Positions 1 through 64,000 of a stretch of 64,000 bases of DNA are shown here, in pieces. The notes under the pieces are model-generated. The model was not told the DNA's origin and searched no databases. It was given only the letters and a program-made list of their open reading frames with translations. The stretch is from assembly GCA_021735655.1 (NCBI GenBank), contig JAIPGM010000002.1, forward strand, positions 258,747 to 322,746, in the 5' to 3' direction. The stretch comes from Candidatus Omnitrophota bacterium. GTDB taxonomy: Bacteria; Omnitrophota; Gorgyraeia; Duberdicusellales; 4484-171. How positions within the stretch are numbered: position 1 is the first letter of the stretch; the number at the start of each line of letters is the position of its first letter. The translations under genes were made by a program, and so were the position numbers.

Positions 1-248
1 TATTTATCCATATTAACCGGAAGAAAAACGCCCTGAGGACATTTCTTGTAGGCCAAGGATATCGGCAAGCTTGAATATATCCCAAATTTCCGAGCCTCAT
101 AAGAACAAGTTGAAACCACCCCCCTACCATTTCCTTTTTTGGGGTCAGCACCAATAATTATTGGTTTACCAGCTAAATTCGGATTATCGCGCTGCTCAAC
201 AGCAGCGAAAAAGGCATCCATATCTACATGCAGGATGTACTTTAGCAT
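1..248 (-). CDS. dinB: DNA polymerase IV (DinB), N-terminal fragment running off the window edge
   Basis: Minus-strand ATG at 248. Translation [57 protein letters not shown] carries the Y-family polymerase signature (DMDAFFA.VE, S.CSYEAR.FG). Not in the ORF track because it is truncated. Confidence 0.8.
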
Positions 249-373
249 AATTTTGGGTTTATTTGGCCTATTTGAAGCCTATCGGTTTTAAATGCCCTAA
301 TTATATATATTATTGATATTGTCCAAAATAGAGCTATTTTTGAGCTAAATAGGGGCATTCTAGGGGGCACTTT

Positions 374-1612
374 TTAGGGCATCTTACGAATAGCTTCGAC
401 CCGTTTCAATACCGGCGGATGACTATAATCCAAAAATACCTTTAATCGATGCGGGCTTAAATTAGAAAGATTGTTTACAGTGAGCTTTTTAAGCGCCGAG
501 ATAAAGGCCTCCGGATTTTGATAGGTCCTTACCGCATAGCGATCAGCTTCATATTCATGTTTTCGCGAAAGCAAATTACCGAATATTGAAAAAATAAAAC
601 TAATTGGTGTATAAAGGAAGCTAAAGAATATAAGCCCAGCGTAAACTGATATTTCATCCATTCTAAAAGCATTGAATAGCCCAGGATTTTTTATAAAAAA
701 TGAAAGCAGGTAAAACATCAGACCTTTAGTTAATGCTGAGAGTAAAAGACGTTTTATAATATGTTTCTTTTTATAGTGGCCAACTTCATGTGCTAAAACA
801 GAAACAATTTCTTCAGTAGTGTGTTTTTGAATTAAAGTGTCAAATAAAGCAATCCGACGAGATTTGCCTAAACCAGTAAAAAAAGCGTTAGACTTACTTG
901 ACCGACGCGACCCATCAATTTTAAAAATACCCTTTATCTTGAACTTTTGCGAATTAGCATAATCGCTAACCGCCTTTTTAAGCTCCCCATCTTCTAAGGG
1001 GGTAAATTTGTTAAAAAGCGGTAAAATTAACACCGGAGCAATAAAAATAAAAAAAGTACTTAAGAGAACCGTAGCCAACCAACACCAAAGCCAAGCTCCC
1101 TGATCGCTAAACTCGACAAAAAGACGTACAATTAAATAGAAAGCCGGACCGGCAATAATTACCAACAATATCCAGTTTTTAATTAGATCAGTAATAAAAG
1201 TTTTTACGGTAGTTTTATTGAATCCATACTTCTCTTCAATAACAAAGGTCTGATAAATAGAAAAAGGTATCTCAATAATTTGAAGTCCGAAAACAATAAT
1301 TCCGGCAAAAATTAAACCGCTAAACTCAATATTTGAGCTCAAATCTCGGGAGATTCGGTCAACTAAATTGAATCCTCCGCTTAGAATAAAAATGATAACA
1401 ACTGTCGTAAAGACGGTTTTTTGAATAAGACTAAAGTAAGTATTTTCTTTAAGGTATTTTTGCGAACGACTATAGTCCTCAGGATTATAATAACCTTCAA
1501 ATTCTGCAGGTAGACTAAAACCAACTGAGGAAATATTTAACATCTCTACGGTCACCCGCAAGACATACTCGCCGATTAAAATAGCTAAAATAATAACTAA
1601 ATAAGGATTCAT
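374..1612 (-). CDS. M48 family zinc metalloprotease, Ste24/CAAX-protease-like, polytopic membrane protein
   Basis: 412 aa with multiple hydrophobic helices. HEVGH zinc motif (LAHEVGHYKKKH) and a downstream EYEADRYA glutamate, which is the typical Ste24-like M48 architecture. Confidence 0.85.
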   Translation of the reverse strand: MNPYLVIILAILIGEYVLRVTVEMLNISSVGFSLPAEFEGYYNPEDYSRSQKYLKENTYFSLIQKTVFTTVVIIFILSGGFNLVDRISRDLSSNIEFSGLIFAGIIVFGLQIIEIPFSIYQTFVIEEKYGFNKTTVKTFITDLIKNWILLVIIAGPAFYLIVRLFVEFSDQGAWLWCWLATVLLSTFFIFIAPVLILPLFNKFTPLEDGELKKAVSDYANSQKFKIKGIFKIDGSRRSSKSNAFFTGLGKSRRIALFDTLIQKHTTEEIVSVLAHEVGHYKKKHIIKRLLLSALTKGLMFYLLSFFIKNPGLFNAFRMDEISVYAGLIFFSFLYTPISFIFSIFGNLLSRKHEYEADRYAVRTYQNPEAFISALKKLTVNNLSNLSPHRLKVFLDYSHPPVLKRVEAIRKMP

Positions 1613-1650
1613 AAAACTATTTATTTTTTGAAGTTGAAACTGACAAGATT

Positions 1651-1840
1651 AAAAAAACCGACAAGGGCTTCACGGTGTGTCTACCGGCAACTCAGCCACC
1701 ATCATAGTCTAAGGCTCATACTCGCAAAGTTGGGGAGCGTTGCGTTTTAGGAGAGCTTGCGAATCATCTCGCCCAAGAACTATCTTAGGTCTGTCAGTTT
1801 TGCGCCCCTTACTTTCGTAAGGTTTGCCCTTATCGGCACC
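1651..1840 (-). promoter_or_regulatory. c-di-GMP-I (GEMM-I)-like riboswitch/leader RNA ending in a U7 tract
   Basis: Minus-strand RNA GCCGAUAAGGGCAAACCUUACGAAAGUAAGGGGCGCAAAACUGACAGACCUAAG... matches the remembered Vc2 aptamer core. The match covers GGGC-AAA, a 6-bp stem capped by a GAAA tetraloop, the G.CGCAAA junction and the CCUAAG receptor half. The 3' end GCCCUUGUCGG+U7 (1668..1651) pairs with the 5' CCGAUAAGGGC (1836..1826). Confidence 0.55.
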
Positions 1841-1843
1841 TTA

Positions 1844-1873
1844 ATTATACAATATTTTTGGTGCTAATTTCAA
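1844..1873 (-). promoter_or_regulatory. Sigma-70-type promoter for the GEMM-like leader
   Basis: Minus strand reads TTGAAA (1873..1868), an 18 nt spacer, then TATAAT (1849..1844). The predicted +1 near 1837 is the first base of the leader helix. Confidence 0.45.
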
Positions 1874-1903
1874 CCCAATATTCAGAATATATATACAATA
1901 TCG

Positions 1904-2962
1904 TTACTTTGTCAGATGAACAGTCTGAGTAGGAAAAGCAAATTCAATCTTTTTCTTCTCAAATTCACCCTTAATGCCCAGGTTTATCTCTTGTTGAATA
2001 TCCATATATTTATTATAATCACTGCTAAGCACGTAATAGACTACCTCAAAAATAAGATTAAACTCACCATAAGAAAAGAAATGAGCTCGATCCAAAGTGG
2101 CACCCTCAACACCTTCAATTATCTCCCCAATAATCTTAGGTATTTCTTTTAACTTAGAAAGAGATGTGTCATAAGTAGTACCCAGCTGAAACATCACTCT
2201 TCGTTTCTGCATTCGCTTATAATTACGTAAGCGAGAATCCGTCAAATCAGAGTTAGAAAAAACTAGCTGTTCGCCGCCTAAACTGCGAATTCGAGTAGTT
2301 TTAATTCCAATGTTTTCTACTGTTCCCAAAAGATCGCCAACAATAACAAAATCGCCAACTTCAAAGGGACGGTCAAAAATAATTGAAAAATAACTAAATA
2401 AATCCTTTAGAACTGCTTGGGCAGCCAAAGCAATGGCTACACCACCAATACCCAACCCGGCAATAACCGTTGATATTTTAAAACCTAAGTTGTCTAAATA
2501 GAAAATAATAGCCAGGGCCCAAATAATAAACTTAGTAACCCTCAAAACACCCTCTAGACTATTCTTTAAAGTTTCACTGCGCCTAGACTTTCGCCAATAA
2601 ACATCTAAACTATAGGTAATTATACGAATCAATAAACGGACCGTAAAAAAAGTTATTAGCGCCATCACTAGAACGCCTAGGCCGCGATTAACCTGTTCAC
2701 TTAAGGTCAAGGTTTTAAGACTTAAGTAGAAGGCCGCAAGGTAAAAAATCGGAATAGCTATTTTCTCAATAATTTCAGCTAAGAAATCATCAATACTAGT
2801 AAGCGTCTTTGCAGCTAAACTTCTGAGTTTTTTTAAAATGATGAGCTCGAATATCTTTATTACAACACAAGCTAACAGGAATGCACCAATATGAACAATA
2901 TAATCCTGTAATGAGTTGCCAAGTATAATGTACTCTGAAAATTCTTGCATAGTTACCCCCAA
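1904..2962 (-). CDS. Mechanosensitive ion channel family protein (MscS-like)
   Basis: 352 aa. N-terminal TM helices followed by the MscS beta-domain signature (GDFVIVGDLLGTVENIGIKTTRIRSLGGEQLVFSNSDL). Confidence 0.85.
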   Translation of the reverse strand: MGVTMQEFSEYIILGNSLQDYIVHIGAFLLACVVIKIFELIILKKLRSLAAKTLTSIDDFLAEIIEKIAIPIFYLAAFYLSLKTLTLSEQVNRGLGVLVMALITFFTVRLLIRIITYSLDVYWRKSRRSETLKNSLEGVLRVTKFIIWALAIIFYLDNLGFKISTVIAGLGIGGVAIALAAQAVLKDLFSYFSIIFDRPFEVGDFVIVGDLLGTVENIGIKTTRIRSLGGEQLVFSNSDLTDSRLRNYKRMQKRRVMFQLGTTYDTSLSKLKEIPKIIGEIIEGVEGATLDRAHFFSYGEFNLIFEVVYYVLSSDYNKYMDIQQEINLGIKGEFEKKKIEFAFPTQTVHLTK

Positions 2963-2981
2963 AAAAATATCAGTTAAACTG

Positions 2982-4175
2982 TTAATTTTCCGAAATCGAA
3001 TACCGAACTTTAGATTTTTGTATTTCCAAAGTGCTAGCCAGTTCGGTTTCAGTTACAAACCCGAGTTCTTTTAAAATTTCTCCAAGCATAATTCCTCTTT
3101 TCCAATGAATTAAAAGAGCTTCATCGAGCTGATTTTGAGAAATTGCCTTTCGTTCAATTAATATCTGACCTAAAGGTTTATCATTGGTTGTCTTTCGATG
3201 ATAGATTTCCGGTGTTGCGTCTTTATTTGTTTTGGTGTCACGACGATCAACCATAAATTTGCTCTCAGGGATAGTTTTGAGGTAACGCTTTATTTCGGTA
3301 ACTTTTTCATTAAGCTGAATCATATTTTCGATACCAGAAGTGTACTCTCGATTGACTACGGCAATCGAAATTGTCATCAAAGGTGTATTTGTTAATTTAC
3401 GAGTTCGATCGCGATTAACCACAAAACCTTGGTTGCGATCTATTTCAGAGTAATGAAAAGGAATAATCGTATCGAAACTTTTAATAAAATTGTGGCATAT
3501 TTGTGCGTATTTATCCATGGTGCTGATAAAAACAAAATCATCTCCTCCAATATGACCGATAAAATCATCAGAATTTCCGAATTTTTTTACCGCGTCAATT
3601 AACAAGTGAGTTGTATGAAGAATTACTCCGTCACCTTTACGGTAGCCATAGACATCATTGAAAGATTTAAAATTATCAATATCTAAATAAGCAAATGAAA
3701 ATGGTTTTCCAGTTTTAAACTTTTCATTTAAGGCATCCTCAAATATTTTAGCACCAGGAAGACCAGTTAAGGAACTCGCATAAATACTGTGTTGGGCGCG
3801 TCTTGCAGCCATTTCAATTCGAATACGTAAATCAAGCGGGTCTGGTGGTTTTATCAAATAATCATCGACTCCTTGCTTTAGACTTAATAATTGAGCGCGT
3901 AATTGCCGCTTATTGATTAAAGTTATGACCGGAGTAAAAGCAGTGGCAAAATTTTCTTTTAAAAGCCGACACATGGCTAATTGTTCTTTACGGGCTGATT
4001 GAATATCAATGACTATGACATCAGGGGAAATTCTTTTTATTTTTTCGATATCTTGCGGTTGAGTAAATTCACGTAGGAAAACTTCGTATCCCCAACCGTC
4101 AAAACAAAAGCGCAGAACCTCTTTTAATTGACTATCCGAAGAGATAATTAAAATTTTATGTATAGTATCAATCAT
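2982..4175 (-). CDS. Response regulator receiver - GGDEF-type diguanylate cyclase (GGDDF variant) - C-terminal MshEN-like domain
   Basis: REC domain (ILIISSD...DVIVIDI...PVITLI...DDYLIKP). GGDEF domain (LTGLPG, YLDIDNFKSFNDVYGYRKGDGVI, IGGDDFVF). C-terminal tandem LGxxLxxxxxxxxxxLxxAL motifs (PLGQILIERKAISQNQLDEALLIH / MLGEILKELGFVTETELASTLEIQ) as in T2SSE_N/MshEN c-di-GMP-binding domains. Confidence 0.85.
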   Translation of the reverse strand: MIDTIHKILIISSDSQLKEVLRFCFDGWGYEVFLREFTQPQDIEKIKRISPDVIVIDIQSARKEQLAMCRLLKENFATAFTPVITLINKRQLRAQLLSLKQGVDDYLIKPPDPLDLRIRIEMAARRAQHSIYASSLTGLPGAKIFEDALNEKFKTGKPFSFAYLDIDNFKSFNDVYGYRKGDGVILHTTHLLIDAVKKFGNSDDFIGHIGGDDFVFISTMDKYAQICHNFIKSFDTIIPFHYSEIDRNQGFVVNRDRTRKLTNTPLMTISIAVVNREYTSGIENMIQLNEKVTEIKRYLKTIPESKFMVDRRDTKTNKDATPEIYHRKTTNDKPLGQILIERKAISQNQLDEALLIHWKRGIMLGEILKELGFVTETELASTLEIQKSKVRYSISEN

Positions 4176-4183
4176 TTAAACTA

Positions 4184-7100
4184 TTATACCACTTTCTTCT
4201 GTTCCTCAATTATTTTTTGGGCTATTTCCTTTGGTACCTGGGTGTACTTTTTAAAATGCATTGAGCAACTTGCCCGGCCACTAGATAAAGACCTAAGATT
4301 GGTTACGTAACCAAACATTTCCGAAAGTGGAGCCTCAGCCGAAATTAGCTTTTGGTTACCTTTTGAATCCATACCTAAAATTTTCCCCCGACGCGCACAA
4401 AGATAACCAACAATACCACTAGTATGCTCTTCTGGAGTAAGTACTTCCAAGCTCATGCAAGGCTCAAGAAGAACCGGACTCGCTTTTAAAAAAGCGTTTT
4501 TAAAGCAAGTTCTTGCAGCAATTTTAAACGCTAACTCTGAAGAATCAACTTCATGGTATGAACCATCAACGAGCTTTACCTTAACATCGACCACCGGATA
4601 ACCGGCATAAGAACCTTTTTTCATTGCTTCAATAATACCTTTCTCAACTGCCGGTATATAGTTTTTAGGTATTGCTCCACCTTTAATGCTATCTTTAAAT
4701 TCAAAACCAGCAGCTTCTTCATTAGGAGAAAGCTCAATCGCTACGTGGCCGTATTGGCCTCTGCCTCCGCTTTGCTTAGCATGTTTATACTCTTCGCTAG
4801 TAGACTGAAGGATTGTTTCTTTATAGGCAACTTTAGGCTGACCGGCCTGCGCTGAAACCTTAAATTCTTCCTTCAAACGTTCAACGATTATTTCAAGATG
4901 TAATTCTCCCATACCAGAAAGAATTGTTTCAGAGGTTTCCTCGTCGGTATGAGCGTTAAAAGTGGGGTCTTCTTCTGCTAGTTTAGCTAAACCCTTGGCC
5001 ATCCTATCCTGATCGGAACGACTCTCCGGTTTTATGCTGATTGAAACGACTGGCTCAGAAAATTCAATTGACTCAAGTAATATTGGATTTTGAATGTCAG
5101 AGAGTGTATCGCCGGTTAAAGTGGAACTGAGACCGACAATTGCCGCAATATCACCGGCAAACACTGCGTCAACATTTTCTCGTTGGTTAGCATGCATTCG
5201 AACAATTCTCCCGATACGCTCTTTTTTATTTTTAGTTGCATTTAAAACATAAGTTCCGGCCCTTAAGCATCCCGAATAGATTCGAGCATAGATCAATTTA
5301 CCTACATGCTGGTCAGCTTGGACCTTAAAAGCAAGCGCTGAAAAAAATTCATCATCTTGAGGCTTACGTTCCAAGCTTTTTTCTTTATCATCGGGGTCAG
5401 AACCAATAACTGGCGGAATTTCAGCCGGAGAAGGTAGATAGGCAACAACTGCATCAAGCAAGTCTTGAACACCCTTATTTTTTAATGCTGACCCGCAAAA
5501 AACCGGAACAATCTTATTTGAAACTGTAGCTTTGCGCAAAGCCTCAGTCAGATCGTCTTTGCTGATTGACTCCTCTGACTGTAAGTATTTTTCCATTAAT
5601 TTACCATCATAAGAGGCTACCCGATCAACCAAACTATGGCGGTATCTTTGAGCGATTTCTTTATAGCTTTCATGAATATCTTCCGACCTAATATCTTTGC
5701 CTAAGGATTCGTCATTATAAAGATGCATTTTCATATTAATAAGATCAATTATGCCTTTAAAGTCACCTTCCTTACCGATCGGTATCTGTAAGGCAACTGG
5801 TTTAGCCCCAATAGTATTTTCGATCTCTTCTAAAACCTTAAAAAAATCAGCCCCGACCCGATCCATTTTATTTATAAAGGCTATCTTCGGTACATGATAT
5901 TTATCCGATTGGCGCCATACGGTTTCAGTTTGAGACTCTACTCCTCCCACCGCACAAAATACAGCAACTGCCCCATCTAGGACCCTTAACGATCTTTCAA
6001 CTTCAGCGGTAAAATCAACGTGGCCGGGGGTATCAATAATAGTAATTTGGCAATCTTTCCAACTACAAGTGGTTGCAGCTGAAGTTATAGTTATACCTCT
6101 TTCCTGTTCTTGTTTCATCCAATCCATCTGAGCTGCCCCGTCATGAACTTCGCCGATTTTGTGCGACCGGCCGGTATAGAAAAGAACTCTTTCAGTAAGA
6201 GTAGTTTTCCCAGCATCAATATGGGCCATAATCCCAATATTACGGATCTTGCCCAGTTCTATTTTTCTCTCCGGCAGTGGCTCCTCTACTTTTTTTACTG
6301 CTTCAGGCTTAGGCTCGGCTTGTATTTCTGGTTCTTGAGCCGATAGCTCCGGAGTCACTTCTTCACTTGCGGTTTCAGGTTGCCCTTGGGTCAAATCTTT
6401 AGTTTCACCTTCCTGCCCTTGGATTAAAGATTCGTCTTCCTTTAGCGATTCTTTATCTGAAGGTAACTCTTCAAATTCCTTAGTTTCTGAAATAGGTTCA
6501 CTTGGCTGCGCCTGAACTAACTCATTCTCAAGATTGGAAGATTCTTTTTGAGAATCACCGTCCTCAATTAAAAGAATATCTGCTAACTCATCGTCCTTAA
6601 TAACGCCGCTTCGTTTAATCTCGCGTAATTTATTAAGAATACGAATCCGCTCCTGATCAATTTTTTCGATATCTTTACCTTTTAGCTCCAACTCCTTAGA
6701 TTTAATCTCTAACTCATTTTTTAATTCTTCACTTTGTTCTTCTAAAAGAGAGTACTCTTCTTTAGATACCCATTCGCTTTGACGTTGTTTTTCTTTCATT
6801 TGAGCAACTTCAGCAGCATGTGCGACAGTTTCTTTAGATAGCTGGTGCATTCTTTGAGTCTGATCTTTTAGCTCACTTTCCAAAGAAATAATCTTATCTT
6901 TCAATTGATTGATATTGACTTCACGAATTTTGATTACTTCTTCAGCTTGATCAAGTTCTTTTTTAAACTGCACACTCCGGGAAAACTCTTTCTCTAAATC
7001 CTTTTCCTTAGTAATCAATTTAACTCTCAAAGCCTCATAGGGACCTTTTCCTTTTTTCAAAGTAAGCTGCTGACTATTAAGCCATTTTTTATTGCGGTTA

Positions 7101-7393
7101 ATTTCCTCGCCCAATTCTTTAGCCTTGAGGCTAAGCTTTTGATGCTCATCTTGCAAGCTGAGATACTCAGCCTGAGTTTTTGTTAAGGCGACAATTTCAT
7201 TTTTTAATTTTGTTAGTTCCCTTTTTGAAGATTTAAGGTTTTCTGACAAGGCAGAAATTTTTTGTTGTTGCAAGTCAGGCTTAAGGCCAAACTTTGTACC
7301 CAGAGTACCTTTTAAAACTGAATCATCTTCGTTGTTAACTAAATACAGTACTAGGGCAATCGATACTCCAATTACAACAAAAATTAAAGTCAT
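4184..7393 (-). CDS. Elongation factor G paralog fused to an N-terminal TM anchor, coiled coil and acidic linker (1069 aa)
   Basis: Residues ~375-1069 are a complete EF-G ([31 protein letters not shown], domain [12 protein letters not shown]). Residues 1-21 are hydrophobic ([21 protein letters not shown]). Residues ~40-265 are heptad-like and K/E/L/Q-rich. Residues ~270-375 are an E/P/Q-rich linker. It is one uninterrupted ORF. Confidence 0.9.
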
Positions 7394-7430
7394 ATTAAAA
7401 TTATATCATATCTTTGCTATAAACAAAGAC

Positions 7431-7458
7431 TTGAGAGTTAAAATATGCGTGCTATAAT
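7431..7458 (+). promoter_or_regulatory. Sigma-70-type promoter placing +1 on the yqeY start codon (leaderless candidate)
   Basis: TTGAGA (7431..7436), a 16 nt spacer, then TATAAT (7453..7458). The ATG at 7465 lies 7 nt after the -10 box, with no Shine-Dalgarno sequence in between. Confidence 0.4.
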
Positions 7459-7464
7459 AAGACC

Positions 7465-7911
7465 ATGTTAGAAGAAAAAATTTACCAGGATTTTATAGCT
7501 GCCCGCAAAGCCAAAGAAAAGGTGAGTTCTGACCTTCTCGGTATTATTCGCTCAGAACTCAAAAACAAGGCTATTGATTTAAAAAAAGATAAAGTTGATG
7601 ATACGGAAGGTTTAACAGGACTCAAAAAACAGCAAAAACGCCTCCTTGATACTAAAAAAAGTATTGCTCAGTCACAAAGAAACGATTTGATTGCTAACAC
7701 TAATCAAGAAATCGCCCTTTTAGAAAAATATCTGCCTAAACCGCTTGCTGATGATGAATTGATAAAAATTATCGAAATAGCTATTTCGGATGCTAATGCT
7801 TCCTCAATTAAAGATATGGGTCGAGTAATGAAAGAAGTGATCGCTAAGGTTGGCGTTCGGGCTGATTCGAAAAAAGTTAGCCAAATAGTTAAAGAGAAAC
7901 TTTCAGCTTAA
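7465..7911 (+). CDS. yqeY: GatB/YqeY domain-containing protein
   Basis: 148 aa with the typical YqeY layout (...AARKAK......L..I.SE.KNKAIDL... LEKYLP..L...EL..II...I......S.KDMG.VMK.V..KV...AD.K.VS..VKE.L). Confidence 0.85.
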   Translation: MLEEKIYQDFIAARKAKEKVSSDLLGIIRSELKNKAIDLKKDKVDDTEGLTGLKKQQKRLLDTKKSIAQSQRNDLIANTNQEIALLEKYLPKPLADDELIKIIEIAISDANASSIKDMGRVMKEVIAKVGVRADSKKVSQIVKEKLSA

Positions 7912-7912
7912 T

Positions 7913-8236
7913 TTACCACTCTCCAGACCATTCAACATCGCCACTTTTGCCTATGTCTTGAAAAAGCTCCTGAATGAATTCAATAATTGGATGAGTGTTT
8001 TTTTGAGCGGCCTTTTTAATTAGATTTTCTAAACGTTGAGGTTTTTCTATTTCCTCACTAACTTTATCAAAATTAAAATCAACTTCCTTGTCAAAATAGT
8101 TTTCTAGATCTTTCATGAAAATTTTTGAATTGTAGTTTTGACGATAATCAGCTAACCTAGTTATTTTCTCAGCTCTTTGACGACGAAAAGATTCAAGTCT
8201 AGGATCCTCTTTTTCGGGCCTTTTTGAATCACTCAT
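7913..8236 (-). CDS. Hypothetical acidic protein
   Basis: 107-aa ORF in the co-directional gene array. No motif recognised. Confidence 0.5.
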   Translation of the reverse strand: MSDSKRPEKEDPRLESFRRQRAEKITRLADYRQNYNSKIFMKDLENYFDKEVDFNFDKVSEEIEKPQRLENLIKKAAQKNTHPIIEFIQELFQDIGKSGDVEWSGEW

Positions 8237-8244
8237 CTTAAATT

Positions 8245-8871
8245 TTAAGGGTTAATCTTGTCACGATTCCAAGAATGCCAAGTCCGTTGTTGGTTTTCAA
8301 TTTTCCAAGAACCATCTTTTTGCTTAACAACTGAAAGATAAATCCCGGCTCCAGTAGAGCGATTCCATTGATTAGCGACATGCAAGATAGCACGAGTTCT
8401 TTGACGGTTAAAACCTACCCGAGAAAGAGTTAAAATTCCTCCTGAACTAGGATAACGGTCATAATAACTATCCCAGTGAGGATTATGATCAAAAATATAG
8501 TCAATTTCTTTTTGACTAATAATAATGTAATCGACCCGTTGATTTATAAAGCTCTCTAAAGAATAAGTCCTTACATTCTTGGCCTTAAAATCATTAATAA
8601 TTTCATCTTCTAGGACAGGCATTTGCTGTCTAACGTAGTCTAGCTCAGTTTCAATCGGTCTGCCTAATTGGTAAACGCTGGTATGATCTCGAATCAATAT
8701 CTCTTTATTTTGCTCATTTGAATACCACTCGTCAACCACCGTTGAGTAAATTAAATACTCATCCAGTTCAAAGCCATATTCATTAATACCTAAGGCATTA
8801 CCTTGGGGTAAAATGATTAAGCAGACAATCACTATGAAGATATAGCGCTTGATTTCCATTAAAAATATCAC
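8245..8871 (-). CDS. Hypothetical secreted protein
   Basis: 208-aa ORF with an N-terminal hydrophobic signal-like segment (IFIVIVCLIILPQGNALG). No family recognised. Confidence 0.55.
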   Translation of the reverse strand: MIFLMEIKRYIFIVIVCLIILPQGNALGINEYGFELDEYLIYSTVVDEWYSNEQNKEILIRDHTSVYQLGRPIETELDYVRQQMPVLEDEIINDFKAKNVRTYSLESFINQRVDYIIISQKEIDYIFDHNPHWDSYYDRYPSSGGILTLSRVGFNRQRTRAILHVANQWNRSTGAGIYLSVVKQKDGSWKIENQQRTWHSWNRDKINP

Positions 8872-8893
8872 TAGCTCTAAAGAGGTGAGCTCT

Positions 8894-9127
8894 TTACATC
8901 AAAGTTACTGCTTCTTGAATGAATGGTAAGATTGCTTCAGCTTCTTCTTTAGAAACTCTTCCTAAACGGGTAAGCCTAAAGTCACCGTTTGAATCCCGAT
9001 TTTCGCGGGTAATTTGCAACTTCTTAGCACCTTTGTTGTAAGAAAATACCCCGACTGTGACTTTTGTTGTTTCTGATTCCCAAGATTTAGAAAAAATCTT
9101 CTCGTCTAAATTGCTATCGTATGGCAT
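8894..9127 (-). CDS. Small hypothetical protein, possibly PC4/YdbC-like
   Basis: 77-aa ORF. Its size and beta-rich pattern are loosely reminiscent of YdbC/PC4-type ssDNA-binding proteins. This is a weak call. Confidence 0.45.
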   Translation of the reverse strand: MPYDSNLDEKIFSKSWESETTKVTVGVFSYNKGAKKLQITRENRDSNGDFRLTRLGRVSKEEAEAILPFIQEAVTLM

Positions 9128-9176
9128 ATGCCCTCCTTTTTAACCGATTTATTATATCACATAATTTACAATTCGA

Positions 9177-9896
9177 CTATTCCTGTGCCGAATGAGTTGT
9201 ATGTTTTTCAACAAAAAGTACTATTTTTTCTTGAATTTCAGGATTTATGTCATTAAATTCAAGCCCCATACCGGGAAAATCTTCCGGCTGTATCTCTTGG
9301 TCAGAAATCCAGACTATTTTAGCATCAACTTCAAGTGTACCTGGTTCAGGAATTAGGTGTATTCGAGTATGTAATAAATCACCCATTGAAAATAATTTTT
9401 GGGCAGCTACAAAAACTCCATCCCCGCTTAAATTGATAATTTTTCCGCTATAGAACTCATCTTGACTAGAAAACTTCTGTCGGTATTCAATACTGGAGTT
9501 AAACGGTATTCGTTTAAAGCGTCGACGAAACTGACTGTCTGATGACTCAATGATATTCTTTTCTTCCTTAATCTTCTTTATCGCATGATCTTCGGTAACA
9601 TGATATTCAAAGATTCGATCTAAACCTACGATTGAAAATAATTTCATTACATGGGAGGGAACATTGCATAGCTTCATTGCTCCCTGATGATTCGATACAT
9701 TTTTATAAATTACGGCAATAAGTGATATGCCTACATAATCAATTAAATTAACACCTTCAAAATTACAAATGACGTTCTTGGATTTATTACTAAGAACCCA
9801 GCCAACAGTTTCAACAAAATTAGAGGCATTGATATCAATATTCCCTTCTAGGTCCAAAATGGCCATGCCCTCTTTTTCACGAATATCTATCTTCAT
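9177..9896 (-). CDS. STAS (anti-sigma-factor antagonist) - PilZ fusion protein
   Basis: The N-terminal ~110 aa is a STAS/SpoIIAA-like fold (MAILDLEGNIDINAS...NLIDYVGISLI...KLCNVPSHVMKLFSIVGLDRIF). The C-terminal PilZ domain has both c-di-GMP motifs, RRxxxR (RRRFKR) and (D/N)xSxxG (NLSGDG). Confidence 0.85.
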   Translation of the reverse strand: MKIDIREKEGMAILDLEGNIDINASNFVETVGWVLSNKSKNVICNFEGVNLIDYVGISLIAVIYKNVSNHQGAMKLCNVPSHVMKLFSIVGLDRIFEYHVTEDHAIKKIKEEKNIIESSDSQFRRRFKRIPFNSSIEYRQKFSSQDEFYSGKIINLSGDGVFVAAQKLFSMGDLLHTRIHLIPEPGTLEVDAKIVWISDQEIQPEDFPGMGLEFNDINPEIQEKIVLFVEKHTTHSAQE

Positions 9897-9940
9897 TTGT
9901 CTCGACGAAATTACCCCTCTAGGGATTTGGTTAAGTTACC

Positions 9941-10675
9941 TTAGACAATTATGCTCAGAATTGCTACTAAAATACAGTAATAACCAAAAATAGCAAATTT
10001 CTCAGATTTTAGCACTTTTTTGACTATTTTCAAAGCTAAAAATCCTGAAGCAAATGCGGCCACAAAACCTCCACTAGCAGCCAAAATTGACATATTTAAG
10101 TCGGGTAGCTCCTTCATTTTTAGCAAAAATGCCCCTAAGGTAACTGGGATCATCATTAAAAACGAGGTCGTAAACGCCTCTTTTGGTTTAAAACCCCTAC
10201 CGATCAATCCAACGATAGTAATCCCTGAACGAGATATCCCTGGAAATATAGCTAAGCCCTGCAATAACCCGATAAATAATGATTCTTTTGTGGTAACAGT
10301 ATCATAATTTCGCTGTCCGAAAACTTTTTTCATACTAAGCAAAATTAGACCATTTATGATGAGAAGTAAACCAATCCAAAGTTTATTTTCAAAAAAACCA
10401 ACTAAAAAAGTGTTAATAGCTAGGCCAATTATTGCAGTAACTAGGGTAGTTATCCCTAATTGAATCAAAATCCTTCTTTTAGACAAAACTGACAATATGT
10501 CTCGACGTAAAAAAATAACGACTGCCAACAAAGTTGCTAAATGAAGAAGAACAAAGAAAGGAAGTAAATTTTGGCTAAAAGACAAAAGTCTTTTTATGAT
10601 ATAAAGATGTCCGGAGCTACTTATTGGAAGGAATTCAGTTAATCCTTGAGTAATGCCCAAAGCTATGGTTTTCAC
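9941..10675 (-). CDS. uppP: Undecaprenyl-diphosphate phosphatase
   Basis: 244 aa polytopic membrane protein with the BacA/UppP signatures LTEFLPISSSGHL and PGISRSG. Confidence 0.9.
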   Translation of the reverse strand: MKTIALGITQGLTEFLPISSSGHLYIIKRLLSFSQNLLPFFVLLHLATLLAVVIFLRRDILSVLSKRRILIQLGITTLVTAIIGLAINTFLVGFFENKLWIGLLLIINGLILLSMKKVFGQRNYDTVTTKESLFIGLLQGLAIFPGISRSGITIVGLIGRGFKPKEAFTTSFLMMIPVTLGAFLLKMKELPDLNMSILAASGGFVAAFASGFLALKIVKKVLKSEKFAIFGYYCILVAILSIIV

Positions 10676-10679
10676 TAAA

Positions 10680-11375
10680 TTAACCCTTTAAAAGAAGATA
10701 AAGCAAAGCGCCAAAAATAATTATACCAATAGCCAGTATGGTATATTCAAGAATCCCTGCCTTGCTTTTATTAAGTGGGATATCATCTAACACAAATTCC
10801 TCTTCAGGTTCGCTAACCGGTGTTTTTTTCGGCTCTGGCTCCGGTTCTGGTTCTGGCTCGGGAAGAATTTCCTCTTTTTCTGGTTCGGCCAAAGTTTCAG
10901 CGGGAACTGGCTCAATATTTTCGGAAGGCTTTCCTTGATTAGACTCTGGTTCCAAAGAAGCCAAGGCCTCTTCGGTTTTTTCAGGAACAATTTCAGTTAT
11001 CTCCTCAGAAACAACTGGCGTTTCTTTAATTTCTGGCTCTGGTTCTATAGCTGGTATCTCTGAAGAAATATCAGCTGCACCAGGCACATATTCCATATCC
11101 TCTCTTGGCTCAACCGGCAAAGCCGGTTCAGGAGCTAACTCTGGTTGAATCTCTGGAACTTCTTTTTCAACTGAAGGTGTTATTACTGGCTCTGGCTGAG
11201 CTTCTTCTGATTTTACCGATTCTTCGTCAATAGCCAACTTATCCATGAGTTCGCCTAAAGTACTCCGACAATCATGGCAAACACAAAGATGCTCTTCAAC
11301 ATTTTTTATTTCATCTTCATTCGCAGTGTGATTAAAATATTTAGGAATTATAATTTTAATTTCTTCGCAGTCCAT
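10680..11375 (-). CDS. zf-HC2 anti-sigma-factor-like protein with a P/E-rich repeat region and C-terminal TM helix
   Basis: The N-terminus has H-x3-C-x2-C (EEHLCVCHDCRSTL). A long PE-rich low-complexity stretch includes (PE)n. The C-terminal hydrophobic helix is ILAIGIIIFGALLYLLL. Confidence 0.7.
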   Translation of the reverse strand: MDCEEIKIIIPKYFNHTANEDEIKNVEEHLCVCHDCRSTLGELMDKLAIDEESVKSEEAQPEPVITPSVEKEVPEIQPELAPEPALPVEPREDMEYVPGAADISSEIPAIEPEPEIKETPVVSEEITEIVPEKTEEALASLEPESNQGKPSENIEPVPAETLAEPEKEEILPEPEPEPEPEPKKTPVSEPEEEFVLDDIPLNKSKAGILEYTILAIGIIIFGALLYLLLKG

Positions 11376-11414
11376 ACAGCCTCTCCTTTTTTTAAGGATA
11401 TATGATTTTGTAAT

Positions 11415-11442
11415 ATTATAGCATAGAGAGACCCTATCGCAA
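11415..11442 (-). promoter_or_regulatory. Sigma-70-type promoter upstream of the anti-sigma-like/uppP/STAS-PilZ genes
   Basis: Minus strand reads TTGCGA (11442..11437), a 16 nt spacer, then TATAAT (11420..11415). A GGAGAG Shine-Dalgarno sequence precedes the ATG at 11375. Confidence 0.4.
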
Positions 11443-11484
11443 GAAAATATTTTAACCAGAGAGGTTATTTAACTTAAAATAGCC

Positions 11485-13455
11485 CTAAAAGCTTACTTTA
11501 CAACCGGCAAAGAAGTTTCTTTCTGGAGAAGGATAAAGTCCTCGCGTGGTACCGGTAAGATTAGTTGCAGCGTACTCACTGTAAAGTTCGTTAAATAAAT
11601 TATTAACACCGGCAAAAAGCTCTAACTTTTTTCCGGTATAACTTAATTTTATATTAGTTGTGTTGTAACTTTTTAACTTAGGGCTGATATTATTAAGATC
11701 ATTAATTAAATAAACTTTATCTCGATAAAGATAATCAGCAAAAAATGAAAAGCGTTCAAAAAAATCATATTTTACCGAAGCTGTAAGCATAGCCTTAGGA
11801 ACGAAAGGAACTTCCTTTCCAGCGTAAACACCGCCACGGAATTTCGCATCGATAAAGCGATAGCCGAGAGTAAACTTTGTATTGTCAAATGGGGTAAGGG
11901 TTGTAGTGAGATTCGCACCTTGACGACGAATTTTACTATAATTTTCGTTAGCGAACGTCCCTGGGTTGTAGTATATTTCGTTATTAACATTCATTTGAAA
12001 ATAATCCAAAGATGTGGTTAAAAAGTCAGTTAAACGCATATTGGCCCCCAAACTTATAGTTTTAGAACGTTGTGGTTTTAAATTTGTATTAATTGCTGCA
12101 GCCGGCCAAGTAACTAAGTATTCATCGGTCTTACCGACCCTCAAACCTCGCGAAAAATTAAGATAAATATTACTTTCGTTATCGATTTTATAGTTAAGTC
12201 CAGTTTCATACAAGCCTTCTCGAAAATTCAATCCATCATCAGTGCTTGTAGAACCAAAATAATCAAAAGTAAACTTTTCTTTTTGCACCCTAGCCCCTAA
12301 ATGCCCAGCAAGTTTTTCATTAAAGCTAATTTCATCCTGTAAAAACCAAGCTAGGCTCTGTCGATCAATGTCAGTAGCCGCGCTTGAGGTATCAGCTGAT
12401 AAATCCGAACTATAAAATTCAAATCCGGCAATTAGCTCTTGTTGAATTCCTCTAGTATCAAAAGACAATAATAGTTGTGGCCGCGCTTGAAAATTAGTTA
12501 TATGTTTGTCAGTAGACATGCTATAAGAAAGTAAATCCTCCAACTCATTTCGGTTACGATAAAATAAATCAACTGAAGCAATCAGCTCAGGTGAAAACTC
12601 GTTTTTAATAGTTAAGCCTAAAGTATTATCCTCTCGTTGATAGTTATTTAAAGGAGTTGTTGAGTCACGACGTGAAGTTCCAGCTAACCGTTCAGCTTCG
12701 GTTATATCATCTGGCAATCCATAGATATATTCGTGATGAGTCAAGTCAGCACTTATCTCTAACTGTTCGGTAGGCCTAGAGTTTAGTTCTATTGAGCTGT
12801 ATTTTGAGCGGTAATGACTATTTTGACGATAACCACTTGTTGAATGGTACTCAGAAAATGTGCGAAACGATAAAAGGTCTTCTCCACCTGAGGCTGAAAT
12901 AGACTCTTTGGTCGAGCGGTAACTTCCGGCTTCAAAGTTAACTTCAACTGAAAGATCCTTAGCTTGAGGATCTTTTGAAATAATATTAACTATTCCTCCG
13001 GCAGCACCCTCTCCATACAGGACAACTCCGCCACCCCGGATTACTTCTATTCGTTCAACATTTTTTAAGGGCAACTCAGTCCAGTTAACTCCGCTCATAT
13101 CGATTTCATTAATTTTTCGACCATTCACTAAAACCAGCATGTTTGATGCAGCATTATCACCAAAACCCATCATATCAACAGTTGTCTTAACGTTAGTTCC
13201 GTAATAATCGCTGACGTGTAACGACGGAACATTTCTTAAGAAATCAATTACTGTGCTTGATCCGCTAGCCTTGATATGTTTCTCGGTATATACTTTGGTC
13301 GCATAAGGAGTTTCAGAAATTGTTGTTTCTTCTACTCCGGCATAAGGAGTTACTACTATTTGCTCTAAATCTATTTGTCCTTGCGCCAACAAAGGACTTA
13401 ATGATCCAAATTGAATAGTCAAAAATAATATTAAAAATACAAAACACCTTTTCAT
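11485..13455 (-). CDS. TonB-dependent outer-membrane receptor (BtuB-like, under cobalamin riboswitch control)
   Basis: Signal peptide, then a plug domain (VVTPY...; IEVIRGGGVVLYGEGAAGGIVNII), a long beta-barrel and a C-terminal aromatic residue (KVSF). Start moved to the ATG at 13455 (MKRCFVFLIL), which follows an AAAGGAGGGGG Shine-Dalgarno sequence. The tracked 5' extension overlaps a terminator hairpin. Confidence 0.85.
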   Translation of the reverse strand: MKRCFVFLILFLTIQFGSLSPLLAQGQIDLEQIVVTPYAGVEETTISETPYATKVYTEKHIKASGSSTVIDFLRNVPSLHVSDYYGTNVKTTVDMMGFGDNAASNMLVLVNGRKINEIDMSGVNWTELPLKNVERIEVIRGGGVVLYGEGAAGGIVNIISKDPQAKDLSVEVNFEAGSYRSTKESISASGGEDLLSFRTFSEYHSTSGYRQNSHYRSKYSSIELNSRPTEQLEISADLTHHEYIYGLPDDITEAERLAGTSRRDSTTPLNNYQREDNTLGLTIKNEFSPELIASVDLFYRNRNELEDLLSYSMSTDKHITNFQARPQLLLSFDTRGIQQELIAGFEFYSSDLSADTSSAATDIDRQSLAWFLQDEISFNEKLAGHLGARVQKEKFTFDYFGSTSTDDGLNFREGLYETGLNYKIDNESNIYLNFSRGLRVGKTDEYLVTWPAAAINTNLKPQRSKTISLGANMRLTDFLTTSLDYFQMNVNNEIYYNPGTFANENYSKIRRQGANLTTTLTPFDNTKFTLGYRFIDAKFRGGVYAGKEVPFVPKAMLTASVKYDFFERFSFFADYLYRDKVYLINDLNNISPKLKSYNTTNIKLSYTGKKLELFAGVNNLFNELYSEYAATNLTGTTRGLYPSPERNFFAGCKVSF

Positions 13456-13487
13456 ACTACCCCCTCCTTTAAAACTAATCTTAAAAT

Positions 13488-13516
13488 AAAAAAACCCTAT
13501 ACCTTCTGGTATAGGG
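13488..13516 (-). terminator. Intrinsic terminator/attenuator hairpin just upstream of the receptor RBS
   Basis: Minus strand CCCUAUACC-AGAA-GGUAUAGGG (a 9-bp perfect stem) followed by U7. Confidence 0.6.
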
Positions 13517-13544
13517 TGCACCCTGATTTACTTGGCCCTAAAAT

Positions 13545-13790
13545 AAAAAAATTCAGGTAATGTTTCCACGCAAAACCTAAACTTTGCTTCTTACGGCAGG
13601 TCTTCTGACTTCCCTACATCTTTTAGCTACCTTCCCACCTGCATTTTAAAACAGATAGTGGTTTAAATCGCTAAAAGGGCCCTAAAATTATCTCTAGGGG
13701 TCGGGATCACAGCACCGGGAGTGTCTCCGATTCTCACGGAGTTCCCTATTAAGCTCCTTTTGAGCACCGTAAAATTAGCTACTTTTATAC
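13545..13790 (-). promoter_or_regulatory. Cobalamin (B12) riboswitch with terminator expression platform
   Basis: The minus-strand RNA contains GGUGCUCAAAAGGAGCUUAAUAGGGAACUCCGUGAGAAUCGGAG...GCUGU and a B12-box-like ACCACUAUCUG...GCAGGUGGGAAGGUAGC. It ends in the hairpin UUUAGGU...ACCUGAA (13581..13552) followed by U7 (13551..13545). Confidence 0.8.
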
Positions 13791-13803
13791 AAAGAACATC
13801 TGT

Positions 13804-13831
13804 ATTATAACTTACAACTTTAACCTGTCAA
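13804..13831 (-). promoter_or_regulatory. Consensus sigma-70 promoter for the cobalamin riboswitch transcript
   Basis: Minus strand reads TTGACA (13831..13826), a 16 nt spacer, then TATAAT (13809..13804). Confidence 0.55.
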
Positions 13832-13974
13832 CATAAATAGCTCTTCATTTTCGCTAATTTCAAGGCTTTAATTTTACTGAAACTACTTTCAGCAAAGTTA
13901 AAAACTACCTTGAAATATGCATATAAATATGTTATATTTTCCTGAATCGCTAATATATTTAAATAGCAATAACT

Positions 13975-14127
13975 ATGAAAAAATCATTTACTTTAATCGA
14001 ACTCATTGTAATTATGATAATCACCGCTCTCCTAACGATCATTATTAAGCCTCGGGTTTTTATAAGCGCAGAAAAAGCCTATATGGGGCAAAAAAATAAA
14101 GCCTTCTTCCTTTCATCTTTCCAATAA
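13975..14127 (+). CDS. Mini pilin-like peptide with a prepilin-type N-terminal methylation motif (50 aa)
   Basis: Translation is MKKSFTLIELIVIMIITALLTIIIKPRVFISAEKAYMGQKNKAFFLSSFQ*. FTLIEL plus a hydrophobic helix is the class III (type IV pilin) signal, with Ser instead of Gly at -1. Too short for the ORF track, and no clear Shine-Dalgarno sequence. Confidence 0.4.
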   Translation: MKKSFTLIELIVIMIITALLTIIIKPRVFISAEKAYMGQKNKAFFLSSFQ

Positions 14128-14146
14128 AATGACCGATTTTAAAACA

Positions 14147-14219
14147 TGCCCCCATCCCGACTCGAACGGGAATTTCAGCCTTAGGAGGGCCGCGCTCTAT
14201 CCTGTTGAGCTATAGGGGC
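14147..14219 (-). tRNA. tRNA-Arg (anticodon CCU)
   Basis: The 73-nt sequence GCCCCUAUAGCUCAACAGGAUAGAGCGCGGCCCUCCUAAGGCUGAAAUUCCCGUUCGAGUCGGGAUGGGGGCA folds by hand into a cloverleaf. It has a 7-bp acceptor stem, GCUC/GAGC D stem, CGGCC/GGCUG anticodon stem, loop CU-CCU-AA and T loop UUCGAGU. CCA is not encoded. Confidence 0.9.
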
Positions 14220-14228
14220 GACGAATGG

Positions 14229-14741
14229 TTAGTATTTGATGAGGGAATAAACTGGATAGTCTATAATCTTGTCTTTACCTTTAAGGCCAACAAGCTCGAT
14301 TAAAAAAGCAATACCAACAATCTCGGCCTTGAGTTCTTTTGCTAGATTAACCATAGCATTAGCAGTTCCGCCAATTGCCAGTAAATCGTCTAGGATTAAG
14401 ACCTTAGCTCCTTCAGGGAAAGCATCCTTGTGAATTTCTAAGGAGTCCTCTCCGTACTCTAAAGCATAAGTATGACTATGAGTCTCAGCCGGAAGCTTTC
14501 CCGGTTTTCTGACCGGGACAAAACCACAACCTAATTTATAAGCCAATGCTCCACCAAAAATAAAACCGCGAGATTCAGCAGCCACAATATAGTCAAACTG
14601 AAGATCTTTAAGTAATTCTGCCAATTGATCAATCGCCAATCTAAAAGCCTCTTTATTATTCAATAATGTAGTAATGTCACGAAACAAAATACCTTTCCTA
14701 GGGAAGTCAGGAATAGCCCTTATGTATTTGCTAAGTTCCAT
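14229..14741 (-). CDS. apt: Adenine phosphoribosyltransferase
   Basis: 170 aa. IPDFPRKGILFRDITTLL at the N-terminus and the PRPP-binding motif VLILDDLLAIGGTA. Confidence 0.9.
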   Translation of the reverse strand: MELSKYIRAIPDFPRKGILFRDITTLLNNKEAFRLAIDQLAELLKDLQFDYIVAAESRGFIFGGALAYKLGCGFVPVRKPGKLPAETHSHTYALEYGEDSLEIHKDAFPEGAKVLILDDLLAIGGTANAMVNLAKELKAEIVGIAFLIELVGLKGKDKIIDYPVYSLIKY

Positions 14742-15559
14742 TACTCTACCTCCCTTTTTCGCTCTTCTTGAGTATACTTACGTAATTTCTTTAAAGCTTC
14801 TTGCTCGATTTGTCTTACTCGTTCTCGAGATACATTTAAAACACTCGCCACCTCGGCTAAAGTATGCGGTCGACCATCAGTTATTCCAAAGCGTAGATCA
14901 AGCACCGACTTCTCACGGTCACCAATCGAAGTAAGTAGCTGCTTGACTCTTTCTTTAGTAAAAGCCATCTCAACGTTAGCTTCGGTGTCGGCATATTCGC
15001 TACTCTCGATAAAATCACTTAATTGTGATTCGCCTTCGCTTCCTACCGGGGCCTCAAGCGAGGATTTTTTCTGAGACCAAAGTTCAATCTCAGAAATTTT
15101 ATCAACTTTCATCTTTAGCTTTTTAGAAAGCTCAAGTCTAGTTGGTTCGCGACCATTTTTTTGACGTAACTGCTCGCAAGCTTTCTTATACTTTGATTGT
15201 AGCTCACTCATATATACCGGAATGCGAATAGTTTTACCTTGATCGATTAAAGATCTCGTTACGGCTTGGCGTATCCACCAAGCAGCGTAAGTTGAAAAGC
15301 GGTAGCCTCTGCGAGTATCGAATTTGTCGATCGCCCGCATAAGACCAATATTTCCTTCAGCAATTAAATCCATCAAGGTGAGATTAAAGTGACTGTAGTG
15401 TTTAGAAATATTTACCACTAATTTTAAATTACAATTAATTACTTTACGACGAGCATCTCGGCTGCCTTTTTTTGCCTTTTGAATTAAATCTATCTCTTCT
15501 TTTTTAGTAAGCAGCGGTAGATCTTTGATTCTTTCTAAATAGGCTTTAATTGCGTCCAT
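14741..15559 (-). CDS. RNA polymerase sigma factor, sigma-70 family (RpoD/RpoS-like, compact 272 aa)
   Basis: Region 2 (IAEGNIGLMRAIDKFDTRRGYRFSTYAAWWIRQAV), region 3, and the region 4 helix-turn-helix (TLAEVASVLNVSRERVRQIEQEALKKLR). Confidence 0.85.
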   Translation of the reverse strand: MDAIKAYLERIKDLPLLTKKEEIDLIQKAKKGSRDARRKVINCNLKLVVNISKHYSHFNLTLMDLIAEGNIGLMRAIDKFDTRRGYRFSTYAAWWIRQAVTRSLIDQGKTIRIPVYMSELQSKYKKACEQLRQKNGREPTRLELSKKLKMKVDKISEIELWSQKKSSLEAPVGSEGESQLSDFIESSEYADTEANVEMAFTKERVKQLLTSIGDREKSVLDLRFGITDGRPHTLAEVASVLNVSRERVRQIEQEALKKLRKYTQEERKREVE

Positions 15560-15567
15560 AGTATTTT

Positions 15568-18288
15568 TTACTTTTTAGATTTAGTTTTCTTTTTTTGTCC
15601 GTTTTCCATTATTACTGCTTGAGCAGCAGCCAATTTGGCAATCGGCACTCGGTAAGGAGAGCAACTAACATAATTTAATCCGGCCTTGTGACAAAACTTA
15701 ACTGACTCAGAATCTCCGCCATGCTCTCCACAAATACCACATTTGAGCTTCTCATTGGTTGTTCGGCCTAAGCGTACTGCAGTTTTTACAAGTTGCCCGA
15801 CACCTTCTTGATCAATTGTTTGAAAAGGATCATCAGGTAAAATTTTCTTTTCGATGTATTCCGGAAGAAAAACTCCGGCATCATCGCGACTGTACCCGAA
15901 AGTCATCTGAGTAAGGTCATTTGTACCAAAAGAGAAAAATTCAGCTTTTTTGGCAACTCGGTCAGCAGTTAATGCTGCCCGAGGAATTTCAATCATTGTC
16001 CCAACCATATACTTTACCTTAGATTGCGATTTAGCAAGAACTTCCTCAGCAGTCTTACGAACGATTTCTTCTAAATATTCAAATTCATTAGTTGTTCCAA
16101 TAAGTGGGATCATGATTTCCGGAAGAACTTTTACCCCTTTCTTGGCCATGTTACAAGCAGCTTCGATAATCGCTGTTGTTTGCATAACACAAAGTTCAGG
16201 ATAAGTAATTGATAACCGACAACCACGATGACCAAGCATCGGATTTAACTCGTGTAATTTTTTAACCAACTCATTTACTTTTGCTGGTGTAATATCCAAG
16301 CGTTTTGCCATTTCCTTTTGCCCGGCCTCATCATTAGGTAAAAATTCATGTAATGGCGGATCAAGAAGTCGAATTGTTACCGGCAGACCATTCATCTCTT
16401 TAAAAATCCCTTCAAAGTCTTTTCTTTGAAAGGGAAGTAATTTCTTGAGTGCTGCCTCTCGGCCTTTCAAATCTTGAGCTAAAATAAACTCGCGCACAGC
16501 CCAAATTCTTTCTCCCTCAAAAAACATATGTTCGGTCCGGGTAAGCCCAATGCCTTCGGCGCCCAATTTCCGAGCTGCCGCTGAGTCTTTAGGGGTATCA
16601 GCATTGGTTCGAACATTAAGCTTTCGATATTGATCAGCCCAAGCCATTACCTGAACAAACATTTTGTAAATCGGGCTCTTTTTAGCAATTGGATTGTTCT
16701 CAACAACTCCGGCGATTACTGGACTCACCGTAGCTGTTACATCTCCGAGCATAACTTCTCCGGTTGATCCGTCCAAGGAAAGACAATCACCCTCGTTAAT
16801 TATAATATTGCCAACTGATATTTGTTTTTTAGCGTAGTTAATATTTAAAGCGCTACATCCAGCAATACAACATTTACCCCAACCTCTAGCAACTACAGCT
16901 GCATGGGAAGTCATTCCACCGGTTGAAGTCAATATTCCTTCGGCAGCATGCATTCCAGCCACATCTTCAGGAGAAGTTTCGTGACGGACAAGTATAACCT
17001 TTTTTCCTTTTTTCTTCCAAGCTTCGGCATCTTCAGCGGTAAATACGACTGATCCGGAAGCAGCCCCTGGTCCAGCCGGAAGGCCTTTAGCCACTCTTTG
17101 AGCTTTATTTTTAGCTGCGGGCTCAAAGATTGGAAAAAGAAGCTGATTGAGTTGGTCACCCTCAATCCGCATGATTGCTTCTTTCGGTGTAATCATTTTT
17201 TCTTGTACCATATCATAGGCAATCTTAACTGCCGCAAGCCCAGTACGCTTTCCAGTACGAGTCTGAAGCATAAATAGTCTGCCTTCCTGTATGGTGAATT
17301 CTACATCTTGTATATCTTTGTAGTGTTGTTCGAGTTTTTCCTTAATCGCATAAAGTTGTTTGTAAATTTTCGGCATTTCTGTTTTAAGGTCCTCTATCGG
17401 CTCAGGGGTTCTTATTCCAGCAACCACATCTTCACCTTGAGCATTAATAAGAAACTCGCCAAAGAATTTCTTTTCTCCATTTGAAGGATTACGAGTAAAA
17501 GCCACTCCAGTTCCCGAAGTATTACCCATATTTCCAAAAACCATAGCTTGAACATTAACTGCTGTTCCCAAGAGTCCGGTGATTTTATTTATTCTTCGAT
17601 AAATTACGGCTCGCTCAATATTCCAGGAAGCAAATACGGCATTAACTGCCGCCATTAATTGATCTTTTGCGTCAGTTGGAAATGCCTTCTTTACATGTTT
17701 TTTATACACATCTTTATACTCCGCAACCAACTCTTTAAGCTGTGCGGCGGTAAGATCATTGTCCTGCTTTGCTTTATATTTTTTCTTAATCAAGGTTAGT
17801 TTTTCTTCAAAATGTTCATGGTCAACACCCATAACTACATTTCCAAACATATCAATAAAACGTCGGTAAGCATCCCAAGCAAGACGTTCGTTACCAGTTT
17901 TCTTTGCTAGACCGATTACCGCAGCATCATTTAAGCCTAGATTAAGAACTGTATCCATCATTCCCGGCATTGAAACCGCGGCACCGCTGCGTACTGAAAC
18001 TAACAAAGGGTTATTAGAATCACCCAATTTTGCCTGCATGCTTTTTTCTAAATTGCTAATGTTAGCATCGATTTGTCTTTGCAAATCAGCTGGATATTTT
18101 TTTCCGTGTTTATTATAATAGTCGCAAACTTCAGTCGAAATCGTAAACCCCGGCGGCACCGGTACTCCGATGCTACACATTTCAGCCAAATTTGCACCTT
18201 TTCCACCAAGAATATTCTTCATTTTTGCATTACCATCAGATTTTTCCTTGCTGAAAAAATATACGTACTTTTTCTTCTTGTCAGCCAT
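15568..18288 (-). CDS. ppdK: Pyruvate, phosphate dikinase
   Basis: 906 aa with the ATP-grasp N-terminus ([10 protein letters not shown]), the phosphohistidine swivel motif ([13 protein letters not shown]) and the PEP-utilising C-terminal domain ([10 protein letters not shown]-like). Confidence 0.95.
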
Positions 18289-18314
18289 TTTTAGCCTCTC
18301 CTTATTTTGCTGCT

Positions 18315-19646
18315 TTAACCTATTTTTGAAGTAATAAATCCAAGCAATTTATCAATTGAAAGTCTTTCCTGCTTCATGGTGTCGCGATCTCGAACTGTAA
18401 CACACTTATCAGTTAGACTATCAACGTCAACGGTTATACAAAACGGTGTACCAATCTCATCCTGCCTCCGGTAAAGTTTCCCGATCGCGCCGGTATCATC
18501 GTAGGTAGCAGGAACCTTATCTTTTATATCATAAAAAATATTTTTTGCAAGTTCAACTAGCTCGGCTTTATTCTTCAATAAAGGAAATATCGCCGCTGCA
18601 TATGGGGAAAGCTTCGGCTTTATCTTTAGAACCGTTCTAAGCTTACCTTTCACCTCTTCTTCATGGTAAGCATCGGAAATTATGGCGAAAAAGGTCCGAT
18701 CCACTCCAGCTGAAGGCTCAATCACAAAAGGAACTACCTTTTCTTTACTTAGTGGATCAAAAAAAGACAGTTCTTTTTTACTTACCCGAGCATGTTCAGA
18801 TAAATCAAAATCACCCCGGTTAGCTATACCTTCCAATTCGCTCCAACCAAAGGGAAAATTAAACTCAATATCGGTGCAAGCTTTAGCATAGTGAGCCAAC
18901 TCATCCTTTGCGTGCTCACGTAACCTTAAACTATCTTTTCTTAAGCCAATTTTATCAGTATAAAAACTCAAGCGATCGCTTACCCAATTTTTATATGAAT
19001 TATTAGCATCCTTGGGATAAACGAAATACTCTATTTCCATTTGTTCGAATTCTTTCATTCGAAAAATAAAACTACCGGTTGTAACCTCGTTACGAAAAGC
19101 CTTTCCGATTTGGGCAATACCTAAAGGGAGCTTTTTATGGGTAGTGTTTAAAACGTTAGCAAAGTTAACAAATATTCCTTGAGCAGTTTCCGGACGAAGA
19201 TAGCCATAGTAAGGATCGTCTTCGGTTGCGCTCATATTTGTTTTAAACATAAGATTAAAACTACGCGGTTTATTTTTAGTAGTATCTATCTTTTCGCTGC
19301 ATTCAGGACAAATATACAGATCCTCTTTACTCTTCTCCATTTTATCAATTCGGAAGCGTTTTTTACAACCTGGGCAATCGACCAAAGAATCAGTAAAACC
19401 TTCAAGATGGCCAGAGGCCCTAAACACATCCTCATGCATAATAATGCTGGAATCGAGACCAACAATATCTTCGCGGGAGTCAACATAGGTTTTCCACCAA
19501 ATGTCTTTTATCTTTTTTTTAAGACGAGCTCCCAATGGTCCATAGTCCCAAACACTGGAAAGCCCTCCATAGAGCTCAGAACCGCCAAAGATAAAGCCCC
19601 GGCGCTTACATAAAGAAACTATCTTAGATAAACGATCTTCAGCCAT
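18315..19646 (-). CDS. glyQS: Glycine--tRNA ligase (dimeric class II type)
   Basis: 443 aa. N-terminus [27 protein letters not shown], class II motifs (FRNE..., GVDR) and an anticodon-binding C-terminal domain. Confidence 0.9.
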
Positions 19647-19714
19647 AAGGGTACAATTATACCTTAAAAATTGATTTTTTTAAGCATTATTTTGAAGTTC
19701 TAAAAGATGGGTTT

Positions 19715-20254
19715 TTACTTCTGCTTCCAGATATATTGGCCATTTTCCGGAACCTGAAACCACCAACCACTAGAGGCTCGATCGTAATCATCTTCCAAGA
19801 ACACCTTTCTTGTCTCGGAAATGCTAACCGAATTTCTGGTAGCGGTGTAGGTATATACAGCCTCACGGTCGAAATTCTCCTGAGCGATTAACTCAGCTGC
19901 ATCAGCCGGAGCGCCCTTGCGTGTCTCAAGCAAAGCGTTCTGATTTTCGCCAATAAATCCTTGATTAAAATAGCTCTCAACCTTTTGAGCCCTAGCTCTT
20001 CTTCTATCAATAATTGCCTGAATGTCGGCCGATAAATCAGAAGCATAGGCTTCAGCAAAGTTAAAAAGAGCATTAAATTTCTTTTCTTTATTACCATAAA
20101 TCTGATCGTTGATTGATTCAGCATCTTTAGCAACATGTTGATAAACATCAATTCGCATATTTATGTCGACTTTAATCGGATTTTTAGTCTCAACGCTTAC
20201 CTTAGCGCAACCGAACACAACTAAAGCTAACAAAATTAAACCAAGTTTCCTCAT
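19715..20254 (-). CDS. DUF1318/YdbL-like lipoprotein
   Basis: Lipobox (LVVFGC). The central segment GFIGENQNALLE....AAELIAQENFDREAVY resembles the YdbL family pattern (G.vGE...G.l...... v..EN.DR..lY). Confidence 0.55.
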   Translation of the reverse strand: MRKLGLILLALVVFGCAKVSVETKNPIKVDINMRIDVYQHVAKDAESINDQIYGNKEKKFNALFNFAEAYASDLSADIQAIIDRRRARAQKVESYFNQGFIGENQNALLETRKGAPADAAELIAQENFDREAVYTYTATRNSVSISETRKVFLEDDYDRASSGWWFQVPENGQYIWKQK

Positions 20255-21018
20255 TGAACACCTCCACCTTTTAATTCCTTCAATTTAGAACTTATATTTT
20301 TTATCCTCTGATCACTGTTTGGATGTGAACTTAGATAAAAAGGTGGCCTGGCCATCCCTTTATTTGCCTCCTTAAGCTTTTCGAATAAACTAATCGCTGC
20401 CCTAGGATCATACCCAGCATCTGAAACATAGTTAAAAGCTAAATTGTCAGCTTGTAACTCATCGCTTCTAGAATAGCCTTTTGCCACAAGACCAAACAAC
20501 TGATTAACTAACTGTTTTGCTTGAGCCTGATCAGGACTCCTTAAAAGGGTAGTCGCCAAGATGCTAAAGCCCAAAGTTGCCCCTAGTTTTTTCAAACTGT
20601 GTCGAGCAGAAATATGACCAATTTCATGAGCTAAAACAAAAGCTAACTCTGAGTCATCAACCGTATCTAATAAACCTTTATATATAAAGACATGCCCTCC
20701 GGGAATAGCCAAAGCATTCATTTGATCCTGATCAATGATATAAAACTTATAGTTAAGGTTGCTGCGATGACTCACCTTTGCTAAAGACACACCGATATCT
20801 TTAATATAATTGATTCGCTTCTGATCATCAAGAAGTTTATTTTCTTTAATAAATTCATTAGCCATGGCGTCGCCCCAGGAAATCTCTCCTTTTTCATCAA
20901 AAAGATACCATTCCTTTTTACCGGTTACCGGATTATAAACTGAGACACATCCAGTTGAGAAAATAATAAAAGTTAAAAAACCAAACCAACTAATCTTAAT
21001 CCAAAATTTGTATCTCAT
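20251..21018 (-). CDS. M48 family metallopeptidase lipoprotein (YcaL/LoiP-like)
   Basis: Signal peptide plus lipobox (FSTGC), an HEIGH zinc motif (LAHEIGHISARH) and a downstream SDELQAD motif. Confidence 0.8.
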   Translation of the reverse strand: MRYKFWIKISWFGFLTFIIFSTGCVSVYNPVTGKKEWYLFDEKGEISWGDAMANEFIKENKLLDDQKRINYIKDIGVSLAKVSHRSNLNYKFYIIDQDQMNALAIPGGHVFIYKGLLDTVDDSELAFVLAHEIGHISARHSLKKLGATLGFSILATTLLRSPDQAQAKQLVNQLFGLVAKGYSRSDELQADNLAFNYVSDAGYDPRAAISLFEKLKEANKGMARPPFYLSSHPNSDQRIKNISSKLKELKGGGVQ

Positions 21019-21757
21019 AAGGGGTATTCACAATAATTTCCGGACCATTATACTCTCTAATTCGGCCGGAAACTTCAACTATTTTATTTCGATAAAAAGT
21101 TATAGGATCTATCTTCTGTTGAGTAAACGCACTAAAAGCGTTGTTAAAAATAACTACAGTGAAATCATGCTTATAGTCACCGCCGAAATTTAAGAATAGA
21201 CACTTAGACGATTTGTAGGTACTGAGAACTCTTCCCCGAACAGTCCTTATTTGACCAATATATTTATAAGCCTGTTCCTGGTCTATAACTTCGTAGCTTT
21301 CCCAAAGCCCTTGTTTTTTTGCCCGGGCTTGCTTTTGTAAGCTAACAAATTTATCGACATATTTTACATTAGGTGGATAGGTGTAAAGCACCGCCAACCC
21401 TTCTTGAATCAATTTAGCATTAACGAAAGTATCTCCGATAAAGCAATAGCCTAGTAGTCGACCGTACTTATCCTGTTTTTCTAAATCAAACTCTATTCTT
21501 ACAGCCTTTCCCTCTACTAATTTTCGGTTATATTCTGTAGCTTCTAACGAAAAAGGTTGAGGATCGTAGATAAATTTTCCATCTTTTTTGCTTCGTACTT
21601 CAGGAGTATCAAGTCCGATATAACGCAAAAGTTTCCCGTTAGAAAGCTTGATCGTATCACCATCAATAACTTTTGAAACAAAGATTTGTGAATAATCCGT
21701 AGGAATTCCCGTGCAGGCAATTAAAAAAAGGGCTAAAAAAAGAAGTTTTTTCTTCAC
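20996..21757 (-). CDS. Thermonuclease (SNase-like) lipoprotein with a C-terminal OB-fold domain
   Basis: Lipobox (LIAC). SNase motifs VIDGDTIKL...RYIGLDTPE...YGRLLGY. The C-terminal ~90 aa is OB-like (RTVRGRVLS...VEVSGRIREYNGPEI). Confidence 0.75.
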   Translation of the reverse strand: MKKKLLFLALFLIACTGIPTDYSQIFVSKVIDGDTIKLSNGKLLRYIGLDTPEVRSKKDGKFIYDPQPFSLEATEYNRKLVEGKAVRIEFDLEKQDKYGRLLGYCFIGDTFVNAKLIQEGLAVLYTYPPNVKYVDKFVSLQKQARAKKQGLWESYEVIDQEQAYKYIGQIRTVRGRVLSTYKSSKCLFLNFGGDYKHDFTVVIFNNAFSAFTQQKIDPITFYRNKIVEVSGRIREYNGPEIIVNTPYEIQILD

Positions 21758-22125
21758 TATAAGTCTTCAACAATCTTAAAAAAGACTTTTTGTGCAAGCT
21801 GTGGCTTAGGAAGGAAATTTCTTCGAGCAGAAACCTTTAAGCGTTGACTCTCAGGAGTAAGCGTATTTATCTTTATCACTACGCTGTGATCAGAAACTTT
21901 AGCCTTAATCATCCCCTTAGATTCATTAACAACTAATATTTCTGCCTCCATCACCTCTAGGGTATCTAAACAAATATCCCAAAGTATCCGGTATTCACTT
22001 TTTACAGTACCATTGGCTGAATCATTGCTTATGCCATAACCGGTAACTACTCCGGCAGCAATCAAGGCCGGTACGCATCCGGCTAACAACAATATACCCA
22101 CCATTAGGGAAATTATATTTTTCAT
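21757..22125 (-). CDS. Small lipoprotein (DUF3568-like)
   Basis: 122 aa with a lipobox (LLAGC). Its length and pattern are similar to DUF3568 lipoproteins. This is a weak family call. Confidence 0.5.
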   Translation of the reverse strand: MKNIISLMVGILLLAGCVPALIAAGVVTGYGISNDSANGTVKSEYRILWDICLDTLEVMEAEILVVNESKGMIKAKVSDHSVVIKINTLTPESQRLKVSARRNFLPKPQLAQKVFFKIVEDL

Positions 22126-22198
22126 AATTTATTCTCTTTCGTATTTACTATACCAAATATTTTTTTCTTTTGCAAGCTATAATCATAAAATATCTCAC

Positions 22199-22834
22199 TC
22201 ATTCGATGATGACCTTTAAATGCTTAAGGCTTTTAATAAGTTGCTGATGATTTTCAAATTGAATACAGTTAAGTCCAAGTTTGCTTGCCTCAATTATTAA
22301 ATCCTGACGATCGTCAATATAGATTATGTCTGAAAACCGGGCCCCAGAGATATTGCTTAAAGTCTGATAGATCTTAAGTTCTGGTTTAACTGATTTAACT
22401 TCATAAGACAAAATCAACCGATCAAAAAGAGAAAATACCTGTTTGTATTCTTGGTAAAGATATTCAAAATGAAGCTGATTAATATTAGAAATTAGATATA
22501 AAGGATATTGACCTTTAAGTAACTTAACTAATTCAATAGTCTCAGTAATCGGTGAAAATATTTTACACCAAACATCAACAAATTCAGAATAAGAAAAATT
22601 AATACCGAATTCATCACAAAAGTTCTTATGGAACTGCTCGCCGGAAACTAGACCTTTTTCAAAAGGAATAGTAAAGTTTTTATCATAAAGCGAATAAATA
22701 ACCTCTGAAATAGACAACTTCATCCTGTCTTTAATCTTATTCAGAGCTAAAGTATAGTCAAACTTAAAAAGAACATTGCCGAGGTCAAAAGCTAAAATTT
22801 TACTTTTATTTTCCATAGTACAGTTTTTCAGCAC
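22199..22834 (-). CDS. HAD-superfamily hydrolase
   Basis: Motif I DLGNV (FDLGNVLF), the conserved S/T motif (LISNIN) and a DD motif (YIDDRQDL). Confidence 0.7.
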   Translation of the reverse strand: MLKNCTMENKSKILAFDLGNVLFKFDYTLALNKIKDRMKLSISEVIYSLYDKNFTIPFEKGLVSGEQFHKNFCDEFGINFSYSEFVDVWCKIFSPITETIELVKLLKGQYPLYLISNINQLHFEYLYQEYKQVFSLFDRLILSYEVKSVKPELKIYQTLSNISGARFSDIIYIDDRQDLIIEASKLGLNCIQFENHQQLIKSLKHLKVIIE

Positions 22835-23738
22835 TGATAATAAGACTTTTTTTGGCCTCGAAATGAGGCTTAAATCCTAAAGATTCTATCCTTTTTAAGC
22901 TGTATATTCGATCTTTCAAAAAAAAGCTAATTTTTTTACCTATACCTGGTAAATTAAGCAATAAAAGTTCGGTTAATTTAAAAAGCCTGCCCGGAGGTTT
23001 TGCGCCTATCCCCTTTGCCAAGGCTTTGAAGATATCTTTAACCCTTAGGGCTTCTTTATCGGCAACAAAAAAAGAACCTTTTAAGAATTCATCACTCTCT
23101 AAGCAAAACAGCATCGCCGAAACAACATTTTCAACATAAGCAAGATGAAGTATATTTTCTCCTTGATTAATTAAAGGCAGAAGCCTTGCCTTAAGCAACT
23201 TGAGTAGAAATTTTAAAGCATGGGGCTCATCCTCGCCATAAACTATTGGCGGTCGGAGTATGGTTATGGCTAAGCCTTTATTTCGAAATTCCAAAGCAAC
23301 TTTTTCAGCCTCAATTTTAGACTCACCATAAGCATTAGTAGCTGCGAAAGGTAAATCTTCCCTCAAGGGAAGTTCAGTATTTCCGCTAATAACGGCAACC
23401 GAGCTCAAGTATACCAACCTCGACACTCGATGCTCTAGGCAAATATCACAAACATTCCTTGTGCCTTGAACATTAACCTGGTGCAGTTTTTTAATATTTT
23501 TATTCTCAACATAGGCTGCACAATGAAAAGCAAGGTCAATCTTATACCCTTTAAGCTTAGCTAACGACTTTTTATCGGTGATATCGCCATAAATAAGCTG
23601 AGCCCCTAACCCTTCAAGTAATTTTGCTTTTTTCGGATTACGAACAAAACAAAAAACATCATATTTTTTATGATGTAGCAACTCACGTACTAGATGTCGC
23701 CCGATAAATCCAGTTGCCCCAGTAACTAATACATTCAT
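22806..23738 (-). CDS. NAD-dependent epimerase/dehydratase family (extended SDR)
   Basis: The N-terminal Rossmann motif VLVTGATGFIGRHL, and YGESK as the YxxxK catalytic motif. Confidence 0.8.
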   Translation of the reverse strand: MNVLVTGATGFIGRHLVRELLHHKKYDVFCFVRNPKKAKLLEGLGAQLIYGDITDKKSLAKLKGYKIDLAFHCAAYVENKNIKKLHQVNVQGTRNVCDICLEHRVSRLVYLSSVAVISGNTELPLREDLPFAATNAYGESKIEAEKVALEFRNKGLAITILRPPIVYGEDEPHALKFLLKLLKARLLPLINQGENILHLAYVENVVSAMLFCLESDEFLKGSFFVADKEALRVKDIFKALAKGIGAKPPGRLFKLTELLLLNLPGIGKKISFFLKDRIYSLKRIESLGFKPHFEAKKSLIISAEKLYYGK

Positions 23739-24703
23739 AGCCCCTCTATTTCTCCTTGACGTTGGGTAAGAATTTTATTTATTTTCTGCATATCAACTTC
23801 AGATATTGTCCAACCTAAGCCACCTAAGTTATCTTTAACTTGTTCTAAGTTCCGCATACCAACGATAGTTGAAGTAACCCCCTTCTGGCTAAAATTCCAA
23901 TTTATCGCTAGTTGAGTTAATGTCTTTTTGTAATTAACGGCAATGGTTTTTAACTGACTAAGTGCTTCTTTATTTATCGAAAAAAGCGGTTCTCGCAAAT
24001 GTCTTTTTTTCATTTTTCTATTAGTATCATTAGGAATTGAAACCTTATCGAAAAAAAACTTACCAGTTAATAAACCACTATAAAGCGGTGCGTAAGCTAT
24101 TACCGCTATATTATTTTTTAGACAAAATGGAATGATCTCCTCTTCGATACCACGATTAAACATGCTGTATTCGGGTTGTAAACAATGTAGTGGTGCATAT
24201 TTCATAAATTCGCGCATTTGAGCAACTGAATGATTACTTACACCAATGGATTTGATAATTCTCCGTTGATATAATTCATAGATCACCTCGGCGGTTTCGC
24301 CAATCGGTATATTAGAATCAGGCCAATGGACTTGGTAAAGATCAAAATAATCAGTTTCAAGACGTTTACGTGATATATCTACCTCTTCTAAAATCCTTTT
24401 TTTACTAAGATTATGTAAAATCTTTGGCCCTTCCCAGGAAAGACCGACTTTAGTAGCCAAAACTACCCTTTCACGAAGTTTCCTTTTTCTAATAAAAGCT
24501 CCGATGATCCTTTCTGAACGACCCTTACCATATATCGGCGCAGTATCAATAAGCGTAATGCCACTAGAAATAGCTTTATCTAAAACCGCTACTGAGTTAG
24601 CATCTTCCTGAGGCCCCCACCAACTATCGCCGCCAAAAGACCAAGTGCCTAAAGATATTGGTAAAATAGCTTGATCCAATCCTTTTATTTTTCGATAATC
24701 CAT
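23735..24703 (-). CDS. Aldo/keto reductase
   Basis: 322 aa with typical AKR motifs (GTWSFGG, IDTAPIYGKGRSE, DLYQVHWPD, GVSN). Confidence 0.85.
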   Translation of the reverse strand: MDYRKIKGLDQAILPISLGTWSFGGDSWWGPQEDANSVAVLDKAISSGITLIDTAPIYGKGRSERIIGAFIRKRKLRERVVLATKVGLSWEGPKILHNLSKKRILEEVDISRKRLETDYFDLYQVHWPDSNIPIGETAEVIYELYQRRIIKSIGVSNHSVAQMREFMKYAPLHCLQPEYSMFNRGIEEEIIPFCLKNNIAVIAYAPLYSGLLTGKFFFDKVSIPNDTNRKMKKRHLREPLFSINKEALSQLKTIAVNYKKTLTQLAINWNFSQKGVTSTIVGMRNLEQVKDNLGGLGWTISEVDMQKINKILTQRQGEIEGL

Positions 24704-24717
24704 ATTTATTTTTTAAT

Positions 24718-25638
24718 TTAAATTTTTATCTTAATGCCGTCGGCAATAACTGTTGGTTTTAAAAAAACAAAATCCAAATGAGACGGGCAACTTACACGGC
24801 CACCAAAAGATTTATTATTGCCAAAGGCAATGTGAGCAGTGCCCAAACTCTTCTCATCTTCAAGAATGCTTCCAGTTACCTTCGCCTTAGGATTAAGACC
24901 AATGCCCAATTCAGCGACGTTAAGAATCTTTCTACCGTATAAATGCACTAAAGGCCTCATCTTTGCTATCGGAACATTCTCAGCATAACCATTTTTTATT
25001 TTTATTTTAAGCGACTTTTTTAATTTACCAAGAAATGGAGCACTGCCATCAATAACTAACTGCCCATTAGCAGTTCCCTCTAGAGGACTAATACAAGCCT
25101 CACCGGCCGGTAAATTTCCGAAAGCACCGGATTTTATATATAAGCCGTTATCACTAAAACCGCGCCGACCCTTAACTGACATTGTTAAATGAGTTCCGGC
25201 TTCAGTGTAGACTTCAATCTTTTTTGCTTTAGTCAAAGAATTGGCTAACTTTGTTGTTTTTTTTGCCAAATTTGAATAATTAAGACAAATAGCGCGATTA
25301 AGCATCGCCAGAGTTACCCCCGGAAGACTCCCAATGCGCGTCCCATACTTTTTAGAAGCAATTTTACGAGCCTTAGTGTGAGAAAGGGACATCGAAGTAA
25401 ATAACAATGCGGCATCGGCTTTCTTTAAGGCTTCAGCGACCACAGCCGGAGGTTCTTGGCCGTGCATTTGGCGAGGTTTAATCAAAAAACAACTGCTTTC
25501 TATCCCTTGTGACTGCGCTAAACGATAGAACTCATAAGCAAGTTTACAAAGCTTATCATCACACACAATCAAAAGCTCTTCTGATTTTCTCAAACCAAGA
25601 CATTTTCTCGTTATGGTTTTGACGATTTGCTTTTTCAC
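24718..25638 (-). CDS. Aminopeptidase, M29/AmpS-like (thermophilic metalloprotease family)
   Basis: The pattern LIVCDD...., GNLPAGE, GTAHIAFG...HLDFV resembles M29-type aminopeptidases. Start moved to the GTG at 25638, because the tracked 5' extension overlaps a better-supported small lipoprotein gene in another frame. Confidence 0.6.
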   Translation of the reverse strand: MKKQIVKTITRKCLGLRKSEELLIVCDDKLCKLAYEFYRLAQSQGIESSCFLIKPRQMHGQEPPAVVAEALKKADAALLFTSMSLSHTKARKIASKKYGTRIGSLPGVTLAMLNRAICLNYSNLAKKTTKLANSLTKAKKIEVYTEAGTHLTMSVKGRRGFSDNGLYIKSGAFGNLPAGEACISPLEGTANGQLVIDGSAPFLGKLKKSLKIKIKNGYAENVPIAKMRPLVHLYGRKILNVAELGIGLNPKAKVTGSILEDEKSLGTAHIAFGNNKSFGGRVSCPSHLDFVFLKPTVIADGIKIKI

Positions 25639-25649
25639 TAAATTTAGTG

Positions 25650-25772
25650 TTAGTCGAAGGCTTGAGAAATGCCGTAGGCTGCAGCAGCTGAGATGCCGGC
25701 TCCGATAAGAGCGCAACCCTGCATAAGCGGTAATAATACTAAAATTGAAATGATAACAATTCTTTTAATCAT
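25650..25772 (-). CDS. Small lipoprotein (40 aa), not in the ORF track
   Basis: An AAAGGAGG Shine-Dalgarno sequence lies 8 nt upstream of the ATG at 25772. Translation is MIKRIVIISILVLLPLMQGCALIGAGISAAAAYGISQAFD*, with a classic signal peptide, a lipobox (LMQGC) and a Gly/Ala-zipper tail. Confidence 0.5.
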   Translation of the reverse strand: MIKRIVIISILVLLPLMQGCALIGAGISAAAAYGISQAFD

Positions 25773-25813
25773 CCTCTTTTCCTCCTTTAAATAATTATAT
25801 CACAAGATATGCT

Positions 25814-27310
25814 CTAGAAAAAGAGATCTCTTTCGCCTTCTTTAATCCTTCGATAATAACTCATGAATTGGTCAAAAACCTGAGGGATGTTTTTGCGGAC
25901 TTCCTCTATTTCTTTCGTGATTACTTTCTCAGCTATATTTTTAGTTTCCTCGCTGGCAAAATCATCTAACCATTCACGAAAAGTTAAAACAGCATTTAAT
26001 TTACAAAATTTACCTTCTTGACCAGTTTTAAGTAACTCCATAATGCATTCACCCGTTCTGCCGCAGCGATAACCAGCAGTACAAAAAGAACTGATTACCC
26101 CCATTGAGGCAAACTCTCTAATCATCTCATCTAGGCTACGAGTATCAGCCAAAATAAATTGCTGTCGGGGGCTGTCTTGAGTTTTACTCTGATCGCTGTA
26201 TGAACCAATTCCTATTTTGGTAGAAGCATCAGTTTGAGTTATTCCTAGCCTGATTGAATCTCTCTTCATCTGAGGGGTTTCCCGACAAGTAATAATTAGA
26301 CCAGTATGAGGCACAGCCAGTCTAAGCACAGTAATTAACTTTTTAAACTGCTGATCCGAAACCTTATATTTTAAATTATCATTAAAAGGCGTGTTTTCTG
26401 CCGGTTCAAGGCGTGGAAAAGATATCGTATGAGCTCCGACACCAAATTTATCCTCTAATTCACGATTATGCGCAACCAAGCTCATTAGCTCAAACTTCCA
26501 ATCGTAAAGCCCAAATAAAACACCCAAGCCAACATCATCAACCCCAGCCTCAAAGGCACGATGCATCGCATAAAGTCGCCAGAAGTAATTTCCTTTTATT
26601 GTAGTTGGCGGATGAATAGTTTTATAGGTGGTCTTATGGTAAGTCTCTTGGAAAACTTGATAGGTACCAATTCCGACATCTTTTAGACGACCCAATTCCT
26701 CTATCGATAAGGGCGGAGCATTCACATTTACCCGACGAATCTGACCAACGCCATTTTTGGTTTTCTCCCGAACATTATAAATAGTACGAATTGAATCAAC
26801 CATGTAATTTATATCATTCGAAGGATGCTCTCCATAAACGACAATTAAACGTTTATGACCAATCTTACCAGCCAAAACAGCGGTTTCCTTCTCAACCTGC
26901 TTTAAGCTTAAGACTCGGCGTTCACTCTTTGTGTTAGATCGTCTGAAACCACAATAAAGACAATCATTAACACAATAATTCCCAAGATAAAGCGGAGCAA
27001 AGGTGACGATTCGATTGTCATAAACCTTTCGCTTCACCCTTAAGGCGCATTCCTTCATCAATTCTAATGTTTTAGAATCAGTTACCCTTAAAAGGGTTGC
27101 CGTCTCATCAAGAGTTAAAGTTTTAATCGCTAAGGATTTATTTAAAATGTCTTCGACTTCTTTGGAATCAGGCTCCTGAGTGCATGATAATTTCGTAAAG
27201 ATTTCTTTCTGAGGAATAAAATCCTTACCCTCAATCATATAACGCTCAATTTGGTCGCGCTTTATACGTTGAGACTCCCAACTCTGAAATTTATTAGTCT
27301 TAATTAACAT
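25814..27310 (-). CDS. hydG: HydG-like radical SAM enzyme (ThiH/HydG family, with a Cys-bearing C-terminal domain)
   Basis: 498 aa. Radical SAM motif CVNDCLYCGF and a ThiH/HydG-like core. The C-terminal FCTAGYRCGRTGECIMELLKTGQEGKFC sits where HydG carries its auxiliary-cluster cysteines. Confidence 0.75.
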   Translation of the reverse strand: MLIKTNKFQSWESQRIKRDQIERYMIEGKDFIPQKEIFTKLSCTQEPDSKEVEDILNKSLAIKTLTLDETATLLRVTDSKTLELMKECALRVKRKVYDNRIVTFAPLYLGNYCVNDCLYCGFRRSNTKSERRVLSLKQVEKETAVLAGKIGHKRLIVVYGEHPSNDINYMVDSIRTIYNVREKTKNGVGQIRRVNVNAPPLSIEELGRLKDVGIGTYQVFQETYHKTTYKTIHPPTTIKGNYFWRLYAMHRAFEAGVDDVGLGVLFGLYDWKFELMSLVAHNRELEDKFGVGAHTISFPRLEPAENTPFNDNLKYKVSDQQFKKLITVLRLAVPHTGLIITCRETPQMKRDSIRLGITQTDASTKIGIGSYSDQSKTQDSPRQQFILADTRSLDEMIREFASMGVISSFCTAGYRCGRTGECIMELLKTGQEGKFCKLNAVLTFREWLDDFASEETKNIAEKVITKEIEEVRKNIPQVFDQFMSYYRRIKEGERDLFF

Positions 27311-27952
27311 CTAACTTCCCTGCTTTACAAAAAATATTAAACTCTCTAACTCACAAGCCATATCAACGTTAGAAACAAATATATTATCAGGAACTTTCAA
27401 GGCAATTGGAGCGAAGTTAAGTATTCCCTTAATATTTGAATCGATTAACTGGTTAGCTATGTCTTGAGCTACTTCAGGCGGCGTAGCTATTATTGCTATT
27501 TTTATTCCATCTTTTTTAATCATTTCACTCAAATTATCAATAGCCTGAACTACGATACCTTTTTTTGTTTTACCAATCTTTTTCTGATCATTATCAAAAA
27601 TTGCAGTAATTTTTATATTAAACTTTGAAAAACCATCGAACCCCAACAAGGCCCCACCGACTCTACCTAGGCCTACCAAAGCAATATTCCAATCAATATG
27701 GGTTCCGACTATTTTTTGGATTTGTCCAATTAAAAAATCTACGTTATAGCCCACACCGCGCTTGCCAAATTCACCAAAATAAGACAAATCCTTTCTAAAC
27801 TGAGACGGAGTTACGTTTAAAAACTTAGTTATTTTATCCGAAGAAATAACTTCAACTCCCTGCTTTTTTATTTTTCGTAAGTTACGTAAATACAGAGTAA
27901 GCCTTCTGATCGTTTCCAAAGAAAAATGTTTCTTGTCTTTACTGTTTTTCAT
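27311..27952 (-). CDS. rex: Redox-sensing transcriptional repressor Rex
   Basis: 213 aa. N-terminal winged helix (TIRRLTLYLRNLR...ISS..I...L.V...QFRKDLSYFGEFGKRGVGY) followed by the Rossmann motif (VGLGRVG). Confidence 0.85.
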   Translation of the reverse strand: MKNSKDKKHFSLETIRRLTLYLRNLRKIKKQGVEVISSDKITKFLNVTPSQFRKDLSYFGEFGKRGVGYNVDFLIGQIQKIVGTHIDWNIALVGLGRVGGALLGFDGFSKFNIKITAIFDNDQKKIGKTKKGIVVQAIDNLSEMIKKDGIKIAIIATPPEVAQDIANQLIDSNIKGILNFAPIALKVPDNIFVSNVDMACELESLIFFVKQGS

Positions 27953-29270
27953 CAGATACTCTAGTATCCCGAGCTATACCTAAATCGGTAGGCGCCCGGC
28001 CTAAAGATTTAAGTAAATTAATAGTCTCAGTAATCTGATCATTAATCTCCGCTTCGCCATAGGCCTTATTAGGATAAATTGCATAATACTTTCGATATTT
28101 ACGCGGAGTTAAATTGAGCATTACCGAATTTCCACCCGAAGACAATCCTTTCTTGCGTGCCTCTAAAGATAAGGTCTCAAAGGCTGTGGTTATAAGAATT
28201 TTAGCCGCTTCTGGATCGATTAAACGAGCCAAAGCAAGGTTTTTTAAAACTTCTTCTTCAGAAGGAGCTTTGCAATTGGCCAAGAGACTATTCGGGTGAG
28301 GCAAAAATGGCCCAAATGAGTACATCTCAGAGCCCAAAGCCTTAGTTAGATAAATATCATTTATCGTATCTTGATTAGTTTGACCAGGCAAACCAATCAA
28401 GGCACCAGTCATAACTAAATACCCTAATTCATGGGCTTTTTTTAGATGATCCAGGCGACTATCTAAAGTTTGGCCAGGATGTAATTTCTCATAGATTTTA
28501 GGATTTGAAGTTTCAAAACGCATCAACAATGCTCTTGCCCCAGCCTGATAAAGCTTAAGCAATCCATCAAGCCCGACTTCACCAAAGCTTATACAAATCA
28601 AAACTGGAACCGTTTCTTTAATTTTTCTTATAATTTCCGCTAGATCATCTATGCTATAGTGTGGGTCTTCTCCCGATTGCAAAACTAAAGCCTGGAAACC
28701 ATACTCTTTAACGGCACCAACTGCCGTCTCAATGATTTCCGCCGCTGACATTCGATAACGCATAAGATTCTGGTTGTCAGCTGAAATACCACAATATTGA
28801 CAACTCTGCTTACAAAAATTAGATATTTCGATTATCCCATGAATACAACATGAATTTTTATGGTACTTTTGACGCAAAAAGTTAGCGGTTCGATAAAGAA
28901 TATCTTGAGCCTCAGGCTTATCTAACTTAAGTAAATAAAATAACTCTTCTTTACTCAATTGAATATTTTCTAAAGCTTTATCTAAAATAAGACTTAGCTG
29001 CCTGTCGATATTTTTTTTGCTAAGATCCAAGCGAGACAATCGTAAGTCCATATCCTGAAGTTCGAAAAAAAGCTCATTCCAAGCTGCCAAGGTCTCCTCA
29101 GCCTCCTTTGGGGAAACTTTTTTAATTACAAACCCGCCTTGAGCCGACACATAATCACCGGGTTTGATATCATAAAACTCATTGATTGCTTTTTTTTCTT
29201 CACCAAAGTAATCAACCAGAACGGTTTTCCCAACTATTTCTTTTACCTTGCCAGGTATTGCATAACACAT
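27939..29270 (-). CDS. hydE: HypC-like domain fused to a HydE-like radical SAM enzyme
   Basis: The N-terminal MCYAIPGKVKEIVGKTVLVDYFGEEKKA...GDYV..QGGFVI is the HypC/HupF signature (MC[LIVA][AG][LIV]P). It is followed by the radical SAM motif CKQSCQYCG and a HydE/BioB-like core (ETSNPKIYEKLHP, GLPGQT, FGPFLPHP). Start placed at the second Met so that Cys is residue 2. The ORF track starts 4 codons upstream, at 29282. Confidence 0.8.
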   Translation of the reverse strand: MCYAIPGKVKEIVGKTVLVDYFGEEKKAINEFYDIKPGDYVSAQGGFVIKKVSPKEAEETLAAWNELFFELQDMDLRLSRLDLSKKNIDRQLSLILDKALENIQLSKEELFYLLKLDKPEAQDILYRTANFLRQKYHKNSCCIHGIIEISNFCKQSCQYCGISADNQNLMRYRMSAAEIIETAVGAVKEYGFQALVLQSGEDPHYSIDDLAEIIRKIKETVPVLICISFGEVGLDGLLKLYQAGARALLMRFETSNPKIYEKLHPGQTLDSRLDHLKKAHELGYLVMTGALIGLPGQTNQDTINDIYLTKALGSEMYSFGPFLPHPNSLLANCKAPSEEEVLKNLALARLIDPEAAKILITTAFETLSLEARKKGLSSGGNSVMLNLTPRKYRKYYAIYPNKAYGEAEINDQITETINLLKSLGRAPTDLGIARDTRVSDEKQ

Positions 29271-29284
29271 AACAAACTCCAATT

Positions 29285-29527
29285 TTACTCTACATCAAAC
29301 GATAGCACCTGTATCACTGTTCCCGGGAAAAAAGTTAGCTCTAGCTCAGCCTTAGCACAAGGAGTCCCCTCAGCTAAAATTTTAAAGGTTTCTCTAAATG
29401 AATCCTCCTTGATCCCGTTCAGCTCACCGATTTTTATATGTATCTTAGACACTACCTTTGAGCCTTCTTTTTCAGCGTGTTCACAAATTCCTTTAATCAA
29501 TGGTTTTATGATATGGGTTTCGTGCAT
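29285..29527 (-). CDS. hypA: HypA-like nickel metallochaperone lacking the zinc-finger domain (80 aa)
   Basis: Carries the N-terminal MHE nickel-binding motif and a HypA-like core (MHETHIIKPLIKGICEHAEKEGSKVVSKIHIKIGELNGIKEDSFRETF). It stops before the CxxC...CxxC zinc site of full-length HypA. Confidence 0.65.
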   Translation of the reverse strand: MHETHIIKPLIKGICEHAEKEGSKVVSKIHIKIGELNGIKEDSFRETFKILAEGTPCAKAELELTFFPGTVIQVLSFDVE

Positions 29528-29982
29528 GTTTTTACCTCAATAATTAAATTAGTTAATTCCTTTAATGTTTTAGCAACACTTTGTGAAATCTCATCACCAA
29601 ACTCAAGAGTTTTCGGTTGCACCCCTAAAAGAAAAATATCAGCTTCGGTTTCTTTACCCAAAAAATCTAAAAACATCCTTGGTGATAAATCATGAGTAGT
29701 GAATCCCGATTTCACGATATCTTCCTTAACTAAAATCTCATAATCTCCTGGCTCTTTACCAAGATCAACAACATCAACTATTAAAATCGTATTTGGACGT
29801 TCTTTGGTTATTTTGCCAATATAGTTTTCTGGTGCTGAACCAACATCAATACAGGTTGCATCCACTTTCTGGTAAACAGTCTCAATGAACTTAGGACCGA
29901 AAGCATCGTCACCACGCATAATATTTCCTACCCCAACGATAACGACTTTCCCTTTAAAAACATTCCGAAAAATATTATTCAT
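29506..29982 (-). CDS. Hydrogenase maturation endopeptidase (HycI/HyaD family)
   Basis: 158 aa with the VVIVGVGNIMRGDDAFGP signature (GN..[RM]GDDG.G), plus the later D and H residues typical of the family. Confidence 0.8.
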   Translation of the reverse strand: MNNIFRNVFKGKVVIVGVGNIMRGDDAFGPKFIETVYQKVDATCIDVGSAPENYIGKITKERPNTILIVDVVDLGKEPGDYEILVKEDIVKSGFTTHDLSPRMFLDFLGKETEADIFLLGVQPKTLEFGDEISQSVAKTLKELTNLIIEVKTCTKPIS

Positions 29983-30022
29983 AGTGTAAAATAAAATTTA
30001 AATGAAACTGTCTTAGTTGATA

Positions 30023-30634
30023 TTACTCAGCAGTAAGGGTGGTTTCACGTCGACAGCGGGCGCATAGAATCTTAACTCGATCAGAACGCCCATCATCCCT
30101 TAAAGCTGAAACAATATTTTCATCTACAATACCAAGACTTTTAAGATGGGAAAGATAAAGCGTAGGACTTGAGTAGGTAAGCTCACCTAATTTTTGAGAA
30201 ATCCATTTAAGGTGATCTTTGCAGGCTATTACATCGCCGCAAACTTCACAAAGTTGTAGTTCTTTTTCTATTTGTTCTTGGGCTTGAGCGCGGTCAAAAA
30301 ATGATAACTCCCAATCAGTAGATAACTTAATACCTTGCTTATCAGCCAAACAGGCTGCTTCACACTGTCCACAAAAAATACAAGTATCAGTATAATGAAT
30401 CATCAGCCGCTTAGGATCATCTTTATTTTCAGTAATATCCTTATGAGAAATCGCTTCAACTGGGCAAACCTCTTCACAACCGCAACAACCAACACATTTT
30501 TGATCATTAAACTTCGGCTGACCGCGAAAGTTAGGATGAGCCACATGGGCCTCTTTAGGGAACTTTGACGTGTAAGGCCCCTTAATCAATGCCTTGATTG
30601 CTTCAACCAACTCTCTTAATTTTGGCAACTTCAT
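30023..30634 (-). CDS. 2x[4Fe-4S] ferredoxin subunit (NuoI/HycF/MbhN-like) with an extra C-terminal Cys-rich region
   Basis: CVGCCGCEEVCP and CIFCGQCEAAC cluster motifs. The C-terminus carries CEVCGD...CARC. Confidence 0.8.
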   Translation of the reverse strand: MKLPKLRELVEAIKALIKGPYTSKFPKEAHVAHPNFRGQPKFNDQKCVGCCGCEEVCPVEAISHKDITENKDDPKRLMIHYTDTCIFCGQCEAACLADKQGIKLSTDWELSFFDRAQAQEQIEKELQLCEVCGDVIACKDHLKWISQKLGELTYSSPTLYLSHLKSLGIVDENIVSALRDDGRSDRVKILCARCRRETTLTAE

Positions 30635-30651
30635 AAATTTATCTTAAAAAA

Positions 30652-30727
30652 GAAGCGTAAAACGTAGTCTAGACTCAATATTCTTGAATCACCCGTGGCT
30701 AAAACTTTTCGTCTACGTTTACGCTTC
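30652..30727 (-). other. Long intra-operon stem-loop (15-16 nt arms) spanning the mnhG stop codon
   Basis: GAAGCGTAAAACGTAG (30652..30667) and CTACGTTTACGCTTC (30713..30727) are reverse complements apart from one extra A. An inner palindrome AGTCTAGACT sits at 30665..30674. Confidence 0.4.
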
Positions 30728-31057
30728 TCCTTCCTTATCCTCTTTATATTTATCAATTACACTACCTTCCCAAAGTTTAACCCCGGCCCGATGGGCTCCT
30801 CTGGCTACAGCATGGGCAGCTACCGGCGAGGTTAACAAAAGAAAAACCGCACAAAGAAGCGCCTTAAAGCCCGCGGCAATAAAGCCAACAATTAAAAATG
30901 TTCCAAAAAGAATACTACAAGTTCCTAAAGTAACACACTTGGTGGCTGCTTGAAGACGATTATATACATCCGGAAGTCTTACCAAACCTAAGCAACCAAC
31001 TATATCAAAAGCTAACCCACCGGAAATGAATATCAAACCAATAATATCACTCATCAA
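30719..31057 (-). CDS. Mrp-type cation/H+ antiporter subunit G (MnhG/MbhC-like)
   Basis: 112 aa with 3 TM helices and the signature LGLVRLPDVYNRLQAATK. Confidence 0.8.
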   Translation of the reverse strand: MMSDIIGLIFISGGLAFDIVGCLGLVRLPDVYNRLQAATKCVTLGTCSILFGTFLIVGFIAAGFKALLCAVFLLLTSPVAAHAVARGAHRAGVKLWEGSVIDKYKEDKEGEA

Positions 31058-31442
31058 ACCCTCTTCCCTCTAAATATTTCGAAAGAGCTAAGGTGCTAAT
31101 AAAACTTTGAAGCGCCCAAGCAATTCCAATATCCAGATACCAAGATCTTCCAGTCGAAATAGTTAAAACTGCACAAAGCCCCACAATCATAATCCCTAAA
31201 ATATCAATCGCTACAATTCTGTCGGCTCCGGTAGGACCTTTAGCAATACGATAAAGCGCCAGTACACATCCTAGAATTAGAATGTAAAGTGCCCTCCCAA
31301 CAAGACCACTATAGACGAGATTTTCAGGAAAAAGAAAACCAAAAGGCCTAAAAATAATTAAGCCTAAAACAATACTAAGGGTAGTTGCTCCAAACAGCCA
31401 ATTTAACATCTTTTTGCTTTCAGCTTTTTTCTTTTTAGCCAT
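31047..31442 (-). CDS. Mrp-type antiporter subunit F (MnhF/MbhB-like)
   Basis: 131-aa membrane protein with the motif KGPTGADRIVAIDILG. Confidence 0.75.
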   Translation of the reverse strand: MAKKKKAESKKMLNWLFGATTLSIVLGLIIFRPFGFLFPENLVYSGLVGRALYILILGCVLALYRIAKGPTGADRIVAIDILGIMIVGLCAVLTISTGRSWYLDIGIAWALQSFISTLALSKYLEGRGFDE

Positions 31443-31447
31443 AGTAA

Positions 31448-31945
31448 TTATTCAAATATTTTTCTTAATATTTTCTCAAACCGCTCAATAATAACTTTGG
31501 TAGCAGCTTCAGTCTGAGTTTCCTTCACGTCAATCCAATGTACATATAAAACACCATCATCCTTGTCAATATCTACAGTTAAAGTTCCTGGAGTAAGTGT
31601 TATTGAATTCGCTAAAAATGTAAGCGCTGTATCTGTCTTAAGCGTAGTTTTCACCTTAACAATGCCAGGTTTTATCGGTAAATTAGGATGTAGAATCCTG
31701 TAGGCAACATCAATATTTGCTTTAAAACACTCCCATAGAAATCTCGGAAGATAATAAACAAAAAAATACCAGTATCTCAAAGGGTGCTTAAGGACATGAG
31801 GACGTTTTACAAACAAATCTCCGGTTAAAAAAGCACAAAGAGCGGCTGCGAATACACCAATAGCTAGATGCTGCCAATCCGGTACCCAGTTCAATAAGCA
31901 CCATACAACAAAGGCAACTAAAAATAAAACTATTTTTCTTTTCAT
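31448..31945 (-). CDS. Mrp-type antiporter subunit E (MnhE/MbhA-like)
   Basis: 165 aa with two N-terminal TM helices and the MnhE-like pattern (ANIDVAYRILHP...P.IV...T.L....ALT.LANSITLTPGT). Confidence 0.7.
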   Translation of the reverse strand: MKRKIVLFLVAFVVWCLLNWVPDWQHLAIGVFAAALCAFLTGDLFVKRPHVLKHPLRYWYFFVYYLPRFLWECFKANIDVAYRILHPNLPIKPGIVKVKTTLKTDTALTFLANSITLTPGTLTVDIDKDDGVLYVHWIDVKETQTEAATKVIIERFEKILRKIFE

Positions 31946-33441
31946 TGGACTGCTCTGATAATATTTATTGTGTAGTTTTTTGTGCCAAGCAAAACCCCAG
32001 AGGCTTTAAGCAGGAATTGTTCTCTTATCCCCGGAAAAAATAAAAACCCACCTAAAAGGCAAACTAAAACTAAGATAATCATCGAAGCCTTCATGAAAGC
32101 AGGCACTTCAGTAATATTTTCCCACTGTTTCCTAAGATTTCCAAAAAATGCATACTTCATAACCTTGGTAAAAGAAGCAAGGGTCAAAATACTAGCCAAC
32201 ACTGCCCAAAAACCATACCAATACTGGTTGGCCTGAACACAAGCAATAATAATAATTAACTTGCTCCAAAAACCATTAAACGGCGGAATTCCAGCGATTG
32301 ACATAGAAGCTCCAAAAGCAGTAGCTGAGGTAACTGGCATTCTTTGACTTAATCCCCCCATTTTTTTTAAATCTCTGGTTCCGGTTGTGTATTCAACAGC
32401 ACCAGAATTTAAAAAAAGAAGAGATTTGAATATTGAGTGATTGAACAAATGGAATAAGCCTCCGATTATACCTAAAGGAGTGCCCAAACCTATCCCCAAA
32501 ATAACATAACCAATCTGGCTTATTGAATGATAGGCAAGCAAACGTTTCAAATCCCACTGTCCGATAGCCAAAAATACACCAACCACCATTGAGAGCGCAC
32601 CGAGCGCCATCAAAATCATTGAAAGCTGACTATTCACACCTAAAATATTAAAGAATATACGGCAAAGAGTGTATACTCCTAATGATTTAATCAATACCCC
32701 AGAAAGCATAGCTGATATTGGAGCTGGTGCTGAAGGATGAGCATCAGGAAGCCAGGCATGAAACGGCACCAAAGCTGCTTTTAAACCAAAACCCATAAGA
32801 AACAATACACTTACTAATATTAAAACATTTGGGCAGTCGGCTTGAGACAAAACTAAACCCATATCAGCCATATTTAGGGTTGAAGTGCAACTATATAGAA
32901 ATACAATACCTAAAAGAATAAATAATGACCCTACGGTACTCATCAGGGCATATTTAAAGGCGGCTTCAAGCTCATGGCGTTCAGTTCCAAAAGCAACCAG
33001 AGCATAACTAGCAACAGAGGCAATCTCTAAAAAAACAAAAAGGTTAAATATGTCGCCAGTTATCAAAACCCCGTTCATCCCTCCCAACATCAATAGAAAT
33101 AAGGTGTAAAATTTCCATTTAGCGGTGAACTTTTCCATGTAGTTAATTGAAAAAAGAGCTACACAAAAAGCAACTAAATTAACCGTAACTAACATAAAAC
33201 TAGTTAGACCGTCTAAGACAAAAGTTATCCCGATTGGCGGCTTCCAAGATCCAGCAGCATAAACCAACACTCCATGCTCAGCCACAAGTTTTACACTGTA
33301 AAGCGACAAAAATAAAAGAGCTGTTGTGCATAAATTACCAATTAAATCCGGCAGCCATTTACTTTTTTTACCAAACAAAACAGTTAAAAAGGCACCCGAA
33401 AGACAAACTACAACAAAAATTGGTATAATATTAGAACTCAT
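31942..33441 (-). CDS. Proton/cation-translocating antiporter-like subunit (MnhD/NuoM/NuoN family)
   Basis: 499-aa polytopic protein with conserved motifs (FHAWLPDAHPSAPAPISAMLSG, LLAYHSISQIGY). Confidence 0.85.
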   Translation of the reverse strand: MSSNIIPIFVVVCLSGAFLTVLFGKKSKWLPDLIGNLCTTALLFLSLYSVKLVAEHGVLVYAAGSWKPPIGITFVLDGLTSFMLVTVNLVAFCVALFSINYMEKFTAKWKFYTLFLLMLGGMNGVLITGDIFNLFVFLEIASVASYALVAFGTERHELEAAFKYALMSTVGSLFILLGIVFLYSCTSTLNMADMGLVLSQADCPNVLILVSVLFLMGFGLKAALVPFHAWLPDAHPSAPAPISAMLSGVLIKSLGVYTLCRIFFNILGVNSQLSMILMALGALSMVVGVFLAIGQWDLKRLLAYHSISQIGYVILGIGLGTPLGIIGGLFHLFNHSIFKSLLFLNSGAVEYTTGTRDLKKMGGLSQRMPVTSATAFGASMSIAGIPPFNGFWSKLIIIIACVQANQYWYGFWAVLASILTLASFTKVMKYAFFGNLRKQWENITEVPAFMKASMIILVLVCLLGGFLFFPGIREQFLLKASGVLLGTKNYTINIIRAVQ

Positions 33442-33443
33442 AT

Positions 33444-33779
33444 CTATCCCCGCAACTCTCTAATTTTAGTAATATCAAATGTTTGATACTTTTCATAAAT
33501 TCGCATAGCGATTGCAATAAGCAAAGCTGTTGATGCCAAACCAATAACAATTGAAGTCAAAACTACTGCCTGAGGTAAGGCATCGACCATATTATTAATT
33601 GTTGTGTCTGGTGAATATATCGGAGAACGCCCCTTTATCCGATAAGCAACTAAGATAAATAAAAGATTTACTGCATATTCAGCGATGATAACACCAATAA
33701 TAATCTTAATTATATTACGTTTACGTAAAATACAATAAAGACCAACACAAAAAAGCACCAAACAAAGCAAGTAGATCAT
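33444..33779 (-). CDS. Mrp antiporter subunit C (MnhC/NuoK/MbhG-like)
   Basis: 111 aa with 3 TM helices and the pattern DALPQAVVLTSIVIG. Confidence 0.8.
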   Translation of the reverse strand: MIYLLCLVLFCVGLYCILRKRNIIKIIIGVIIAEYAVNLLFILVAYRIKGRSPIYSPDTTINNMVDALPQAVVLTSIVIGLASTALLIAIAMRIYEKYQTFDITKIRELRG

Positions 33780-34231
33780 TTTCCTTCGGTTCCTCCATCA
33801 AATTTAAGCAAAGTAAGGGCAATAAATATAGCAAACAAACCGGCCCCGACCTTTAAACTAATTGCAATATTACAAAGTGGAATAATCCCAGCTGAAAAAA
33901 GTCTAAACGGCTCCCCCTTAGGAAGAAAGTTTAAAAAGAAATACCCACCAGTAAACCCCAAAAGGGCAATTGCTAAAAACATTATTGCTCCAAAACCTTC
34001 AAAAAAAGAAATAGCTTTCTTAGGCATTCTTTTTAAAGCCGCGTCTTTACCATAAGCAAGCATTAAATGAATAAAGCTGAGTGCAATAATTACCCCTCCG
34101 GCAAATCCTCCACCGGGGGAAACATGACCATGAGAAAGAATATAAATACCAAAAAGAAGTATTATGCCCACGGTAAGACGAGTAATTGTCTTAACGATTA
34201 CCGACATTCCCTTTTCATGCTCTTTGCTCAT
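33776..34231 (-). CDS. Mrp antiporter subunit B (MnhB/MbhF-like)
   Basis: 151 aa with the motif GHVSPGGGFAGGVI, typical of the MnhB domain. Confidence 0.75.
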   Translation of the reverse strand: MSKEHEKGMSVIVKTITRLTVGIILLFGIYILSHGHVSPGGGFAGGVIIALSFIHLMLAYGKDAALKRMPKKAISFFEGFGAIMFLAIALLGFTGGYFFLNFLPKGEPFRLFSAGIIPLCNIAISLKVGAGLFAIFIALTLLKFDGGTEGK

Positions 34232-34780
34232 TTATTCATCCTCTGGGTCTACTTTCTCATTAATTTTTTTACGCCCGACCCTGCGCACTAGGGTTAAAAC
34301 ACCTATTACTGCGGTAAATAAAACTGTAGCTTCACCTAAGGTGTCATAGGCTCGATAATCAAGAATAACTGAAGCAACAATATTAGTTGCTCCGGTCTTA
34401 GCTAAGCCTTGCTTAAGATAAGTATCGGCCACCCGCATAATTGGATAACCAAAACGTGGCAAATCACCAATTGCCTTATAGGCTGCAAATAAAAATAAAC
34501 TAACAAAGCCTAAAATAATTGAGGTATTAAGTAACCATCGACCACTAGTTGAAAAAGGTAAATCTTTTTTTAAAGTTGCCCGAATCAAAATGATTAAACA
34601 TAATATCTCAACTACTAATTGAGTAATTGCAACATCGGGAGCTTTGAGAATAATAAACGTTATCGAAAGCCCTAGCCCTACGGCACCGACGGCAATAACT
34701 GAGGAAAGCAGATCTTTAAGCTCAACGGCGACAATTGCCCCAACAATCATAAAAATTAATAAAATATATAGCTCAAACAT
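34232..34780 (-). CDS. MbhD/MbhE-like subunit (DUF4040 plus MnhB-related N-domain)
   Basis: 182 aa. The N-terminal half resembles DUF4040 (the C-terminal module of MnhA). The C-terminal half carries the MnhB-type motif NIVASVILDYRAYDTLGE. Confidence 0.7.
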   Translation of the reverse strand: MFELYILLIFMIVGAIVAVELKDLLSSVIAVGAVGLGLSITFIILKAPDVAITQLVVEILCLIILIRATLKKDLPFSTSGRWLLNTSIILGFVSLFLFAAYKAIGDLPRFGYPIMRVADTYLKQGLAKTGATNIVASVILDYRAYDTLGEATVLFTAVIGVLTLVRRVGRKKINEKVDPEDE

Positions 34781-34787
34781 ATTTAAG

Positions 34788-36446
34788 TTACTTTAAAAGT
34801 ATATAAAAAAGTATCCCCATACCTAAAAGACACCAGGACAAATAAGTAGATAAAATGCCATTATGCAAATAACGCAAAATACTGTTAAAGCCAAAAGTAA
34901 TTTTACTACCGACTTCATAAATATCGAATAATTTCTTATTAGCTAAACTATAGATAACCTTTAACAGGCCCAACTCTTTGATTGTGTTATAAAAATCAGT
35001 TCCTGAAACTCTCATCTCGGGATATTTTTCAGTGCTTTCTCCGCCCATAAAAATATTAACCTGGCGACTCTTTGAAACTGTGCCCAAAAGATAAACTATT
35101 AGACCAATGACCATGCCAGCAAGAATCAAAGCCGTAGCTAAACTTGCATTCCAGACTCCGGAAAACTCTACTGGCTGCCAAATAACCGGAAAGATAAAAA
35201 ACTTAAGCGGAAGCCGGTAAGCAAATACACCAAAAACTACACATAGTAAGGCTAAAATTGCTCCCGGTATCCACATCGCTAGCCCAACCTCTTTTTTCTG
35301 ATCTTTACTGAGTGCTTTTACGGTTGTGCTTTCTTGACCCAAAAATACAGCATGAACAAGTTTCATGAAACTTGCCAAAGTTAAGGCACTTCCAAACATG
35401 GCTGAAACTAACCAAACGACCCATAACCCACCACTGTTTTTAGCCGTCTCAATGATACCCTGGTAGATCATCCATTTAGAAACAAAACCATTAAATGGCG
35501 GAACCCCAGAGATAGCAAATGAAGCAATCAAAAAAGTAATAAAAGTAATCGGCATATATTTAGCAAGACCGCCAAGTTTATCTAAATTAGTAGTTTTGGT
35601 CCTTTTTTCTACAGAGCCACTGGTTAAAAATAAACAAGACTTATAAATCGCATTATTCAGCATATGAAATAGTCCACCGGCAATACCGATAATTGTACCC
35701 GTACCAATACCTAAAATCATATAACCAACTTGACTTACCGCATGATAACCAAGGAGTCTCTTTAAGTCATGTTGGACTAAAGCCATCATAACCGCAGCTA
35801 TAATAGTAAAGCTACCGATAAACATCAAAAATGTATTCATGCTTAAACCTAAACGAAACATTTCCAAGGAAATTCTAATTAAAAGATATATTCCCAAAAG
35901 TTTGTCCAAAGAAGCAGGCAAATAAGCCGCAACCGGAGTTGGTGAGTCTTCAGCTGCGTCAGGAACCCAGGTATGAAAAGGCATAGCCCCGGCTTTAGCA
36001 AAAGCTCCGACCGCCAAACAAAGATAGGCAAAAGTAGCCACCTTAGAAGTCAATGGTATTGATATTAAATCCATCTCGAATAAACCGGTAAGTTTCCAAA
36101 TTAAGGCAACTCCCAAAAGCATTAAAGCATCGGTTCCACCAATTATAATAAATGCTTTCTTTGCCGTAGCTGAGCTATTATCCTTTTTACCAAAGCCAAT
36201 TAAAAGATAAAGAAGCAACCCCAAGAATCCCCAGAAAACCATGAACAGAATTAAATTATTGGCAAAAACCACACCCAAAGAAGCAATCAAAGTAAAAAAG
36301 ATATAAAGGTAGTAACGTGAAATTCCACGTTGGGCACGCATGTACCCCATCGAATATACAGTTACCAAAATAGAAAAAAACCAAATAAATATTCCGACAA
36401 ATATCGACAAAGCATCAAATCTAAAATAATTCGCTAAAAAATTCAT
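34788..36446 (-). CDS. Antiporter-like membrane subunit (NuoL/MnhA/MbhH/HyfB family)
   Basis: 552-aa polytopic protein (FHTWVPDAAEDSPTPVAAYL, LLGYHAVSQVGYM). Confidence 0.85.
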   Translation of the reverse strand: MNFLANYFRFDALSIFVGIFIWFFSILVTVYSMGYMRAQRGISRYYLYIFFTLIASLGVVFANNLILFMVFWGFLGLLLYLLIGFGKKDNSSATAKKAFIIIGGTDALMLLGVALIWKLTGLFEMDLISIPLTSKVATFAYLCLAVGAFAKAGAMPFHTWVPDAAEDSPTPVAAYLPASLDKLLGIYLLIRISLEMFRLGLSMNTFLMFIGSFTIIAAVMMALVQHDLKRLLGYHAVSQVGYMILGIGTGTIIGIAGGLFHMLNNAIYKSCLFLTSGSVEKRTKTTNLDKLGGLAKYMPITFITFLIASFAISGVPPFNGFVSKWMIYQGIIETAKNSGGLWVVWLVSAMFGSALTLASFMKLVHAVFLGQESTTVKALSKDQKKEVGLAMWIPGAILALLCVVFGVFAYRLPLKFFIFPVIWQPVEFSGVWNASLATALILAGMVIGLIVYLLGTVSKSRQVNIFMGGESTEKYPEMRVSGTDFYNTIKELGLLKVIYSLANKKLFDIYEVGSKITFGFNSILRYLHNGILSTYLSWCLLGMGILFYILLK

Positions 36447-37630
36447 TTTATGCCTAGTTTACTTTTTATCTTTTCGGTTTTACTTTGTGAAAGGCGAACT
36501 AAATCCTCACCGTTATATATTTTTTTACCCTTAGTGTTACGTACCGCCACTCTCTCAGTACAACAATAACAAGGATCAATGGACGCTAAAATTATCGTTG
36601 CATCAGAAATCGTCTCGCCAACCACAGTTGCCTTATAGGTCGGTAAATTCATAAAAGTAGGTGCTCTTACTTTGTGACGAGCCGGTCGATTGGTCCCATC
36701 GCTTTTCACATAATGAAAACATTCACCCCGCGGCGCCTCAATATGACCGATACCTTCACCTGAAGGAATACTTTTAATCTTAGCATCAATTTCTGTATCC
36801 GGAAGGTTTAAAAGGCAATACTTAACCATATCTATCGATTCAAAAGTCTCTAAAATTCTTACTACCGCTTTATCGAAAACATCGCCATTTTTAGTCACAA
36901 TCATATTCCAGTTAAACTGATCATATGCCCCATAAGGAGAATTTTTACGTAGATCTCTGGCCACCCCCGAAGCCCGAGATACCGGACCGAGAGCACAAAA
37001 GTTAATTGCCTCATCCTTAGTGAGGATACCTATTCCTTTAGTCCTAGCATGTAACACCGGGTCATCGATTACTGCCTTTTTAAGCATTTCAAGAGTCGGG
37101 ATAATCGAATCTATCTTTTTTATCGCAAAAGGTATATCTTCTTTTTTTATGTCTCGCCGAACCCCTCCCGGCTTAAACATAGCATAGTTGTTGCGATTTC
37201 CCGAAAGTGCCTCCATAACATCAAGGATTTCCTCACGCAACTTCCAAGCCCACATATAAACAGTATTGTAACCTAAAAAATGTCCGGCAAGACCCAACCA
37301 TAAAAGATGTGAATGAATACGTTCTCCCTCAGCGATAATTGTTCGGATATATTTAGCCCTCATTGGCACTTCTAGAGGGATAACATCCTCAACTGCCCGA
37401 GTATAAGCATAAGGATGACTGGTTGAACAAATACCACAGATTCTCTCAATTACAAAAGTAGATTGGTCGAAGGTTTTTCGCTCAGAAAGCTTTTCAATGC
37501 CGCGATGGTTATAACCAATCTGAACATCGATATCAACAACTGTCTCCCCATCTACAGTTAAGCTGAAAAACTCAGGCTCTTCCTGTAAAGGGTGATATGG
37601 TCCGATTGGAACTATAGTTCGTTTTCCCAT
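36443..37630 (-). CDS. Group 4 [NiFe] hydrogenase large subunit (MbhL/EchE/HycE-type, NuoD homolog)
   Basis: Both Ni-Fe ligand pairs are present: N-terminal RICGICSTSH and C-terminal DPCYCCTER. A ~33-aa C-terminal extension follows, as expected for an endopeptidase-processed subunit. Confidence 0.9.
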   Translation of the reverse strand: MGKRTIVPIGPYHPLQEEPEFFSLTVDGETVVDIDVQIGYNHRGIEKLSERKTFDQSTFVIERICGICSTSHPYAYTRAVEDVIPLEVPMRAKYIRTIIAEGERIHSHLLWLGLAGHFLGYNTVYMWAWKLREEILDVMEALSGNRNNYAMFKPGGVRRDIKKEDIPFAIKKIDSIIPTLEMLKKAVIDDPVLHARTKGIGILTKDEAINFCALGPVSRASGVARDLRKNSPYGAYDQFNWNMIVTKNGDVFDKAVVRILETFESIDMVKYCLLNLPDTEIDAKIKSIPSGEGIGHIEAPRGECFHYVKSDGTNRPARHKVRAPTFMNLPTYKATVVGETISDATIILASIDPCYCCTERVAVRNTKGKKIYNGEDLVRLSQSKTEKIKSKLGIK

Positions 37631-38103
37631 TATAATCCTCGATCTCTAATTGATGAGTCGTCCCACTCTTGATAATCGCGTCTCAAAGGATATACACCTT
37701 GTGGCCACTCATCGGGCAAAAGCAACCGCTTCAACTCTGGATGACCGCGAAAATTGACTCCTAACATTTCAGCTATCTCACGTTCAATCCAATTAGCACC
37801 TTCAAATATTGGGGCTAATGAATCTATTTCTAATTTGCTCTTATCCAACTTAACCCGGAAAGAAACTACTAAATTTATATCTTCAAAGGTAAAATGATAA
37901 AGAATTTCTATATGTTTAAATGTATCTACTCCCGAAGCAATATTGAATCTGGCCCCCAAATTTTTAAAAACATAGGTCGCAACCTTAACAATCGCCTGAG
38001 GTTTAATCTCAATATAGACCCGAGTTAAGGTCTTATCGAAAATATCTAAAATATCTTCGTCGAATCTTTTCTTTAAATCTTTAATAACTTCGCTTCTGGT
38101 CAT
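37630..38103 (-). CDS. NuoC/MbhK-like 30 kDa-type subunit
   Basis: 157 aa with the C-terminal motif EREIAEMLGVNFRGHPELKRLLLPDEWP. Confidence 0.85.
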   Translation of the reverse strand: MTRSEVIKDLKKRFDEDILDIFDKTLTRVYIEIKPQAIVKVATYVFKNLGARFNIASGVDTFKHIEILYHFTFEDINLVVSFRVKLDKSKLEIDSLAPIFEGANWIEREIAEMLGVNFRGHPELKRLLLPDEWPQGVYPLRRDYQEWDDSSIRDRGL

Positions 38104-38540
38104 TTTGCTTGAGGGTTTCCAGCCCCACTTAATTTATCGATTAACTTAACAACCCCGGCAATAATCGCCTCTGGTTTCGGCGGGCACCCAGGTATATATA
38201 CGTCTACCGGAATAATTTTATCAACTGGCAAAGGACAGTTATAGCTATGAATAAACATACCTCGCGACAAAGAGCACTCACCAACAGCCACTACTACACA
38301 AGGCTTCGGCATCTGCTCATATACTTCTTTAATCCGAGGAATGCACTTTCGATTAGCAGAACCAGTTACTAAAAGCACGTCAGCATGTTTTATGCTTCCG
38401 GCTAAAAGCATGCCAAACCTTTCGATATCAAAGCGTGGGGTTAAACAATCCAATATTTCAATATCGCAATTATTGCAACTACCAGTTGAAAGATGAAAAA
38501 CCCATGGTGACTTGAGTAATGCTTTAAGTTTTATGCTCAT
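38100..38540 (-). CDS. [NiFe] hydrogenase small subunit, NuoB/MbhJ-like ([4Fe-4S] N2-type)
   Basis: Cys ligands at CNNC, GEC and PGCPP. Start placed at the ATG at 38540, which overlaps the upstream stop as ATGA. The tracked 5' extension uses TTG and overlaps the NuoH-like gene. Confidence 0.85.
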   Translation of the reverse strand: MSIKLKALLKSPWVFHLSTGSCNNCDIEILDCLTPRFDIERFGMLLAGSIKHADVLLVTGSANRKCIPRIKEVYEQMPKPCVVVAVGECSLSRGMFIHSYNCPLPVDKIIPVDVYIPGCPPKPEAIIAGVVKLIDKLSGAGNPQAK

Positions 38541-39460
38541 AAACCCTTTAAGGCTAAAATAACTGCGATTATAGCAATAATCAACATTGGCCCCCAAAAA
38601 AATCTTATTGCCTGATCAATTCTAACTCTAGGATTAGTATTACGAATAACGGTGATCAAGGCAACCAAACCAACATACCTCAACACCCCGTATATAAGAT
38701 TTAAGCCGTTTAGTCTTAACCCACCAATAAAAGTAATCATTATAAAGAAAGGCAAGACAAAGAACAACATATTTTTCATAAGTTTGTATACCGCAAGCGG
38801 GGCTCCCGAATACTCAACTAACGGTCCACCAATAATTTCGGTCTCAGCTTCAGGAATATCAAAAGGCACTAAGGCTAGTTTTGCCTGTACACACATAATA
38901 ATTACAATAAAAGCCAAAAACCCCGACCAGCTTCCTAAGATTACGCCATTTTGAGCCTGATAAGTGATAATTTCACCTAAACGCAAGCTAAACCCGCTTT
39001 GAATAACCGGAACTAAAACCGCTAGAATAAATGGCAATTCATAACTTAAAACTAATTTCATTTCTCGTGATGCACCAATACTAGCTAAAGGATTGCCTGA
39101 AGCAAAGCCTCCGATAATTATGCTTATTGAAGGAATAGCCAATAAATAAACTACAACAACAATATCACCAACAAAGGTCCTCAGCGGATTAAAATTATTA
39201 AACCAAAGCACCGTAGACACAACAATAACACTCCCTAAACCAATAATCGGAGCGCTCAAAAAACTAAACTGAGAAGCGCCTTTAGGAACCAAAGTCTCTT
39301 TTCCAAGAAGCTTCACCAAATCAATAAGCGGCTGTAGGATTGGCGGCCCAACGCGATACTGAACTCGAGCGGTAACTTTACGGTCAACCCAGCTAGTTAA
39401 CAAACCAATAATGGCGGTTAACAAGAATCCGAAAATAAAAAGATAAACTAAATAAATCAT
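38537..39460 (-). CDS. NuoH/HycD/MbhM-like membrane subunit
   Basis: 307-aa polytopic protein with the N-terminal motif DRKVTARVQYRVGP and a later FDIPEAETE motif, as in the NADH dehydrogenase subunit 1 family. Confidence 0.85.
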   Translation of the reverse strand: MIYLVYLFIFGFLLTAIIGLLTSWVDRKVTARVQYRVGPPILQPLIDLVKLLGKETLVPKGASQFSFLSAPIIGLGSVIVVSTVLWFNNFNPLRTFVGDIVVVVYLLAIPSISIIIGGFASGNPLASIGASREMKLVLSYELPFILAVLVPVIQSGFSLRLGEIITYQAQNGVILGSWSGFLAFIVIIMCVQAKLALVPFDIPEAETEIIGGPLVEYSGAPLAVYKLMKNMLFFVLPFFIMITFIGGLRLNGLNLIYGVLRYVGLVALITVIRNTNPRVRIDQAIRFFWGPMLIIAIIAVILALKGL

Positions 39461-40023
39461 ACTTTTTCTCTATCCCAATGAGTAGAATGTACTATTAAAT
39501 TGTCACCAACTAAAAATGAATCTTTGGTTAATAAATCATCCGAATTTACTAATTTTAATGCTCCGTATGGGCATGATTTTATGCAAAGCGGTTCATTTTT
39601 TTTATCTCTTCGATCAAAACAAAAATCACAATTATGAATTAAATAAGGCACATGCTCAGGATAAATGGTTCCGTAAGGGCAAGCATGAGAACAAGTTTTG
39701 CAACTTACGCAACGCATATTATGCCTAATCAAAAGGTTGTCTTTTTCGGTTTGTTGTTCCAAAGCCTCAAATGGGCAAGCATTAACACAGTGAGGTTCTT
39801 GGCATCTACGACAAACCAAAGCATAAGTTGCCAATTCAGCTACTGAAACTATTCCATTATTTATCGGATCTTGAGTGTGGTAAAAATAGCTGCACTCTAA
39901 CTTACATTTTTTGCATTCTCCGGCCGCACAAATATCAAGATCAACAAAAAGCCGTTGACCACTATCAGATTTAGCTTCGGTATTTAATTTTCCTTGATGT
40001 AGTTGTTCGGCACTTGTATCCAT
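39457..40023 (-). CDS. Poly-[4Fe-4S] ferredoxin (HycB-like electron-transfer subunit)
   Basis: 188 aa with four Cys clusters (CAAGECKKCKLEC; CRRCQEPHCVNACP; CVSCKTCSHACP; CDFC...CIKSCP). Confidence 0.8.
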   Translation of the reverse strand: MDTSAEQLHQGKLNTEAKSDSGQRLFVDLDICAAGECKKCKLECSYFYHTQDPINNGIVSVAELATYALVCRRCQEPHCVNACPFEALEQQTEKDNLLIRHNMRCVSCKTCSHACPYGTIYPEHVPYLIHNCDFCFDRRDKKNEPLCIKSCPYGALKLVNSDDLLTKDSFLVGDNLIVHSTHWDREKV

Positions 40024-40030
40024 AATAGCT

Positions 40031-40855
40031 CTAATCCCAAATATTAGGAAAATTCTTTATTTTGTCGTAAGTAAACACTGGTCCATCTTTGCAGGCATAA
40101 TAAGTCCCTAGCCGACAATGACCGCATTTACCAATTCCACAAGACATATTTTTTTCCATTGAAAGATAGATATTCTTCTCCTTAAAACCCAACTCAAGCA
40201 ATTTTTTAGTAGAAAACTTCATGGCGATTGGCGGCCCGCAAACAATAGCTATTGCCTCAGGGCAATTCATATCTAAATCATCCAAAATTGTAGTAACAAC
40301 ACCTACGTTACCTTTCCAATCAGGGCTAGCTTTATCAACAGTAAGTCTTAAATTTAAATCATCTCGCTTTGCCCAGCCGGCTATCTCAGTTTTATAGAGT
40401 AGCTCCTGTGAGGTTTTACAGCCACCCCGAAAAGACAGCTTCTTAAACTCCCCGCTTCGGGCAAAAAACTCATACATCAAACTACGCAAAGGAGCAAATC
40501 CACATCCACCACCGACGACAACGATTTCCTTACCTTTAAATTCATCAATCGGGTAACCAGTCCCAAAAGGGCCTCTCACTCCAATCAAATCGCCTTTTTT
40601 AAGCTGATGAACTTTATCGGTAACCTTGCCAACTTTCATTACCGTGACTTCCATTACATCTCTCACTGATGGCCTCGATGAAGGTGTAAATGGCGCCTCA
40701 CCCACGCCGGGAACAGTTAATTCGATAAATTGACCGGTCTCAAAACCCAAAGGCTCTTTAGGACGAAAACGTATGGTTTTAATCGTTGGCGTTTCGGTTA
40801 TTACATCAAGAACTTCGGCCTCAATCGATCTGTAAGGATTCTCGATTTTATGCAT
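40031..40855 (-). CDS. FAD/NAD(P)H-binding oxidoreductase with a C-terminal [2Fe-2S] site (AsrB / sulfhydrogenase gamma / PyrK-like)
   Basis: 274 aa. Ferredoxin-reductase-type fold (RFRPK...GQFIEL...PFTPSS; VVVGGGCGFAPL) and a C-terminal CGIGKCGHC...C motif. Confidence 0.8.
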   Translation of the reverse strand: MHKIENPYRSIEAEVLDVITETPTIKTIRFRPKEPLGFETGQFIELTVPGVGEAPFTPSSRPSVRDVMEVTVMKVGKVTDKVHQLKKGDLIGVRGPFGTGYPIDEFKGKEIVVVGGGCGFAPLRSLMYEFFARSGEFKKLSFRGGCKTSQELLYKTEIAGWAKRDDLNLRLTVDKASPDWKGNVGVVTTILDDLDMNCPEAIAIVCGPPIAMKFSTKKLLELGFKEKNIYLSMEKNMSCGIGKCGHCRLGTYYACKDGPVFTYDKIKNFPNIWD

Positions 40856-41873
40856 TATCCACCAACTTCTTTAAGACTTTTCGAATATCAATTTTAGCCG
40901 GGCAAGCTGTTATACAACGGCCACAGCCGGTACAAGCATACTCAGCGGCCACCTTGGGAAAAAAATCAAATTTTTTCTCAAACCTATTACGCAATCTCAT
41001 CCAAAGCCTCTCTCGAGGATTGGCTCCGCCAGCAACCCGAGCAAAATCTTTTATCATACAAGAATCCCAAATGCGTAAACGCTCCATCTTGTCTTTATCT
41101 TTTTGATCATACAAAAGAAAACAATGGCAGGTTGGGCAAATTGCATTACAGGCTCCACATTCAACGCAAGTTTTTGCTTCGTCTTCCCAAATTTTAGACT
41201 CATAGTTTTTCTGAACCACATCTTTGAAGCTGCTTTGGTCAGGAACGGTATTTTTACTTAGGTTAGCGTTAGCTTCTCCAGTTATTTTTTCACGCTTCTT
41301 ATCTCTGGTAACAACTAGATCTTCTCGAGTTTGACGAAAAAGAAGAGTATATTGCTTCAGAATACTCTCACCTTTATCGGATCCGCTTTCAACAACAAAG
41401 CCATCATCAACCACAGAAAGATTTAGATCAAAATTATCTTTAGGATACGGTTTTAGACCTAAAGCCGCACAAAAGCAAGTATCAATTACGCAAGTGCAAT
41501 CAGCTGAAATAATAAGGCTATCCTGACGTAACTTTAAATAAAAAGGATCCTGATAATCGGGATTATCAAAAACATAGTCTTGAATTTTAAAACCTTTCAG
41601 ATCACAAGCCTTGACTCCGACAATAGCAAAAGGCTTACTCGGAGACTGCGGAAGATCCGGACTAAAACCAGAAGCTACCTTCTGACGAGCCTTCAAAAAA
41701 AATGATTTTACCGGCTCAAAAGCCCTTACCTCGCCAACAACGAATTCACTAGTCGAGCTATCGAACTTATCGTAAAACCGCTGCTGACCTTTTTTGACCG
41801 GAACAAATACCTGATAATCTTTATTTAGGTTTTCAAGAAATTTAGAAAAATTATCGGAAGAGATATAATACAT
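40848..41873 (-). CDS. 4Fe-4S dicluster protein (AsrA / sulfhydrogenase beta-like)
   Basis: 341 aa with CVECGACNAICPTCHC and CTGCGRCITACP motifs. It is translationally coupled to the AsrB-like gene through an 8-nt overlap. Confidence 0.75.
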   Translation of the reverse strand: MYYISSDNFSKFLENLNKDYQVFVPVKKGQQRFYDKFDSSTSEFVVGEVRAFEPVKSFFLKARQKVASGFSPDLPQSPSKPFAIVGVKACDLKGFKIQDYVFDNPDYQDPFYLKLRQDSLIISADCTCVIDTCFCAALGLKPYPKDNFDLNLSVVDDGFVVESGSDKGESILKQYTLLFRQTREDLVVTRDKKREKITGEANANLSKNTVPDQSSFKDVVQKNYESKIWEDEAKTCVECGACNAICPTCHCFLLYDQKDKDKMERLRIWDSCMIKDFARVAGGANPRERLWMRLRNRFEKKFDFFPKVAAEYACTGCGRCITACPAKIDIRKVLKKLVDNA

Positions 41874-41920
41874 CAGAAGTCCTTGTTCTGTTTATGATTG
41901 ATACTTAAATTAACCATACT

Positions 41921-41938
41921 TTGTGATTTTATTCACAA
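41921..41938. promoter_or_regulatory. Rex operator (perfect 18-bp palindrome TTGTGA-N6-TCACAA)
   Basis: TTGTGATTTTATTCACAA matches the Rex box consensus TTGTGAAnnnnTTCACAA. It lies between the predicted promoter and the first gene of the hydrogenase operon, which itself encodes Rex. Confidence 0.7.
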
Positions 41939-41951
41939 AGTATTAAAGGCT

Positions 41952-41980
41952 AAATTAACATAAATGCTATAATCTGTCAA
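41952..41980 (-). promoter_or_regulatory. Promoter of the hydrogenase operon
   Basis: Minus strand reads TTGACA (41980..41975), a 17 nt spacer ending in TGT (extended -10 like), then TAATTT (41957..41952). The Rex box begins about 14 nt downstream. Confidence 0.45.
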
Positions 41981-42002
41981 ATATTTTTTATCTAATCGTT
42001 GA

Positions 42003-42296
42003 TTAGGTAGGTTTTTTAATATCTACATAATTCGTTAGGGTCGGGTTAAACTTAGCCAGAAAAAGCATTATCCCCCAAATTATAATCGTAGCTAAAGCAA
42101 TAACTACCCCCAACAGCAAATCTCTGCCTATATTTTCAGTAACCAGAAATAGTTCACGATTCCAAAGGTGATCGATAAAACCAAATAAGGCACCACCGTA
42201 AAACAATAGGGTTAACCACCAAATTTTTACATTTTTACTTTTATACCAAGCTAACGATGTTGCGGCAGCGCCCAGTAAAGATACAGCATAACACAT
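42003..42296 (-). CDS. Small integral membrane protein, hypothetical
   Basis: 97 aa with three predicted hydrophobic helices. No family recognised. Confidence 0.5.
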   Translation of the reverse strand: MCYAVSLLGAAATSLAWYKSKNVKIWWLTLLFYGGALFGFIDHLWNRELFLVTENIGRDLLLGVVIALATIIIWGIMLFLAKFNPTLTNYVDIKKPT

Positions 42297-42391
42297 TTAA
42301 ACACCTCCGTAGTAAAATTAACCTTTTTATAATTAAACTAACGAAACTTTACCAGATTCGAGTCTCATCAAAAATAGTCACTTATCATACC

Positions 42392-43423
42392 CTAAGTTTT
42401 ATTTAAAATCAAGAGCGATTTTTCAACTACTTCTTGAGGGGTAATTTTTCCAAGGCAAATAAAATCTTCTTTACAATTATGAGCAAAACAAACCGAACAA
42501 CCAGAATCCTTATGAAGGTAAGTTGAATTTTCTCCTAAAGGTTTCCAGCGTTTTGGAGAAAGACCAGAATCCTTTCGACCAAAGATAGAAATTACTGGTG
42601 TATTAACGCTAGCGGCAATGTGTACTGGTCCAGAATCATTAGAAATAAAAAGACTTGCCCGTTGCAGAATGGCCCCAATTTCAGAAATATTAAGTCTTCC
42701 ACGAAAATCAATAACCTTATTTTGCTTAGTAATCTTTTGCGCAAAGCTGGCTTCTTTTTTCGAAGTTATAACTACCACCTTAATCTTTAGTTTATCCTGT
42801 AGAATTTTGATAACTTCTGAAAAATAATCTTGCGGCCAACGCTTAGAAGGACACGACGCTGAAGGATGAATTACAATAAACTCATCCTCTACTCCCAAAT
42901 CGGCTTCTTTAAGTAATTTATCTACCCTCTTTTTCGCCTCAACAGATACTGGAAAAAACAACTCCTTATCTTTTACCGGTATCTTTAAATAACGCAAAAT
43001 ATCTAAGGTGTATTCTAACTCATGCTTCTGGCCTTCTTGTTTAGTATGCGGTAACCTTTCACTAAGTGACCAATCCATATTTTTGGCCCAACCAATACGT
43101 CTAGGAATAGCAGCAAAAAAAGACACCAGATGCATTCGATTCGTCGGATGCAAAATTAAAGCTAAATCAAATTTCTTTTTTTTCAGCTCCCAAGCAAATT
43201 TTATCGTTCCCCAAATACTTTTATGCTTACCATATTTATCATAAACAATAATTTCATCCAGATAAGGATTTCCGATCAAAACTTCTTGCGTGTAGGGACG
43301 GCAGATAAAAGCAATGTGCGCCTTCGGATAGTAAAGACGTAAGTTTTTAATTACTGGAGTCGAAAGAATAACATCACCCAATCGATCGGTTCTTGCGATT
43401 AGTATCTTTTTGGGTATACCCAT
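42392..43423 (-). CDS. Glycosyltransferase family 9 (LPS heptosyltransferase-like)
   Basis: ILIARTDRLGDVILSTPV at the N-terminus and ISNDSGPVHIAAS..TPVISIFG at the C-terminus, the GT9 signatures. Confidence 0.85.
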   Translation of the reverse strand: MGIPKKILIARTDRLGDVILSTPVIKNLRLYYPKAHIAFICRPYTQEVLIGNPYLDEIIVYDKYGKHKSIWGTIKFAWELKKKKFDLALILHPTNRMHLVSFFAAIPRRIGWAKNMDWSLSERLPHTKQEGQKHELEYTLDILRYLKIPVKDKELFFPVSVEAKKRVDKLLKEADLGVEDEFIVIHPSASCPSKRWPQDYFSEVIKILQDKLKIKVVVITSKKEASFAQKITKQNKVIDFRGRLNISEIGAILQRASLFISNDSGPVHIAASVNTPVISIFGRKDSGLSPKRWKPLGENSTYLHKDSGCSVCFAHNCKEDFICLGKITPQEVVEKSLLILNKT

Positions 43424-43426
43424 TAG

Positions 43427-44356
43427 CTATTTTCCGATTGTTTTTTCTATTGCCTTAAGCACCTGCTCGGGCTCTATCTCCATCCGCTTGAGCAAAACTT
43501 GATAATTCTGTTTTCTCTGCGCTGACGAAGGCGCCATATATTTATTTTTTTGCAAAACCGAATATTTAGCAGACCAGGGTCCGTATCGAACTGGATCACT
43601 GTGCCCAAAAAGAGCAACTATCGGCAAGTCGAGATAACTAGCCAAATGCATAATGCTTGAATCAACACAAAGAAGCAAATCAACATAATTTTTGAGTAAG
43701 AAATAAACCTCGTTCATTTCAGTTTTGCCAACAAGATCAATCACCCCCGGAAAATATAAAATATCCTTATAAAAATCCCGGTCCTTAGCCACACCAAGAA
43801 TGGCCACTGAATGCTTAGCAATTAATTCGCTAACTACCACTTTTAAATATTCGTAAGGATATTGTTTGAGTTTTTCTCTGGAAGAACAAGCAATAAACAC
43901 GGATTTTTTTAACTTTAAACTCTCTAAATTTTTCTTTTTGGACTCCTCAAGGATAAGCTCACTTTTCAATCTCGCTTCTTTAGGGGCAACTTTAGCAATC
44001 AGACTTAAAACTTCATCTTTTGCATGCATTCCTTTAGGGAATTTGCGCACGAATGATGTGCTTTTTCGAACCCCTAAAGCAACCGGAAGAAAAGTGTTTT
44101 TTAAATCAATCATTAAATCATATTTTCCACGAAGATCTAAAACGAACTTCAATTTTTGACCCCAAGGCCAAAGTTTATTGTAAAGAATAACTTCGTCAAT
44201 AAAATTATTCTCAAGAAGAAAAGTTTTTGTTTTTAAAGACGCAATTGCGGTTATTTTTGAATCAGGGTAATTAGTCTTCAAGCGATCGAGTGCCGGCAAG
44301 CTGACAATCGTATCGCCAAGATTACTAAGAAAATTTATCAGTATACTTTTAACCAC
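43427..44356 (-). CDS. Glycosyltransferase family 9-like protein (divergent)
   Basis: LGDTIVSLPAL at the N-terminus and VDSSIMHLASYLDLPIVALFG at the C-terminus. Confidence 0.75.
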   Translation of the reverse strand: MVKSILINFLSNLGDTIVSLPALDRLKTNYPDSKITAIASLKTKTFLLENNFIDEVILYNKLWPWGQKLKFVLDLRGKYDLMIDLKNTFLPVALGVRKSTSFVRKFPKGMHAKDEVLSLIAKVAPKEARLKSELILEESKKKNLESLKLKKSVFIACSSREKLKQYPYEYLKVVVSELIAKHSVAILGVAKDRDFYKDILYFPGVIDLVGKTEMNEVYFLLKNYVDLLLCVDSSIMHLASYLDLPIVALFGHSDPVRYGPWSAKYSVLQKNKYMAPSSAQRKQNYQVLLKRMEIEPEQVLKAIEKTIGK

Positions 44357-45359
44357 AGGACAATTGTTTGGCCGCAGCAGCTGCGACCTCTTCTACGGTT
44401 ATATTGCTCATACATTTATTATTTAAACAATTAAGATCATAACAAGGAATTTTACAGTCAAAATCTTTTTGGATTATAATAACTTTTCTGCCACGGGGAG
44501 CTGTTAATTCCCTTGCTGTGGGTCCAAAAAGAGCTATCGTTGTAACACCCAAAGAAGCGGCTAAATGCGCCGGACCAGAGTCATTAGAAATAAAAAGTTC
44601 ACTATTTTTTATTAAAGCACCTAACTCCTTAAGGCTGGTTTTACCGCAAAAATCATAAGCCTTAAACTCCATATTTTTTATAACTTCATCGACAATCGAC
44701 CTCTGATCTTTGGCTCCGATAAAAATTATCGCTGCCCTATGCTTCTTGATTAAAAAATCCGCAAGCCTGGAAAAATTTTTGGCTGGCCAACGCTTCAGCT
44801 TCCAATTTGCCGAAGGATTAATCCCAACAATTAAGCTATGTTTTTGTTTTAAAACCTGCAAGGATACGTCTACCTGTTGCTGTGTTTTACGGTCAATAAA
44901 AAAAGTAGGTATTTTTTCGTTAATTACTATATCCTGACTCTCAAAAAGATTCAAATAGTAATCCTGTCGATGAAGAAAACCTTGAGGCACTGAAACCGTT
45001 TTAGTTAAGAAAAATAAATTTTTGAGTCGCTTGTAACCAATTCGCAAGCTAATACCAGACAACCAGCAAATAATGGCCTTAGTTGCTGAGCGATGTATAA
45101 GAAACGCCGTATCAAACTTTTTTTCTTTTAAAAACTTAATAAACCGTAACTTAGCGATCAATCCCTTCTGATTATTTTTCTCATCAAAAACAATAACTTC
45201 GTCAATAAATGGATTATCATCAAAAACGCCTCGCACTCGCTCAGGAACCATTACCCCTAAATAAGAAGAAGGAAATTGGTCCTTAATCGCCTTAAAAACC
45301 GGGGTAGTCATTAACGCGTCACCTAACCAATTAACCGTAACTATCAGTATTCTTTCCAT
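44349..45359 (-). CDS. Glycosyltransferase family 9 (heptosyltransferase II/WaaF-like)
   Basis: ILIVTVNWLGDALMTTPV, KRWP and ISNDSGPAHLAASLGVTTIALFGPT. Confidence 0.85.
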   Translation of the reverse strand: MERILIVTVNWLGDALMTTPVFKAIKDQFPSSYLGVMVPERVRGVFDDNPFIDEVIVFDEKNNQKGLIAKLRFIKFLKEKKFDTAFLIHRSATKAIICWLSGISLRIGYKRLKNLFFLTKTVSVPQGFLHRQDYYLNLFESQDIVINEKIPTFFIDRKTQQQVDVSLQVLKQKHSLIVGINPSANWKLKRWPAKNFSRLADFLIKKHRAAIIFIGAKDQRSIVDEVIKNMEFKAYDFCGKTSLKELGALIKNSELFISNDSGPAHLAASLGVTTIALFGPTARELTAPRGRKVIIIQKDFDCKIPCYDLNCLNNKCMSNITVEEVAAAAAKQLSCG

Positions 45360-45370
45360 TATTGCAATAC

Positions 45371-46135
45371 TTAATAAGGATGCTTGGGTTTTCTAAAAAT
45401 ATCATAAAAACCGCTTAATTTAGCCCAAAGCCTTACTCCGCGATCGCGATCAGTGATTTTAATCCTTCGAAGAGTGAACGGAGTTAACTTTTTAGAAAAA
45501 CCACGATTGGTAGTGCAAGCACATAAATAACCTGCCAATTCAACCTCTTTTAATGTTTGCCGATTATACCCACCAATCGTATAAGAAAAAAATTTAATCG
45601 TTTTCGAAAACAGATCCTCTAAGGCTGCCTTTGAATTTCTAATTTCATAGCTAAGCTCATTCGGCCCTAAACTCGGCAAATAAGCCTCGCTTACTGTATG
45701 AGAACCAATAGTTATTTTAGGATTCTCTAAGGCCTGGGCGATATCAACTCTTGATAGATAGCTCGGACTATTTAACTTATCGACAATAATAAAAAATGTA
45801 GCCGGAAAATTAAATCTTTTCAATACCTCAAAAGCAACCAGATTATCTTTATGCCCGTCGTCAAAAGTTATAACCAATGACTTTTTAGGAACTGGTGCTC
45901 CGGCTCGGCGCAAGCGACAATATTCATCAAGCTCAATCACCCGATAACCATGTCTGTCGATATACTCCATCTGCTTAATAAAATTATCCGGAGCAACAGC
46001 CGCATAGTTATCTATCCTTTCTGGGTCAAGTGAATGATACATAAAAATCGGAGTTTCGTAGTTACGATTAAGATACCAAAAAAACGAAAAGAAGATAATC
46101 CATACAATTAACAAAGGAATAAAAATCTTTTTCAT
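45371..46135 (-). CDS. Polysaccharide deacetylase family protein (CE4)
   Basis: An N-terminal TM helix, then the LVITFDDGHKDN motif and later H residues typical of the NodB fold. Confidence 0.8.
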   Translation of the reverse strand: MKKIFIPLLIVWIIFFSFFWYLNRNYETPIFMYHSLDPERIDNYAAVAPDNFIKQMEYIDRHGYRVIELDEYCRLRRAGAPVPKKSLVITFDDGHKDNLVAFEVLKRFNFPATFFIIVDKLNSPSYLSRVDIAQALENPKITIGSHTVSEAYLPSLGPNELSYEIRNSKAALEDLFSKTIKFFSYTIGGYNRQTLKEVELAGYLCACTTNRGFSKKLTPFTLRRIKITDRDRGVRLWAKLSGFYDIFRKPKHPY

Positions 46136-47205
46136 TGCCCAGCCTCCTGATATACTTTTACGGTTTCAGAAACCATACGTTGCAAGGAAAAATTAAAAAC
46201 GTCCCTATAGGCCTGTTCAACGATTCTCTCTCTCAATTCTTTACCCGAAATAACTTCCTCAATCGCCGAAGCTAAAGCAAAAGGTTTATAGTCATAAAAT
46301 AAAATTCCATTTTCACCGTTCCTAATAATTTCTGATATTCCTCCAGTATTGTAGCCAACTACCGGAACCTTTTTAGCAAAAGCTTCAACCACTGAATAAC
46401 CAAAACCTTCTTTTATCGAAGGAGCAATCAATAAATCTACCAGGTCAAGAAACTCCTCGGAAGTAGTTTGAATAAACTTTACATTGCGATTAAGCTCACT
46501 AGCCTCTATCGCCTCTTTTAATTCGTCTTTTAATTTACCTTCACCAGACACTAAAAGATAGGCATCCTTATGCCGGGGAAGTAATTTTTTCATTGCTTCA
46601 AGAGCTAAAAAATGTCCTTTCTCTTGAGATATTCTACCAAGAATCCCAATTAGATAATCTCCGGATCCAAACCCATACTGCTTACGATTGATAACCTTAG
46701 GAGAAAACTCTTCGGCGTCAATACCATTATAAACCACCCGAATCTTTTTTTCACTAATCCCTAAATCATCAACTAAGTGATGCTTTACTTTTTTACTAAC
46801 AGCAATTGACAGAACTCCCGAAAACGAAAATAATTTTCGAAACAACCCCGGCTTATAGAACCCGTGGAATGCACAAATGTAAGGAACCTGATATCTTTTC
46901 TGAATCAAAGCTCCAAGGCTTTGAGTCGCCCGAGTATTAGCATGAATTAGATCAATTTTAGTTTTACGGATTAATCTTTTCAAAACAAAACAAGAAAACA
47001 ATATTTTAAAACTAAAAATAGCCTTTGTTTTTATTGGAATATATTTATGTACTATGCCAACTTTCACTAATTCCGGAACCCAACTCCCACCGCTTGAAGC
47101 CACGAAAACCGTATGTCCTTGTTTAACCAATCCTTTAGCTAAATTTAAAACATAGCGAGAAACTCCACCGGGATTTAGATGGGTCGCTAAAATCAGAATA
47201 TTCAT
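46132..47205 (-). CDS. Glycosyltransferase family 4
   Basis: 357 aa with the N-terminal GGV motif (PGGVSRYV) and the C-terminal EGFGYSVVEAFA...P.V....GG..E motif. Confidence 0.85.
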   Translation of the reverse strand: MNILILATHLNPGGVSRYVLNLAKGLVKQGHTVFVASSGGSWVPELVKVGIVHKYIPIKTKAIFSFKILFSCFVLKRLIRKTKIDLIHANTRATQSLGALIQKRYQVPYICAFHGFYKPGLFRKLFSFSGVLSIAVSKKVKHHLVDDLGISEKKIRVVYNGIDAEEFSPKVINRKQYGFGSGDYLIGILGRISQEKGHFLALEAMKKLLPRHKDAYLLVSGEGKLKDELKEAIEASELNRNVKFIQTTSEEFLDLVDLLIAPSIKEGFGYSVVEAFAKKVPVVGYNTGGISEIIRNGENGILFYDYKPFALASAIEEVISGKELRERIVEQAYRDVFNFSLQRMVSETVKVYQEAGQ

Positions 47206-49259
47206 TACTTAAACAAGCTCCTAAGCTTATTAAATACTTCCTGCGGTGTTATTTTTTCTAAACAAAGTGAACTTTCAGAAAATTTACATTTTGGTTTATA
47301 GCAAAAGGAACAAGGTAATTTTTGACAGAAAGTACTAAGGTTACTAGCCTCCACAGTATGCCGACTAGGGTCAGTTGGTCCAAAAAGAGCAACCACTGGT
47401 ATTCCGATAGCCATCGCTAGATGAAGAGTTGCTGTGTCGGGGGTGATAAAGACTTTAAGCCTACGCAAGGCTTGAGCTAAACCGCCAAGAGTAGTTTTGC
47501 CGCAAAGGCTGATTGGCGGAATTTTCAAAGCAGCTTCAATCTCGGTGGCTAGTTTCTTAGACTGTTCTTCACCGAAAAGCAGAACTTTAGTTCCTGGTAA
47601 ATTTTTTTGAATCAATTCAATTAACCTAACAATATGTCTAGCCGGCCAATTCTTTGAAACCCAACGTGAAGAGGCCGCTATATTGATTCCAATAAGATTA
47701 GCCTCGGGTAAATTAACCTCAGCTCGATTGTTAGTTTCCCAAAAAATTAACTTTTTTTCTTTAAGCCTTACGCCCAATAATTCTAAAATTGACTCTTGAG
47801 AGCTAAGCGGATCTAAGTTACGTTTACAAGTTATTCGATTGGAGAGCAACTTACCCCAACGAAGACTATAGCCAAATGAGTAGCGTCCAAAACTTAAAAA
47901 AGAAATTAAATGCGAAGCATGATTATTCTGAAAATCAATTATATAATCAAAACTCTCGCGACGTAAATTCTTTGAAAGCTTACAAAGATTAGTAAATTTC
48001 TTATAATTATCCTCCACGGTAATAATCTTATCGACATAAGGGCACCCGTCTAATAAGGAATAATACTTCCTTGAAGTCAAAAGAGAAATTTTAGCCTTCG
48101 GGTAGGCTTGACGAATCGCTTTAAGCGAAGGGAAACTTAAAATAAGATCACCCAAAGAAGAAATTTTAACTACTAAAATATTTAAACCGCTAATCGTGGA
48201 CTCATAAACTTTTTTGGTCTCATCTAAACATTGCTCTGAAGCATAAAACCGTTCTACCTTCCTGCGTGCGCACTCAGTAAGCCTTTGGGCATATTGCGGA
48301 TCCTTCACTAGTTGTAAAATAGCTTGGCCTATTGCTTCAGAGTTTTTAGGTTCAACCAAAATACCATCTTTACCCTGTTCAATTATCTCCTTGAATCCTC
48401 CAAGGTTGCTTGCAATTACCGGAACTCCACAAGCAAAAGCCTCAATCACCACCCGGCCAAATGACTCCTCAATTACTGAAGGTGCAATCAGGACTCGTGC
48501 TTTACTCAAAGCATCTTCGATATCTTTCTTAAAACCAATAAACTCAACATTGTAATTTAAAGAAAAACGGCTTACCAAACTTTTCAAATAATCCAAATAT
48601 CTTAGCTTAGATTTATCGGCCGAACCTATTATTTTTAACTTAAAATAAGGATTAAATCGCACCACTCGCCTAAAACCCTCTATCAAATATTCATAACCCT
48701 TAGTCGATGAAATACGCCCAATACTAACAATCAAATTACTTTGAGCTCTACTCTGATAATCACAAAAGTTAAACTTAGCTAAATCTACCCAACGTGGTAT
48801 AACTTTAATCTTCTCGTCACTAACCCCAAACTGTTCCTTCATATGGCGAGCAACTACTTTGGAAGGACAAATAACATATTTACCCCAGCCCATAACATCA
48901 CTAGACAAAGGGCTTTTGTAAACACCGTGAGCCGTGGTAATAAAGTGGGTCTGAGTTGTCCGTGTTGCAAAAAAGCTTATCCAGGCTGGCACGCGGCTTC
49001 GAGCATGAACAATATCAATATTTTCTTTACGAATAATCTCTCTTAATTTTCGTATATAGAGCAAACTAAAGATAGATTTCCTATGCACTGGTAGTTTATA
49101 GTGAGTAATACCTTGCTTTTCTAGCTCCTCAACGAGTCTCCCTCCGGAGCTAACCACAATATTGTCCACCCCGCGGTCCTTAAAATATTTTACTAAATCG
49201 ATCACTCCCCGCTCGATACCACCAATATTCATAGCTGGAAGAATCTGCATTATGCGCAT
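47205..49259 (-). CDS. Bifunctional GT4-GT9 glycosyltransferase fusion (684 aa)
   Basis: Residues 1-~355 are GT4 (IGGIERGV; ESFGRVVIEAFACGVPVIASNLGGFKEII). Residues ~360-684 are GT9 (ILVVKISSLGDLILSFPS; WPARH; TPDTATLHLAMAIGIPVVALFGPT). Confidence 0.8.
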   Translation of the reverse strand: MRIMQILPAMNIGGIERGVIDLVKYFKDRGVDNIVVSSGGRLVEELEKQGITHYKLPVHRKSIFSLLYIRKLREIIRKENIDIVHARSRVPAWISFFATRTTQTHFITTAHGVYKSPLSSDVMGWGKYVICPSKVVARHMKEQFGVSDEKIKVIPRWVDLAKFNFCDYQSRAQSNLIVSIGRISSTKGYEYLIEGFRRVVRFNPYFKLKIIGSADKSKLRYLDYLKSLVSRFSLNYNVEFIGFKKDIEDALSKARVLIAPSVIEESFGRVVIEAFACGVPVIASNLGGFKEIIEQGKDGILVEPKNSEAIGQAILQLVKDPQYAQRLTECARRKVERFYASEQCLDETKKVYESTISGLNILVVKISSLGDLILSFPSLKAIRQAYPKAKISLLTSRKYYSLLDGCPYVDKIITVEDNYKKFTNLCKLSKNLRRESFDYIIDFQNNHASHLISFLSFGRYSFGYSLRWGKLLSNRITCKRNLDPLSSQESILELLGVRLKEKKLIFWETNNRAEVNLPEANLIGINIAASSRWVSKNWPARHIVRLIELIQKNLPGTKVLLFGEEQSKKLATEIEAALKIPPISLCGKTTLGGLAQALRRLKVFITPDTATLHLAMAIGIPVVALFGPTDPSRHTVEASNLSTFCQKLPCSFCYKPKCKFSESSLCLEKITPQEVFNKLRSLFK

Positions 49260-51064
49260 TAAATTAACTCCTTTAAAGCAAAGGCTAGCTTCTCTTTATT
49301 CTTTAAAAACATATTCGAAGAGCGCAAGGTTATTGATTCTAAGTCATAGGGTGGCTTGAGAAAATTAATCTCATCCTTTATCGAATCTAAAAACACTTTA
49401 TGCTTATCATCTTCAATGCCCAGCCAAACACAAACAGTAAACGGATTAATTGAAACACTTTCTGATATCATTGAAATACTATCATTGGATACAAAAGCAA
49501 TATCCGCTAAAGCATTAAAACCTTCAAAAACAAAATCGAAATTAGCTTGACTTGCCCTGACCCAAGCCTCGGTGTGAGAAAAATGATTAAACTCTTGCTG
49601 TAGATATTCCTCAACCTCCTTAGGCGTACGCCGTGAGCTACTTAAAATGATTTTATAATTATTTTTCTCAGCAAATATTTTCAATCCAAACACGAAAGAC
49701 CTTAAGTTTGTAAAAAACTCTTTTCCGTCTAACAATGGTCCACCGACAAAAAAAGAAATCTTTTTTTCTTCACTTAGTTGAAAAATACTTTTACATTTAT
49801 TAATTTTATCAGTTAAATTTTCAGGATAGCAAAGTGCTCCTTTAATTGACACTGCTTGTGGGCTACGAATTCGATCATGTTCAGGAATAACTGCTAAATC
49901 AAATTTTCGCAATGGCACGTTGGGACGTAAAATAACCGCTGACCTTGCACCTAGATATGAAGCCAGTAACTTATTAACTGGAGCAACAATGCTTCCAGTG
50001 CTTATTACAATATCCATGCAAACGCTATCTAAAGCCTGCCAGCTCTTTTTATCAACCAACAACGAAAGCAACCTTCCGGCAAAAACCATATTTGATCCGA
50101 TACAAGTTGCTAAGATATCGGCAATAAATCTATGCACTTGGCTACGGTAAGTAATTTTAATCACTTGGCTACGTACCGGGTTTTCTCCTTCTTCCAATAT
50201 TTTAAGTAAAGCTTTGGACTGCTTAAGGTGACCAATCTTACCATCGCTTAAAATTACAACATCGCGATTTATCTTGCGCTTGAAGCGTTTATAATACCAA
50301 AAATATTCCCAGGGGTACTTTCTCAAATAATTTTCATAAATCTTATATAAAGATCTCAGAACTTCCTTATCGTCCCTACCAACAACATCAATCGGCTTTC
50401 CAATCTCGCTTACATGATAAAAACGTTCCTTGCGATAACAAAAATCAGGAAATATTTTTTTATTAAACTTTTTAGCTAAATATACCGACCCCCTCGGGGT
50501 AGGAACTAAATGAGAAAAAAACTCAACTACCGGTGCATCTTTTTCAGCGCCATGATCAATAACTATGCCGATTAAATTCTTCTGCTTTAAATAGCGAATT
50601 AATTCCTTTAGGGAAAAAACTACATTGATTTTACCGTCCTGACGTACTTCATTTAAAAAACGGTCCAGCTCTTTATTTTTTTGTTGCTTGGCGAAAACAG
50701 CAAAAGTATGCTTATGAGCGAACAAAGATATTGCTGTCTCCCAATTTCCGGCATGGATTCCGACAAAGATACCACCATCAGCAGTAAGGTTTTCCTCTCC
50801 TTTTATCGTCACATAAGGATATATCCTAGAAGCAATAAGATTTTCAATAACATCTAAAGCTAAATAACAAAAACTCCGCTTAAGAATTGAATGTACCTCT
50901 GAATAAGATTTCTCAGGAAAGGCTAATTTTATGTTTCTAAAAGCTACCCGCCGCTTGCGTGGATGGTAATAAAACCCAAGTCCGATCGTTTTTCCTAAAA
51001 ACCAAATAATCCAAAGTGGCGTTTTTAATAATATTTTTTGCAGCTGCTTACAAAAACGATACAT
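49259..51064 (-). CDS. LpxL/HtrB-type lipid A late acyltransferase fused to an ELM1/DUF1022-like domain (601 aa)
   Basis: The N-terminal ~270 aa carries the HAGNWE catalytic motif of the LpxL family. The C-terminal ~330 aa starts with VVILSDGKIGHLKQSKAL, as in ELM1-family putative glycosyltransferases. Confidence 0.7.
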   Translation of the reverse strand: MYRFCKQLQKILLKTPLWIIWFLGKTIGLGFYYHPRKRRVAFRNIKLAFPEKSYSEVHSILKRSFCYLALDVIENLIASRIYPYVTIKGEENLTADGGIFVGIHAGNWETAISLFAHKHTFAVFAKQQKNKELDRFLNEVRQDGKINVVFSLKELIRYLKQKNLIGIVIDHGAEKDAPVVEFFSHLVPTPRGSVYLAKKFNKKIFPDFCYRKERFYHVSEIGKPIDVVGRDDKEVLRSLYKIYENYLRKYPWEYFWYYKRFKRKINRDVVILSDGKIGHLKQSKALLKILEEGENPVRSQVIKITYRSQVHRFIADILATCIGSNMVFAGRLLSLLVDKKSWQALDSVCMDIVISTGSIVAPVNKLLASYLGARSAVILRPNVPLRKFDLAVIPEHDRIRSPQAVSIKGALCYPENLTDKINKCKSIFQLSEEKKISFFVGGPLLDGKEFFTNLRSFVFGLKIFAEKNNYKIILSSSRRTPKEVEEYLQQEFNHFSHTEAWVRASQANFDFVFEGFNALADIAFVSNDSISMISESVSINPFTVCVWLGIEDDKHKVFLDSIKDEINFLKPPYDLESITLRSSNMFLKNKEKLAFALKELI

Positions 51065-51066
51065 AA

Positions 51067-52086
51067 CTACTCACCCTTGCCAATAACCTTCGACCTTACC
51101 TCAGCCAAAAATTCAAGTTCATTCTCAATTTGCAGTTCTATTTCCATAACAATAATATTAAGCTTACAACTCATAGCCGGAAGATGATATCTATCCTTAC
51201 TGGTAATTATTAAGTCATGAATATCTTGCGACAATAAATCAGTTTCAATCTTTTTATATTCTAAATCCGAAAGCTCATGATGATCCGGATAGATAATTTC
51301 AGATACAAGATTCAACCCCGACTCTTTTAACTTATTAAGAAAACCTTGTGGATATCCAATCGCCGTAAAAACTGCTACCCTTTTATTTTGAAGTTTTTTA
51401 GTCTCAATTACTTTCGAACTTAAATCGATAAATTGCCCGAGTCTATAATTAGAAAAATACAAAGAACTGTTACCTGTCAACCGCTTGATTTCTGATATAA
51501 TTTTGTCGCGATCGGAAATCTCATCCGCATAGTTAATAAGCACCAAATCTGCTCTCTTTAGGGAACTCCAAGGTTCCCTAAAAAAATCTGCTGGGATTAG
51601 CTGCCGGCTTCGTGAAAACTCCCTGGCCCCGATAACAACAAGATTAAGCTCCCTTTTTAATCTACGATACTGAAATCCATCATCAAGGATCAGAATCTCA
51701 AATCGAGAACCTAACTCTTTTGCTAGGCGACACCTGTCGGGGCTTGAGTATACATTTTGAGATATCTCTTTGAGCAGCAACTCTTCGTCCCGACCGTAGC
51801 CGCGACGCAATATCGCAACTTTAAATTCAACCGATAGTCTTTCGTTCAGCCAAATCGCTAAAGAAGTTTTTCCTGAACCTGCCCAAGAAATATTACCGAT
51901 ACTAATAACTTTTGCCTGCGACCGATAAGAACTAAACATATTGTGGTCGTAGAAAAAATTACGTAAGCCTACTACAGCTCCATAAACCCAAGAAAGTATC
52001 TCCAAAAACCAATGAAAAACTATTTCCGCTGCGTTTTTTTTATCTTTTTCTAAAAAGCTCAAATAAAGCTGTTTTAATTTAAACAT
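51067..52086 (-). CDS. lpxK: Tetraacyldisaccharide 4'-kinase
   Basis: 339 aa with the P-loop ISIGNISWAGSGKTS and the RGYG motif, next to waaA. Confidence 0.85.
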   Translation of the reverse strand: MFKLKQLYLSFLEKDKKNAAEIVFHWFLEILSWVYGAVVGLRNFFYDHNMFSSYRSQAKVISIGNISWAGSGKTSLAIWLNERLSVEFKVAILRRGYGRDEELLLKEISQNVYSSPDRCRLAKELGSRFEILILDDGFQYRRLKRELNLVVIGAREFSRSRQLIPADFFREPWSSLKRADLVLINYADEISDRDKIISEIKRLTGNSSLYFSNYRLGQFIDLSSKVIETKKLQNKRVAVFTAIGYPQGFLNKLKESGLNLVSEIIYPDHHELSDLEYKKIETDLLSQDIHDLIITSKDRYHLPAMSCKLNIIVMEIELQIENELEFLAEVRSKVIGKGE

Positions 52087-53383
52087 TGCCTTTATTTAGT
52101 GCTAACGACTGTAAAACTATTTTTAAATTTTTATCTAAGCTTTGTCGCTCTTGCTGAAAAACCTCATGACAACGACTGCTTAAATTCTTACGTAATGCTT
52201 CATCCTTAACTAACCTTAAGAGAACCTGTCTTAATTGCTCCTTATCCTCTACTTTAATTCCAGCCCCCTTTTCCAAAACAACTTCTTCAACATCGAGAAA
52301 GTTATCCATATGACAGCCAAAGATAGTCGGCTTCTCGAGGTAAATCGGCTCCAGGATATTGTGTCCTCCATCGGGAGATAAACTCCCGCCAACAAAACAA
52401 ATATCAGCAAGACCGTAAAAATAAAATAGTTCACCTATTGTATCTAGAATAAAAACTGGATTTTTGCTCTTGTTTGCGCCCTGCAAAAAGCAATTAGAGA
52501 TTTGACTTACCTTGAAGGGTTCAAAACCTTTAAAACGAGCCAACTTTTCAACAGCTGCCACTCGTTCAGGATGCCGCGGAGCAATCAAAAACCGGAAATT
52601 ACCCGACGGCTCAACAACATCTTTATATACCTCTAACAAAATCTCTTCTTCCCCGGGATGAGTACAACCAGCAACAAAAAGAAGTTTATCACTGCCCTTG
52701 AGAATTGGCTCATAAACTTTTTTGATGTTGGCGGAAACCTTTTGATCAATCGAAATGCTTTCAAATTTCATATTTCCACTAACCACTATCTTACCTTCAT
52801 CGGCTCCCAAAAAACAAAAACGCTCTTTATACATTTCATTTTGAACCGCTATGTAACTACACTTATTAATTACCACCTTAAGTACCGACCGAATTAGCTT
52901 ATAGCGCTTAAAGGCCTTATCGGAAATCCTCCCGTTAATAATCAGAATTGGTATTTTACGAGCTGCCAGCTGAAAAAAAAGGTTTGGCCAAATTTCAGTT
53001 TCAACGGCAATAAAAACCTTTGGCCGGAACACCTTTATGAAATGCTTAATAACAATAGAAAGGTCTAAAGGAAAAAAGACTACTTGAGCGCAATCAGAAT
53101 ATTTATTTTTCGCTATTCTGTTTCCGGTTAAGGTCGTAGTTGATATGATAATTTGATTATCGTAATATTCCCTTATTTTTTGAATTAAACTTCCAATTAC
53201 ATTTGCCTCGCCAACACTAACTACCTGTATCCAGATAGCTTCTCCGGAAGCTAAATTCTTTACTAATCCAAATTTCTGGCAAAAAGCTGAAAAATTTATT
53301 TTCTTACGCCAAATATAAACCGGAAGATAAATAATAAAACCTAGAAAAAAAATACAATCATAAAGTAAAAGTAGTACCTTCAT
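52079..53383 (-). CDS. waaA: 3-deoxy-D-manno-octulosonic acid (Kdo) transferase
   Basis: 434 aa. An N-terminal TM helix, the VSVGE motif, APRHPER and a C-terminal GGHN.LEP motif. Confidence 0.85.
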   Translation of the reverse strand: MKVLLLLYDCIFFLGFIIYLPVYIWRKKINFSAFCQKFGLVKNLASGEAIWIQVVSVGEANVIGSLIQKIREYYDNQIIISTTTLTGNRIAKNKYSDCAQVVFFPLDLSIVIKHFIKVFRPKVFIAVETEIWPNLFFQLAARKIPILIINGRISDKAFKRYKLIRSVLKVVINKCSYIAVQNEMYKERFCFLGADEGKIVVSGNMKFESISIDQKVSANIKKVYEPILKGSDKLLFVAGCTHPGEEEILLEVYKDVVEPSGNFRFLIAPRHPERVAAVEKLARFKGFEPFKVSQISNCFLQGANKSKNPVFILDTIGELFYFYGLADICFVGGSLSPDGGHNILEPIYLEKPTIFGCHMDNFLDVEEVVLEKGAGIKVEDKEQLRQVLLRLVKDEALRKNLSSRCHEVFQQERQSLDKNLKIVLQSLALNKGNV

Positions 53384-54261
53384 CGTGCTCGTGGGTGCGC
53401 TTTTTGGTAAACGTTTTTTAAAGAATCTATCGTAAGATGGGTATATATTTGAGTAGTAGCTATTGTTGAATGACCTAAAAGCTCTTGGACACTTCGCAAA
53501 TCAGCCCCTCGGTTAAGAAGATGGGTTGCGAAAGAATGCCGAAAAGTATGTGGTGACACATGTAAATTAAGCGCAGCTTTTTTTATATACTTAGAAATAA
53601 TTAACCTAACTCCGCGATCGCTTAGAGGGCCGTTTCTTCGATTCACGAATAAAGCCTTAGTGTCATCCAGACGGGCATCTACGTATTGCTTAATACTAAC
53701 CACTGCCGGTTCCCCCAAAGGAAGAAGTCGTTCCTTGCGCCCTTTTCCCTTAACTTTGACAATTCCTCCAATAAGATCTACCTCATCTATTTTTAAGGCG
53801 GTCATTTCAGAAACTCGGGCCCCAGTTGAATAGAGAAACTCTAAAATTGCCTTATCGCGAAGAACTAAAACACCATCTCCTTTAGGGAGATTCAAAACCA
53901 GGCCAACTTCTTTTTCAGTTAAAAATTTAGGTAACGGCTTATCAAGACGGGGGTAAATTAACGAAGCTGCCGGATTATTCTTCATAATACCTTCGCGTAG
54001 AATAAATTTAAAAAAACTTTTAAGAGTAGATATCTTGCGCGATATGGTTCGCTTATCCAATCTCTTTTCACTCAAAACCCCCAGGAACTTACGTAGCAAA
54101 AAGTAATCAATGCTTTTAATATCCCTGCAGTTACGTGAGTCCAAAAATTCGGAAAACTCGTTTAAGTCCCGTTGATAATTAATAGCCGTATGCTGGGAAT
54201 AATTTTTCTCAATAGTTAGATAATTAATAAATTTATCGATATAGTATGAAAAAGAGTTCAT
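53380..54261 (-). CDS. xerC: Tyrosine recombinase XerC/XerD
   Basis: 293 aa with an N-terminal SAM-like core-binding domain and the catalytic R...HxxR...Y residues (ARVSE; HTFRHSFATHLL; LGHSTIATTQIYTH). Confidence 0.85.
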   Translation of the reverse strand: MNSFSYYIDKFINYLTIEKNYSQHTAINYQRDLNEFSEFLDSRNCRDIKSIDYFLLRKFLGVLSEKRLDKRTISRKISTLKSFFKFILREGIMKNNPAASLIYPRLDKPLPKFLTEKEVGLVLNLPKGDGVLVLRDKAILEFLYSTGARVSEMTALKIDEVDLIGGIVKVKGKGRKERLLPLGEPAVVSIKQYVDARLDDTKALFVNRRNGPLSDRGVRLIISKYIKKAALNLHVSPHTFRHSFATHLLNRGADLRSVQELLGHSTIATTQIYTHLTIDSLKNVYQKAHPRAR

Positions 54262-56234
54262 TAGTTAACTATAGTTTGTTCTTCTTCTCCTGGCGACTTA
54301 TCATCAGGAAGACTACGGTTAGTATAAGTACACTTTGGAAAAGAACTGCAACCAAAGAATATTTGACCACGCCGGTTTCTACGCTCAACCAACTCTCCCT
54401 GTTTACACTCCGGACAAACTATTCCAGTGGTAATACTTTCAGCATACTTACATTTAGGAAAATGCTCGCAACTCAAGAAACGACCCTTTCTTGACCATTT
54501 AATTATCATTCGGCCATCACACTTGGTGCAATTTTTATCCGAATATTCAATTTCTTTTTTCGCTAAAATTAATGACCTGTCCACTCGTTCCTTAAACTGC
54601 GGATAAAAATCCTTCAAAATCTTATGCCACTCTATTTTGCCACGCTCAACTTCATCTAGCTTTTCTTCCATCGAAGCGGTGAACCCTTCATCCATAATCT
54701 TAGGAAAAAACTCTACTAAAAGTTTAATTACCTTTGCCCCTAAATCAGTCGGAATAAAAGCACGTTTTTCTCGACGGGCATAATTCCTTCTAATCAAAGT
54801 AAATATAGTCGGCGCGTAAGTGGATGGCCTACCGATACCTTTTTCTTCAAGCAAGCGCACCAAAGATGCATCGTTATAGCGCGGTGGGGGCTTAGTTACG
54901 TGTTCAATCACGTTAAATTCCCCAGCCTCTAAATCTTGCCCTTTTTTAAGGTCGGGCAAAGGGTTATCTTCAGCTCCCGAATCAAGAACTTTAAGATATC
55001 CCGGAAAAACTACCCGCCTCCCATCGGCGGCAAATTCACTGTCCTTTGACAAAATTATTGCTTTTTTTTGCTCCAACAAAGCCTCTTTCATAACTGTCGA
55101 GAGAAATCTTCGCCAAATTAGTTCATACAGCCGTAGTTCATCATCAGAAAGAGAAGAGGCTAAATCCTCAGGTCTACGATATACGCTAGTCGGTCGTATG
55201 GCTTCATGGGCAAGCTGAGCCCCCTTTTTCTTTTTGTAGCGATACTCTTTATCGGCAATATAATCCTGACCAAAGGTTTCACCAACGAACTCTTTAGCTT
55301 CATTTTTAGCTTTTGAGCTTACATGAAAAGAATCAGTACGCATATACGTGATCAGACCGACGCTTTCATCATTAATTTGGATACCTTCGTATAGCTTCTG
55401 GGCAATCATCATTGTTTTTTGAGCCGAGAAATGTAATTTGTTAAAAGCTTCTTGCTGTAAAAGTGAAGTAATATGTGGCGAAGGTGGTTTTCTCGTAGAG
55501 TTTTTCTTTATTATATCTTTTACCGAAAAATCTTGATCTTTAACTATCGCTATACACTGATCGGCATCGGTTATTTTAGTAAATATTCCTTTTTTACTTC
55601 TGTACTTATTAAGTTTGGCCTTAAAAGTTAAATCCTGAGTCTTAAATTGAGCTTCAACTGAATAAGTAGTTTGTGGTTTAAATTTTTCTATTTCTTTTTC
55701 ACGCTCAACGATAAACTTTAAAGCTATCGACTGTACTCTTCCGGCTGAAAGACCGCGAACTATCTTTTTCCACAAAAGCGGTGAAAGACTATAACCAACA
55801 ACTCGGTCTAAAACTCTTCGGGCAATCTGTGAATTAACCCTATTAACATCTAGCTTACTCGGATGCTTAAAAGCCTCAATTAAAGCCTCCTTAGTAATTT
55901 CATGAAAGGTCACCCGACTGAACTTCGTTGTTACTTCTGATAGCTGTTCTTTTATATGCCAACTTATCGCCTCCCCTTCTCGATCCGGGTCAGTAGCCAA
56001 ATAAACTACCTTTTTCTTTTTGGCTTTTTTCTTTAACTGCTTTACTGCTTTTTCTTTTCCCGAAATAATCTTATAGTTTGGTTCAAAATTATTTTCGATG
56101 TCTATTGAAATTTTATTGACCGGTAAATCTACTAAATGCCCCATTGAAGAGACAACTTCGTAATCTTTTCCTAAAATCGAGCCAATGGTCTTTGCTTTTG
56201 TCGGCGATTCAACTATAACTAAATACTTACTCAT
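54261..56234 (-). CDS. topA: DNA topoisomerase I
   Basis: 657 aa with a TOPRIM domain (LVIVESPTKAKTI; LATDPDREGEAI), the active-site region (ITYMRTDS) and C-terminal Cys4 zinc ribbons. Confidence 0.95.
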   Translation of the reverse strand: MSKYLVIVESPTKAKTIGSILGKDYEVVSSMGHLVDLPVNKISIDIENNFEPNYKIISGKEKAVKQLKKKAKKKKVVYLATDPDREGEAISWHIKEQLSEVTTKFSRVTFHEITKEALIEAFKHPSKLDVNRVNSQIARRVLDRVVGYSLSPLLWKKIVRGLSAGRVQSIALKFIVEREKEIEKFKPQTTYSVEAQFKTQDLTFKAKLNKYRSKKGIFTKITDADQCIAIVKDQDFSVKDIIKKNSTRKPPSPHITSLLQQEAFNKLHFSAQKTMMIAQKLYEGIQINDESVGLITYMRTDSFHVSSKAKNEAKEFVGETFGQDYIADKEYRYKKKKGAQLAHEAIRPTSVYRRPEDLASSLSDDELRLYELIWRRFLSTVMKEALLEQKKAIILSKDSEFAADGRRVVFPGYLKVLDSGAEDNPLPDLKKGQDLEAGEFNVIEHVTKPPPRYNDASLVRLLEEKGIGRPSTYAPTIFTLIRRNYARREKRAFIPTDLGAKVIKLLVEFFPKIMDEGFTASMEEKLDEVERGKIEWHKILKDFYPQFKERVDRSLILAKKEIEYSDKNCTKCDGRMIIKWSRKGRFLSCEHFPKCKYAESITTGIVCPECKQGELVERRNRRGQIFFGCSSFPKCTYTNRSLPDDKSPGEEEQTIVN

Positions 56235-56239
56235 AATTA

Positions 56240-57154
56240 CTAATTACTCTCCAGTTTTACTAAATTTTCCTCTTTATCTTTAAATTTATCAAAATTAATA
56301 TTTAATTCATCTAAAATATCCTCTAAAGTCTCAACTAATTTTGCTCCATCTTTGATTAAAAAATGCGGCCCTTTGCTCAAAAGAGAATTGACTGGCCCCG
56401 GAATAGCGAACACTTCACGATTCTGTTCGCAAGCTAACCGAGCAGTAATTAAGGCGCCGCTTCTTTTGGCTGCCTCAACAACTAATACCCCACATGAAAG
56501 ACCGCTAACAATTCGGTTACGTCGCGGAAAATTTTCCGGTAAAGGCGGGGTATTAAGCGGAAACTCGCTAATAACCACTCCCTTTGCGGTAATTTTTTCA
56601 AAAAGAGCCTGATTTTCCCGAGGATAAACATTAAGCAAACCACTACCTAAAACCGCAACCGTCTCACCGGTCTCTATTGCTCCTTTGTGAGCTGCGGTAT
56701 CAACCCCCCTAGCTAAACCAGAAATAATAACAATACCTAAAGAAGAAAGCTTAACAGCATAATCGTGAGCCAAAGAAATTCCATAATTAGTCGCATTTCT
56801 ACTTCCAACGATAGCAAATAAGGGCTTATTCAAAACAGTTAAATCACCCTCCAGATAAAGAAGTAGCGGCGCTGAATCGATTTCTCTTAATAGGCTCGGA
56901 TAACCAGGGTCAAAAATATCCAGACAAATAACTTTATTCTTTTCAATCAAACGTAGTTCATCATCGAAAACTTTAGAATTTCGAAACTTTAAAATTTTTT
57001 CGATATCATTATTAGTTAAAGAAGAAATCTCCCTTAACTCAGCAACATTTACTCTCAATAGTGAATCTAAATCCGAAAAACTAGCGACTAAGTCTTTTAT
57101 CTTCTTAGGTGAAAGATTTATAAGATTAAGTAAAATTGAACTTTTTTTAGCCAT
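56240..57154 (-). CDS. dprA: DNA-processing protein DprA (Smf)
   Basis: 304 aa with the DprA Rossmann-like motifs (AIVGSRNAT.YG; ISGLARGVDTAAHKGA; RRNRIVSGLS). Confidence 0.9.
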   Translation of the reverse strand: MAKKSSILLNLINLSPKKIKDLVASFSDLDSLLRVNVAELREISSLTNNDIEKILKFRNSKVFDDELRLIEKNKVICLDIFDPGYPSLLREIDSAPLLLYLEGDLTVLNKPLFAIVGSRNATNYGISLAHDYAVKLSSLGIVIISGLARGVDTAAHKGAIETGETVAVLGSGLLNVYPRENQALFEKITAKGVVISEFPLNTPPLPENFPRRNRIVSGLSCGVLVVEAAKRSGALITARLACEQNREVFAIPGPVNSLLSKGPHFLIKDGAKLVETLEDILDELNINFDKFKDKEENLVKLESN

Positions 57155-57659
57155 TAGTTAACTTTAACAACTCGATAATTTTATAAACTACTCCCTCTGG
57201 GTCTAGTTTATCAGTGTCAACTGTATAGTCAGCCTGTTCATAGTATGGTTTTCGAGCAACAAGTAACCTTTCGATTACCGCCAAAGGATCCTTAGTGTTT
57301 AGCAACGGTCGGTGAATCTTATGCTTAGTTCTTTCATGAATTGTTGAAGCCTTTGCCGAAAGAGAGACCACTACTCCGCTTTCTTTTAAAATACCTAGAT
57401 TATCTTCATTACAGATAAGCCCACCGCCACAGCTAATCACTAAATCACTTTTTGCTGACAATTCCCTAAGTAATTCTTGCTCGAGACGACGAAAATGGGC
57501 TTCGCCCGAATCGGCAAAAATGTTCGTAATCGACTTGCCTTGGTCTTCTTCAATGGCTACATCCATATCAACAAAGCCACGATTTAACTTCTTAGCCAAA
57601 AAACTAGCAACCGTCGTCTTACCGGTTCCCATAAACCCTACGATATATATATTATTCAT
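57147..57659 (-). CDS. aroK: Shikimate kinase
   Basis: 170 aa with the Walker A motif GFMGTGKTT, DMD, and FRRLE..L.....VISCGGG. Confidence 0.9.
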   Translation of the reverse strand: MNNIYIVGFMGTGKTTVASFLAKKLNRGFVDMDVAIEEDQGKSITNIFADSGEAHFRRLEQELLRELSAKSDLVISCGGGLICNEDNLGILKESGVVVSLSAKASTIHERTKHKIHRPLLNTKDPLAVIERLLVARKPYYEQADYTVDTDKLDPEGVVYKIIELLKLTNG

Positions 57660-57755
57660 AAAAATAAAATGGTTTCTTGTGTGCTATATAGGTAAGTAGT
57701 ATTATCAACAGATTTATGAAAAAAGTCAAGCTGGAGATTAAAAAGACAGTAAATT

Positions 57756-57801
57756 ATAAAAAATAAAACCCTAACCGATTGATTAACAGTCAGTTAGGGT
57801 T
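57756..57801 (-). terminator. Rho-independent terminator after the acyl-CoA dehydrogenase gene
   Basis: Minus strand AACCCUAAC-(17 nt loop)-GUUAGGGUU followed by UUAUUUUUUAU. Confidence 0.6.
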
Positions 57802-57833
57802 AGTAAACCGATATCTGGTTTCTTTAGGCTCGT

Positions 57834-59003
57834 TTACTTACCGTATTTCTTTATCAGTTCAAGAGCAATAATATTCCTCTGAATTTGGTTTGTGCCTTCA
57901 TAAATTTGAGTAATTTTGGCATCGCGCATAAATTTCTCAATCGGATAGTCACGCATATAGCCATAGCCACCATAGATTTGAACAGCATTGGTAGTAACCT
58001 CCATGGCCACATCTGAAGCAAACATCTTAGCGGCAGCCGAAGCTACCCCAACATCCTTTGACCCCCGATCAACCATCGAAGCGCAAGCATAAACTAGGCT
58101 TCGAGCAGCCTCAATCTTAGTAGCCATATCCGCCAACATCCATTGTATACCCTGAAATGAGCTTATCGGTTTGCCAAACTGTATACGTTCATGTGCATAT
58201 TTGGTTGCAAGTTCTAAAGCTCCTTGAGCAATACCAACAGCCTGAGCAGCTACCCCCGGACGAGATTGATCAAAAGTCCTCATAGTAGCAATAAAACCTA
58301 ATCCTTCACGGCCACCAAGTAGATTTTCCTGAGGAACCTTAACATCATTAAAAACAAGTTCTCCAGTAGAAGAAGCTCTTATGCCTAATTTTTCTTCCTT
58401 TTTACCAAAAGTAAATCCCTCAGCCCCTTTCTCGACTATAAACGCTGAAACTCCTCGCGGCCCCCTGGATTTATTGGTTACTGCAACAACCGTATAAACT
58501 TGAGCATCACCAGCATTAGTAATAAAATGCTTAGTGCCATTTAAAATATAATAATCACCGTCTTTTTTAGCAGTTGTTTTTACCGCTGCGGCATCTGATC
58601 CGGCCTCTGGTTCAGTTAAACCAAAAGCAGTCAAATGTTTGCCGGAAGCAATGTCCGGTAAATATTTCTTTTTTTGATCTTCAGTTCCATGTAGTAAAAT
58701 TGGAAACATACCCAAAAATGATGCTGCATAAGAAGTTGCCACGCCTCCGTCAACACGAGATATCTCTTCAGTTGCAATACACAGCTCAGCTAGCCCCGAA
58801 CCCATTCCGCCATAGGCCTCTGGGATACAAAGTGAAAAAAGATCCGATTGAGCAAGGATTTGCATAATATCTTTAGGAAATTCCTCCTTCTCATCGAGTT
58901 CCCTGGACTGAGGACGAATCTTTTCCTCAGCAATTTGGCGACATAGCTCCCGTAACATTTTTTGATCTTCAGTTAGATTATGATCAACAATAAACATAAT
59001 CAA
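57834..59003 (-). CDS. Acyl-CoA dehydrogenase (short/butyryl-CoA dehydrogenase-like)
   Basis: 389 aa with typical ACAD motifs (GLTEPEAGSDAAA; QIYGGYGYMRDYPIEKFMRDAKITQIYEGTNQIQ). Confidence 0.9.
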   Translation of the reverse strand: MIMFIVDHNLTEDQKMLRELCRQIAEEKIRPQSRELDEKEEFPKDIMQILAQSDLFSLCIPEAYGGMGSGLAELCIATEEISRVDGGVATSYAASFLGMFPILLHGTEDQKKKYLPDIASGKHLTAFGLTEPEAGSDAAAVKTTAKKDGDYYILNGTKHFITNAGDAQVYTVVAVTNKSRGPRGVSAFIVEKGAEGFTFGKKEEKLGIRASSTGELVFNDVKVPQENLLGGREGLGFIATMRTFDQSRPGVAAQAVGIAQGALELATKYAHERIQFGKPISSFQGIQWMLADMATKIEAARSLVYACASMVDRGSKDVGVASAAAKMFASDVAMEVTTNAVQIYGGYGYMRDYPIEKFMRDAKITQIYEGTNQIQRNIIALELIKKYGK

Positions 59004-59013
59004 TCCTCCTAGA

Positions 59014-59475
59014 TTATTTACCCTTTAATTTTAAAATTACCGCCTCCTCAGAACAATTAGGAAAACTCATACAATGTATGCAGTCACTCCAAATTTTATG
59101 CGGTAACTTCTTACGAGATATTTTTTTAAAACCTAACTTTTTAAAAAACTGAGGAACAAAGGTTAATGCAAAAATATTACTTACCTCTAACCTTCTAGCT
59201 TCCTCTAAACATTTTAAAACTAGTTTTTTTCCAATGCCGCGGCCTTGAAAACTCTTAGCAATGGCTAAAGACTTTACTTCACCGAGATCTTGCCAACCGA
59301 CAACGCTAAGAGCGCAACAGCCAATTATTCGTTTACCCTGGGTATAAACCCAAAAATCACGTATATGCTCATAGATATAATTTAAAGAACGCTCTAAAAC
59401 TCTGCCCTCTTTGGCCCAAGCATTAATAAGAGCTTGAATTTTTTTACTATCAGTTAGAGTAGCTTTTCTTATCAT
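59014..59475 (-). CDS. GNAT family N-acetyltransferase (short ArgA-like)
   Basis: 153 aa with the acetyl-CoA binding motif QGRGIGKKL. Confidence 0.8.
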   Translation of the reverse strand: MIRKATLTDSKKIQALINAWAKEGRVLERSLNYIYEHIRDFWVYTQGKRIIGCCALSVVGWQDLGEVKSLAIAKSFQGRGIGKKLVLKCLEEARRLEVSNIFALTFVPQFFKKLGFKKISRKKLPHKIWSDCIHCMSFPNCSEEAVILKLKGK

Positions 59476-60107
59476 TCAAAAAAGAATGTGATGCCAGCTA
59501 AATACATTTTTGCATCTATACCTTTGTTCGGATGTTTTATGCTGGCATTAGAAAGGTGGCGGTGACGATATTCACAACTAAAAGCAATATTATCCTTCAA
59601 GCTCCAATGAAACCCAACCGACCCCTGAGGTAAAAAATTCCACTGTGTTCCCTGCTCTTTCGTCTCCTGAGACATATAAATTAAACCAAGACCGCCTTTA
59701 ATATAAGGTTGGAACCAATCAGTAAGCGGAAAATCATATTCAACTAGAAAATTCGAACCTACCTCAAACTCATCGCTGGGACTGGTAATAACATTAAAAA
59801 ATGGTTCGAGTACAAAATCTAGGTAACCTTTAGTGCTAATGCCAACTTTTGAAAAAAAAGGCCTTGCATCGTAACCCAAAGAAACCAAAAGAGATACGCC
59901 TCGATTATCATGCTCGTGCTTCATTCGCTCGTCTAAAAACCCGGTAAAGATTCCAATTTTACGCAAGCCTCCTTCTTTGGCGGTTGGGACTTCAGTAGCA
60001 ACTTTAGCCTGGCCTTTACCTTCAATGCTATCTAAAGTGTCGCTAATACCGGCATAAGTAAAACCTGGAATAAAAAGAAAAACTAAAACAACTACTATCT
60101 TTTTCAT
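59472..60107 (-). CDS. Acyloxyacyl hydrolase / lipid A 3-O-deacylase (PagL)-like outer-membrane beta-barrel
   Basis: Signal peptide, alternating beta-strand pattern, the C-terminal RHRHLSNASI...NKGID motif (H-x-S-N, PagL-like catalytic region) and terminal aromatic residues. Confidence 0.65.
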   Translation of the reverse strand: MKKIVVVLVFLFIPGFTYAGISDTLDSIEGKGQAKVATEVPTAKEGGLRKIGIFTGFLDERMKHEHDNRGVSLLVSLGYDARPFFSKVGISTKGYLDFVLEPFFNVITSPSDEFEVGSNFLVEYDFPLTDWFQPYIKGGLGLIYMSQETKEQGTQWNFLPQGSVGFHWSLKDNIAFSCEYRHRHLSNASIKHPNKGIDAKMYLAGITFFFE

Positions 60108-60146
60108 CGTTATATTGTAGCAAAAATACTTACTATTGCAACTTTT

Positions 60147-61379
60147 TTATTGCACTAATAAGGGAATGATTTCAGAAAGGGTAGGATGAATAAAAAGGCA
60201 TTTCTTTAAATCATTCAAATTTAATTGATTCTTTATGCAAAGCGAAAAAATACTGATTAGCTCGCCAGCATGCTTTGAAATTATCCCGGCACCAATTATC
60301 TTCCCCTGGTCATCGATCAAAACCTTCATAAATCCGTCGCTATCGTCATAGACATGAGCCGAAGAAAACTTTAAAAAGTTTGACTTTATAACTTTAAAAT
60401 TAATTCCTTCTAACTTAGCCTCAGCTTCTAAAATACCAACCTTAGCTAGCTGGGGTTGAGAAAATACACATTCCGGTAATCCACTATAATCTTCAAGAAT
60501 ATTTTTACCGCTTATATTGTCAACCGCAAGACGCCCTTGATATTCCGCCACATAGGCCAGAAGGCGTTTTCCAATCACGTCGCCACAAGCATAAATATTA
60601 TCCTGAGAAGTTTTAAGGTAATTGTCTGTTTTAATCCAGCCATTACCGTCAACTAAAACAGCAGCATTTTCTAATTTTAAGCCTTCCAAGCTCGGGCTTC
60701 GGCCAACTGCTTGGACGATCATAGAAAACTTACTGAAATCATACTTATTAGCATCGACTCCGGTTTCCAGCTCAACCCCCTGCCGCTTGAGAATTACTTC
60801 TAAACGCGAGCTAAGTTGGCTATCAAAACTAGGTAAAATCTGATTTTCTTTTTCAATCAGAAGTACTTTTTTACCGAATTTGTGTAAAAGCGAAGATAAT
60901 TCTACCCCCACATAGCCGGCTCCAATAATTAAAATATTATCAGCTAAAATTTTTTGATCAAGAACCGATTCAACTGAAATAGTTTTTGATGATTTAAAAA
61001 TATCTTTGGAAAGAGACCCTGAAGCGATAATAATATTTTTAGCTAAGACTTTTTCTCCGTTTACAGCTAAAGTATTTTTATCGACAAAAGAAGCTTCCCC
61101 GAAAATAATATCTAACCCTTGCTTCTTTAGAGAACCGATTATCGGTAACTTAATTTTTTCAATCAGAGCTTGCTTTAATACCAATAAGTCAGACCAAGAT
61201 TTACTTGAGTTAGAATTTTGAATAAAAAATTTGGTAGGAATGCAACCTTGATTCAAGCAAACACCGCCGAAAGCATTTTCGCTTTTATCAATCAAGATTG
61301 ACTTTAAACCCGCGGCTAAGGCGCTCTTGGCGGCAGATATCCCAGCCGGGCCTGCTCCGATAATCGCTAGATCATACAT
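60147..61379 (-). CDS. Class I pyridine nucleotide-disulfide oxidoreductase (short dihydrolipoyl dehydrogenase-like)
   Basis: GAGPAG FAD motif, redox-active disulfide GGVCLNQGCIPTK, a second Rossmann motif GAGYVG, and a C-terminal HPTLSE motif. Confidence 0.8.
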   Translation of the reverse strand: MYDLAIIGAGPAGISAAKSALAAGLKSILIDKSENAFGGVCLNQGCIPTKFFIQNSNSSKSWSDLLVLKQALIEKIKLPIIGSLKKQGLDIIFGEASFVDKNTLAVNGEKVLAKNIIIASGSLSKDIFKSSKTISVESVLDQKILADNILIIGAGYVGVELSSLLHKFGKKVLLIEKENQILPSFDSQLSSRLEVILKRQGVELETGVDANKYDFSKFSMIVQAVGRSPSLEGLKLENAAVLVDGNGWIKTDNYLKTSQDNIYACGDVIGKRLLAYVAEYQGRLAVDNISGKNILEDYSGLPECVFSQPQLAKVGILEAEAKLEGINFKVIKSNFLKFSSAHVYDDSDGFMKVLIDDQGKIIGAGIISKHAGELISIFSLCIKNQLNLNDLKKCLFIHPTLSEIIPLLVQ

Positions 61380-62284
61380 TCTTTAAACAGTTTTTCAGCT
61401 TTTTTAAGAGCGGTTTTTTCTTTTTTAGTCAACTCTACTTCGATAATCTTGGCGATTCCTTTGCGATTAATAAAACAAGGCACGCCTAAACAAATATTAT
61501 TTAAACCATACTCACCCTTAAGCATCGCTGATACTGGAATAAGCTCATTTTTATTGTAAACAATAGTTTCAATCAACCGCGAGCAAGCAGCAGCCGGTCC
61601 AAAACGAGCGCTAGACTTTTTTAAAACACTGACTATTTCAGCCCCGCGAAGCTGAACTCTCTCTTCGATTGTTTTAGCCTTAGATTTACCAACTACGGAC
61701 TCTAAACTTTTTGTAGCAATAGTTATTCGTTTAGACTCAACAATCATATCCTTACTATGCGGTCCATAAGCAAACCCTTGCATCGAAAGTGTCGAAGCTC
61801 CAGTCGAATTGTGTAAAATATTAAAAAGACGGCTCGTATCTAAAGAAGACCCCATGCCAATGACTCGATTACGCGGGAAACCAGTCTCCTTGGCAACTAT
61901 ATAAGTAATAAAATCTAAAGGATTAGTTACGGCGATAACTATCGCATTCTTAGCGAGCTTTTTTATCTTTTCGGAAATTTCTTTAGCAATTTTTGAGTTA
62001 ATTTTTAAAAGGTCAAGACGGGTCATACCTTTTTTACGCGCAAGACCTGCGGTAATAACAACTATATCTGAATTTTTGATATCAGACAGTCTGTTGCTTC
62101 CTTTAATTTTAGTTGAAAATCCAAAAGATCCCCGACAATCCTCCAAATCTAAACCCGAACCCTTGGCCAGATCAGCGTCAATATCAATAAGTGCTAACTC
62201 ATTAACCGGCAGTCGGTTAAGAATAGTAAACGCAAGGGTAGCACCAACTCCACCAACACCAACTATCGAAATCTTATTAACCAT
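61367..62284 (-). CDS. mdh: Malate dehydrogenase (LDH-like family)
   Basis: ISIVGVGGVGATLAF Rossmann motif. The substrate loop ITAGLARKKGMTRLDL has Arg at the position that distinguishes MDH from LDH. The catalytic His region is GPHS. Confidence 0.75.
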   Translation of the reverse strand: MVNKISIVGVGGVGATLAFTILNRLPVNELALIDIDADLAKGSGLDLEDCRGSFGFSTKIKGSNRLSDIKNSDIVVITAGLARKKGMTRLDLLKINSKIAKEISEKIKKLAKNAIVIAVTNPLDFITYIVAKETGFPRNRVIGMGSSLDTSRLFNILHNSTGASTLSMQGFAYGPHSKDMIVESKRITIATKSLESVVGKSKAKTIEERVQLRGAEIVSVLKKSSARFGPAAACSRLIETIVYNKNELIPVSAMLKGEYGLNNICLGVPCFINRKGIAKIIEVELTKKEKTALKKAEKLFKECMI

Positions 62285-62294
62285 GCAATTAAGC

Positions 62295-62798
62295 TTATTT
62301 GATTTTAAATCCTTTATTTTTCTTAAGATAGCTTAAAATACCCCCACAGTAGATTAACTCCTTCCTAAAGCTATCCCAAGGTTTAAACTCCAGGCAGGCA
62401 GAGCTTTTTTCTTTAGTAATTATGCCTTTATCAAAATTTATGCTGATCTTATCGGCTTCTTTTAAAGAATTAGTATTTGCCTCAACTAAAGCTAAGCCAA
62501 TGTTAAAAGCGTTTCGATAAAAAATTCTAGCAAAGCTCTTGGCCACAACGCAAACTACGCCAGCCTCTTTTATAACCCAGGGAGCTTGTTCGCGCGACGA
62601 ACCCATACCAAAGTTTTCGCCGGCTACAATTATTGACTTTTTCGGTTCAAGTTCATCATAAAACCCCGGACGTATGTCTTCAAAAAGATAATGAGCCAAT
62701 TCTTTCATGTCAGTAATTGAAAACTTATACCGCCCAGAGATTATCCAATCAGTATTGATGTTGTTACCGAATTTAAATACTTTTCCTTTTAAAGTCAT
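62295..62798 (-). CDS. leuD: Aconitase-family small subunit (LeuD / 3-isopropylmalate dehydratase small subunit-like)
   Basis: 167 aa with the [13 protein letters not shown] start and the [14 protein letters not shown] motif. Confidence 0.8.
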
Positions 62799-62807
62799 TG
62801 CTGTTCT

Positions 62808-63857
62808 CTATAAACTTTCAAACTCGACAACGTTTTTAACCTTTCGCAGGGCTACATCTTTAGTGATAATTTTCTTTTTATAAAGCTCTTTTAAGCTTTT
62901 ATCCATTGTATGCATTCCATATTGTGCACCCATCTGAAGCAAAGAAGGAATCTGGGCGATGTCATTCTCTCTAATTAAATTACGTATACCCGGAGTTGAC
63001 ACCATAACCTCAGTAGCAAGAACCCTTCCTGCATTGTCAGCTCTGGGAAGTAGCACCTGAGATAAAACTCCCTGTAAGCATTCAGCTAGTTGAACAGTAA
63101 CTTGACGTTGTTGGTGCGGTGGAAAAACATCGATGATTCTTTGAACTGTCTGGGGAGCATCTGGTGTGTGCAAAGTAGCTAAAACTAGATGTCCAGTTTC
63201 AGCTGCCGTAAGGGTAGTTGAAATAGTATCTAAATCTCTCATCTCACCGACCACGATAACATCAGGATCCTGGCGCAAAATTCGCTTTAAAGCCTCTGGA
63301 AAGGAGTGGGTGTCAGAATATACTTCTCGTTGTTTTATGATACTCTTTTTATTAACGTGAATAAATTCAATCGGATCTTCTACGCAAATAACCATCTCTT
63401 CACGTTCTTTATTGATAAAATCGATCATCGAAGCAAGGGTCGTACTTTTTCCGGTTCCGGTAGGCCCAGTAACTAAAACCAATCCATTAGGCCTTTTAAC
63501 AAAATCATAAACTACATCCGGCAATCCCAAGCTATCAATGGATGGGATTTCCATCGGTACCCGACGCATCGCCGCCTCAACACTACCCTTTTGAATATGA
63601 ACGTTTACTCTATAGCGGTCCATATCCGGCAAGGCAAAGGAAAAATCTAACTCCTTATCTCGTTCAAATAAAGCCTTCTGCTCATTATTAAGCATACTGT
63701 AAATTAAATGCTTAGTTTCCTCACTGTTAAGCGGATCAAACTCACCGATACTTAACTTGCCGTCAACTCGAAAAATAGGAGGATTATCTGCGCTGAGATG
63801 AAGATCGCTCGCCCCTTTATCCTGTGTTTGTTTAAGAAGCTGATTTATATTAACCAT
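62808..63857 (-). CDS. pilT: Type IV pilus retraction ATPase PilT
   Basis: 349 aa. ASDLHL, Walker A GPTGTGKST, Asp box, Walker B (VIVVGEMRD), His box (TGHLVLATLHT) and a PilT-type GMHTMD motif. An AGGAGG Shine-Dalgarno sequence lies upstream. Confidence 0.9.
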   Translation of the reverse strand: MVNINQLLKQTQDKGASDLHLSADNPPIFRVDGKLSIGEFDPLNSEETKHLIYSMLNNEQKALFERDKELDFSFALPDMDRYRVNVHIQKGSVEAAMRRVPMEIPSIDSLGLPDVVYDFVKRPNGLVLVTGPTGTGKSTTLASMIDFINKEREEMVICVEDPIEFIHVNKKSIIKQREVYSDTHSFPEALKRILRQDPDVIVVGEMRDLDTISTTLTAAETGHLVLATLHTPDAPQTVQRIIDVFPPHQQRQVTVQLAECLQGVLSQVLLPRADNAGRVLATEVMVSTPGIRNLIRENDIAQIPSLLQMGAQYGMHTMDKSLKELYKKKIITKDVALRKVKNVVEFESL

Positions 63858-64000
63858 ATTGTCCTCCTATGTTAATTGTCCAGTATATTCTACTCTCAAA
63901 ATATCAAGCCATTTATCGCAAGCCCTACATTAGGCTGGAGATAAATGGTAAACTTTTTTATCAGATTGTAATTTAAAATTACTAAAATCTTCAAATACCC

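Follow-up and report, generated by a model that had tools for sequence, protein, structure and literature searches.

The region analysed here holds a real, if modest, c-di-GMP neighbourhood that is loosely organised. It lies within a window of 64,000 nt, the whole stretch of DNA that was analysed, from a Candidatus Omnitrophota bacterium (contig JAIPGM010000002.1, at least 323 kb long). In the explanation that we regard as moderately probable, the neighbourhood would comprise three transcription units, the order of the EF-G and MscS genes around a cyclase gene would be inherited, and the combination recurring across lineages would be that of the cyclase with a STAS-PilZ protein. The link between c-di-GMP and EF-G suggested by the original prediction is not supported; as judged from related loci, gene order shows EF-G to neighbour the cyclase by apparent inheritance within one lineage and not as a conserved partner.

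All parts listed in the original prediction lie where it had placed them on the minus strand, and they are genuine c-di-GMP-type components with Rfam, Pfam and NCBIfam matches above curated thresholds. The predicted set of a riboswitch, a probable cyclase and two receptor-type domains is present, but the cyclase motif reads GGDDF and not GGDEF. The features are as follows.

374..1612, minus: M48 (Ste24/HtpX-like) membrane metalloprotease (Pfam Peptidase_M48_N 161.7 bits, Peptidase_M48 127.4 bits)
1651..1670, minus: short conserved hairpin and U-run between aptamer and M48 start codon
1683..1838, minus: c-di-GMP-I (GEMM-I) riboswitch aptamer (RF01051)
1844..1873, minus: sigma-70-like promoter TTGAAA-18-TATAAT (11/12 consensus positions), directly upstream of the aptamer
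1904..2962, minus: MscS-family mechanosensitive channel (Pfam MS_channel_1st/2nd/3rd)
2982..4175, minus: response-regulator GGDEF-family protein with C-terminal MshEN-like module (Pfam GGDEF 51.8 bits)
3018..3176, minus: MshEN-like 53-residue module, aa 334-386 (NCBIfam NF053729)
3231..3773, minus: GGDEF-fold domain, aa 135-315, with invariant HIGGDDF (motif at 3534-3548)
3801..4163, minus: REC domain, aa 5-125, with D57, T85 and K109 conserved
4184-7393, minus: EF-G, whole gene, 1069 aa, with N-terminal membrane helix
4184..6268, minus: EF-G core, aa 376-1066 (TIGR00484 1051.7 bits, cutoff 659.4)
6269..7393, minus: EF-G N-terminal extension (composition, hydropathy)
7465-7911, plus: yqeY, between EF-G and STAS-PilZ
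7913..9127, minus: three small ORFs of 107, 208 and 77 aa, following STAS-PilZ in the same orientation
9177..9896, minus: STAS-PilZ two-domain protein (Pfam PilZ 59.6 bits, STAS 54.1 bits)
62808-63857: PilT (Pfam)

The predicted density of c-di-GMP parts is real but unusual to a mild degree, because the post-hoc probability of finding the riboswitch, the cyclase gene and the STAS-PilZ gene, taken as independent, within 8.2 kb of 64 kb is ~0.045 and PilZ genes are frequent in related loci (~0.58 per 10 kb, or ~1 PilZ ORF per 17 kb). No EAL or HD-GYP signature was present in a six-frame scan of the 64-kb window or in 20 of its ORFs scanned with Pfam, the other window ORFs having been identified solely by reading their translations. 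The predicted lack of a phosphodiesterase holds for these 64 kb as scanned, and it says nothing about the whole genome. The PilT expected elsewhere in the window was recovered, and the expected mini-pilin was not located by a scan of the window for the canonical prepilin motif, which gave no match.

Proposed transcription units of the region

The long EF-G, the cyclase and the MscS channel would form one unit. As predicted, the gap between the EF-G and cyclase genes is 8 nt and that between the cyclase gene and the TTG start of MscS 19 nt; a terminator scan found no terminator-like site between the three genes, and the tight spacing is kept in relatives. Spacing and scan fit the single transcription unit proposed earlier, and in this lineage one transcript probably carries the cyclase gene together with those of the tethered EF-G and MscS. 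Because MscS homologues are 348-350 aa long and align from residue 5-6, the ATG at 2950 is the likelier true start of MscS, and its use would widen the second gap to 31 nt.

STAS-PilZ and EF-G belong to different transcription units, because yqeY lies between them on the opposite strand. The STAS-PilZ unit would consist of (BacA)-STAS-PilZ followed by the three small ORFs and would end against the plus-strand yqeY. These ORFs have no Pfam or NCBIfam match; the 77-aa and 107-aa ORFs have counterparts in all collinear relatives and the 208-aa ORF in some of them (L081, L082, L083 and L170).

The third unit would have its own promoter, followed by the riboswitch and the M48 protease gene. We set it apart because a promoter-like site immediately precedes the aptamer; relatives keep this site, with both hexamers conserved in L081 and L083. 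The GEMM-I-like leader of the M48 gene in the original prediction is confirmed as a riboswitch, but its promoter-like site would separate it from the EF-G/cyclase/MscS unit. The aptamer matches RF01051 over its full length (60.8 bits, gathering threshold 35, E = 1.9e-9, model 1-87/87), and its second hairpin is extended at the tip by an insertion of 71 nt; the orthologous aptamers of L081 and L083 score 60.1 and 61.7 bits. Among the loci scanned, only the window and these two closest relatives carry a riboswitch here. M48 orthologues come after MscS in all collinear relatives, and in those without riboswitch the MscS-M48 spacing is at most 65 nt or the genes overlap. Judged from these loci, the riboswitch is a matter of later rewiring, apparently a recent, lineage-specific insertion. 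Between aptamer and M48 start codon, a GCCCTTGTCGG(TT/CC)TTTT block is conserved in the window, L081 and L083. The hairpin in this stretch has stems of only 4-5 bp and was not called by the terminator scan, and z is -1.96 for the minimum free energy fold of the entire leader; the hairpin is possibly a weak intrinsic terminator or expression platform.

The probable cyclase, the STAS-PilZ protein and the tethered EF-G

The protein encoded at 2982..4175 is a probable c-di-GMP cyclase, with more than 4600 homologues that are ~60% identical across Omnitrophota. Its Pfam GGDEF match covers the first half of the profile alone (positions 5-90 of 161) and stops at the motif, as does the profile alignment to the PleD GGDEF domain, and Response_reg scores 27.9 bits, under the cutoff of 30.2. 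In the AF2 model (mean pLDDT 79.8), the GGDEF fold is predicted to be complete and closest to response-regulator cyclases: the best Foldseek matches are WspR, PleD and DgcR, and with the GGDEF domains taken on their own, the alignments span 171-187 columns (TM 0.66-0.76). The REC domain has PDB profile matches to the PhoB, YycF and PleD receivers; across 24 orthologues D57 and K109 never vary and T85 hardly does, and the model places D57, T85 and K109 at the ends of strands beta3, beta4 and beta5. In the GGDEF domain, G210-G211-D212-D213-F214, H208, D165, D167, K170, N173 and D182 are likewise invariant across orthologues, N173 and D182 being the aligned equivalents of the PleD guanine-contact residues. 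The motif does not fit [G/A/S]G[D/E]E[F/Y], the pattern accepted for active sites, a His stands two residues upstream where Arg is usual, and RxxD is absent from the position five residues upstream.

The C-terminal module passes NF053729 ("c-di-GMP_motif, MshE-related") with 55.6 bits against a cutoff of 38 (profile 1-53/53), has a PDB profile match to the GSPII region of PilF (E = 1.1e-10) and forms four helices in the AF2 model (block-mean pLDDT 77-91). Both Arg and one of the two Gln of the binding motifs are missing: motif 1 reads P...K...H for the consensus R...G...Q, and motif 2 begins with M and ends with Q.

STAS-PilZ is a probable c-di-GMP receptor on the evidence of its translation, in which the PilZ domain has both canonical motifs, RxxxR (RRFKR) and NxSxxG (NLSGDG). 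At least 120 orthologue clusters of ~239 aa occur in Omnitrophota.

The tethered EF-G of the original prediction was likewise recovered as a protein of 1069 aa with a membrane helix predicted by hydropathy at residues 1-19, its most hydrophobic 19-residue stretch. This helix is followed by a K/E/L/Q-rich part (aa 26-265) and an acidic linker that spans aa 266-378 and has a net charge of -23. With 513 bits, the EF-G2 model stays under its cutoff of 890. The extension is 32-56% identical in collinear relatives and 25-29% in the non-collinear L087 and L088, and most homologues among the matches listed exceed 1000 aa.

Gene order in relatives and rival explanations

The order of EF-G, GGDEF and MscS genes is largely not conserved and is found in one clade only. 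EF-G adjoins the cyclase gene in 7 of the 28 orthologous loci with enough upstream sequence and MscS does so in 7 of 31; in the cyclase tree, all these loci group together as one monophyletic clade, in which collinearity extends from PPDK to DinB over at least 16 matched genes, including several housekeeping genes. Inside this clade, EF-G is directly followed by MscS-M48 without a cyclase gene in L170, and two genes are inserted between cyclase and MscS in L171. Outside it, the genes are unlinked in L085, L087, L088 and L169; in the complete genome CP070797.1 the cyclase gene is at ~46 kb, the long EF-G at ~1.08 Mb and STAS-PilZ at ~1.32 Mb, and the neighbours of another long EF-G are MgsA and a PPIase. 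The single collinear clade, the missing or displaced cyclase gene and the lack of linkage elsewhere argue for inherited order and not functional coupling, and they leave the proposal that the EF-G paralog is part of a c-di-GMP-linked response unsupported. Judged from gene order, the partnership recurring across lineages is that of cyclase and STAS-PilZ, whose orthologue directly adjoins the cyclase gene on four separate branches (L003, L009, L091 and L092) and lies ~5 kb from it in the window's clade.

It is very improbable that the tethered EF-G, cyclase, MscS and M48 form a single envelope-associated, c-di-GMP-linked module in which local c-di-GMP acts on EF-G, for example via the MshEN-like tail or the PilZ protein. 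Such a module fits the intergenic distances of 8 nt and 19-31 nt without a terminator-like site, the retention of this spacing where cyclases are 60-67% and EF-G extensions 37-41% identical, the membrane location or anchoring of three of the four proteins and the continued joining of EF-G-MscS-M48 even without the cyclase. However, the adjacency is restricted to one clade, whose collinearity extends to unrelated genes, and the cyclase gene can be absent from the block or displaced in it. Long EF-G and cyclase both occur throughout the phylum and yet are unlinked elsewhere, and a full-text search, judged on titles and abstracts, gave no paper centred on a c-di-GMP/EF-G connection. We also think it quite unlikely that the clustering is coincidental, with c-di-GMP parts so common in Omnitrophota that three in 8 kb mean nothing and belong to unrelated circuits. 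A post-hoc probability of only ~0.045, the frequency of PilZ ORFs, the several c-di-GMP-type riboswitches at unrelated positions in relatives and the apparently recent riboswitch insertion would agree with coincidence, but chance is hard to credit because the single-copy-like STAS-PilZ orthologue recurs beside the cyclase on four branches and nearby in the window's clade.

The GGDDF protein might instead be a degenerate adaptor or receptor, binding c-di-GMP by its MshEN-like tail or GTP at a dead site, with c-di-GMP for the riboswitch and PilZ domain coming from cyclases encoded elsewhere; we regard this as unlikely. The non-canonical motif with His for Arg and the Pfam match ending at the motif would agree with it, as would the canonical PAS-GGDEF protein that adjoins the cyclase gene in another clade (L002, L095, L094, L103 and L113). 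Yet orthologues show no variation in HIGGDDF or at any aligned substrate or metal position, at least 595 loci of many phyla carry the motif and the fold is complete in the AF2 model; a conserved catalytic site fits better than decay because of this invariance and recurrence. GSU1937, a Hypr GGDEF of Geobacter sulfurreducens and the only reported active GGDDF enzyme, shows that this motif can be active (PMC8835794), and PA3258, another GGDDF protein, was reported inactive.

Returning to the three-unit neighbourhood that we prefer, we suggest as its most likely mechanism, entirely inferred, that a kinase phosphorylates D57 of the receiver domain, that the cyclase dimerises like WspR, PleD or DgcR and that the GGDDF domain makes c-di-GMP from GTP. 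This c-di-GMP would have three readers: the cyclase's own MshEN-like four-helix module, standing in for the missing RxxD I-site in feedback or retention; STAS-PilZ, through its canonical PilZ domain; and the riboswitch, which would set M48 expression. Several observations count against this explanation: the non-canonical GGDDF with His for Arg together with the inactivity of PA3258, the half-profile GGDEF match and the sub-cutoff REC score, and the degenerate MshEN-like binding motifs. A further one is that PilZ genes generally are not enriched near the cyclase (6 of 27 lie within 2 kb, no closer than the local density of 0.58 per 10 kb predicts), with cyclase and STAS-PilZ far apart in CP070797.1.

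Comparison with known systems

The window protein shares the REC and GGDEF architecture of WspR (P. aeruginosa), PleD (C. crescentus) and DgcR (Leptospira), which are the best structural matches to its model and its best PDB profile matches, and it conserves the phospho-acceptor Asp and the equivalents of the PleD guanine-contact Asn and Asp. Unlike these cyclases, it has HIGGDDF instead of RxGG[D/E]EF, lacks the RxxD inhibitory site, has a receiver acidic pocket of S-S-D, is too divergent in the second half of its GGDEF domain for the Pfam profile and carries the extra C-terminal module. GSU1937 has the identical GGDDF variant but differs in domain architecture, and it makes cGAMP and has the Hypr-diagnostic Ser (PMC8835794). 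The window protein keeps Asp (D182) there, and because of this residue a Hypr assignment is not supported.

Like the MshEN/GSPII receptor domain of V. cholerae MshE and T. thermophilus PilF (PMC5013675), the tail comprises 53 residues, with a five-residue spacer between two 24-residue motifs, passes the NCBIfam model for the motif and is predicted to be a four-helix bundle. It differs in being C-terminal on a cyclase and not N-terminal on an ATPase or glycosyltransferase, in lacking the MshEN_C subdomain and in its residues: at position 1, Arg is replaced by Pro in motif 1 and by a hydrophobic residue such as Met in motif 2, and motif 1 also has Lys for Gly and His for Gln. In MshE, Arg9 and Gln32 matter for binding, and in PilF GSPII-A minor deviations are enough to abolish it.

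The STAS domain resembles the SpoIIAA/RsbV type in passing TIGR00377 (56.2 bits, cutoff 53.45), and the PilZ domain resembles single-domain PilZ receptors in its RxxxR and [D/N]xSxxG motifs; unlike in either family, both domains are fused in one 239-aa protein, and no anti-sigma kinase gene adjoins it. Where SpoIIAA-type proteins have their phosphorylatable Ser, the STAS domain of the window protein reads D-Y-V-G.

The aptamer is a full-length match with a GAAA tetraloop, as in Vc2-type GEMM-I riboswitches. It carries a AGGGCAAACC string that is presumably the same in Vc2. From this shared string, the window aptamer would have a G at the position separating c-di-GMP from cGAMP sensing, the role described for G20 (PMC6140456). 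It differs from the Vc2 type in its weak expression platform, in the 71-nt insertion at the second-hairpin tip and in preceding an M48 membrane protease.

Gene order around the long EF-G

The c-di-GMP parts of this neighbourhood are real. All the elements placed here by the original prediction are present in the window, as judged from Rfam and Pfam matches, and the gaps of 8 nt (EF-G to cyclase) and 19 nt (cyclase to MscS) that it had given are both correct.

Features of the neighbourhood, in window positions
374-1612 (-), M48 protease, downstream of the riboswitch and with a five-helix N-terminal domain of the CAAX-protease type (Pfam)
1683-1838 (-), c-di-GMP-I aptamer (Rfam RF01051)
1904-2962 (-), MscS channel (Pfam)
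2982-4175 (-), REC-GGDEF-like protein, here referred to as the cyclase (Pfam)
4184-7393 (-), EF-G of 1069 aa with an N-terminal membrane helix, the long EF-G (Pfam)
7465-7911 (+), yqeY gene
9177-9896 (-), STAS-PilZ protein (Pfam)

Because MscS homologues have 348-350 aa, the ATG at 2950 is the more probable start of the MscS gene, which would widen the second gap to 31 nt. The window belongs to a Candidatus Omnitrophota genome, and nearly every gene of it is on the minus strand. STAS-PilZ is split from the EF-G gene by the plus-strand yqeY gene and by three small minus-strand ORFs, for which no Pfam or NCBIfam match was found, and a promoter-like site precedes the aptamer; the cluster is, therefore, more than one unit. 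The post-hoc probability of three independent features falling inside 8.2 kb of the 64-kb window is ~0.045, and PilZ genes are also common in the related loci. As predicted, a six-frame motif search and a Pfam scan of 20 window ORFs gave no EAL or HD-GYP signature; the remaining ORFs were identified by reading translations and by motif search. PilT was likewise confirmed by Pfam, while the mini-pilin that had been reported with it could not be located, and no canonical prepilin G-F/Y-T/S-L-I/V-E motif occurs in any of the six frames. Relatives encode PilW-like N_methyl genes past the left edge of the window (17953-20591 in L081, one of the two closest relatives). Further away, and read from translations only, the window has a second, small M48 peptidase (20251-21018, -), HydG/HydE-like radical-SAM genes, Rex and a membrane-bound NiFe hydrogenase with Mrp-like subunits (25814-41873, -), and a long block of LPS-core and lipid A genes with heptosyltransferases, LpxK and WaaA (42392-53383, -).

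The original prediction had suggested that the long EF-G is part of a c-di-GMP-linked, envelope-associated response, and had proposed comparative synteny as a check. We collected 171 related loci (numbered L001 onward) from species-representative genomes, metagenomes and exact-protein look-ups, and based the counts on the 41 loci encoding an orthologue of the cyclase with its C-terminal MshEN-like tail. EF-G lies directly upstream of the cyclase in 7 of the 28 loci with enough upstream sequence, and MscS directly downstream in 7 of 31. These loci all fall together in a single clade of the neighbour-joining tree built from the orthologues. This clade shares with the window the entire order PPDK - sigma factor - APRT - tRNA - (cobalamin riboswitch-TonB receptor) - anti-sigma - BacA - STAS-PilZ - small ORFs - yqeY - long EF-G - cyclase - MscS - M48 - DinB, and the EF-G/cyclase/MscS adjacency is thus conserved no better than unrelated housekeeping genes. 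The cobalamin riboswitch of the window (13578-13786, -, 81.7 bits) lies upstream of the TonB-dependent receptor gene (11485-13521), and this pair is also present in L081 and L171. Moreover, the arrangement inside the clade can do without the cyclase: L170 has no cyclase gene anywhere in 20.7 kb, and its EF-G is followed immediately by MscS and M48. In L171, two extra genes separate cyclase and MscS. Outside the clade, the cyclase occurs in at least three other recurrent contexts, and in the complete relative genome CP070797.1 the cyclase (~46 kb), long EF-G (~1.08 Mb) and STAS-PilZ (~1.32 Mb) are unlinked. In other words, among the loci compared the adjacency is confined to one collinear clade and does not recur in independent lineages, and a conserved link between EF-G and c-di-GMP is, by the gene-order check that the original prediction had itself put forward, largely refuted.

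The long EF-G is an EF-G in its core, which scores 1051.7 bits against the TIGR00484 equivalog (cutoff 659.4); readings as EF-G2 (513 bits, cutoff 890) and as a ribosomal-protection protein (tet_protect, 412, cutoff 775) were rejected. A hydrophobic helix, a long K/E/L/Q-rich, coiled-coil-like stretch and an acidic linker make up its first 378 residues. Such extended forms are common across Omnitrophota and are shortened in public annotation, to 871 aa in the window's genome and to 797 aa for the 1051-aa ORF of CP070797.1. Since the latter genome encodes both a standard EF-G of 698 aa (3548-5644 of locus L088) and the 1051-aa long form (7239-10394 of L088), with 1.6 kb between them and an ungapped core identity of 72%, the long EF-G is a paralog in CP070797.1. 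The database holds standard-length EF-Gs that are 69-75% identical to the window's core, and a copy of standard length is probably encoded in the window's genome as well, with none within the window itself.

How, then, should the proximity of the long EF-G to the c-di-GMP genes be understood? Within its clade, the long EF-G has two membrane proteins as conserved neighbours, and co-transcription of EF-G, cyclase and MscS is still allowed in this lineage. A single envelope-stress operon of tethered EF-G, cyclase, MscS and M48, in which c-di-GMP made and held locally by a high-affinity tail of the cyclase would tune membrane-localized translation or membrane-protein quality control, is nevertheless very improbable in our estimation; a c-di-GMP-EF-G response more generally would be hardly less so, and we entertain it solely as lineage-specific speculation. 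If true, it would be a direct c-di-GMP link to a translation elongation factor. The comparative data argue against this idea, a long EF-G of another lineage is flanked by MgsA and a PPIase, and a literature search, with hits judged by title and abstract, gave nothing relevant on a connection between EF-G and c-di-GMP or between c-di-GMP and Omnitrophota. Most likely, the tethered EF-G and MscS owe their place in the operon to descent.

The riboswitch ahead of the M48 gene

The c-di-GMP-I aptamer matches the covariance model RF01051 with 60.8 bits (gathering score 35) over model positions 1-87 of 87, and lies at 1838-1683 in the 5' leader of the same-strand M48 gene, with its start codon at 1612. 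A promoter-like site at 1873-1844, which matches 11 of 12 consensus positions, directly precedes the aptamer, and this layout of promoter-like site, aptamer and M48 is kept in L081 and in L083, the other closest relative. The second hairpin has a 71-nt insertion at its tip (~1700-1775, -); it includes the block CGCTCCCCAA, and the invariance of this block in the window, L081 and L083 suggests that the insertion is structured or functional. The aptamer contains the string AAGGGCAAACC, which may correspond to that of Vc2 and would then place a G at the G20-equivalent position. G20 of Vc2 has been associated with selectivity for c-di-GMP rather than cGAMP (PMC6140456). Folding of the leader gave weak alternatives of 4-5 bp only (z = -1.96), and the leader alignment consists of three sequences, which is too shallow for covariation.

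Among the loci compared, only the window, L081 and L083 have the riboswitch and its promoter. In L001, L086, L089, L090, L170 and L171, MscS and M48 overlap or are separated by at most 65 nt, and no riboswitch was found. On this distribution, the riboswitch is a late addition, and the ancestral order appears to have been EF-G-(cyclase)-MscS-M48 in one close-packed array. In the sub-lineage to which the window belongs, M48 appears to have been uncoupled from this array and moved under a predicted c-di-GMP-sensing leader, providing an example of a riboswitch and promoter inserted between two genes that elsewhere among the relatives are tightly packed or overlap. Variant c-di-GMP-I-GGC riboswitches (RF03167, 60-67 bits) occur in L081 (283-395, -), L009 (242-325, +) and L169 (10213-10330, +); the one in L169 is ~1.5 kb downstream of the STAS-PilZ gene, past PilZ, yqeY and HPr genes.

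Pairing of the cyclase with STAS-PilZ

STAS-PilZ, a conserved Omnitrophota protein of 239 aa, has a PilZ domain (Pfam, 59.6 bits, threshold 22.5) with the two canonical c-di-GMP-binding motifs, RRFKR at aa 125-129 (RxxxR) and NLSGDG at aa 155-160 ([D/N]xSxxG). Throughout the window's clade its gene is ~5 kb from the cyclase gene. A 77-aa ORF (8894-9127, -), which has no Pfam or NCBIfam match, follows it in every collinear relative with 62-82% identity and is conserved as well as STAS-PilZ itself.

On four separate branches (L003, L009, L091 and L092), the STAS-PilZ orthologue directly adjoins the cyclase gene, with a gap of 2 nt in L091 and overlapping ORFs in L009. Thus, the adjacency of cyclase and STAS-PilZ recurs in independent lineages. 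A general enrichment of PilZ genes near the cyclase was rejected: a PilZ ORF lies within 2 kb in 6 of 27 loci, in line with the 0.58 PilZ ORFs per 10 kb that make up the local density, and because generic PilZ genes are no closer than this density predicts, only the pairing with the specific STAS-PilZ orthologue counts as evidence. What is new here is the response regulator with HIGGDDF and an MshEN-like tail, together with its STAS-PilZ pairing, and not the neighbourhood itself. The recurrent pairing is suggestive of a partner-switch output under c-di-GMP control in an uncultured phylum. In another Omnitrophota clade (L002, 8417-10000; L095, L094, L103 and L113), the cyclase-like gene adjoins a gene for a canonical PAS-GGDEF protein, with three tandem PilZ genes 4-7 kb upstream.

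The cyclase-like protein and its C-terminal module

The cyclase belongs to an Omnitrophota family of more than 4600 homologues that is very well conserved (full-length identity ~60%), and an NCBI protein 100% identical to it bears the name diguanylate cyclase. The Pfam GGDEF profile matches the first half of the domain only (51.8 bits, partial), and TIGR00254 scores 50.9 bits against a cutoff of 37.4 for a GGDEF-like domain. The GGDEF fold is complete in the AlphaFold2 model (mean pLDDT 79.8), since the best Foldseek matches of the model are WspR, PleD and DgcR and isolated GGDEF domains align with it over 171-187 columns (TM 0.66-0.76). The GGDEF cyclase of the original prediction thus stands as regards the fold but not as regards the canonical motif, because the active site reads GGDDF. 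HIGGDDF is invariant in 24 orthologues, with His where active cyclases usually carry Arg; in the same orthologues the receiver keeps D57 and K109 without exception and T85 almost always. D165, D167, K170, N173 and D182 are likewise invariant and align with the PleD DIDFFKKINDTFGHDIGD segment. We take N173 and D182 to be the equivalents of the guanine-binding N335 and D344 of PleD, and D165 that of the metal-binding D327. No RxxD inhibitory site is present in the protein. A tail-less family with REC and HIGGDDF (L010-L080 and L115-L168) occurs in Elusimicrobiota, Gemmatimonadota, Clostridia, Eremiobacterota, Acidobacteriota and others, with at least 595 loci confirmed among species representatives.

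The tail (aa 334-386) matches the curated model NCBIfam NF053729 with 55.6 bits (cutoff 38) over profile positions 1-53 of 53, and the earlier assignment as MshEN-type is, therefore, sound at the family level; it fails at the key contact residues. The full set, with Arg at position 1 and Gln at position 24 in both motifs as well as Gly at position 10, is lacking, as motif 1 reads P..K..H and motif 2 reads M..G..Q, and across orthologues motif 2 opens with a hydrophobic residue, Met or another. K at 10, H at 24 and M at 1 fall outside even the relaxed pattern of Wang et al. The tail thus deviates where binding residues are reported to be most important, and in a related domain small deviations abolished binding. 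In the model, the tail forms a four-helix bundle (335-341, 347-360, 364-370 and 376-396), with block-mean pLDDT of 77-91 over aa 331-390.

As the most likely working model, we suggest that the response regulator is a phospho-activated cyclase. Its product would be read by its own tail and by STAS-PilZ and, in the window's sub-lineage, also by the M48 riboswitch.

The motif of active cyclases has been defined as [G/A/S]G[D/E]E[F/Y], a pattern from which the GGDDF of the 24 orthologues departs, and other variants are regarded as usually inactive (PMC8835794). In our estimation, it is somewhat more likely than not that the cyclase-like protein actively synthesizes c-di-GMP. The diagnostic position of the Hypr cGAMP synthases, in which Ser replaces the Asp that contacts guanine (PMC8835794), is the invariant Asp D182 here, and a Hypr reading was rejected; a product of c-di-GMP rather than cGAMP would be expected because this Asp is kept. 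A phylum-wide HIGGDDF response regulator with an MshEN-like module would make a good test case for GGDDF catalysis and for self-sensing cyclases. There is one demonstrated active GGDDF exception, GSU1937 of Geobacter (PMC8835794), from which the cyclase-like protein described here differs in that it retains Asp at the Hypr-diagnostic position.

Follow-up and report, generated by a model that had tools for sequence, protein, structure and literature searches.

A c-di-GMP-I aptamer with a large insertion and a long-range alternative helix in front of a Ste24-type M48 protease gene of Omnitrophota

The window, the whole 64,000-nt stretch of Candidatus Omnitrophota DNA that was analysed, harbours a complete c-di-GMP-I (GEMM-I) aptamer, including an insertion of about 70 nt, at 1683..1838 on the minus strand, in front of a gene for a Ste24-type M48 zinc metalloprotease. 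Two mutually exclusive folds are available to the leader; both pairings are conserved, and the long-range fold is the thermodynamically preferred one. The leader would be driven by its own promoter, with the aptamer controlling read-through into the M48 gene. For the window locus, the reading that we favour, at a probability of roughly 0.5, is that the long-range helix and the U7 tract after it form a terminator, and that c-di-GMP turns the protease gene ON.

The locus, its relatives and the aptamer

All features described here lie on the minus strand. The putatively regulated gene (374-1612) encodes an M48 protein of 412 aa, with Pfam matches to PF16491 (Peptidase_M48_N, 2e-47) and PF01435 (Peptidase_M48, 7e-37), and with 100% identity to a protein in NCBI from a Candidatus Omnitrophica MAG. 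Upstream and co-oriented are a MscS channel gene (1904-2962) and a response regulator-GGDEF gene (2982-4175), both assigned by Pfam; the latter has Response_reg and GGDEF domains, with the motif GGDDF. This is in agreement with an earlier note made from the same DNA, which had named a Ste24-type M48 protease as the downstream gene and a GGDEF-domain gene two genes upstream. Every sequence feature quoted in that note was found in place when positions 1500-2000 were read on the minus strand. An MshEN-like, c-di-GMP-binding C-terminus on the GGDEF protein had no Pfam support and was dropped.

The gap between the MscS stop at 1904 and the M48 ATG at 1612 is 291 nt long. A sigma-70-type promoter of its own, claimed earlier for the leader as TTGAAA-18-TATAAT, is present in this gap (1844..1873), with the -35 hexamer TTGAAA at 1873-1868, a spacer of 18 nt, the -10 hexamer TATAAT at 1849-1844, and 11 of 12 matches. 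Hexamers and spacing are identical in L084, L085, L087, L089 and L090, so that the promoter is kept in six lineages. From the promoter spacing alone, transcription would start at or near G1837, and the leader RNA from about 1837 begins with GCCGAUAAGGGCAAACC.

Only six proteins of a large protein collection are 64-72% identical to the window M48 protein. On the contigs of the relatives the gene order is kept (EF-G paralogue, RR-GGDEF, MscS, gap, M48, DinB), and five lineages possess a gap of 227-326 nt: L084, L085/L086, L087/L088, L089 (= L191) and L090/L091. Promoter, aptamer, insert of 69-74 nt, long-range complement and U-tract were all present in these five related Omnitrophota lineages, and in three of the relatives RF01051 scored 57.8-61.7 bits, with inserts of 74, 69 and 71 nt. 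The P0002 lineage (L081-L083) is nested in this clade (83% identical to P0004), and its gap measures 18 nt and lacks the riboswitch; therefore, the block was lost there. M48 homologues in 80 GTDB genomes, distributed over many phyla, are at most 61% identical to the window protein. The search with two regexes revealed no GEMM-I core upstream of M48 in these 80 loci, and Rfam detected no riboswitch in 20 of them, the 19 closest and L025, the sole loose regex match. A metagenome scan gave, among the matches listed (at least 120), one further member of the class, L191, which is identical to L089. The association of the M48 gene with the riboswitch is real and is confined to one small clade.

The Rfam model of the c-di-GMP-I aptamer, RF01051, matches 1838..1683 of the minus strand with 60.8 bits (E 1.9e-09; gathering score, 35 bits), covering model positions 1-87 of 87. 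For c-di-GMP-II (RF01786), no match was obtained in the window at the gathering threshold. The earlier note had called a GEMM-I (c-di-GMP-I)-like leader RNA and had proposed these two models for its verification; the significant minus-strand match to the curated RF01051 model, over its full length, bears the call out.

The alignment to RF01051 places the parts of the aptamer as follows. The first hairpin, P1b (1807..1822), reads CCUUAC-GAAA-GUAAGG, with the GAAA tetraloop at 1816-1813; among its six pairs, three show changes in both partners, with all cells paired. The core junction GGC-GC-AA (1800..1806; G42 G43 C44, G45 C46, A47 A48) aligns to the conserved GACGCAAA, here GGCGCAAA, and the CGCAAA junction, C44, G83 and C92 are in place. 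The second hairpin, P2 (1689..1799), carries the insert and the two receptor halves, CCUAAG at 1789-1784 and CUAUGAUGG at 1707-1699; pairing is 100% in helices 4-6, and two-sided changes are seen in four pairs. The 11-nt tetraloop receptor sequence is made up of CCUAAG (1789-1784) and UAUGAUGG (near 1706-1699). Together, the GNRA tetraloop and the receptor would correspond to the type 1 architecture, with docking predicted. The closing helix P1a would pair GCCG (1837-1834) with CGGU (1686-1683) in the Vc2 register, and G20 is 1828. It can form in all six lineages and is invariant, hence without covariation.

The ligand-contacting G20, A47 (which, from Vc2 structures, we take to be the base intercalating between the ligand bases) and C92, as well as the inter-helix pair C44-G83, were all found at aligned positions. 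In Vc2, G20 and C92 contact the ligand, C44-G83 is the inter-helix pair, a GAAA tetraloop and its receptor are present, and G14-C93 tops the closing helix, to which G11, G94 and U96 belong (PMC11705072). Position 20 is a G in all six lineages, where cGAMP aptamers (GEMM-Ib) are recognised by an A. A G at this position makes wild-type Vc2 discriminate against cGAMP (PMC6140456). With G20 and not A, the predicted ligand is c-di-GMP rather than cGAMP. By every sequence-level criterion tested, the locus is a member of the c-di-GMP-I family, and neither a cGAMP variant nor class II.

Covariation was assessed with six related sequences from one clade (window, L084, L085, L087, L089 and L090). When these six leaders are aligned to the ligand-bound structure, 98.9% of the cells are paired, and nine pairs change on both sides, compared to 3.8 +/- 1.4 in shuffled alignments (none of 500 shuffles reaches the observed value). 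The pairing of the aptamer is kept in the six lineages, and conservation of the paired regions in relatives was what the earlier note had made its call depend on. A candidate second aptamer at position 26703 of the window (ATCGATAAGGGC) was rejected, since an ORF of 498 aa encloses it and the remainder of the motif is missing.

The insertion in the second hairpin

The insertion of about 70 nt that had been described for the second helix measures 71 nt by RF01051 alignment. According to alignment and fold, it is located at the tip of P2 (1708..1779) and consists of a rod, AUAGU(U)CU-GGGC...GCCU-AGACUAU, then an internal loop, and then a helix with its loop. Insert lengths in four lineages, including the window, are 71, 74, 69 and 71 nt, and the range across related lineages is 69-74 nt. 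In the window, L084 and L085 the insert folded alone gives the same rod, in which P2 is followed by a bulge, a short helix, an internal loop, a helix of 9-10 bp and a loop of 24-27 nt. The inner helix of the window pairs AUUCGCAAG (1764-1756) with CUUUGCGAGU (1729-1720) and closes a loop of 27 nt. By eye, this helix covaries, with C-G in the window and U-A in L084 and L085, and two further double changes are visible at its base (A-U/G-C and U.G/U-A/C-G). The insert stems of L087/L089 and of L090 differ from the window rod.

The earlier note had also seen in the insert an echo of the aptamer motif, formed by GGGC, CGCAAG and CCUAAAAC. This part of the description was not supported. The insert alone (cmscan of 1706-1786, E <= 10) has no match in Rfam, and the strings vary in the relatives, where the counterpart of CCUAAAAC is CCAAAAC in L084 and CCCAAAC in L085. 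A nested second aptamer was rejected on the empty Rfam scan together with the unconserved strings. Two other candidates were discarded as well. A K-turn or C/D-like motif in the internal loop of the window (GAGAUGA / UAUGA) is, by eye, absent from L084 and L085. An H-type pseudoknot between the insert UUGGG and the loop CCCAA would, given the order of the strands, have to span a 5-bp stem with a loop of 1 nt, and the rod already pairs the G-run.

Within the insert, only CCCC and an adjoining A, contained in CUCCCCAA(C), form an invariant run. In the window the invariant run of the six lineages corresponds to the C-rich motif CUCCCCAAC (1729..1737) in the apical loop. In five of the six lineages the predicted fold leaves the CUCCCCAA motif unpaired, and in four lineages the C-rich motif is the second of two C-rich near-repeats. 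For this loop, a single partner recurs at a fixed place in every one of the six lineages, namely GGGG(A/G)CGC of the aptamer itself. The lineages differ in the register of this pairing, which would be a pseudoknot limited to the ligand-free state. Enrichment of the C-rich motif elsewhere was not found. Pairing of the C-rich loop with the G-rich strand of the aptamer may serve as a lead only.

Among the matches listed, 103 GEMM-I aptamers share the same 5' motif. Eighty-three out of these have a length of 70-89 nt, and about five contain inserts of at least 45 nt, with unrelated sequences. Large P2 insertions are rare, and not unique, among the GEMM-I aptamers listed.

Alternative folds and the sign of regulation

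The 5' switching strand GCCGAUAAGGGC (1826..1837), the register of which was checked against Vc2 (PMC11705072), is invariant in the six lineages. It comprises the P1a strand GCCG (1837-1834), the junction AUAAG (1833-1829), G20 (1828) and G21-C22 (1827-1826). Its complement is the 3' switching element GCCCUUGUCGG(U) (1657..1668), with 11 Watson-Crick or G.U pairs and a terminal G.U. In this long-range pairing, CCGAUAAGGGC (1836-1826) faces GCCCUUGUCGG (1668-1658), and the sequence reads on directly into a U7 tract (1651..1657). A U-rich tract is present in all relatives, one or two C after the helix, and in L085 five nucleotides after it (CCUAC).

Two further hairpins belong to the platform. 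P4 (1673..1686) was obtained in the free fold and in the RNAalifold consensus; it pairs CGGU (1686-1683), shared with P1a as its 3' strand, with ACCG (1676-1673) across the loop AGACAC, and thereby competes with P1a. In L089 the P4 loop contains an additional hairpin, and the closing pairs persist, with U-A changed to U.G. A weak local hairpin, AAGCC-CUUGUC-GGUUU (1655..1670), forms when the aptamer is constrained, and corresponds to the terminator-like GG(G)CC/GGCC(C) hairpin of the relatives. With this constraint, five of the six leaders form the local hairpin beside the U-tract, and L090 pairs the region otherwise. The order after the aptamer is the same in all six lineages, namely P4, an element GCCCUU(G/A)UCGG(C/U), and the U-rich tract.

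The earlier note had proposed a long-range helix that joins the 5' aptamer strand to the stretch preceding the U-tract; this pairing was found in six lineages and is the thermodynamically preferred one. An inverted-repeat search recovered the pair of 12-mers in every relative tested, the helix is part of the minimum-energy fold of all six leaders, and the RNAalifold consensus selects it together with P4. The energy of the duplex is -21 to -23 kcal/mol in all six lineages. Changes in the helix are one-sided and keep the pairing (U.G to U-A in L090; G-C to G.U in the window). Two-sided covariation was not detected in the six lineages, nor is it expected, because the 5' strand is fixed by the function of the aptamer. 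The helix spans G14 to C22 and therefore excludes the closing helix, G20 and two basal G-C pairs of hairpin 1. Due to this overlap, long-range helix and ligand binding are mutually exclusive.

In the ligand-free state, GCCGAUAAGGGC would pair over 12 positions with GCCCUUGUCGG(U), approximately 160 nt downstream, and the 3' strand of the closing helix, CGGU, would be captured in P4. In the ligand-bound state, the closing helix GCCG/CGGU and the binding pocket would form, and the downstream element would be released. For the window, the long-range helix may function as the stem of an intrinsic terminator at U7; c-di-GMP would then prevent the helix and switch the M48 gene ON. The sign of regulation proposed here depends on whether the long-range helix or the local hairpin terminates transcription.

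In the window the long-range helix abuts U7 with a spacer of 0 nt, and the released element forms only a very weak local hairpin of about -2 kcal/mol, with a d-score of -19, that is, a non-terminator (d'Aubenton-Carafa formula). These two properties make the ON reading the most likely one for the window. The terminator scan of the minus strand at 1650-1690 called none in the window. Taking as a canonical intrinsic terminator a stem of five or more pairs, three or more of them G-C, a loop of 3-8 nt and a U-tract within 2 nt, such a structure is absent from this part of the window and present in L087. On this reading, a helix closing a structured loop of 160 nt would terminate transcription. Yarnell and Roberts (1999) reportedly found that pairing in trans to the segment before the U-tract can trigger release, a precedent that makes the long-range stem physically plausible as a terminator. 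In L084 and L085, 8-9 nt separate the helix or hairpin from the ATG, which leaves no room for a separate M48 promoter, and expression of M48 there therefore depends on read-through.

The leaders differ in the local stem, in its energy and d-score, and in the distance from the end of the long-range helix to the U-tract. In the window these are AAGCC/GGUUU, about -2 kcal/mol, -19 and 0 nt. L084 and L090 both possess GGCC/GGCC, with -6.7 kcal/mol and +6 in the former, -7.1 kcal/mol and +9 in the latter, and 1 C of distance in each. L087/L089 possess GGGCC/GGCCC, with -10.2 kcal/mol, +24 and 2 C. L085 has GGCC/GGCC with -6.7 kcal/mol, a d-score of -47 and five nucleotides (CCUAC). The long-range duplex is uniformly strong, whereas the local hairpin ranges from -1.7 to -10.2 kcal/mol across lineages. 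The uniformly strong helix against the poorly conserved hairpin, together with the geometry of the window, puts ON ahead of OFF for the window.

The opposite sign is a possible, though less probable reading. Here the local hairpin by the U-tract would be the terminator and the long-range helix the antiterminator, with c-di-GMP turning the gene OFF and the window hairpin being leaky or decaying. L084, L087, L089 and L090 possess GG(G)CC-CUUGUC-GGCC(C) followed by U's, the scan calls L087 terminator-like, the d-scores are positive in L087, L090 and L084, and the long-range helix of the relatives ends one or two C before the U-tract. Within the window hairpin itself two pairs change on both sides, G-C to A-U; this hints at selection on the local hairpin, but all changes are in the window lineage, and the double change is a single evolutionary event. 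Among transcriptional riboswitches, OFF switches that use an antiterminator predominate (PMC2258182). OFF-type analogues also share the same 5' strand, and in them the 3' complement of GAUAAGGG pairs alternatively with an SD-like AGGGGG. However, the window hairpin reaches only about -2 kcal/mol and its stem consumes part of the U-tract, the hairpin of L085 is parted from the U's by CUAC, and hairpin strength is poorly conserved. Furthermore, the antiterminator would take in the 3' arm of the terminator and end only where the U-tract begins, which exceeds what is needed, and it should itself terminate in the window. L135 and L209 were considered as guides to the polarity and set aside; strong terminators arise in each of their modelled states, and the two are hence uninformative.

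The earlier claim that the long-range helix is the terminator may hold for the window, the sequence of which it fits. In L087 and L089, however, the local stem GGGCC/GGCCC followed by U5 looks like a canonical terminator, and two C separate the end of the long-range helix from the U-tract; this would fit OFF better. L084 and L090 appear intermediate between the two patterns. It is conceivable, though rather unlikely, that sister lineages with the same aptamer and the same 12-bp helix are wired oppositely (window ON, L087/L089 OFF), with the C-rich loop being ligand-gated, in a cis pseudoknot or in trans. If such a flip of polarity were true, three or four point changes where the helix meets the U-tract would account for it.

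It is improbable that the main output is something other than regulated termination, such as translation initiation, RNA stability or exposure of the C-rich loop, either in a cis pseudoknot with GGGG(A/G)CGC or as the trans seed of a terminated RNA of about 190 nt. In that case the two folds would terminate or repress about equally. Both folds do put a stem beside the U-tract, and the ATG of L084 and L085 lies 8-9 nt past the helix, a spacing that Barrick and Breaker assign to dual transcription/translation platforms (PMC2258182). L135 and L209 have the same 5'-3' closing helix and resemble GEMM-I RNAs that are terminated constitutively, and the loop carries the only invariant run of the insert, CUCCCCAA, with its best recurrent partner, the G-rich strand of the aptamer, in six of six lineages. 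Against such an output, M48 expression in L084 and L085 requires read-through, the register of the loop and its partner varies by lineage, the motif is unenriched elsewhere, and a Shine-Dalgarno sequence that the loop might mimic or mask is absent from the M48 leaders. A decaying relic without a current regulatory role in this genome, which the deletion of the whole block in the nested P0002 lineage and the weakened local hairpin of the window might suggest, is very improbable, as the nucleotides for ligand and tertiary contacts, the promoter and the 12-nt complement are intact, and are conserved where the M48 proteins are only 64-70% identical.

Comparison with described systems and meaning of the locus

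Similar to Vc2 of Vibrio cholerae (RF01051), the window aptamer possesses the three-helix junction, a predicted closing helix in the register G14-C93, G20, A47, C92 and C44-G83, the GAAA tetraloop with a CCUAAG/UAUGG receptor, and a location in a 5' leader. Unlike Vc2, it has a conserved insertion of 69-74 nt at the tip of the receptor hairpin, and A43 is replaced by G. Compared to described GEMM-I RNAs, the host phylum (Omnitrophota) and the regulated gene (M48 protease) are different.

The Cd1 (c-di-GMP, OFF) and pilM (cGAMP, ON) riboswitches likewise control transcription with mutually exclusive helices and a U-tract, formation of the closing helix P1 being the ligand-dependent step (PMC9262584). 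However, the aptamer strand used for switching in Cd1 and pilM is the 3' one, 'A' (PMC9262584), whereas in the window leader the downstream strand pairs with the 5' strand, 'P', across the whole aptamer. The window leader would perform a double strand exchange, in which P4 captures 'A' and the long-range helix closes a loop of about 160 nt.

Use of the same 5' strand was also found in the GEMM-I leaders L098, L137, L181 and L189, where its partner is a downstream C/U-rich element complementary to GAUAAGGG. In these leaders the element follows 10-50 nt after the aptamer and has an SD-like AGGGGG as local partner, which corresponds to a translational OFF logic. In contrast, the M48 leaders are without an SD, and the local partner is the GGCC arm before the U-tract. 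Complements of the 5' strand are not enriched across GEMM-I leaders, the mean best run being 7.03 compared to 7.04 with shuffled 5' strands (112 loci among the matches listed). The 3' complement of GAUAAGGG is shown by only a subset of GEMM-I leaders.

The AdoCbl riboswitch, with its kissing-loop or pseudoknot control, likewise carries a peripheral arm that ends in a conserved C-rich loop (PMC2258182). This is a resemblance only, and for the C-rich loop of the window no conserved partner outside the aptamer was found.

The locus belongs to a well-known RNA class and is detected by the standard Rfam model in a public MAG, and it leaves the knowledge of the c-di-GMP-I family itself unchanged. 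It departs from described members in four respects, namely the 70-nt arm with its C-rich loop, the exchange between 5' strand and P4, the host phylum and the regulated gene. The literature search found no paper linking a c-di-GMP riboswitch to an M48 protease, and no paper mentioning GEMM riboswitches in Omnitrophica. The leaders offer a natural test case for whether a helix closing a structured loop of 160 nt can serve as a terminator stem, for the weight of a large peripheral insertion in a very well-studied aptamer, and for the drift of riboswitch polarity between close relatives. For the organisms, the locus places control by a c-di-GMP riboswitch in the uncultured phylum Omnitrophota and ties it to a Ste24-type M48 membrane protease, which suggests that c-di-GMP signalling in these bacteria has the turnover or processing of envelope proteins as one of its outputs.

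Genes and RNA elements around the riboswitch

The gene directly upstream of the response regulator-GGDEF gene encodes an EF-G paralogue of 1069 aa (4184-7393, minus strand). No Pfam family was matched by its N-terminal ~380 residues. Most relatives keep this long form (1022-1052 aa), and in L087, a related locus with the riboswitch before M48, the gene call is 707 aa. The response regulator-GGDEF protein itself (2982-4175, minus strand) possesses GGDDF in place of GGDEF/GGEEF. Its Pfam match spans profile positions 5-90 of 161 only, and for the C-terminal ~100 residues a convincing Pfam match was not found. The window also harbours, on the minus strand, a cobalamin riboswitch at 13578-13786, matched by RF00174 at 81.7 bits. 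A tRNA gene scoring 59.3 bits lies on the same strand at 14147-14219.

Inverted repeat and loss of the riboswitch

An inverted-repeat search, together with inspection by eye, revealed an inverted repeat flanking the c-di-GMP-I riboswitch, with arms at 1861-1874 and 1633-1646 (minus strand). One arm corresponds to the -35 and spacer of the riboswitch promoter, and the other lies 5-20 nt past the U-tract. The repeat is 12-13 nt long in L087 (3740-3752 and 3970-3982) and in the related locus L089 (3724-3735 and 3971-3982). In the window and in L090, about 12 of 14 positions pair, G.U included. One double change, from U-A to C-G, was found. The downstream arm is missing from the riboswitch-bearing loci L084 and L085. 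As RNA, the repeat could form only on MscS read-through transcripts, and the entire riboswitch would then lie between its two arms.

Promoter, riboswitch and terminator have all been lost in L081-L083 (gene at 4001), the lineage closest to L085. In L081-L083 the spacing between MscS and M48 is 18 nt, and what looks like a leftover of the -35 region is present.

Possible pairings of the insert with M48 mRNA

In L084, the inverted-repeat search matched the 5' strand of the inner helix of the insert, GGGTTCGTAAA (3882-3892), to a complement in the M48 start-codon region, TTTATGAACCC (3998-4008), over 11 nt at 91%. The window and L085 have a weaker form of this pairing and L087-L090 have none; it may be due to chance. 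The M48 coding region also possesses GAUGGGGAGC (982-991 on the plus strand, M48 mRNA 991..982), a 9/10 complement of the C-rich loop of the insert. This site codes for the conserved PLEDGEL stretch of M48, and is not conserved as RNA in all relatives. Matches to the loop complement were no more numerous than the chance range.

Distant M48 locus and other GEMM-I leaders

At a more distant M48 locus, which differs in gene order and lacks the riboswitch, a long imperfect palindrome, CCACACCAAUGC...GGUGUGGG, lies upstream of the M48 gene P0010 (L092 ~3800-3900, L093 1-100).

Two other GEMM-I leaders, one in L135 (match at 353-389) and one in L209 (riboswitch at ~5789), are AT-rich and have the 5' strand GCCGAUAAGGGC in common with the window leader, with a similar promoter and a 3' complement of 12-14 nt. 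L209 also carries a large P2 insert, unrelated in sequence. Both possess a separate strong terminator downstream, formed in all modelled states. The two leaders may represent constitutively terminated c-di-GMP-binding RNAs.

Follow-up and report, generated by a model that had tools for sequence, protein, structure and literature searches.

What would a predicted diguanylate cyclase do if it combined an altered catalytic signature with a built-in module expected to bind its own product? We addressed this question for a locus within a 64,000-nucleotide stretch of DNA from a Candidatus Omnitrophota bacterium (the window). According to the list of open reading frames, positions 2982..4175 form a single ORF of 397 aa plus stop on the minus strand, and the plus-strand frame across the same interval is riddled with stops. 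All motif strings named in the original prediction, which had been made from the DNA alone, were found in this minus-strand ORF, and the proposed REC-GGDEF-MshEN architecture stood for all three domains on the basis of profiles, PDB matches and predicted fold (Table 1). The full-length AF2 model of the 397-aa protein reached a pLDDT of 83 and a pTM of 0.74. A 100% identical protein is on record with the annotation "diguanylate cyclase" (MAG Ca. Omnitrophica). The three-domain combination had been suspected to be uncharacterized; in agreement with this, we found no description of a GGDEF-MshEN fusion in the literature searched, and the paper that defined MshEN lists no such fusion in its architecture table. 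The combination found in this REC-GGDDF-MshEN_N protein is as yet unstudied, each of its parts being of an already known kind.

Table 1. Features of the ORF, with residue numbers of the protein and nucleotide positions in the window.
Feature	Residues	Window positions	Strand	Basis or remark
Whole ORF		2982..4175	minus	REC-like + GGDEF (GGDDF clade) + MshEN_N
Degenerate receiver (REC-like)	6-128	3792..4160	minus	Pfam sub-threshold match, PDB receivers, PleD D1 alignment
GGDEF-fold cyclase domain, divergent GH[IV]GGDDF clade	130-314	3234..3788	minus	Pfam, Foldseek, hhalign
DIDNFKSFND	165-174			
YGYRKGD	176-182			
NSDD at RxxD inhibitory-site position	201-204	3564..3575	minus	no Arg
GGDDF signature	210-214	3534..3548	minus	invariant H208 just before
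Region with clade-specific insertion	243-268	3372..3449	minus	hhalign gap, AF2 strands, invariant R257
Variable basic linker between GGDEF and tail	315-333	3177..3233	minus	low conservation; mean pLDDT 58 for 311-320
MshEN_N-type four-helix module	334-386	3018..3176	minus	NF053729, 5HTL profile match, predicted fold
Motif 1 PLGQILIERKAISQNQLDEALLIH	334-357	3105-3176	minus	
Spacer WKRGI	358-362	3090-3104	minus	
Motif 2 MLGEILKELGFVTETELASTLEIQ	363-386	3018-3089	minus	

As predicted, the central domain matched Pfam GGDEF (PF00990) above threshold (51.8 bits at E 1e-13, the gathering score being 23.8). The match covered only profile positions 5-90 of 161, and TIGR00254 (50.9 bits versus 37.4) likewise aligned over just the first half of its profile. 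Since phmmer and profile alignments to PDB cyclases end near residue 217, the second half of the domain was mapped instead by hhalign, using as references the canonical GGDEF domains encoded by neighboring genes (99.1% probability over 148 columns against these GGEEF domains). The whole domain superposed on the isolated GGDEF structures 3ign, 5euh and 4zvf (Foldseek, TMt 0.70-0.80, ~185 columns). Residues D165, K170, N173 and D182 align with PleD D327, K332, N335 and D344, and K300 aligns with the canonical lysine of the A-K-x-x-G-R-N segment. Retained are thus metal-binding D165, the transition-state lysine K170, guanine-reading N173 and D182, G211, D212, D213 and the phosphate-binding lysine K300. 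The arginine of the phosphate-binding G-R-N segment is not kept (E304 in the target, Gly in most members of its clade, described below) and the equivalent of PleD R366 is a histidine, indicating that the active site is remodeled. Because the target and its entire family carry N173 and D182, the guanine-reading pair of PleD, GTP plus GTP is the expected substrate pair.

GGDDF had been singled out as a variant signature. The substitution is real and conserved, occurring in 118/120 closest homologues, but it is not peculiar to this protein: judged from sequence, it is the mark of a large divergent GGDEF clade, defined by the pattern GH[IV]GGDDF without RxxD and comprising at least 299 clusters at 50% identity. 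In an alignment of 145 sequences (the target and 144 clade representatives), H208 and D212 were present in every sequence and D213 in 142. Invariant throughout the clade are D165, K170, N173, D174, H208, G211, D212, D213, Y242, R257, K296, K300 and S305. An insertion of ~14 residues, seen as a gap in hhalign against canonical GGDEF domains, was modeled by AF2 as a beta-hairpin (strands 251-255 and 261-265) and carries R257 (144/145). The absence of the RxxD I-site also proved correct: NSDD lies at positions -9 to -6 from GG, where PleD has R359-A-I-D362, and across the clade the six commonest residues at position 201 do not include arginine. The N-terminal sensors of clade members vary (REC, TM/HAMP-like, CHASE3, HisKA, HD-GYP), and catalytic residues that are invariant over at least 144 representatives with such varied sensors are what one expects of an enzymatic output domain under regulation. 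A search with six tail-less members and one long form returned no NCBIfam model dedicated to the clade.

The N-terminal domain fell just under the gathering score of Pfam Response_reg (PF00072; 27.9 bits versus 30.2), although its receiver fold was supported by the AF2 model and by phmmer matches to PDB receivers at 1e-10 to 1e-11. Its last helix continues into the GGDEF domain. The domain is best called receiver-like; its degeneracy had not been remarked on in the original prediction. In a residue-by-residue alignment to PleD D1, the phospho-acceptor D57 and K109 are retained and the rest of the phosphorylation quintet is absent: the acidic-pair position reads S12-S13, with D14 next, and I87 stands at the Thr/Ser switch position. 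D57, K109 and I87 are invariant across the protein family, and the receiver surface bears an invariant FCFDGWGYEV patch. Having lost both the acidic pair and the switch residue, the receiver probably works without phosphorylation, as a dimerization or partner-binding module.

The top structural matches were DgcR of Leptospira biflexa, WspR and PleD, which share with the target a receiver joined through a helical linker to a single GGDEF domain; DgcR aligns with the target from residue 5-7 to 216-217. The cyclase activity of these Rec-GGDEF enzymes needs receiver-mediated dimerization. However, they combine GG(D/E)EF with an RxxD I-site and a receiver that can be phosphorylated, where the target has GGDDF, NSDD and a degenerate receiver, and the target has in addition the 14-residue insertion and the C-terminal MshEN_N module. 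NCBIfam equivalog scores were far under their cut-offs (65 versus 474 for PleD, 49.5 versus 500 for DgcR).

The two tandem C-terminal motifs of about 24 residues reported for the tail are indeed 2 x 24 residues separated by a 5-residue spacer. Their assignment to T2SSE_N/MshEN stood with one profile and not with another: NCBIfam NF053729 ("cyclic di-GMP-binding domain, MshE-related") matched over its full length (model 1-53/53, 55.6 bits versus a cut-off of 38, E 3.3e-15), whereas Pfam PF05157 gave no match to the target. PF05157 is silent because it covers the C-terminal subdomain, MshEN_C (T2SSE_N1), which is missing from the target, a protein that ends 11 residues past motif 2. What holds of the MshEN claim is therefore an MshEN-type module limited to the N-terminal four-helix subdomain (MshEN_N). 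The tail profile aligned without gaps to residues 6-61 of Vibrio cholerae MshE (5HTL; E 7.1e-9), with all Leu/Gly contact positions retained, and matched PilF of T. thermophilus at 6e-17. The tail model (pLDDT 81) superposed on 5HTL at 0.7 Å and on 8PDK at 0.6 Å (56-57 columns, probability 1.00). Its predicted fold lies 0.5-0.9 Å rmsd from c-di-GMP-bound MshE and PilF GSPII-B, versus 4.0 Å from GSPII-A.

Conservation within the tail follows the motif, the mean column entropy being 0.78 bits at motif positions versus 1.57 bits at "x" positions (Mann-Whitney p = 0.0036). In 120 homologues, the equivalents of the contact residues of motif 1 are kept as L335 in 111, G336 in 120, L350 in 119 and L354 in 120. 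Those of motif 2 are kept as L364 in 100 (F in 15), G365 in 120, L379 in 101 (I in 17), L383 in 119 (all non-gap sequences) and Q386 in 111. Compared to the consensus (R/K/L)LGxx[LVI][LVI]xxG[LVI][LVI]xxxxLxxxLxxQ, the L, G, L and L are present in both motifs and the Q in motif 2 alone. Position 1 is P in motif 1 and M(V,I) in motif 2, so that both motif-initial arginines are replaced (P334; V/I/M363), and motif 1 has K for G10 and H for Q24. In MshE numbering, the equivalent of Q32 is His and that of G18 is Lys/Asn.

The target shares its two 24-residue motifs, 5-residue spacer and four-helix bundle with MshE, PilF GSPII-B, NfrB and Bd2402. Its first motif starts with PLGQIL, the same as in Escherichia coli NfrB, and it has MshEN_N only, the same as Bd2402 of Bdellovibrio. 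The module is at the C terminus of a cyclase instead of on an ATPase or a glycosyltransferase; it also differs from these receptor domains by Pro and Val/Ile/Met at the motif-initial Arg positions, His for Q32, an invariant spacer Trp and the lack of MshEN_C. We predict from the kept contacts, and from precedents for both Arg-position changes, that the tail would bind c-di-GMP.

The neighborhood of the gene, read from its sequence, indicates that c-di-GMP is in use in the host. On the same strand as the ORF and 1.1 kb downstream of it is a c-di-GMP-I riboswitch (window 1683-1838), which is kept in 5 syntenic loci; a STAS-PilZ gene lies 5 kb upstream in the same gene block, and a PAS-GGEEF-HD-GYP gene abuts the target directly upstream in 11 other Omnitrophota loci (11/80). 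There is no universal operon partner, since no single partner is conserved among the 80 loci; the EF-G/MscS/M48 block is found at only ~20/80 and the neighbors differ at the others. A reading as a defense system was rejected, the PADLOC match being weak and confined to the receiver region and the neighbors being housekeeping genes. Matches below the Pfam cut-offs to FumaraseC_C (18.8 bits), Cas10 palm2 (13.2) and DUF4388 (13.2) were put down to chance or generic helical similarity, and the fold search gave a likeness to fumarase at E > 2 only.

Starting from the observed architecture, motifs, motif conservation, fold predictions and c-di-GMP-related neighborhood, we infer cyclase activity, ligand binding and, most tentatively, the sign of the feedback, and favor an active cyclase whose product acts back on it via the tail. 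We consider this the most likely reading, at somewhat less than an even chance. The protein would be a cytoplasmic diguanylate cyclase on the plan of the small Rec-GGDEF enzymes DgcR, WspR and PleD, in which the receiver-like domain, together with the long helix that ends it, would pair two GGDEF domains and allow two GTP to be condensed to c-di-GMP. The C-terminal 53 residues would form an MshEN_N four-helix bundle taking one c-di-GMP and thus act as a high-affinity sensor of the enzyme's own product. In the textbook view, diguanylate cyclases limit their output by product inhibition at the RxxD I-site; with that site absent, the ligand-bound tail would most likely restrain the cyclase by feedback inhibition and so set the cellular c-di-GMP level. 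Several points speak against this reading. Most GGDDF-clade proteins have neither I-site nor MshEN, so the tail is not needed to offset the lost I-site, and since the clade lacks RxxD throughout, the tail is no one-to-one stand-in for it. To our knowledge, no tested MshEN domain lacks both motif-initial arginines and also carries the Q32-to-His change, and this combination is thus without tested precedent. The direction of the feedback, the substituted catalytic base, the lost arginines of the active site and the mixed results for GSU1937, all taken up below, also count against it.

As for the direction, the tail might sense c-di-GMP and turn the cyclase on, giving a positive feedback or relay that amplifies the c-di-GMP of other cyclases, which would make the system a bistable switch instead of a homeostat. 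NfrB, the sole studied fusion of an enzyme with MshEN, is a glycosyltransferase activated by c-di-GMP binding (PMC8669469), which by analogy suggests that feedback could be positive, and c-di-GMP also promotes the ATPase functions of MshE and PilF. In addition, c-di-GMP is the most obvious input remaining to a protein with a degenerate receiver, and the abutting PAS-GGEEF-HD-GYP enzyme could provide the primary signal. However, positive feedback through a nM-µM sensor on an enzyme without an I-site would run away unless balanced by a phosphodiesterase, and the HD-GYP neighbor is restricted to those 11 loci. We regard activation as unlikely.

Equally unlikely in our estimate is that the GGDDF domain is catalytically dead and that the protein is a receptor or scaffold for c-di-GMP (perhaps GTP) that signals via its conserved receiver-like surface. 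Active cyclases follow the signature [G/A/S]G[D/E]E[F/Y], in which the position-4 Glu is the catalytic base, and degenerate motifs are mostly inactive, as exemplified by the GGDDF-EAL protein PA3258, which gave no cyclase phenotype (PMC8835794). Here, position 4 is Asp in 142/145 sequences. The loss of the G-R-N Arg and of R366 points in the same direction, as do the Pfam GGDEF match to half of the profile only and the receiver patch, whose invariance suggests a dedicated partner. On the other hand, all other substrate- and metal-binding residues are invariant over a clade with many sensors, which is hard to reconcile with a non-enzyme, and dead GGDEF receptors (PelD, LapD-type) usually bind via a retained RxxD, absent here. 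Moreover, a single GGDDF enzyme has been reported active, GSU1937 of Geobacter sulfurreducens, a Hypr GGDEF protein that makes cGAMP and c-di-GMP in vivo; the wild-type protein and 3/4 chimeras were inactive in E. coli, but a chimera of a GGDDF domain with GacA did show activity (PMC8835794). GSU1937 differs from the target in being a membrane protein with HAMP domains, the Hypr Ser and cGAMP production; the target is a soluble protein in which the residue equivalent to that Ser is Asp and to which MshEN_N is attached. Its membership in the clade is consistent with its described architecture and taxonomy, which resemble those of clade members whose base-reading residue 182 is Ser (TM proteins of ~440 aa from Desulfuromonadales/Deltaproteobacteria), although unproven: cluster look-ups for these members gave Geoalkalibacter and "Deltaproteobacteria" labels only.

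We find it quite improbable that the tail keeps the MshEN_N fold without binding c-di-GMP and serves as a dimerization or docking bundle, like the non-binding XpsE or PilF GSPII-A. The substitutions listed above (both motif-initial Arg, Q32, G18, the spacer Trp) could be read this way. In GSPII-A, the lone deviation of motif I is likewise a His at the last motif position, there accompanied by a degenerate motif II, and the MshEN_C subdomain missing from the target adds to affinity in PilF GSPII-B (PMC11731258). However, GSPII-B, in which Lys/Leu replace both Arg, binds c-di-GMP at 6 nM and gains affinity from hydrophobic residues at these positions (PMC11731258), and the c-di-GMP binder NfrB has P at motif position 1 (PMC8669469). 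MshEN_N alone is enough in Bd2402 and in MshE constructs. The non-binding of XpsE has been blamed on G11V, L29R, G40L, L54H, L58C and Q61V, none of which is present in the target, and the tail model is nearest to the ligand-bound structures and far from GSPII-A.

Finally, the idea that the clade synthesizes some other product, with the tail then placing a second nucleotide signal under the control of c-di-GMP, draws on the remodeled site (H208, D213, the extra hairpin with R257, no G-R-N Arg), on Ser (19 members) or Asn (24) at position 182 in the clade and on the cGAMP made by GSU1937, but it is highly improbable for the target family, which keeps the guanine-reading pair.

Extending the favored reading of a product-controlled cyclase, we speculate, with considerable doubt, that the GH[IV]GGDDF proteins are a functionally distinct, hitherto unrecognized branch of the GGDEF cyclases whose active site has been rebuilt (His in place of Arg ahead of GG, Asp base, Arg-bearing hairpin, no I-site). 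In Omnitrophota, this branch may have recruited MshEN as an allosteric product sensor in the nM range, which would create a self-contained c-di-GMP set-point device without phosphorylation input, phylum-wide in ultra-small bacteria. At 55-80% identity, the protein is conserved in 135 or more species genomes, almost all of them labeled Omnitrophota. The phylum also has a long form, REC-GGDDF-full-MshEN, of 470-495 aa (e.g., MBN1794777.1, "response regulator"), with the three domains in the same order, H-x-GGDDF, a motif 1 starting with PLGQ and 35-45% identity to the target. In contrast to the target, the long form retains MshEN_C (PF05157 at 46-73 bits, aligned to ~85 residues following the 53-residue motif), its motif 2 mostly starts with Arg or Lys, and in several members the receiver is canonical (up to 110 bits), with DD/ED and T at the acidic and switch positions. 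The long-form proteins are all uncharacterized.

If the enzymes of the GGDDF clade are active, the definition of "active" versus "degenerate" used in GGDEF genome censuses is too narrow, since these at least 299 clusters have no I-site and have Asp in place of a catalytic Glu that is regarded as indispensable. The Omnitrophota proteins carry in cis MshEN, the highest-affinity c-di-GMP receptor module known among proteins, which would represent a new solution to feedback control or a new way of wiring cyclases in series. For the Omnitrophota REC-GGDDF-MshEN_N protein, recombinant protein alone suffices for testing. Omnitrophota are uncultured, so that handles on their regulation are few; a strongly conserved signaling protein, found phylum-wide and encoded beside a c-di-GMP riboswitch, is among them.

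A single open reading frame of 397 aa spans window positions 2982 to 4175 on the minus strand, and the plus strand of this interval is full of stops. All strings quoted in the original prediction were found in the translation of this protein (the target), and we converted them to window coordinates. The target starts 8 nt past the stop of the upstream gene, and a further same-strand gene begins about 30 nt after it. Because no terminator-like site was found in the gap on either side, the target is probably co-transcribed with both neighbors.

Coordinates of the target motifs and of neighboring features
Feature	Target residues	Window position	Strand	Basis or remark
GGDDF	210-214	3534-3548	minus	target translation
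NSDD	201-204		minus	target translation
Motif 1	334-357		minus	target translation
Spacer WKRGI	358-362		minus	target translation
Motif 2	363-386		minus	target translation
FCFDGWGYEV	23-32	4077-4106		receiver's first helix and second strand
M48/Ste24-like peptidase		374-1612	minus	
c-di-GMP-I (GEMM-I, RF01051) riboswitch		1683..1838	minus, same as target	Rfam 60.8 bits, gathering score 35
Promoter-like TTGAAA-18-TATAAT		1873->1844		just upstream of the riboswitch
EF-G paralogue, 1069 aa		4184-7393	minus	directly upstream of target, 8-nt gap
STAS-PilZ fusion		9177-9896	minus	Pfam STAS 54 bits, PilZ 60 bits
231-aa protein		10680-11375	minus	N-terminal Cys/His-rich segment resembling zf-HC2 anti-sigma factor
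TonB-dependent-receptor-like ORF		11485-13521		
Cobalamin riboswitch (RF00174)		13578-13786	minus	81.7 bits

The GGDEF assignment was confirmed by Pfam (51.8 bits versus a gathering score of 23.8), with an alignment limited to profile positions 5-90 of 161. The proposed receiver fell slightly below the gathering score of Response_reg (27.9 versus 30.2 bits), but the assignment was borne out by a phmmer search against the PDB, which matched many receivers together with PleD, DgcR (6zxb/6zxc/6zxm) and WspR, as well as PilF to residues 329-384. An AlphaFold2 model of the target (input alignment of 75 homologues; pLDDT 83, pTM 0.74) had WspR, PleD and DgcR as its closest PDB structures. Since isolated GGDEF domains superpose on this model over about 185 columns (TM 0.70-0.80), the latter half of the domain is predicted to be GGDEF-like in fold, though unalignable by sequence methods.

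The C terminus had been expected to match T2SSE_N/MshEN (PF05157), and here Pfam returned no match. The MshE-type nature of the tail was nevertheless recovered by NCBIfam NF053729 ([quoted passage not shown]), which aligns with all 53 model positions to residues 334-386 (55.6 bits versus a cut-off of 38). In longer relatives, PF05157 aligns to the ~85 residues after this 53-residue motif; it is silent on the target because it models the C-terminal subdomain and the target chain terminates 11 residues past motif 2. A profile built from 28 tails matched all three GSPII domains of PilF (5.7e-17) and, gap-free, residues 6-61 of Vibrio cholerae MshE (5HTL; 7.1e-9). When modelled separately (pLDDT 81), the tail had MshE with c-di-GMP as its top PDB match (0.7 Å, 56 columns, 41% identity). 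The c-di-GMP-bound PilF GSPII-B was also among the top matches (0.5-0.6 Å), and the non-binding PilF GSPII-A gave 4.0 Å. The tail is thus an MshEN_N module, the N-terminal four-helix part of the MshEN receptor domain.

The MshE motif residues are largely kept in 120 homologues: L335 (MshE L10; 111/120), G336 (G11; 120/120), L350 (L25; 119/120), L354 (L29; 120/120), L364 (L39; 100/120, plus 15 Phe), G365 (G40; 120/120), L379 (L54; 101/120, plus 17 Ile), L383 (L58; 119/120, every non-gap sequence) and Q386 (Q61; 111/120). Column entropy was lower at motif positions than at "x" positions (0.78 versus 1.57 bits, p = 0.0036), indicating stronger conservation of the motif. However, MshE R9 is replaced by P334, invariant in the family, R38 by V, I or M363, Q32 by H357 (118/120) and G18 by K or N, and the invariant spacer residue W358 is a further deviation.

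When one genome was scanned for each GTDB species, at least 135 contained relatives. The 80 best of these show 55-81% identity across the full length, and Omnitrophota is the label on most records. Long forms of 470-495 aa, which retain the MshEN_C subdomain (Pfam REC, GGDEF and MshEN), accounted for 71 of the 120 top matches to one such protein, and all organism labels given for long forms read Omnitrophota. Full-length homologues (57-81% identical) also occur in records titled "Methanosarcinales archaeon," "Patescibacteria group," "Deltaproteobacteria" and "uncultured Planctomycetia" (loci L009, L035, L044 and many with CAZ or CAY names). Several such records (e.g., L009, L001 and L003) share the multi-gene synteny of the window. 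The organism labels on the MAG records with these titles are probably wrong.

Alignment to PleD D1 identified D57 and K109 as the phospho-acceptor Asp and the conserved Lys, with S12-S13 at the acidic pair and I87 at the Thr/Ser switch position. Within the family, D57, I87 and K109 are invariant and S12 is nearly so. In contrast, long forms whose receiver is canonical (up to 110 bits in Pfam) carry DD or ED and Thr at these places, and other long forms have lost the acceptor Asp itself. From these residues we infer that the receiver is probably a phosphorylation-independent module. Its segment FCFDGWGYEV is almost invariant in the family (L21 just before it, F23, C24, D26, G27, W28, G29 and E31), a conservation far above that usual for this part of a receiver.

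The GGDDF signature, originally taken as an active-site variant, is not confined to the target but marks an entire clade. A complete HMMER search with residues 130-397 against 1.84 billion representatives yielded 299 clusters at an E-value of 1e-30 or below and 2,621 at 1e-10 or below, and DF[IV]GH[IV]GGDDF was present in nearly all of the first 60 matches listed and in 120/120 of a second search. Members are 35-45% identical to the target across the whole domain, have N termini comprising REC alone (about 310 aa), transmembrane proteins and CHASE3, HisKA and HD-GYP fusions, and carry labels that include Omnitrophota, Elusimicrobia, Chloroflexia, Geoalkalibacter and Deltaproteobacteria. Among the target and 144 representatives, D165, K170, N173, D174, H208, G211, D212, D213, F214, Y242, R257, K296, K300, S305 and R312 are invariant or nearly so, and Arg does not rank among the six most frequent residues at the I-site position. 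At the base-selecting position 182 (PleD D344), 102 sequences have Asp, 24 Asn and 19 Ser, and those with Ser resemble homologues of GSU1937. Using hhalign, the whole domain aligned (99.1% probability) to canonical GGEEF domains from PAS-GGDEF-HD-GYP genes of related loci: K300 falls on the canonical phosphate-binding Lys, R257 lies in a 14-residue insertion, and an equivalent of the G-R-N Arg is absent. Together with the invariant positions, this mapping indicates that the clade retains the substrate- and metal-binding core, with three classical positions remodelled.

In the best-supported reading, to which we give slightly less than an even chance, the target would be a cyclase of the Rec-GGDEF type with an MshEN_N module that binds the reaction product. 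Given that the clade lacks the I-site and the receiver is probably not phosphorylatable, regulatory input most plausibly comes through the tail, and we favor feedback inhibition, in which the c-di-GMP-bound tail would inhibit the cyclase. The opposite sign, activation by c-di-GMP at the tail, is a serious if rather unlikely rival; in NfrB, c-di-GMP activates the enzyme fused to MshEN (PMC8669469). Compared with a cyclase that binds its own product, a catalytically dead receptor or scaffold is likewise unlikely. Experimental data on GGDDF come from GSU1937 only: a GacA chimera carrying its domain produced both cGAMP and c-di-GMP in Escherichia coli, deletion of the gene reduced cGAMP reporter activity, and neither the wild type nor the three remaining chimeras showed activity (PMC8835794). 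That the tail does not bind is improbable. The motif Arg residues of MshEN are dispensable for binding according to the literature; PilF GSPII-B has Lys and Leu at the two Arg positions and binds c-di-GMP at 6 nM, with lower affinity when Arg is put back (PMC11731258). None of the XpsE substitutions blamed for lost binding is present in the target. Caution comes from PilF GSPII-A, whose sole motif I deviation, a His ending the motif, is shared with the target, although GSPII-A additionally has a degenerate motif II. A product other than c-di-GMP is a very improbable explanation for the target.

Each of the three domains is of a known kind, and the protein already carries the database label "diguanylate cyclase," the name of a 100% identical entry from a Candidatus Omnitrophica MAG. 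We found no mention of a GGDEF-MshEN fusion in the literature searched, and it is absent from the architecture table of the MshEN paper, which has REC, HD-GYP, CheA, CheX, adenylate cyclase, kinase and glycosyltransferase fusions. Nor did this literature describe the GGDDF clade as such, GSU1937 aside, and NCBIfam gave no clade-specific model for six tail-less members and one long form.

About 20 loci share the gene order EF-G paralogue, target, MscS and M48 peptidase, with STAS-PilZ 5 kb upstream, and Pfam backs these annotations. Ahead of a complete EF-G (GTP_EFTU, D2, III, IV and C), the paralogue carries an N-terminal hydrophobic helix plus about 380 aa that are coiled-coil and acidic low-complexity; in some of the about 20 Omnitrophota loci with this arrangement, the match spans the whole extension. 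Membrane tethering of an EF-G would be unusual. The cobalamin riboswitch lies immediately upstream of the TonB-dependent-receptor-like ORF, an ordinary B12-uptake arrangement. The 231-aa protein contains a lengthy repeat region rich in Pro and Glu (PEPEPEPEPEP) and has a hydrophobic helix at its C terminus, with conservation in related loci limited to the first ~60 residues.

Elsewhere, target homologues have different neighbors. In 11 loci of another Omnitrophota group (L024:6357-8000 and 10 others), a PAS-GGEEF-HD-GYP gene abuts the homologue upstream, and its GGDEF match is canonical and full-length (125.8 bits); the GGDDF-MshEN_N protein is paired in these loci with a conventional enzyme of c-di-GMP turnover. 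STAS-PilZ, in which a c-di-GMP receptor domain is fused to one of the anti-sigma-antagonist type, has relatives no more than 6 kb from the target in 17/80 loci; the gene directly follows the target in L015 and L053, where the surrounding genes differ, and lies within about 3 kb in five further loci. The c-di-GMP-I riboswitch occupies the 290-nt gap between the MscS and peptidase genes, carries a 71-nt insertion in the P2 loop and is followed about 30 nt downstream by a T7 run. L001, L002, L003, L005 and L017 have the element at the equivalent site, and their first hairpin shows compensatory changes. Control of a membrane metalloprotease by c-di-GMP would be puzzling. Apart from the target, no ORF in the 64-kb window is of the GGDEF type. 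These neighborhood data do not extend to the target itself making c-di-GMP; they show a surrounding region enriched in c-di-GMP parts and c-di-GMP as a working signal in this organism.
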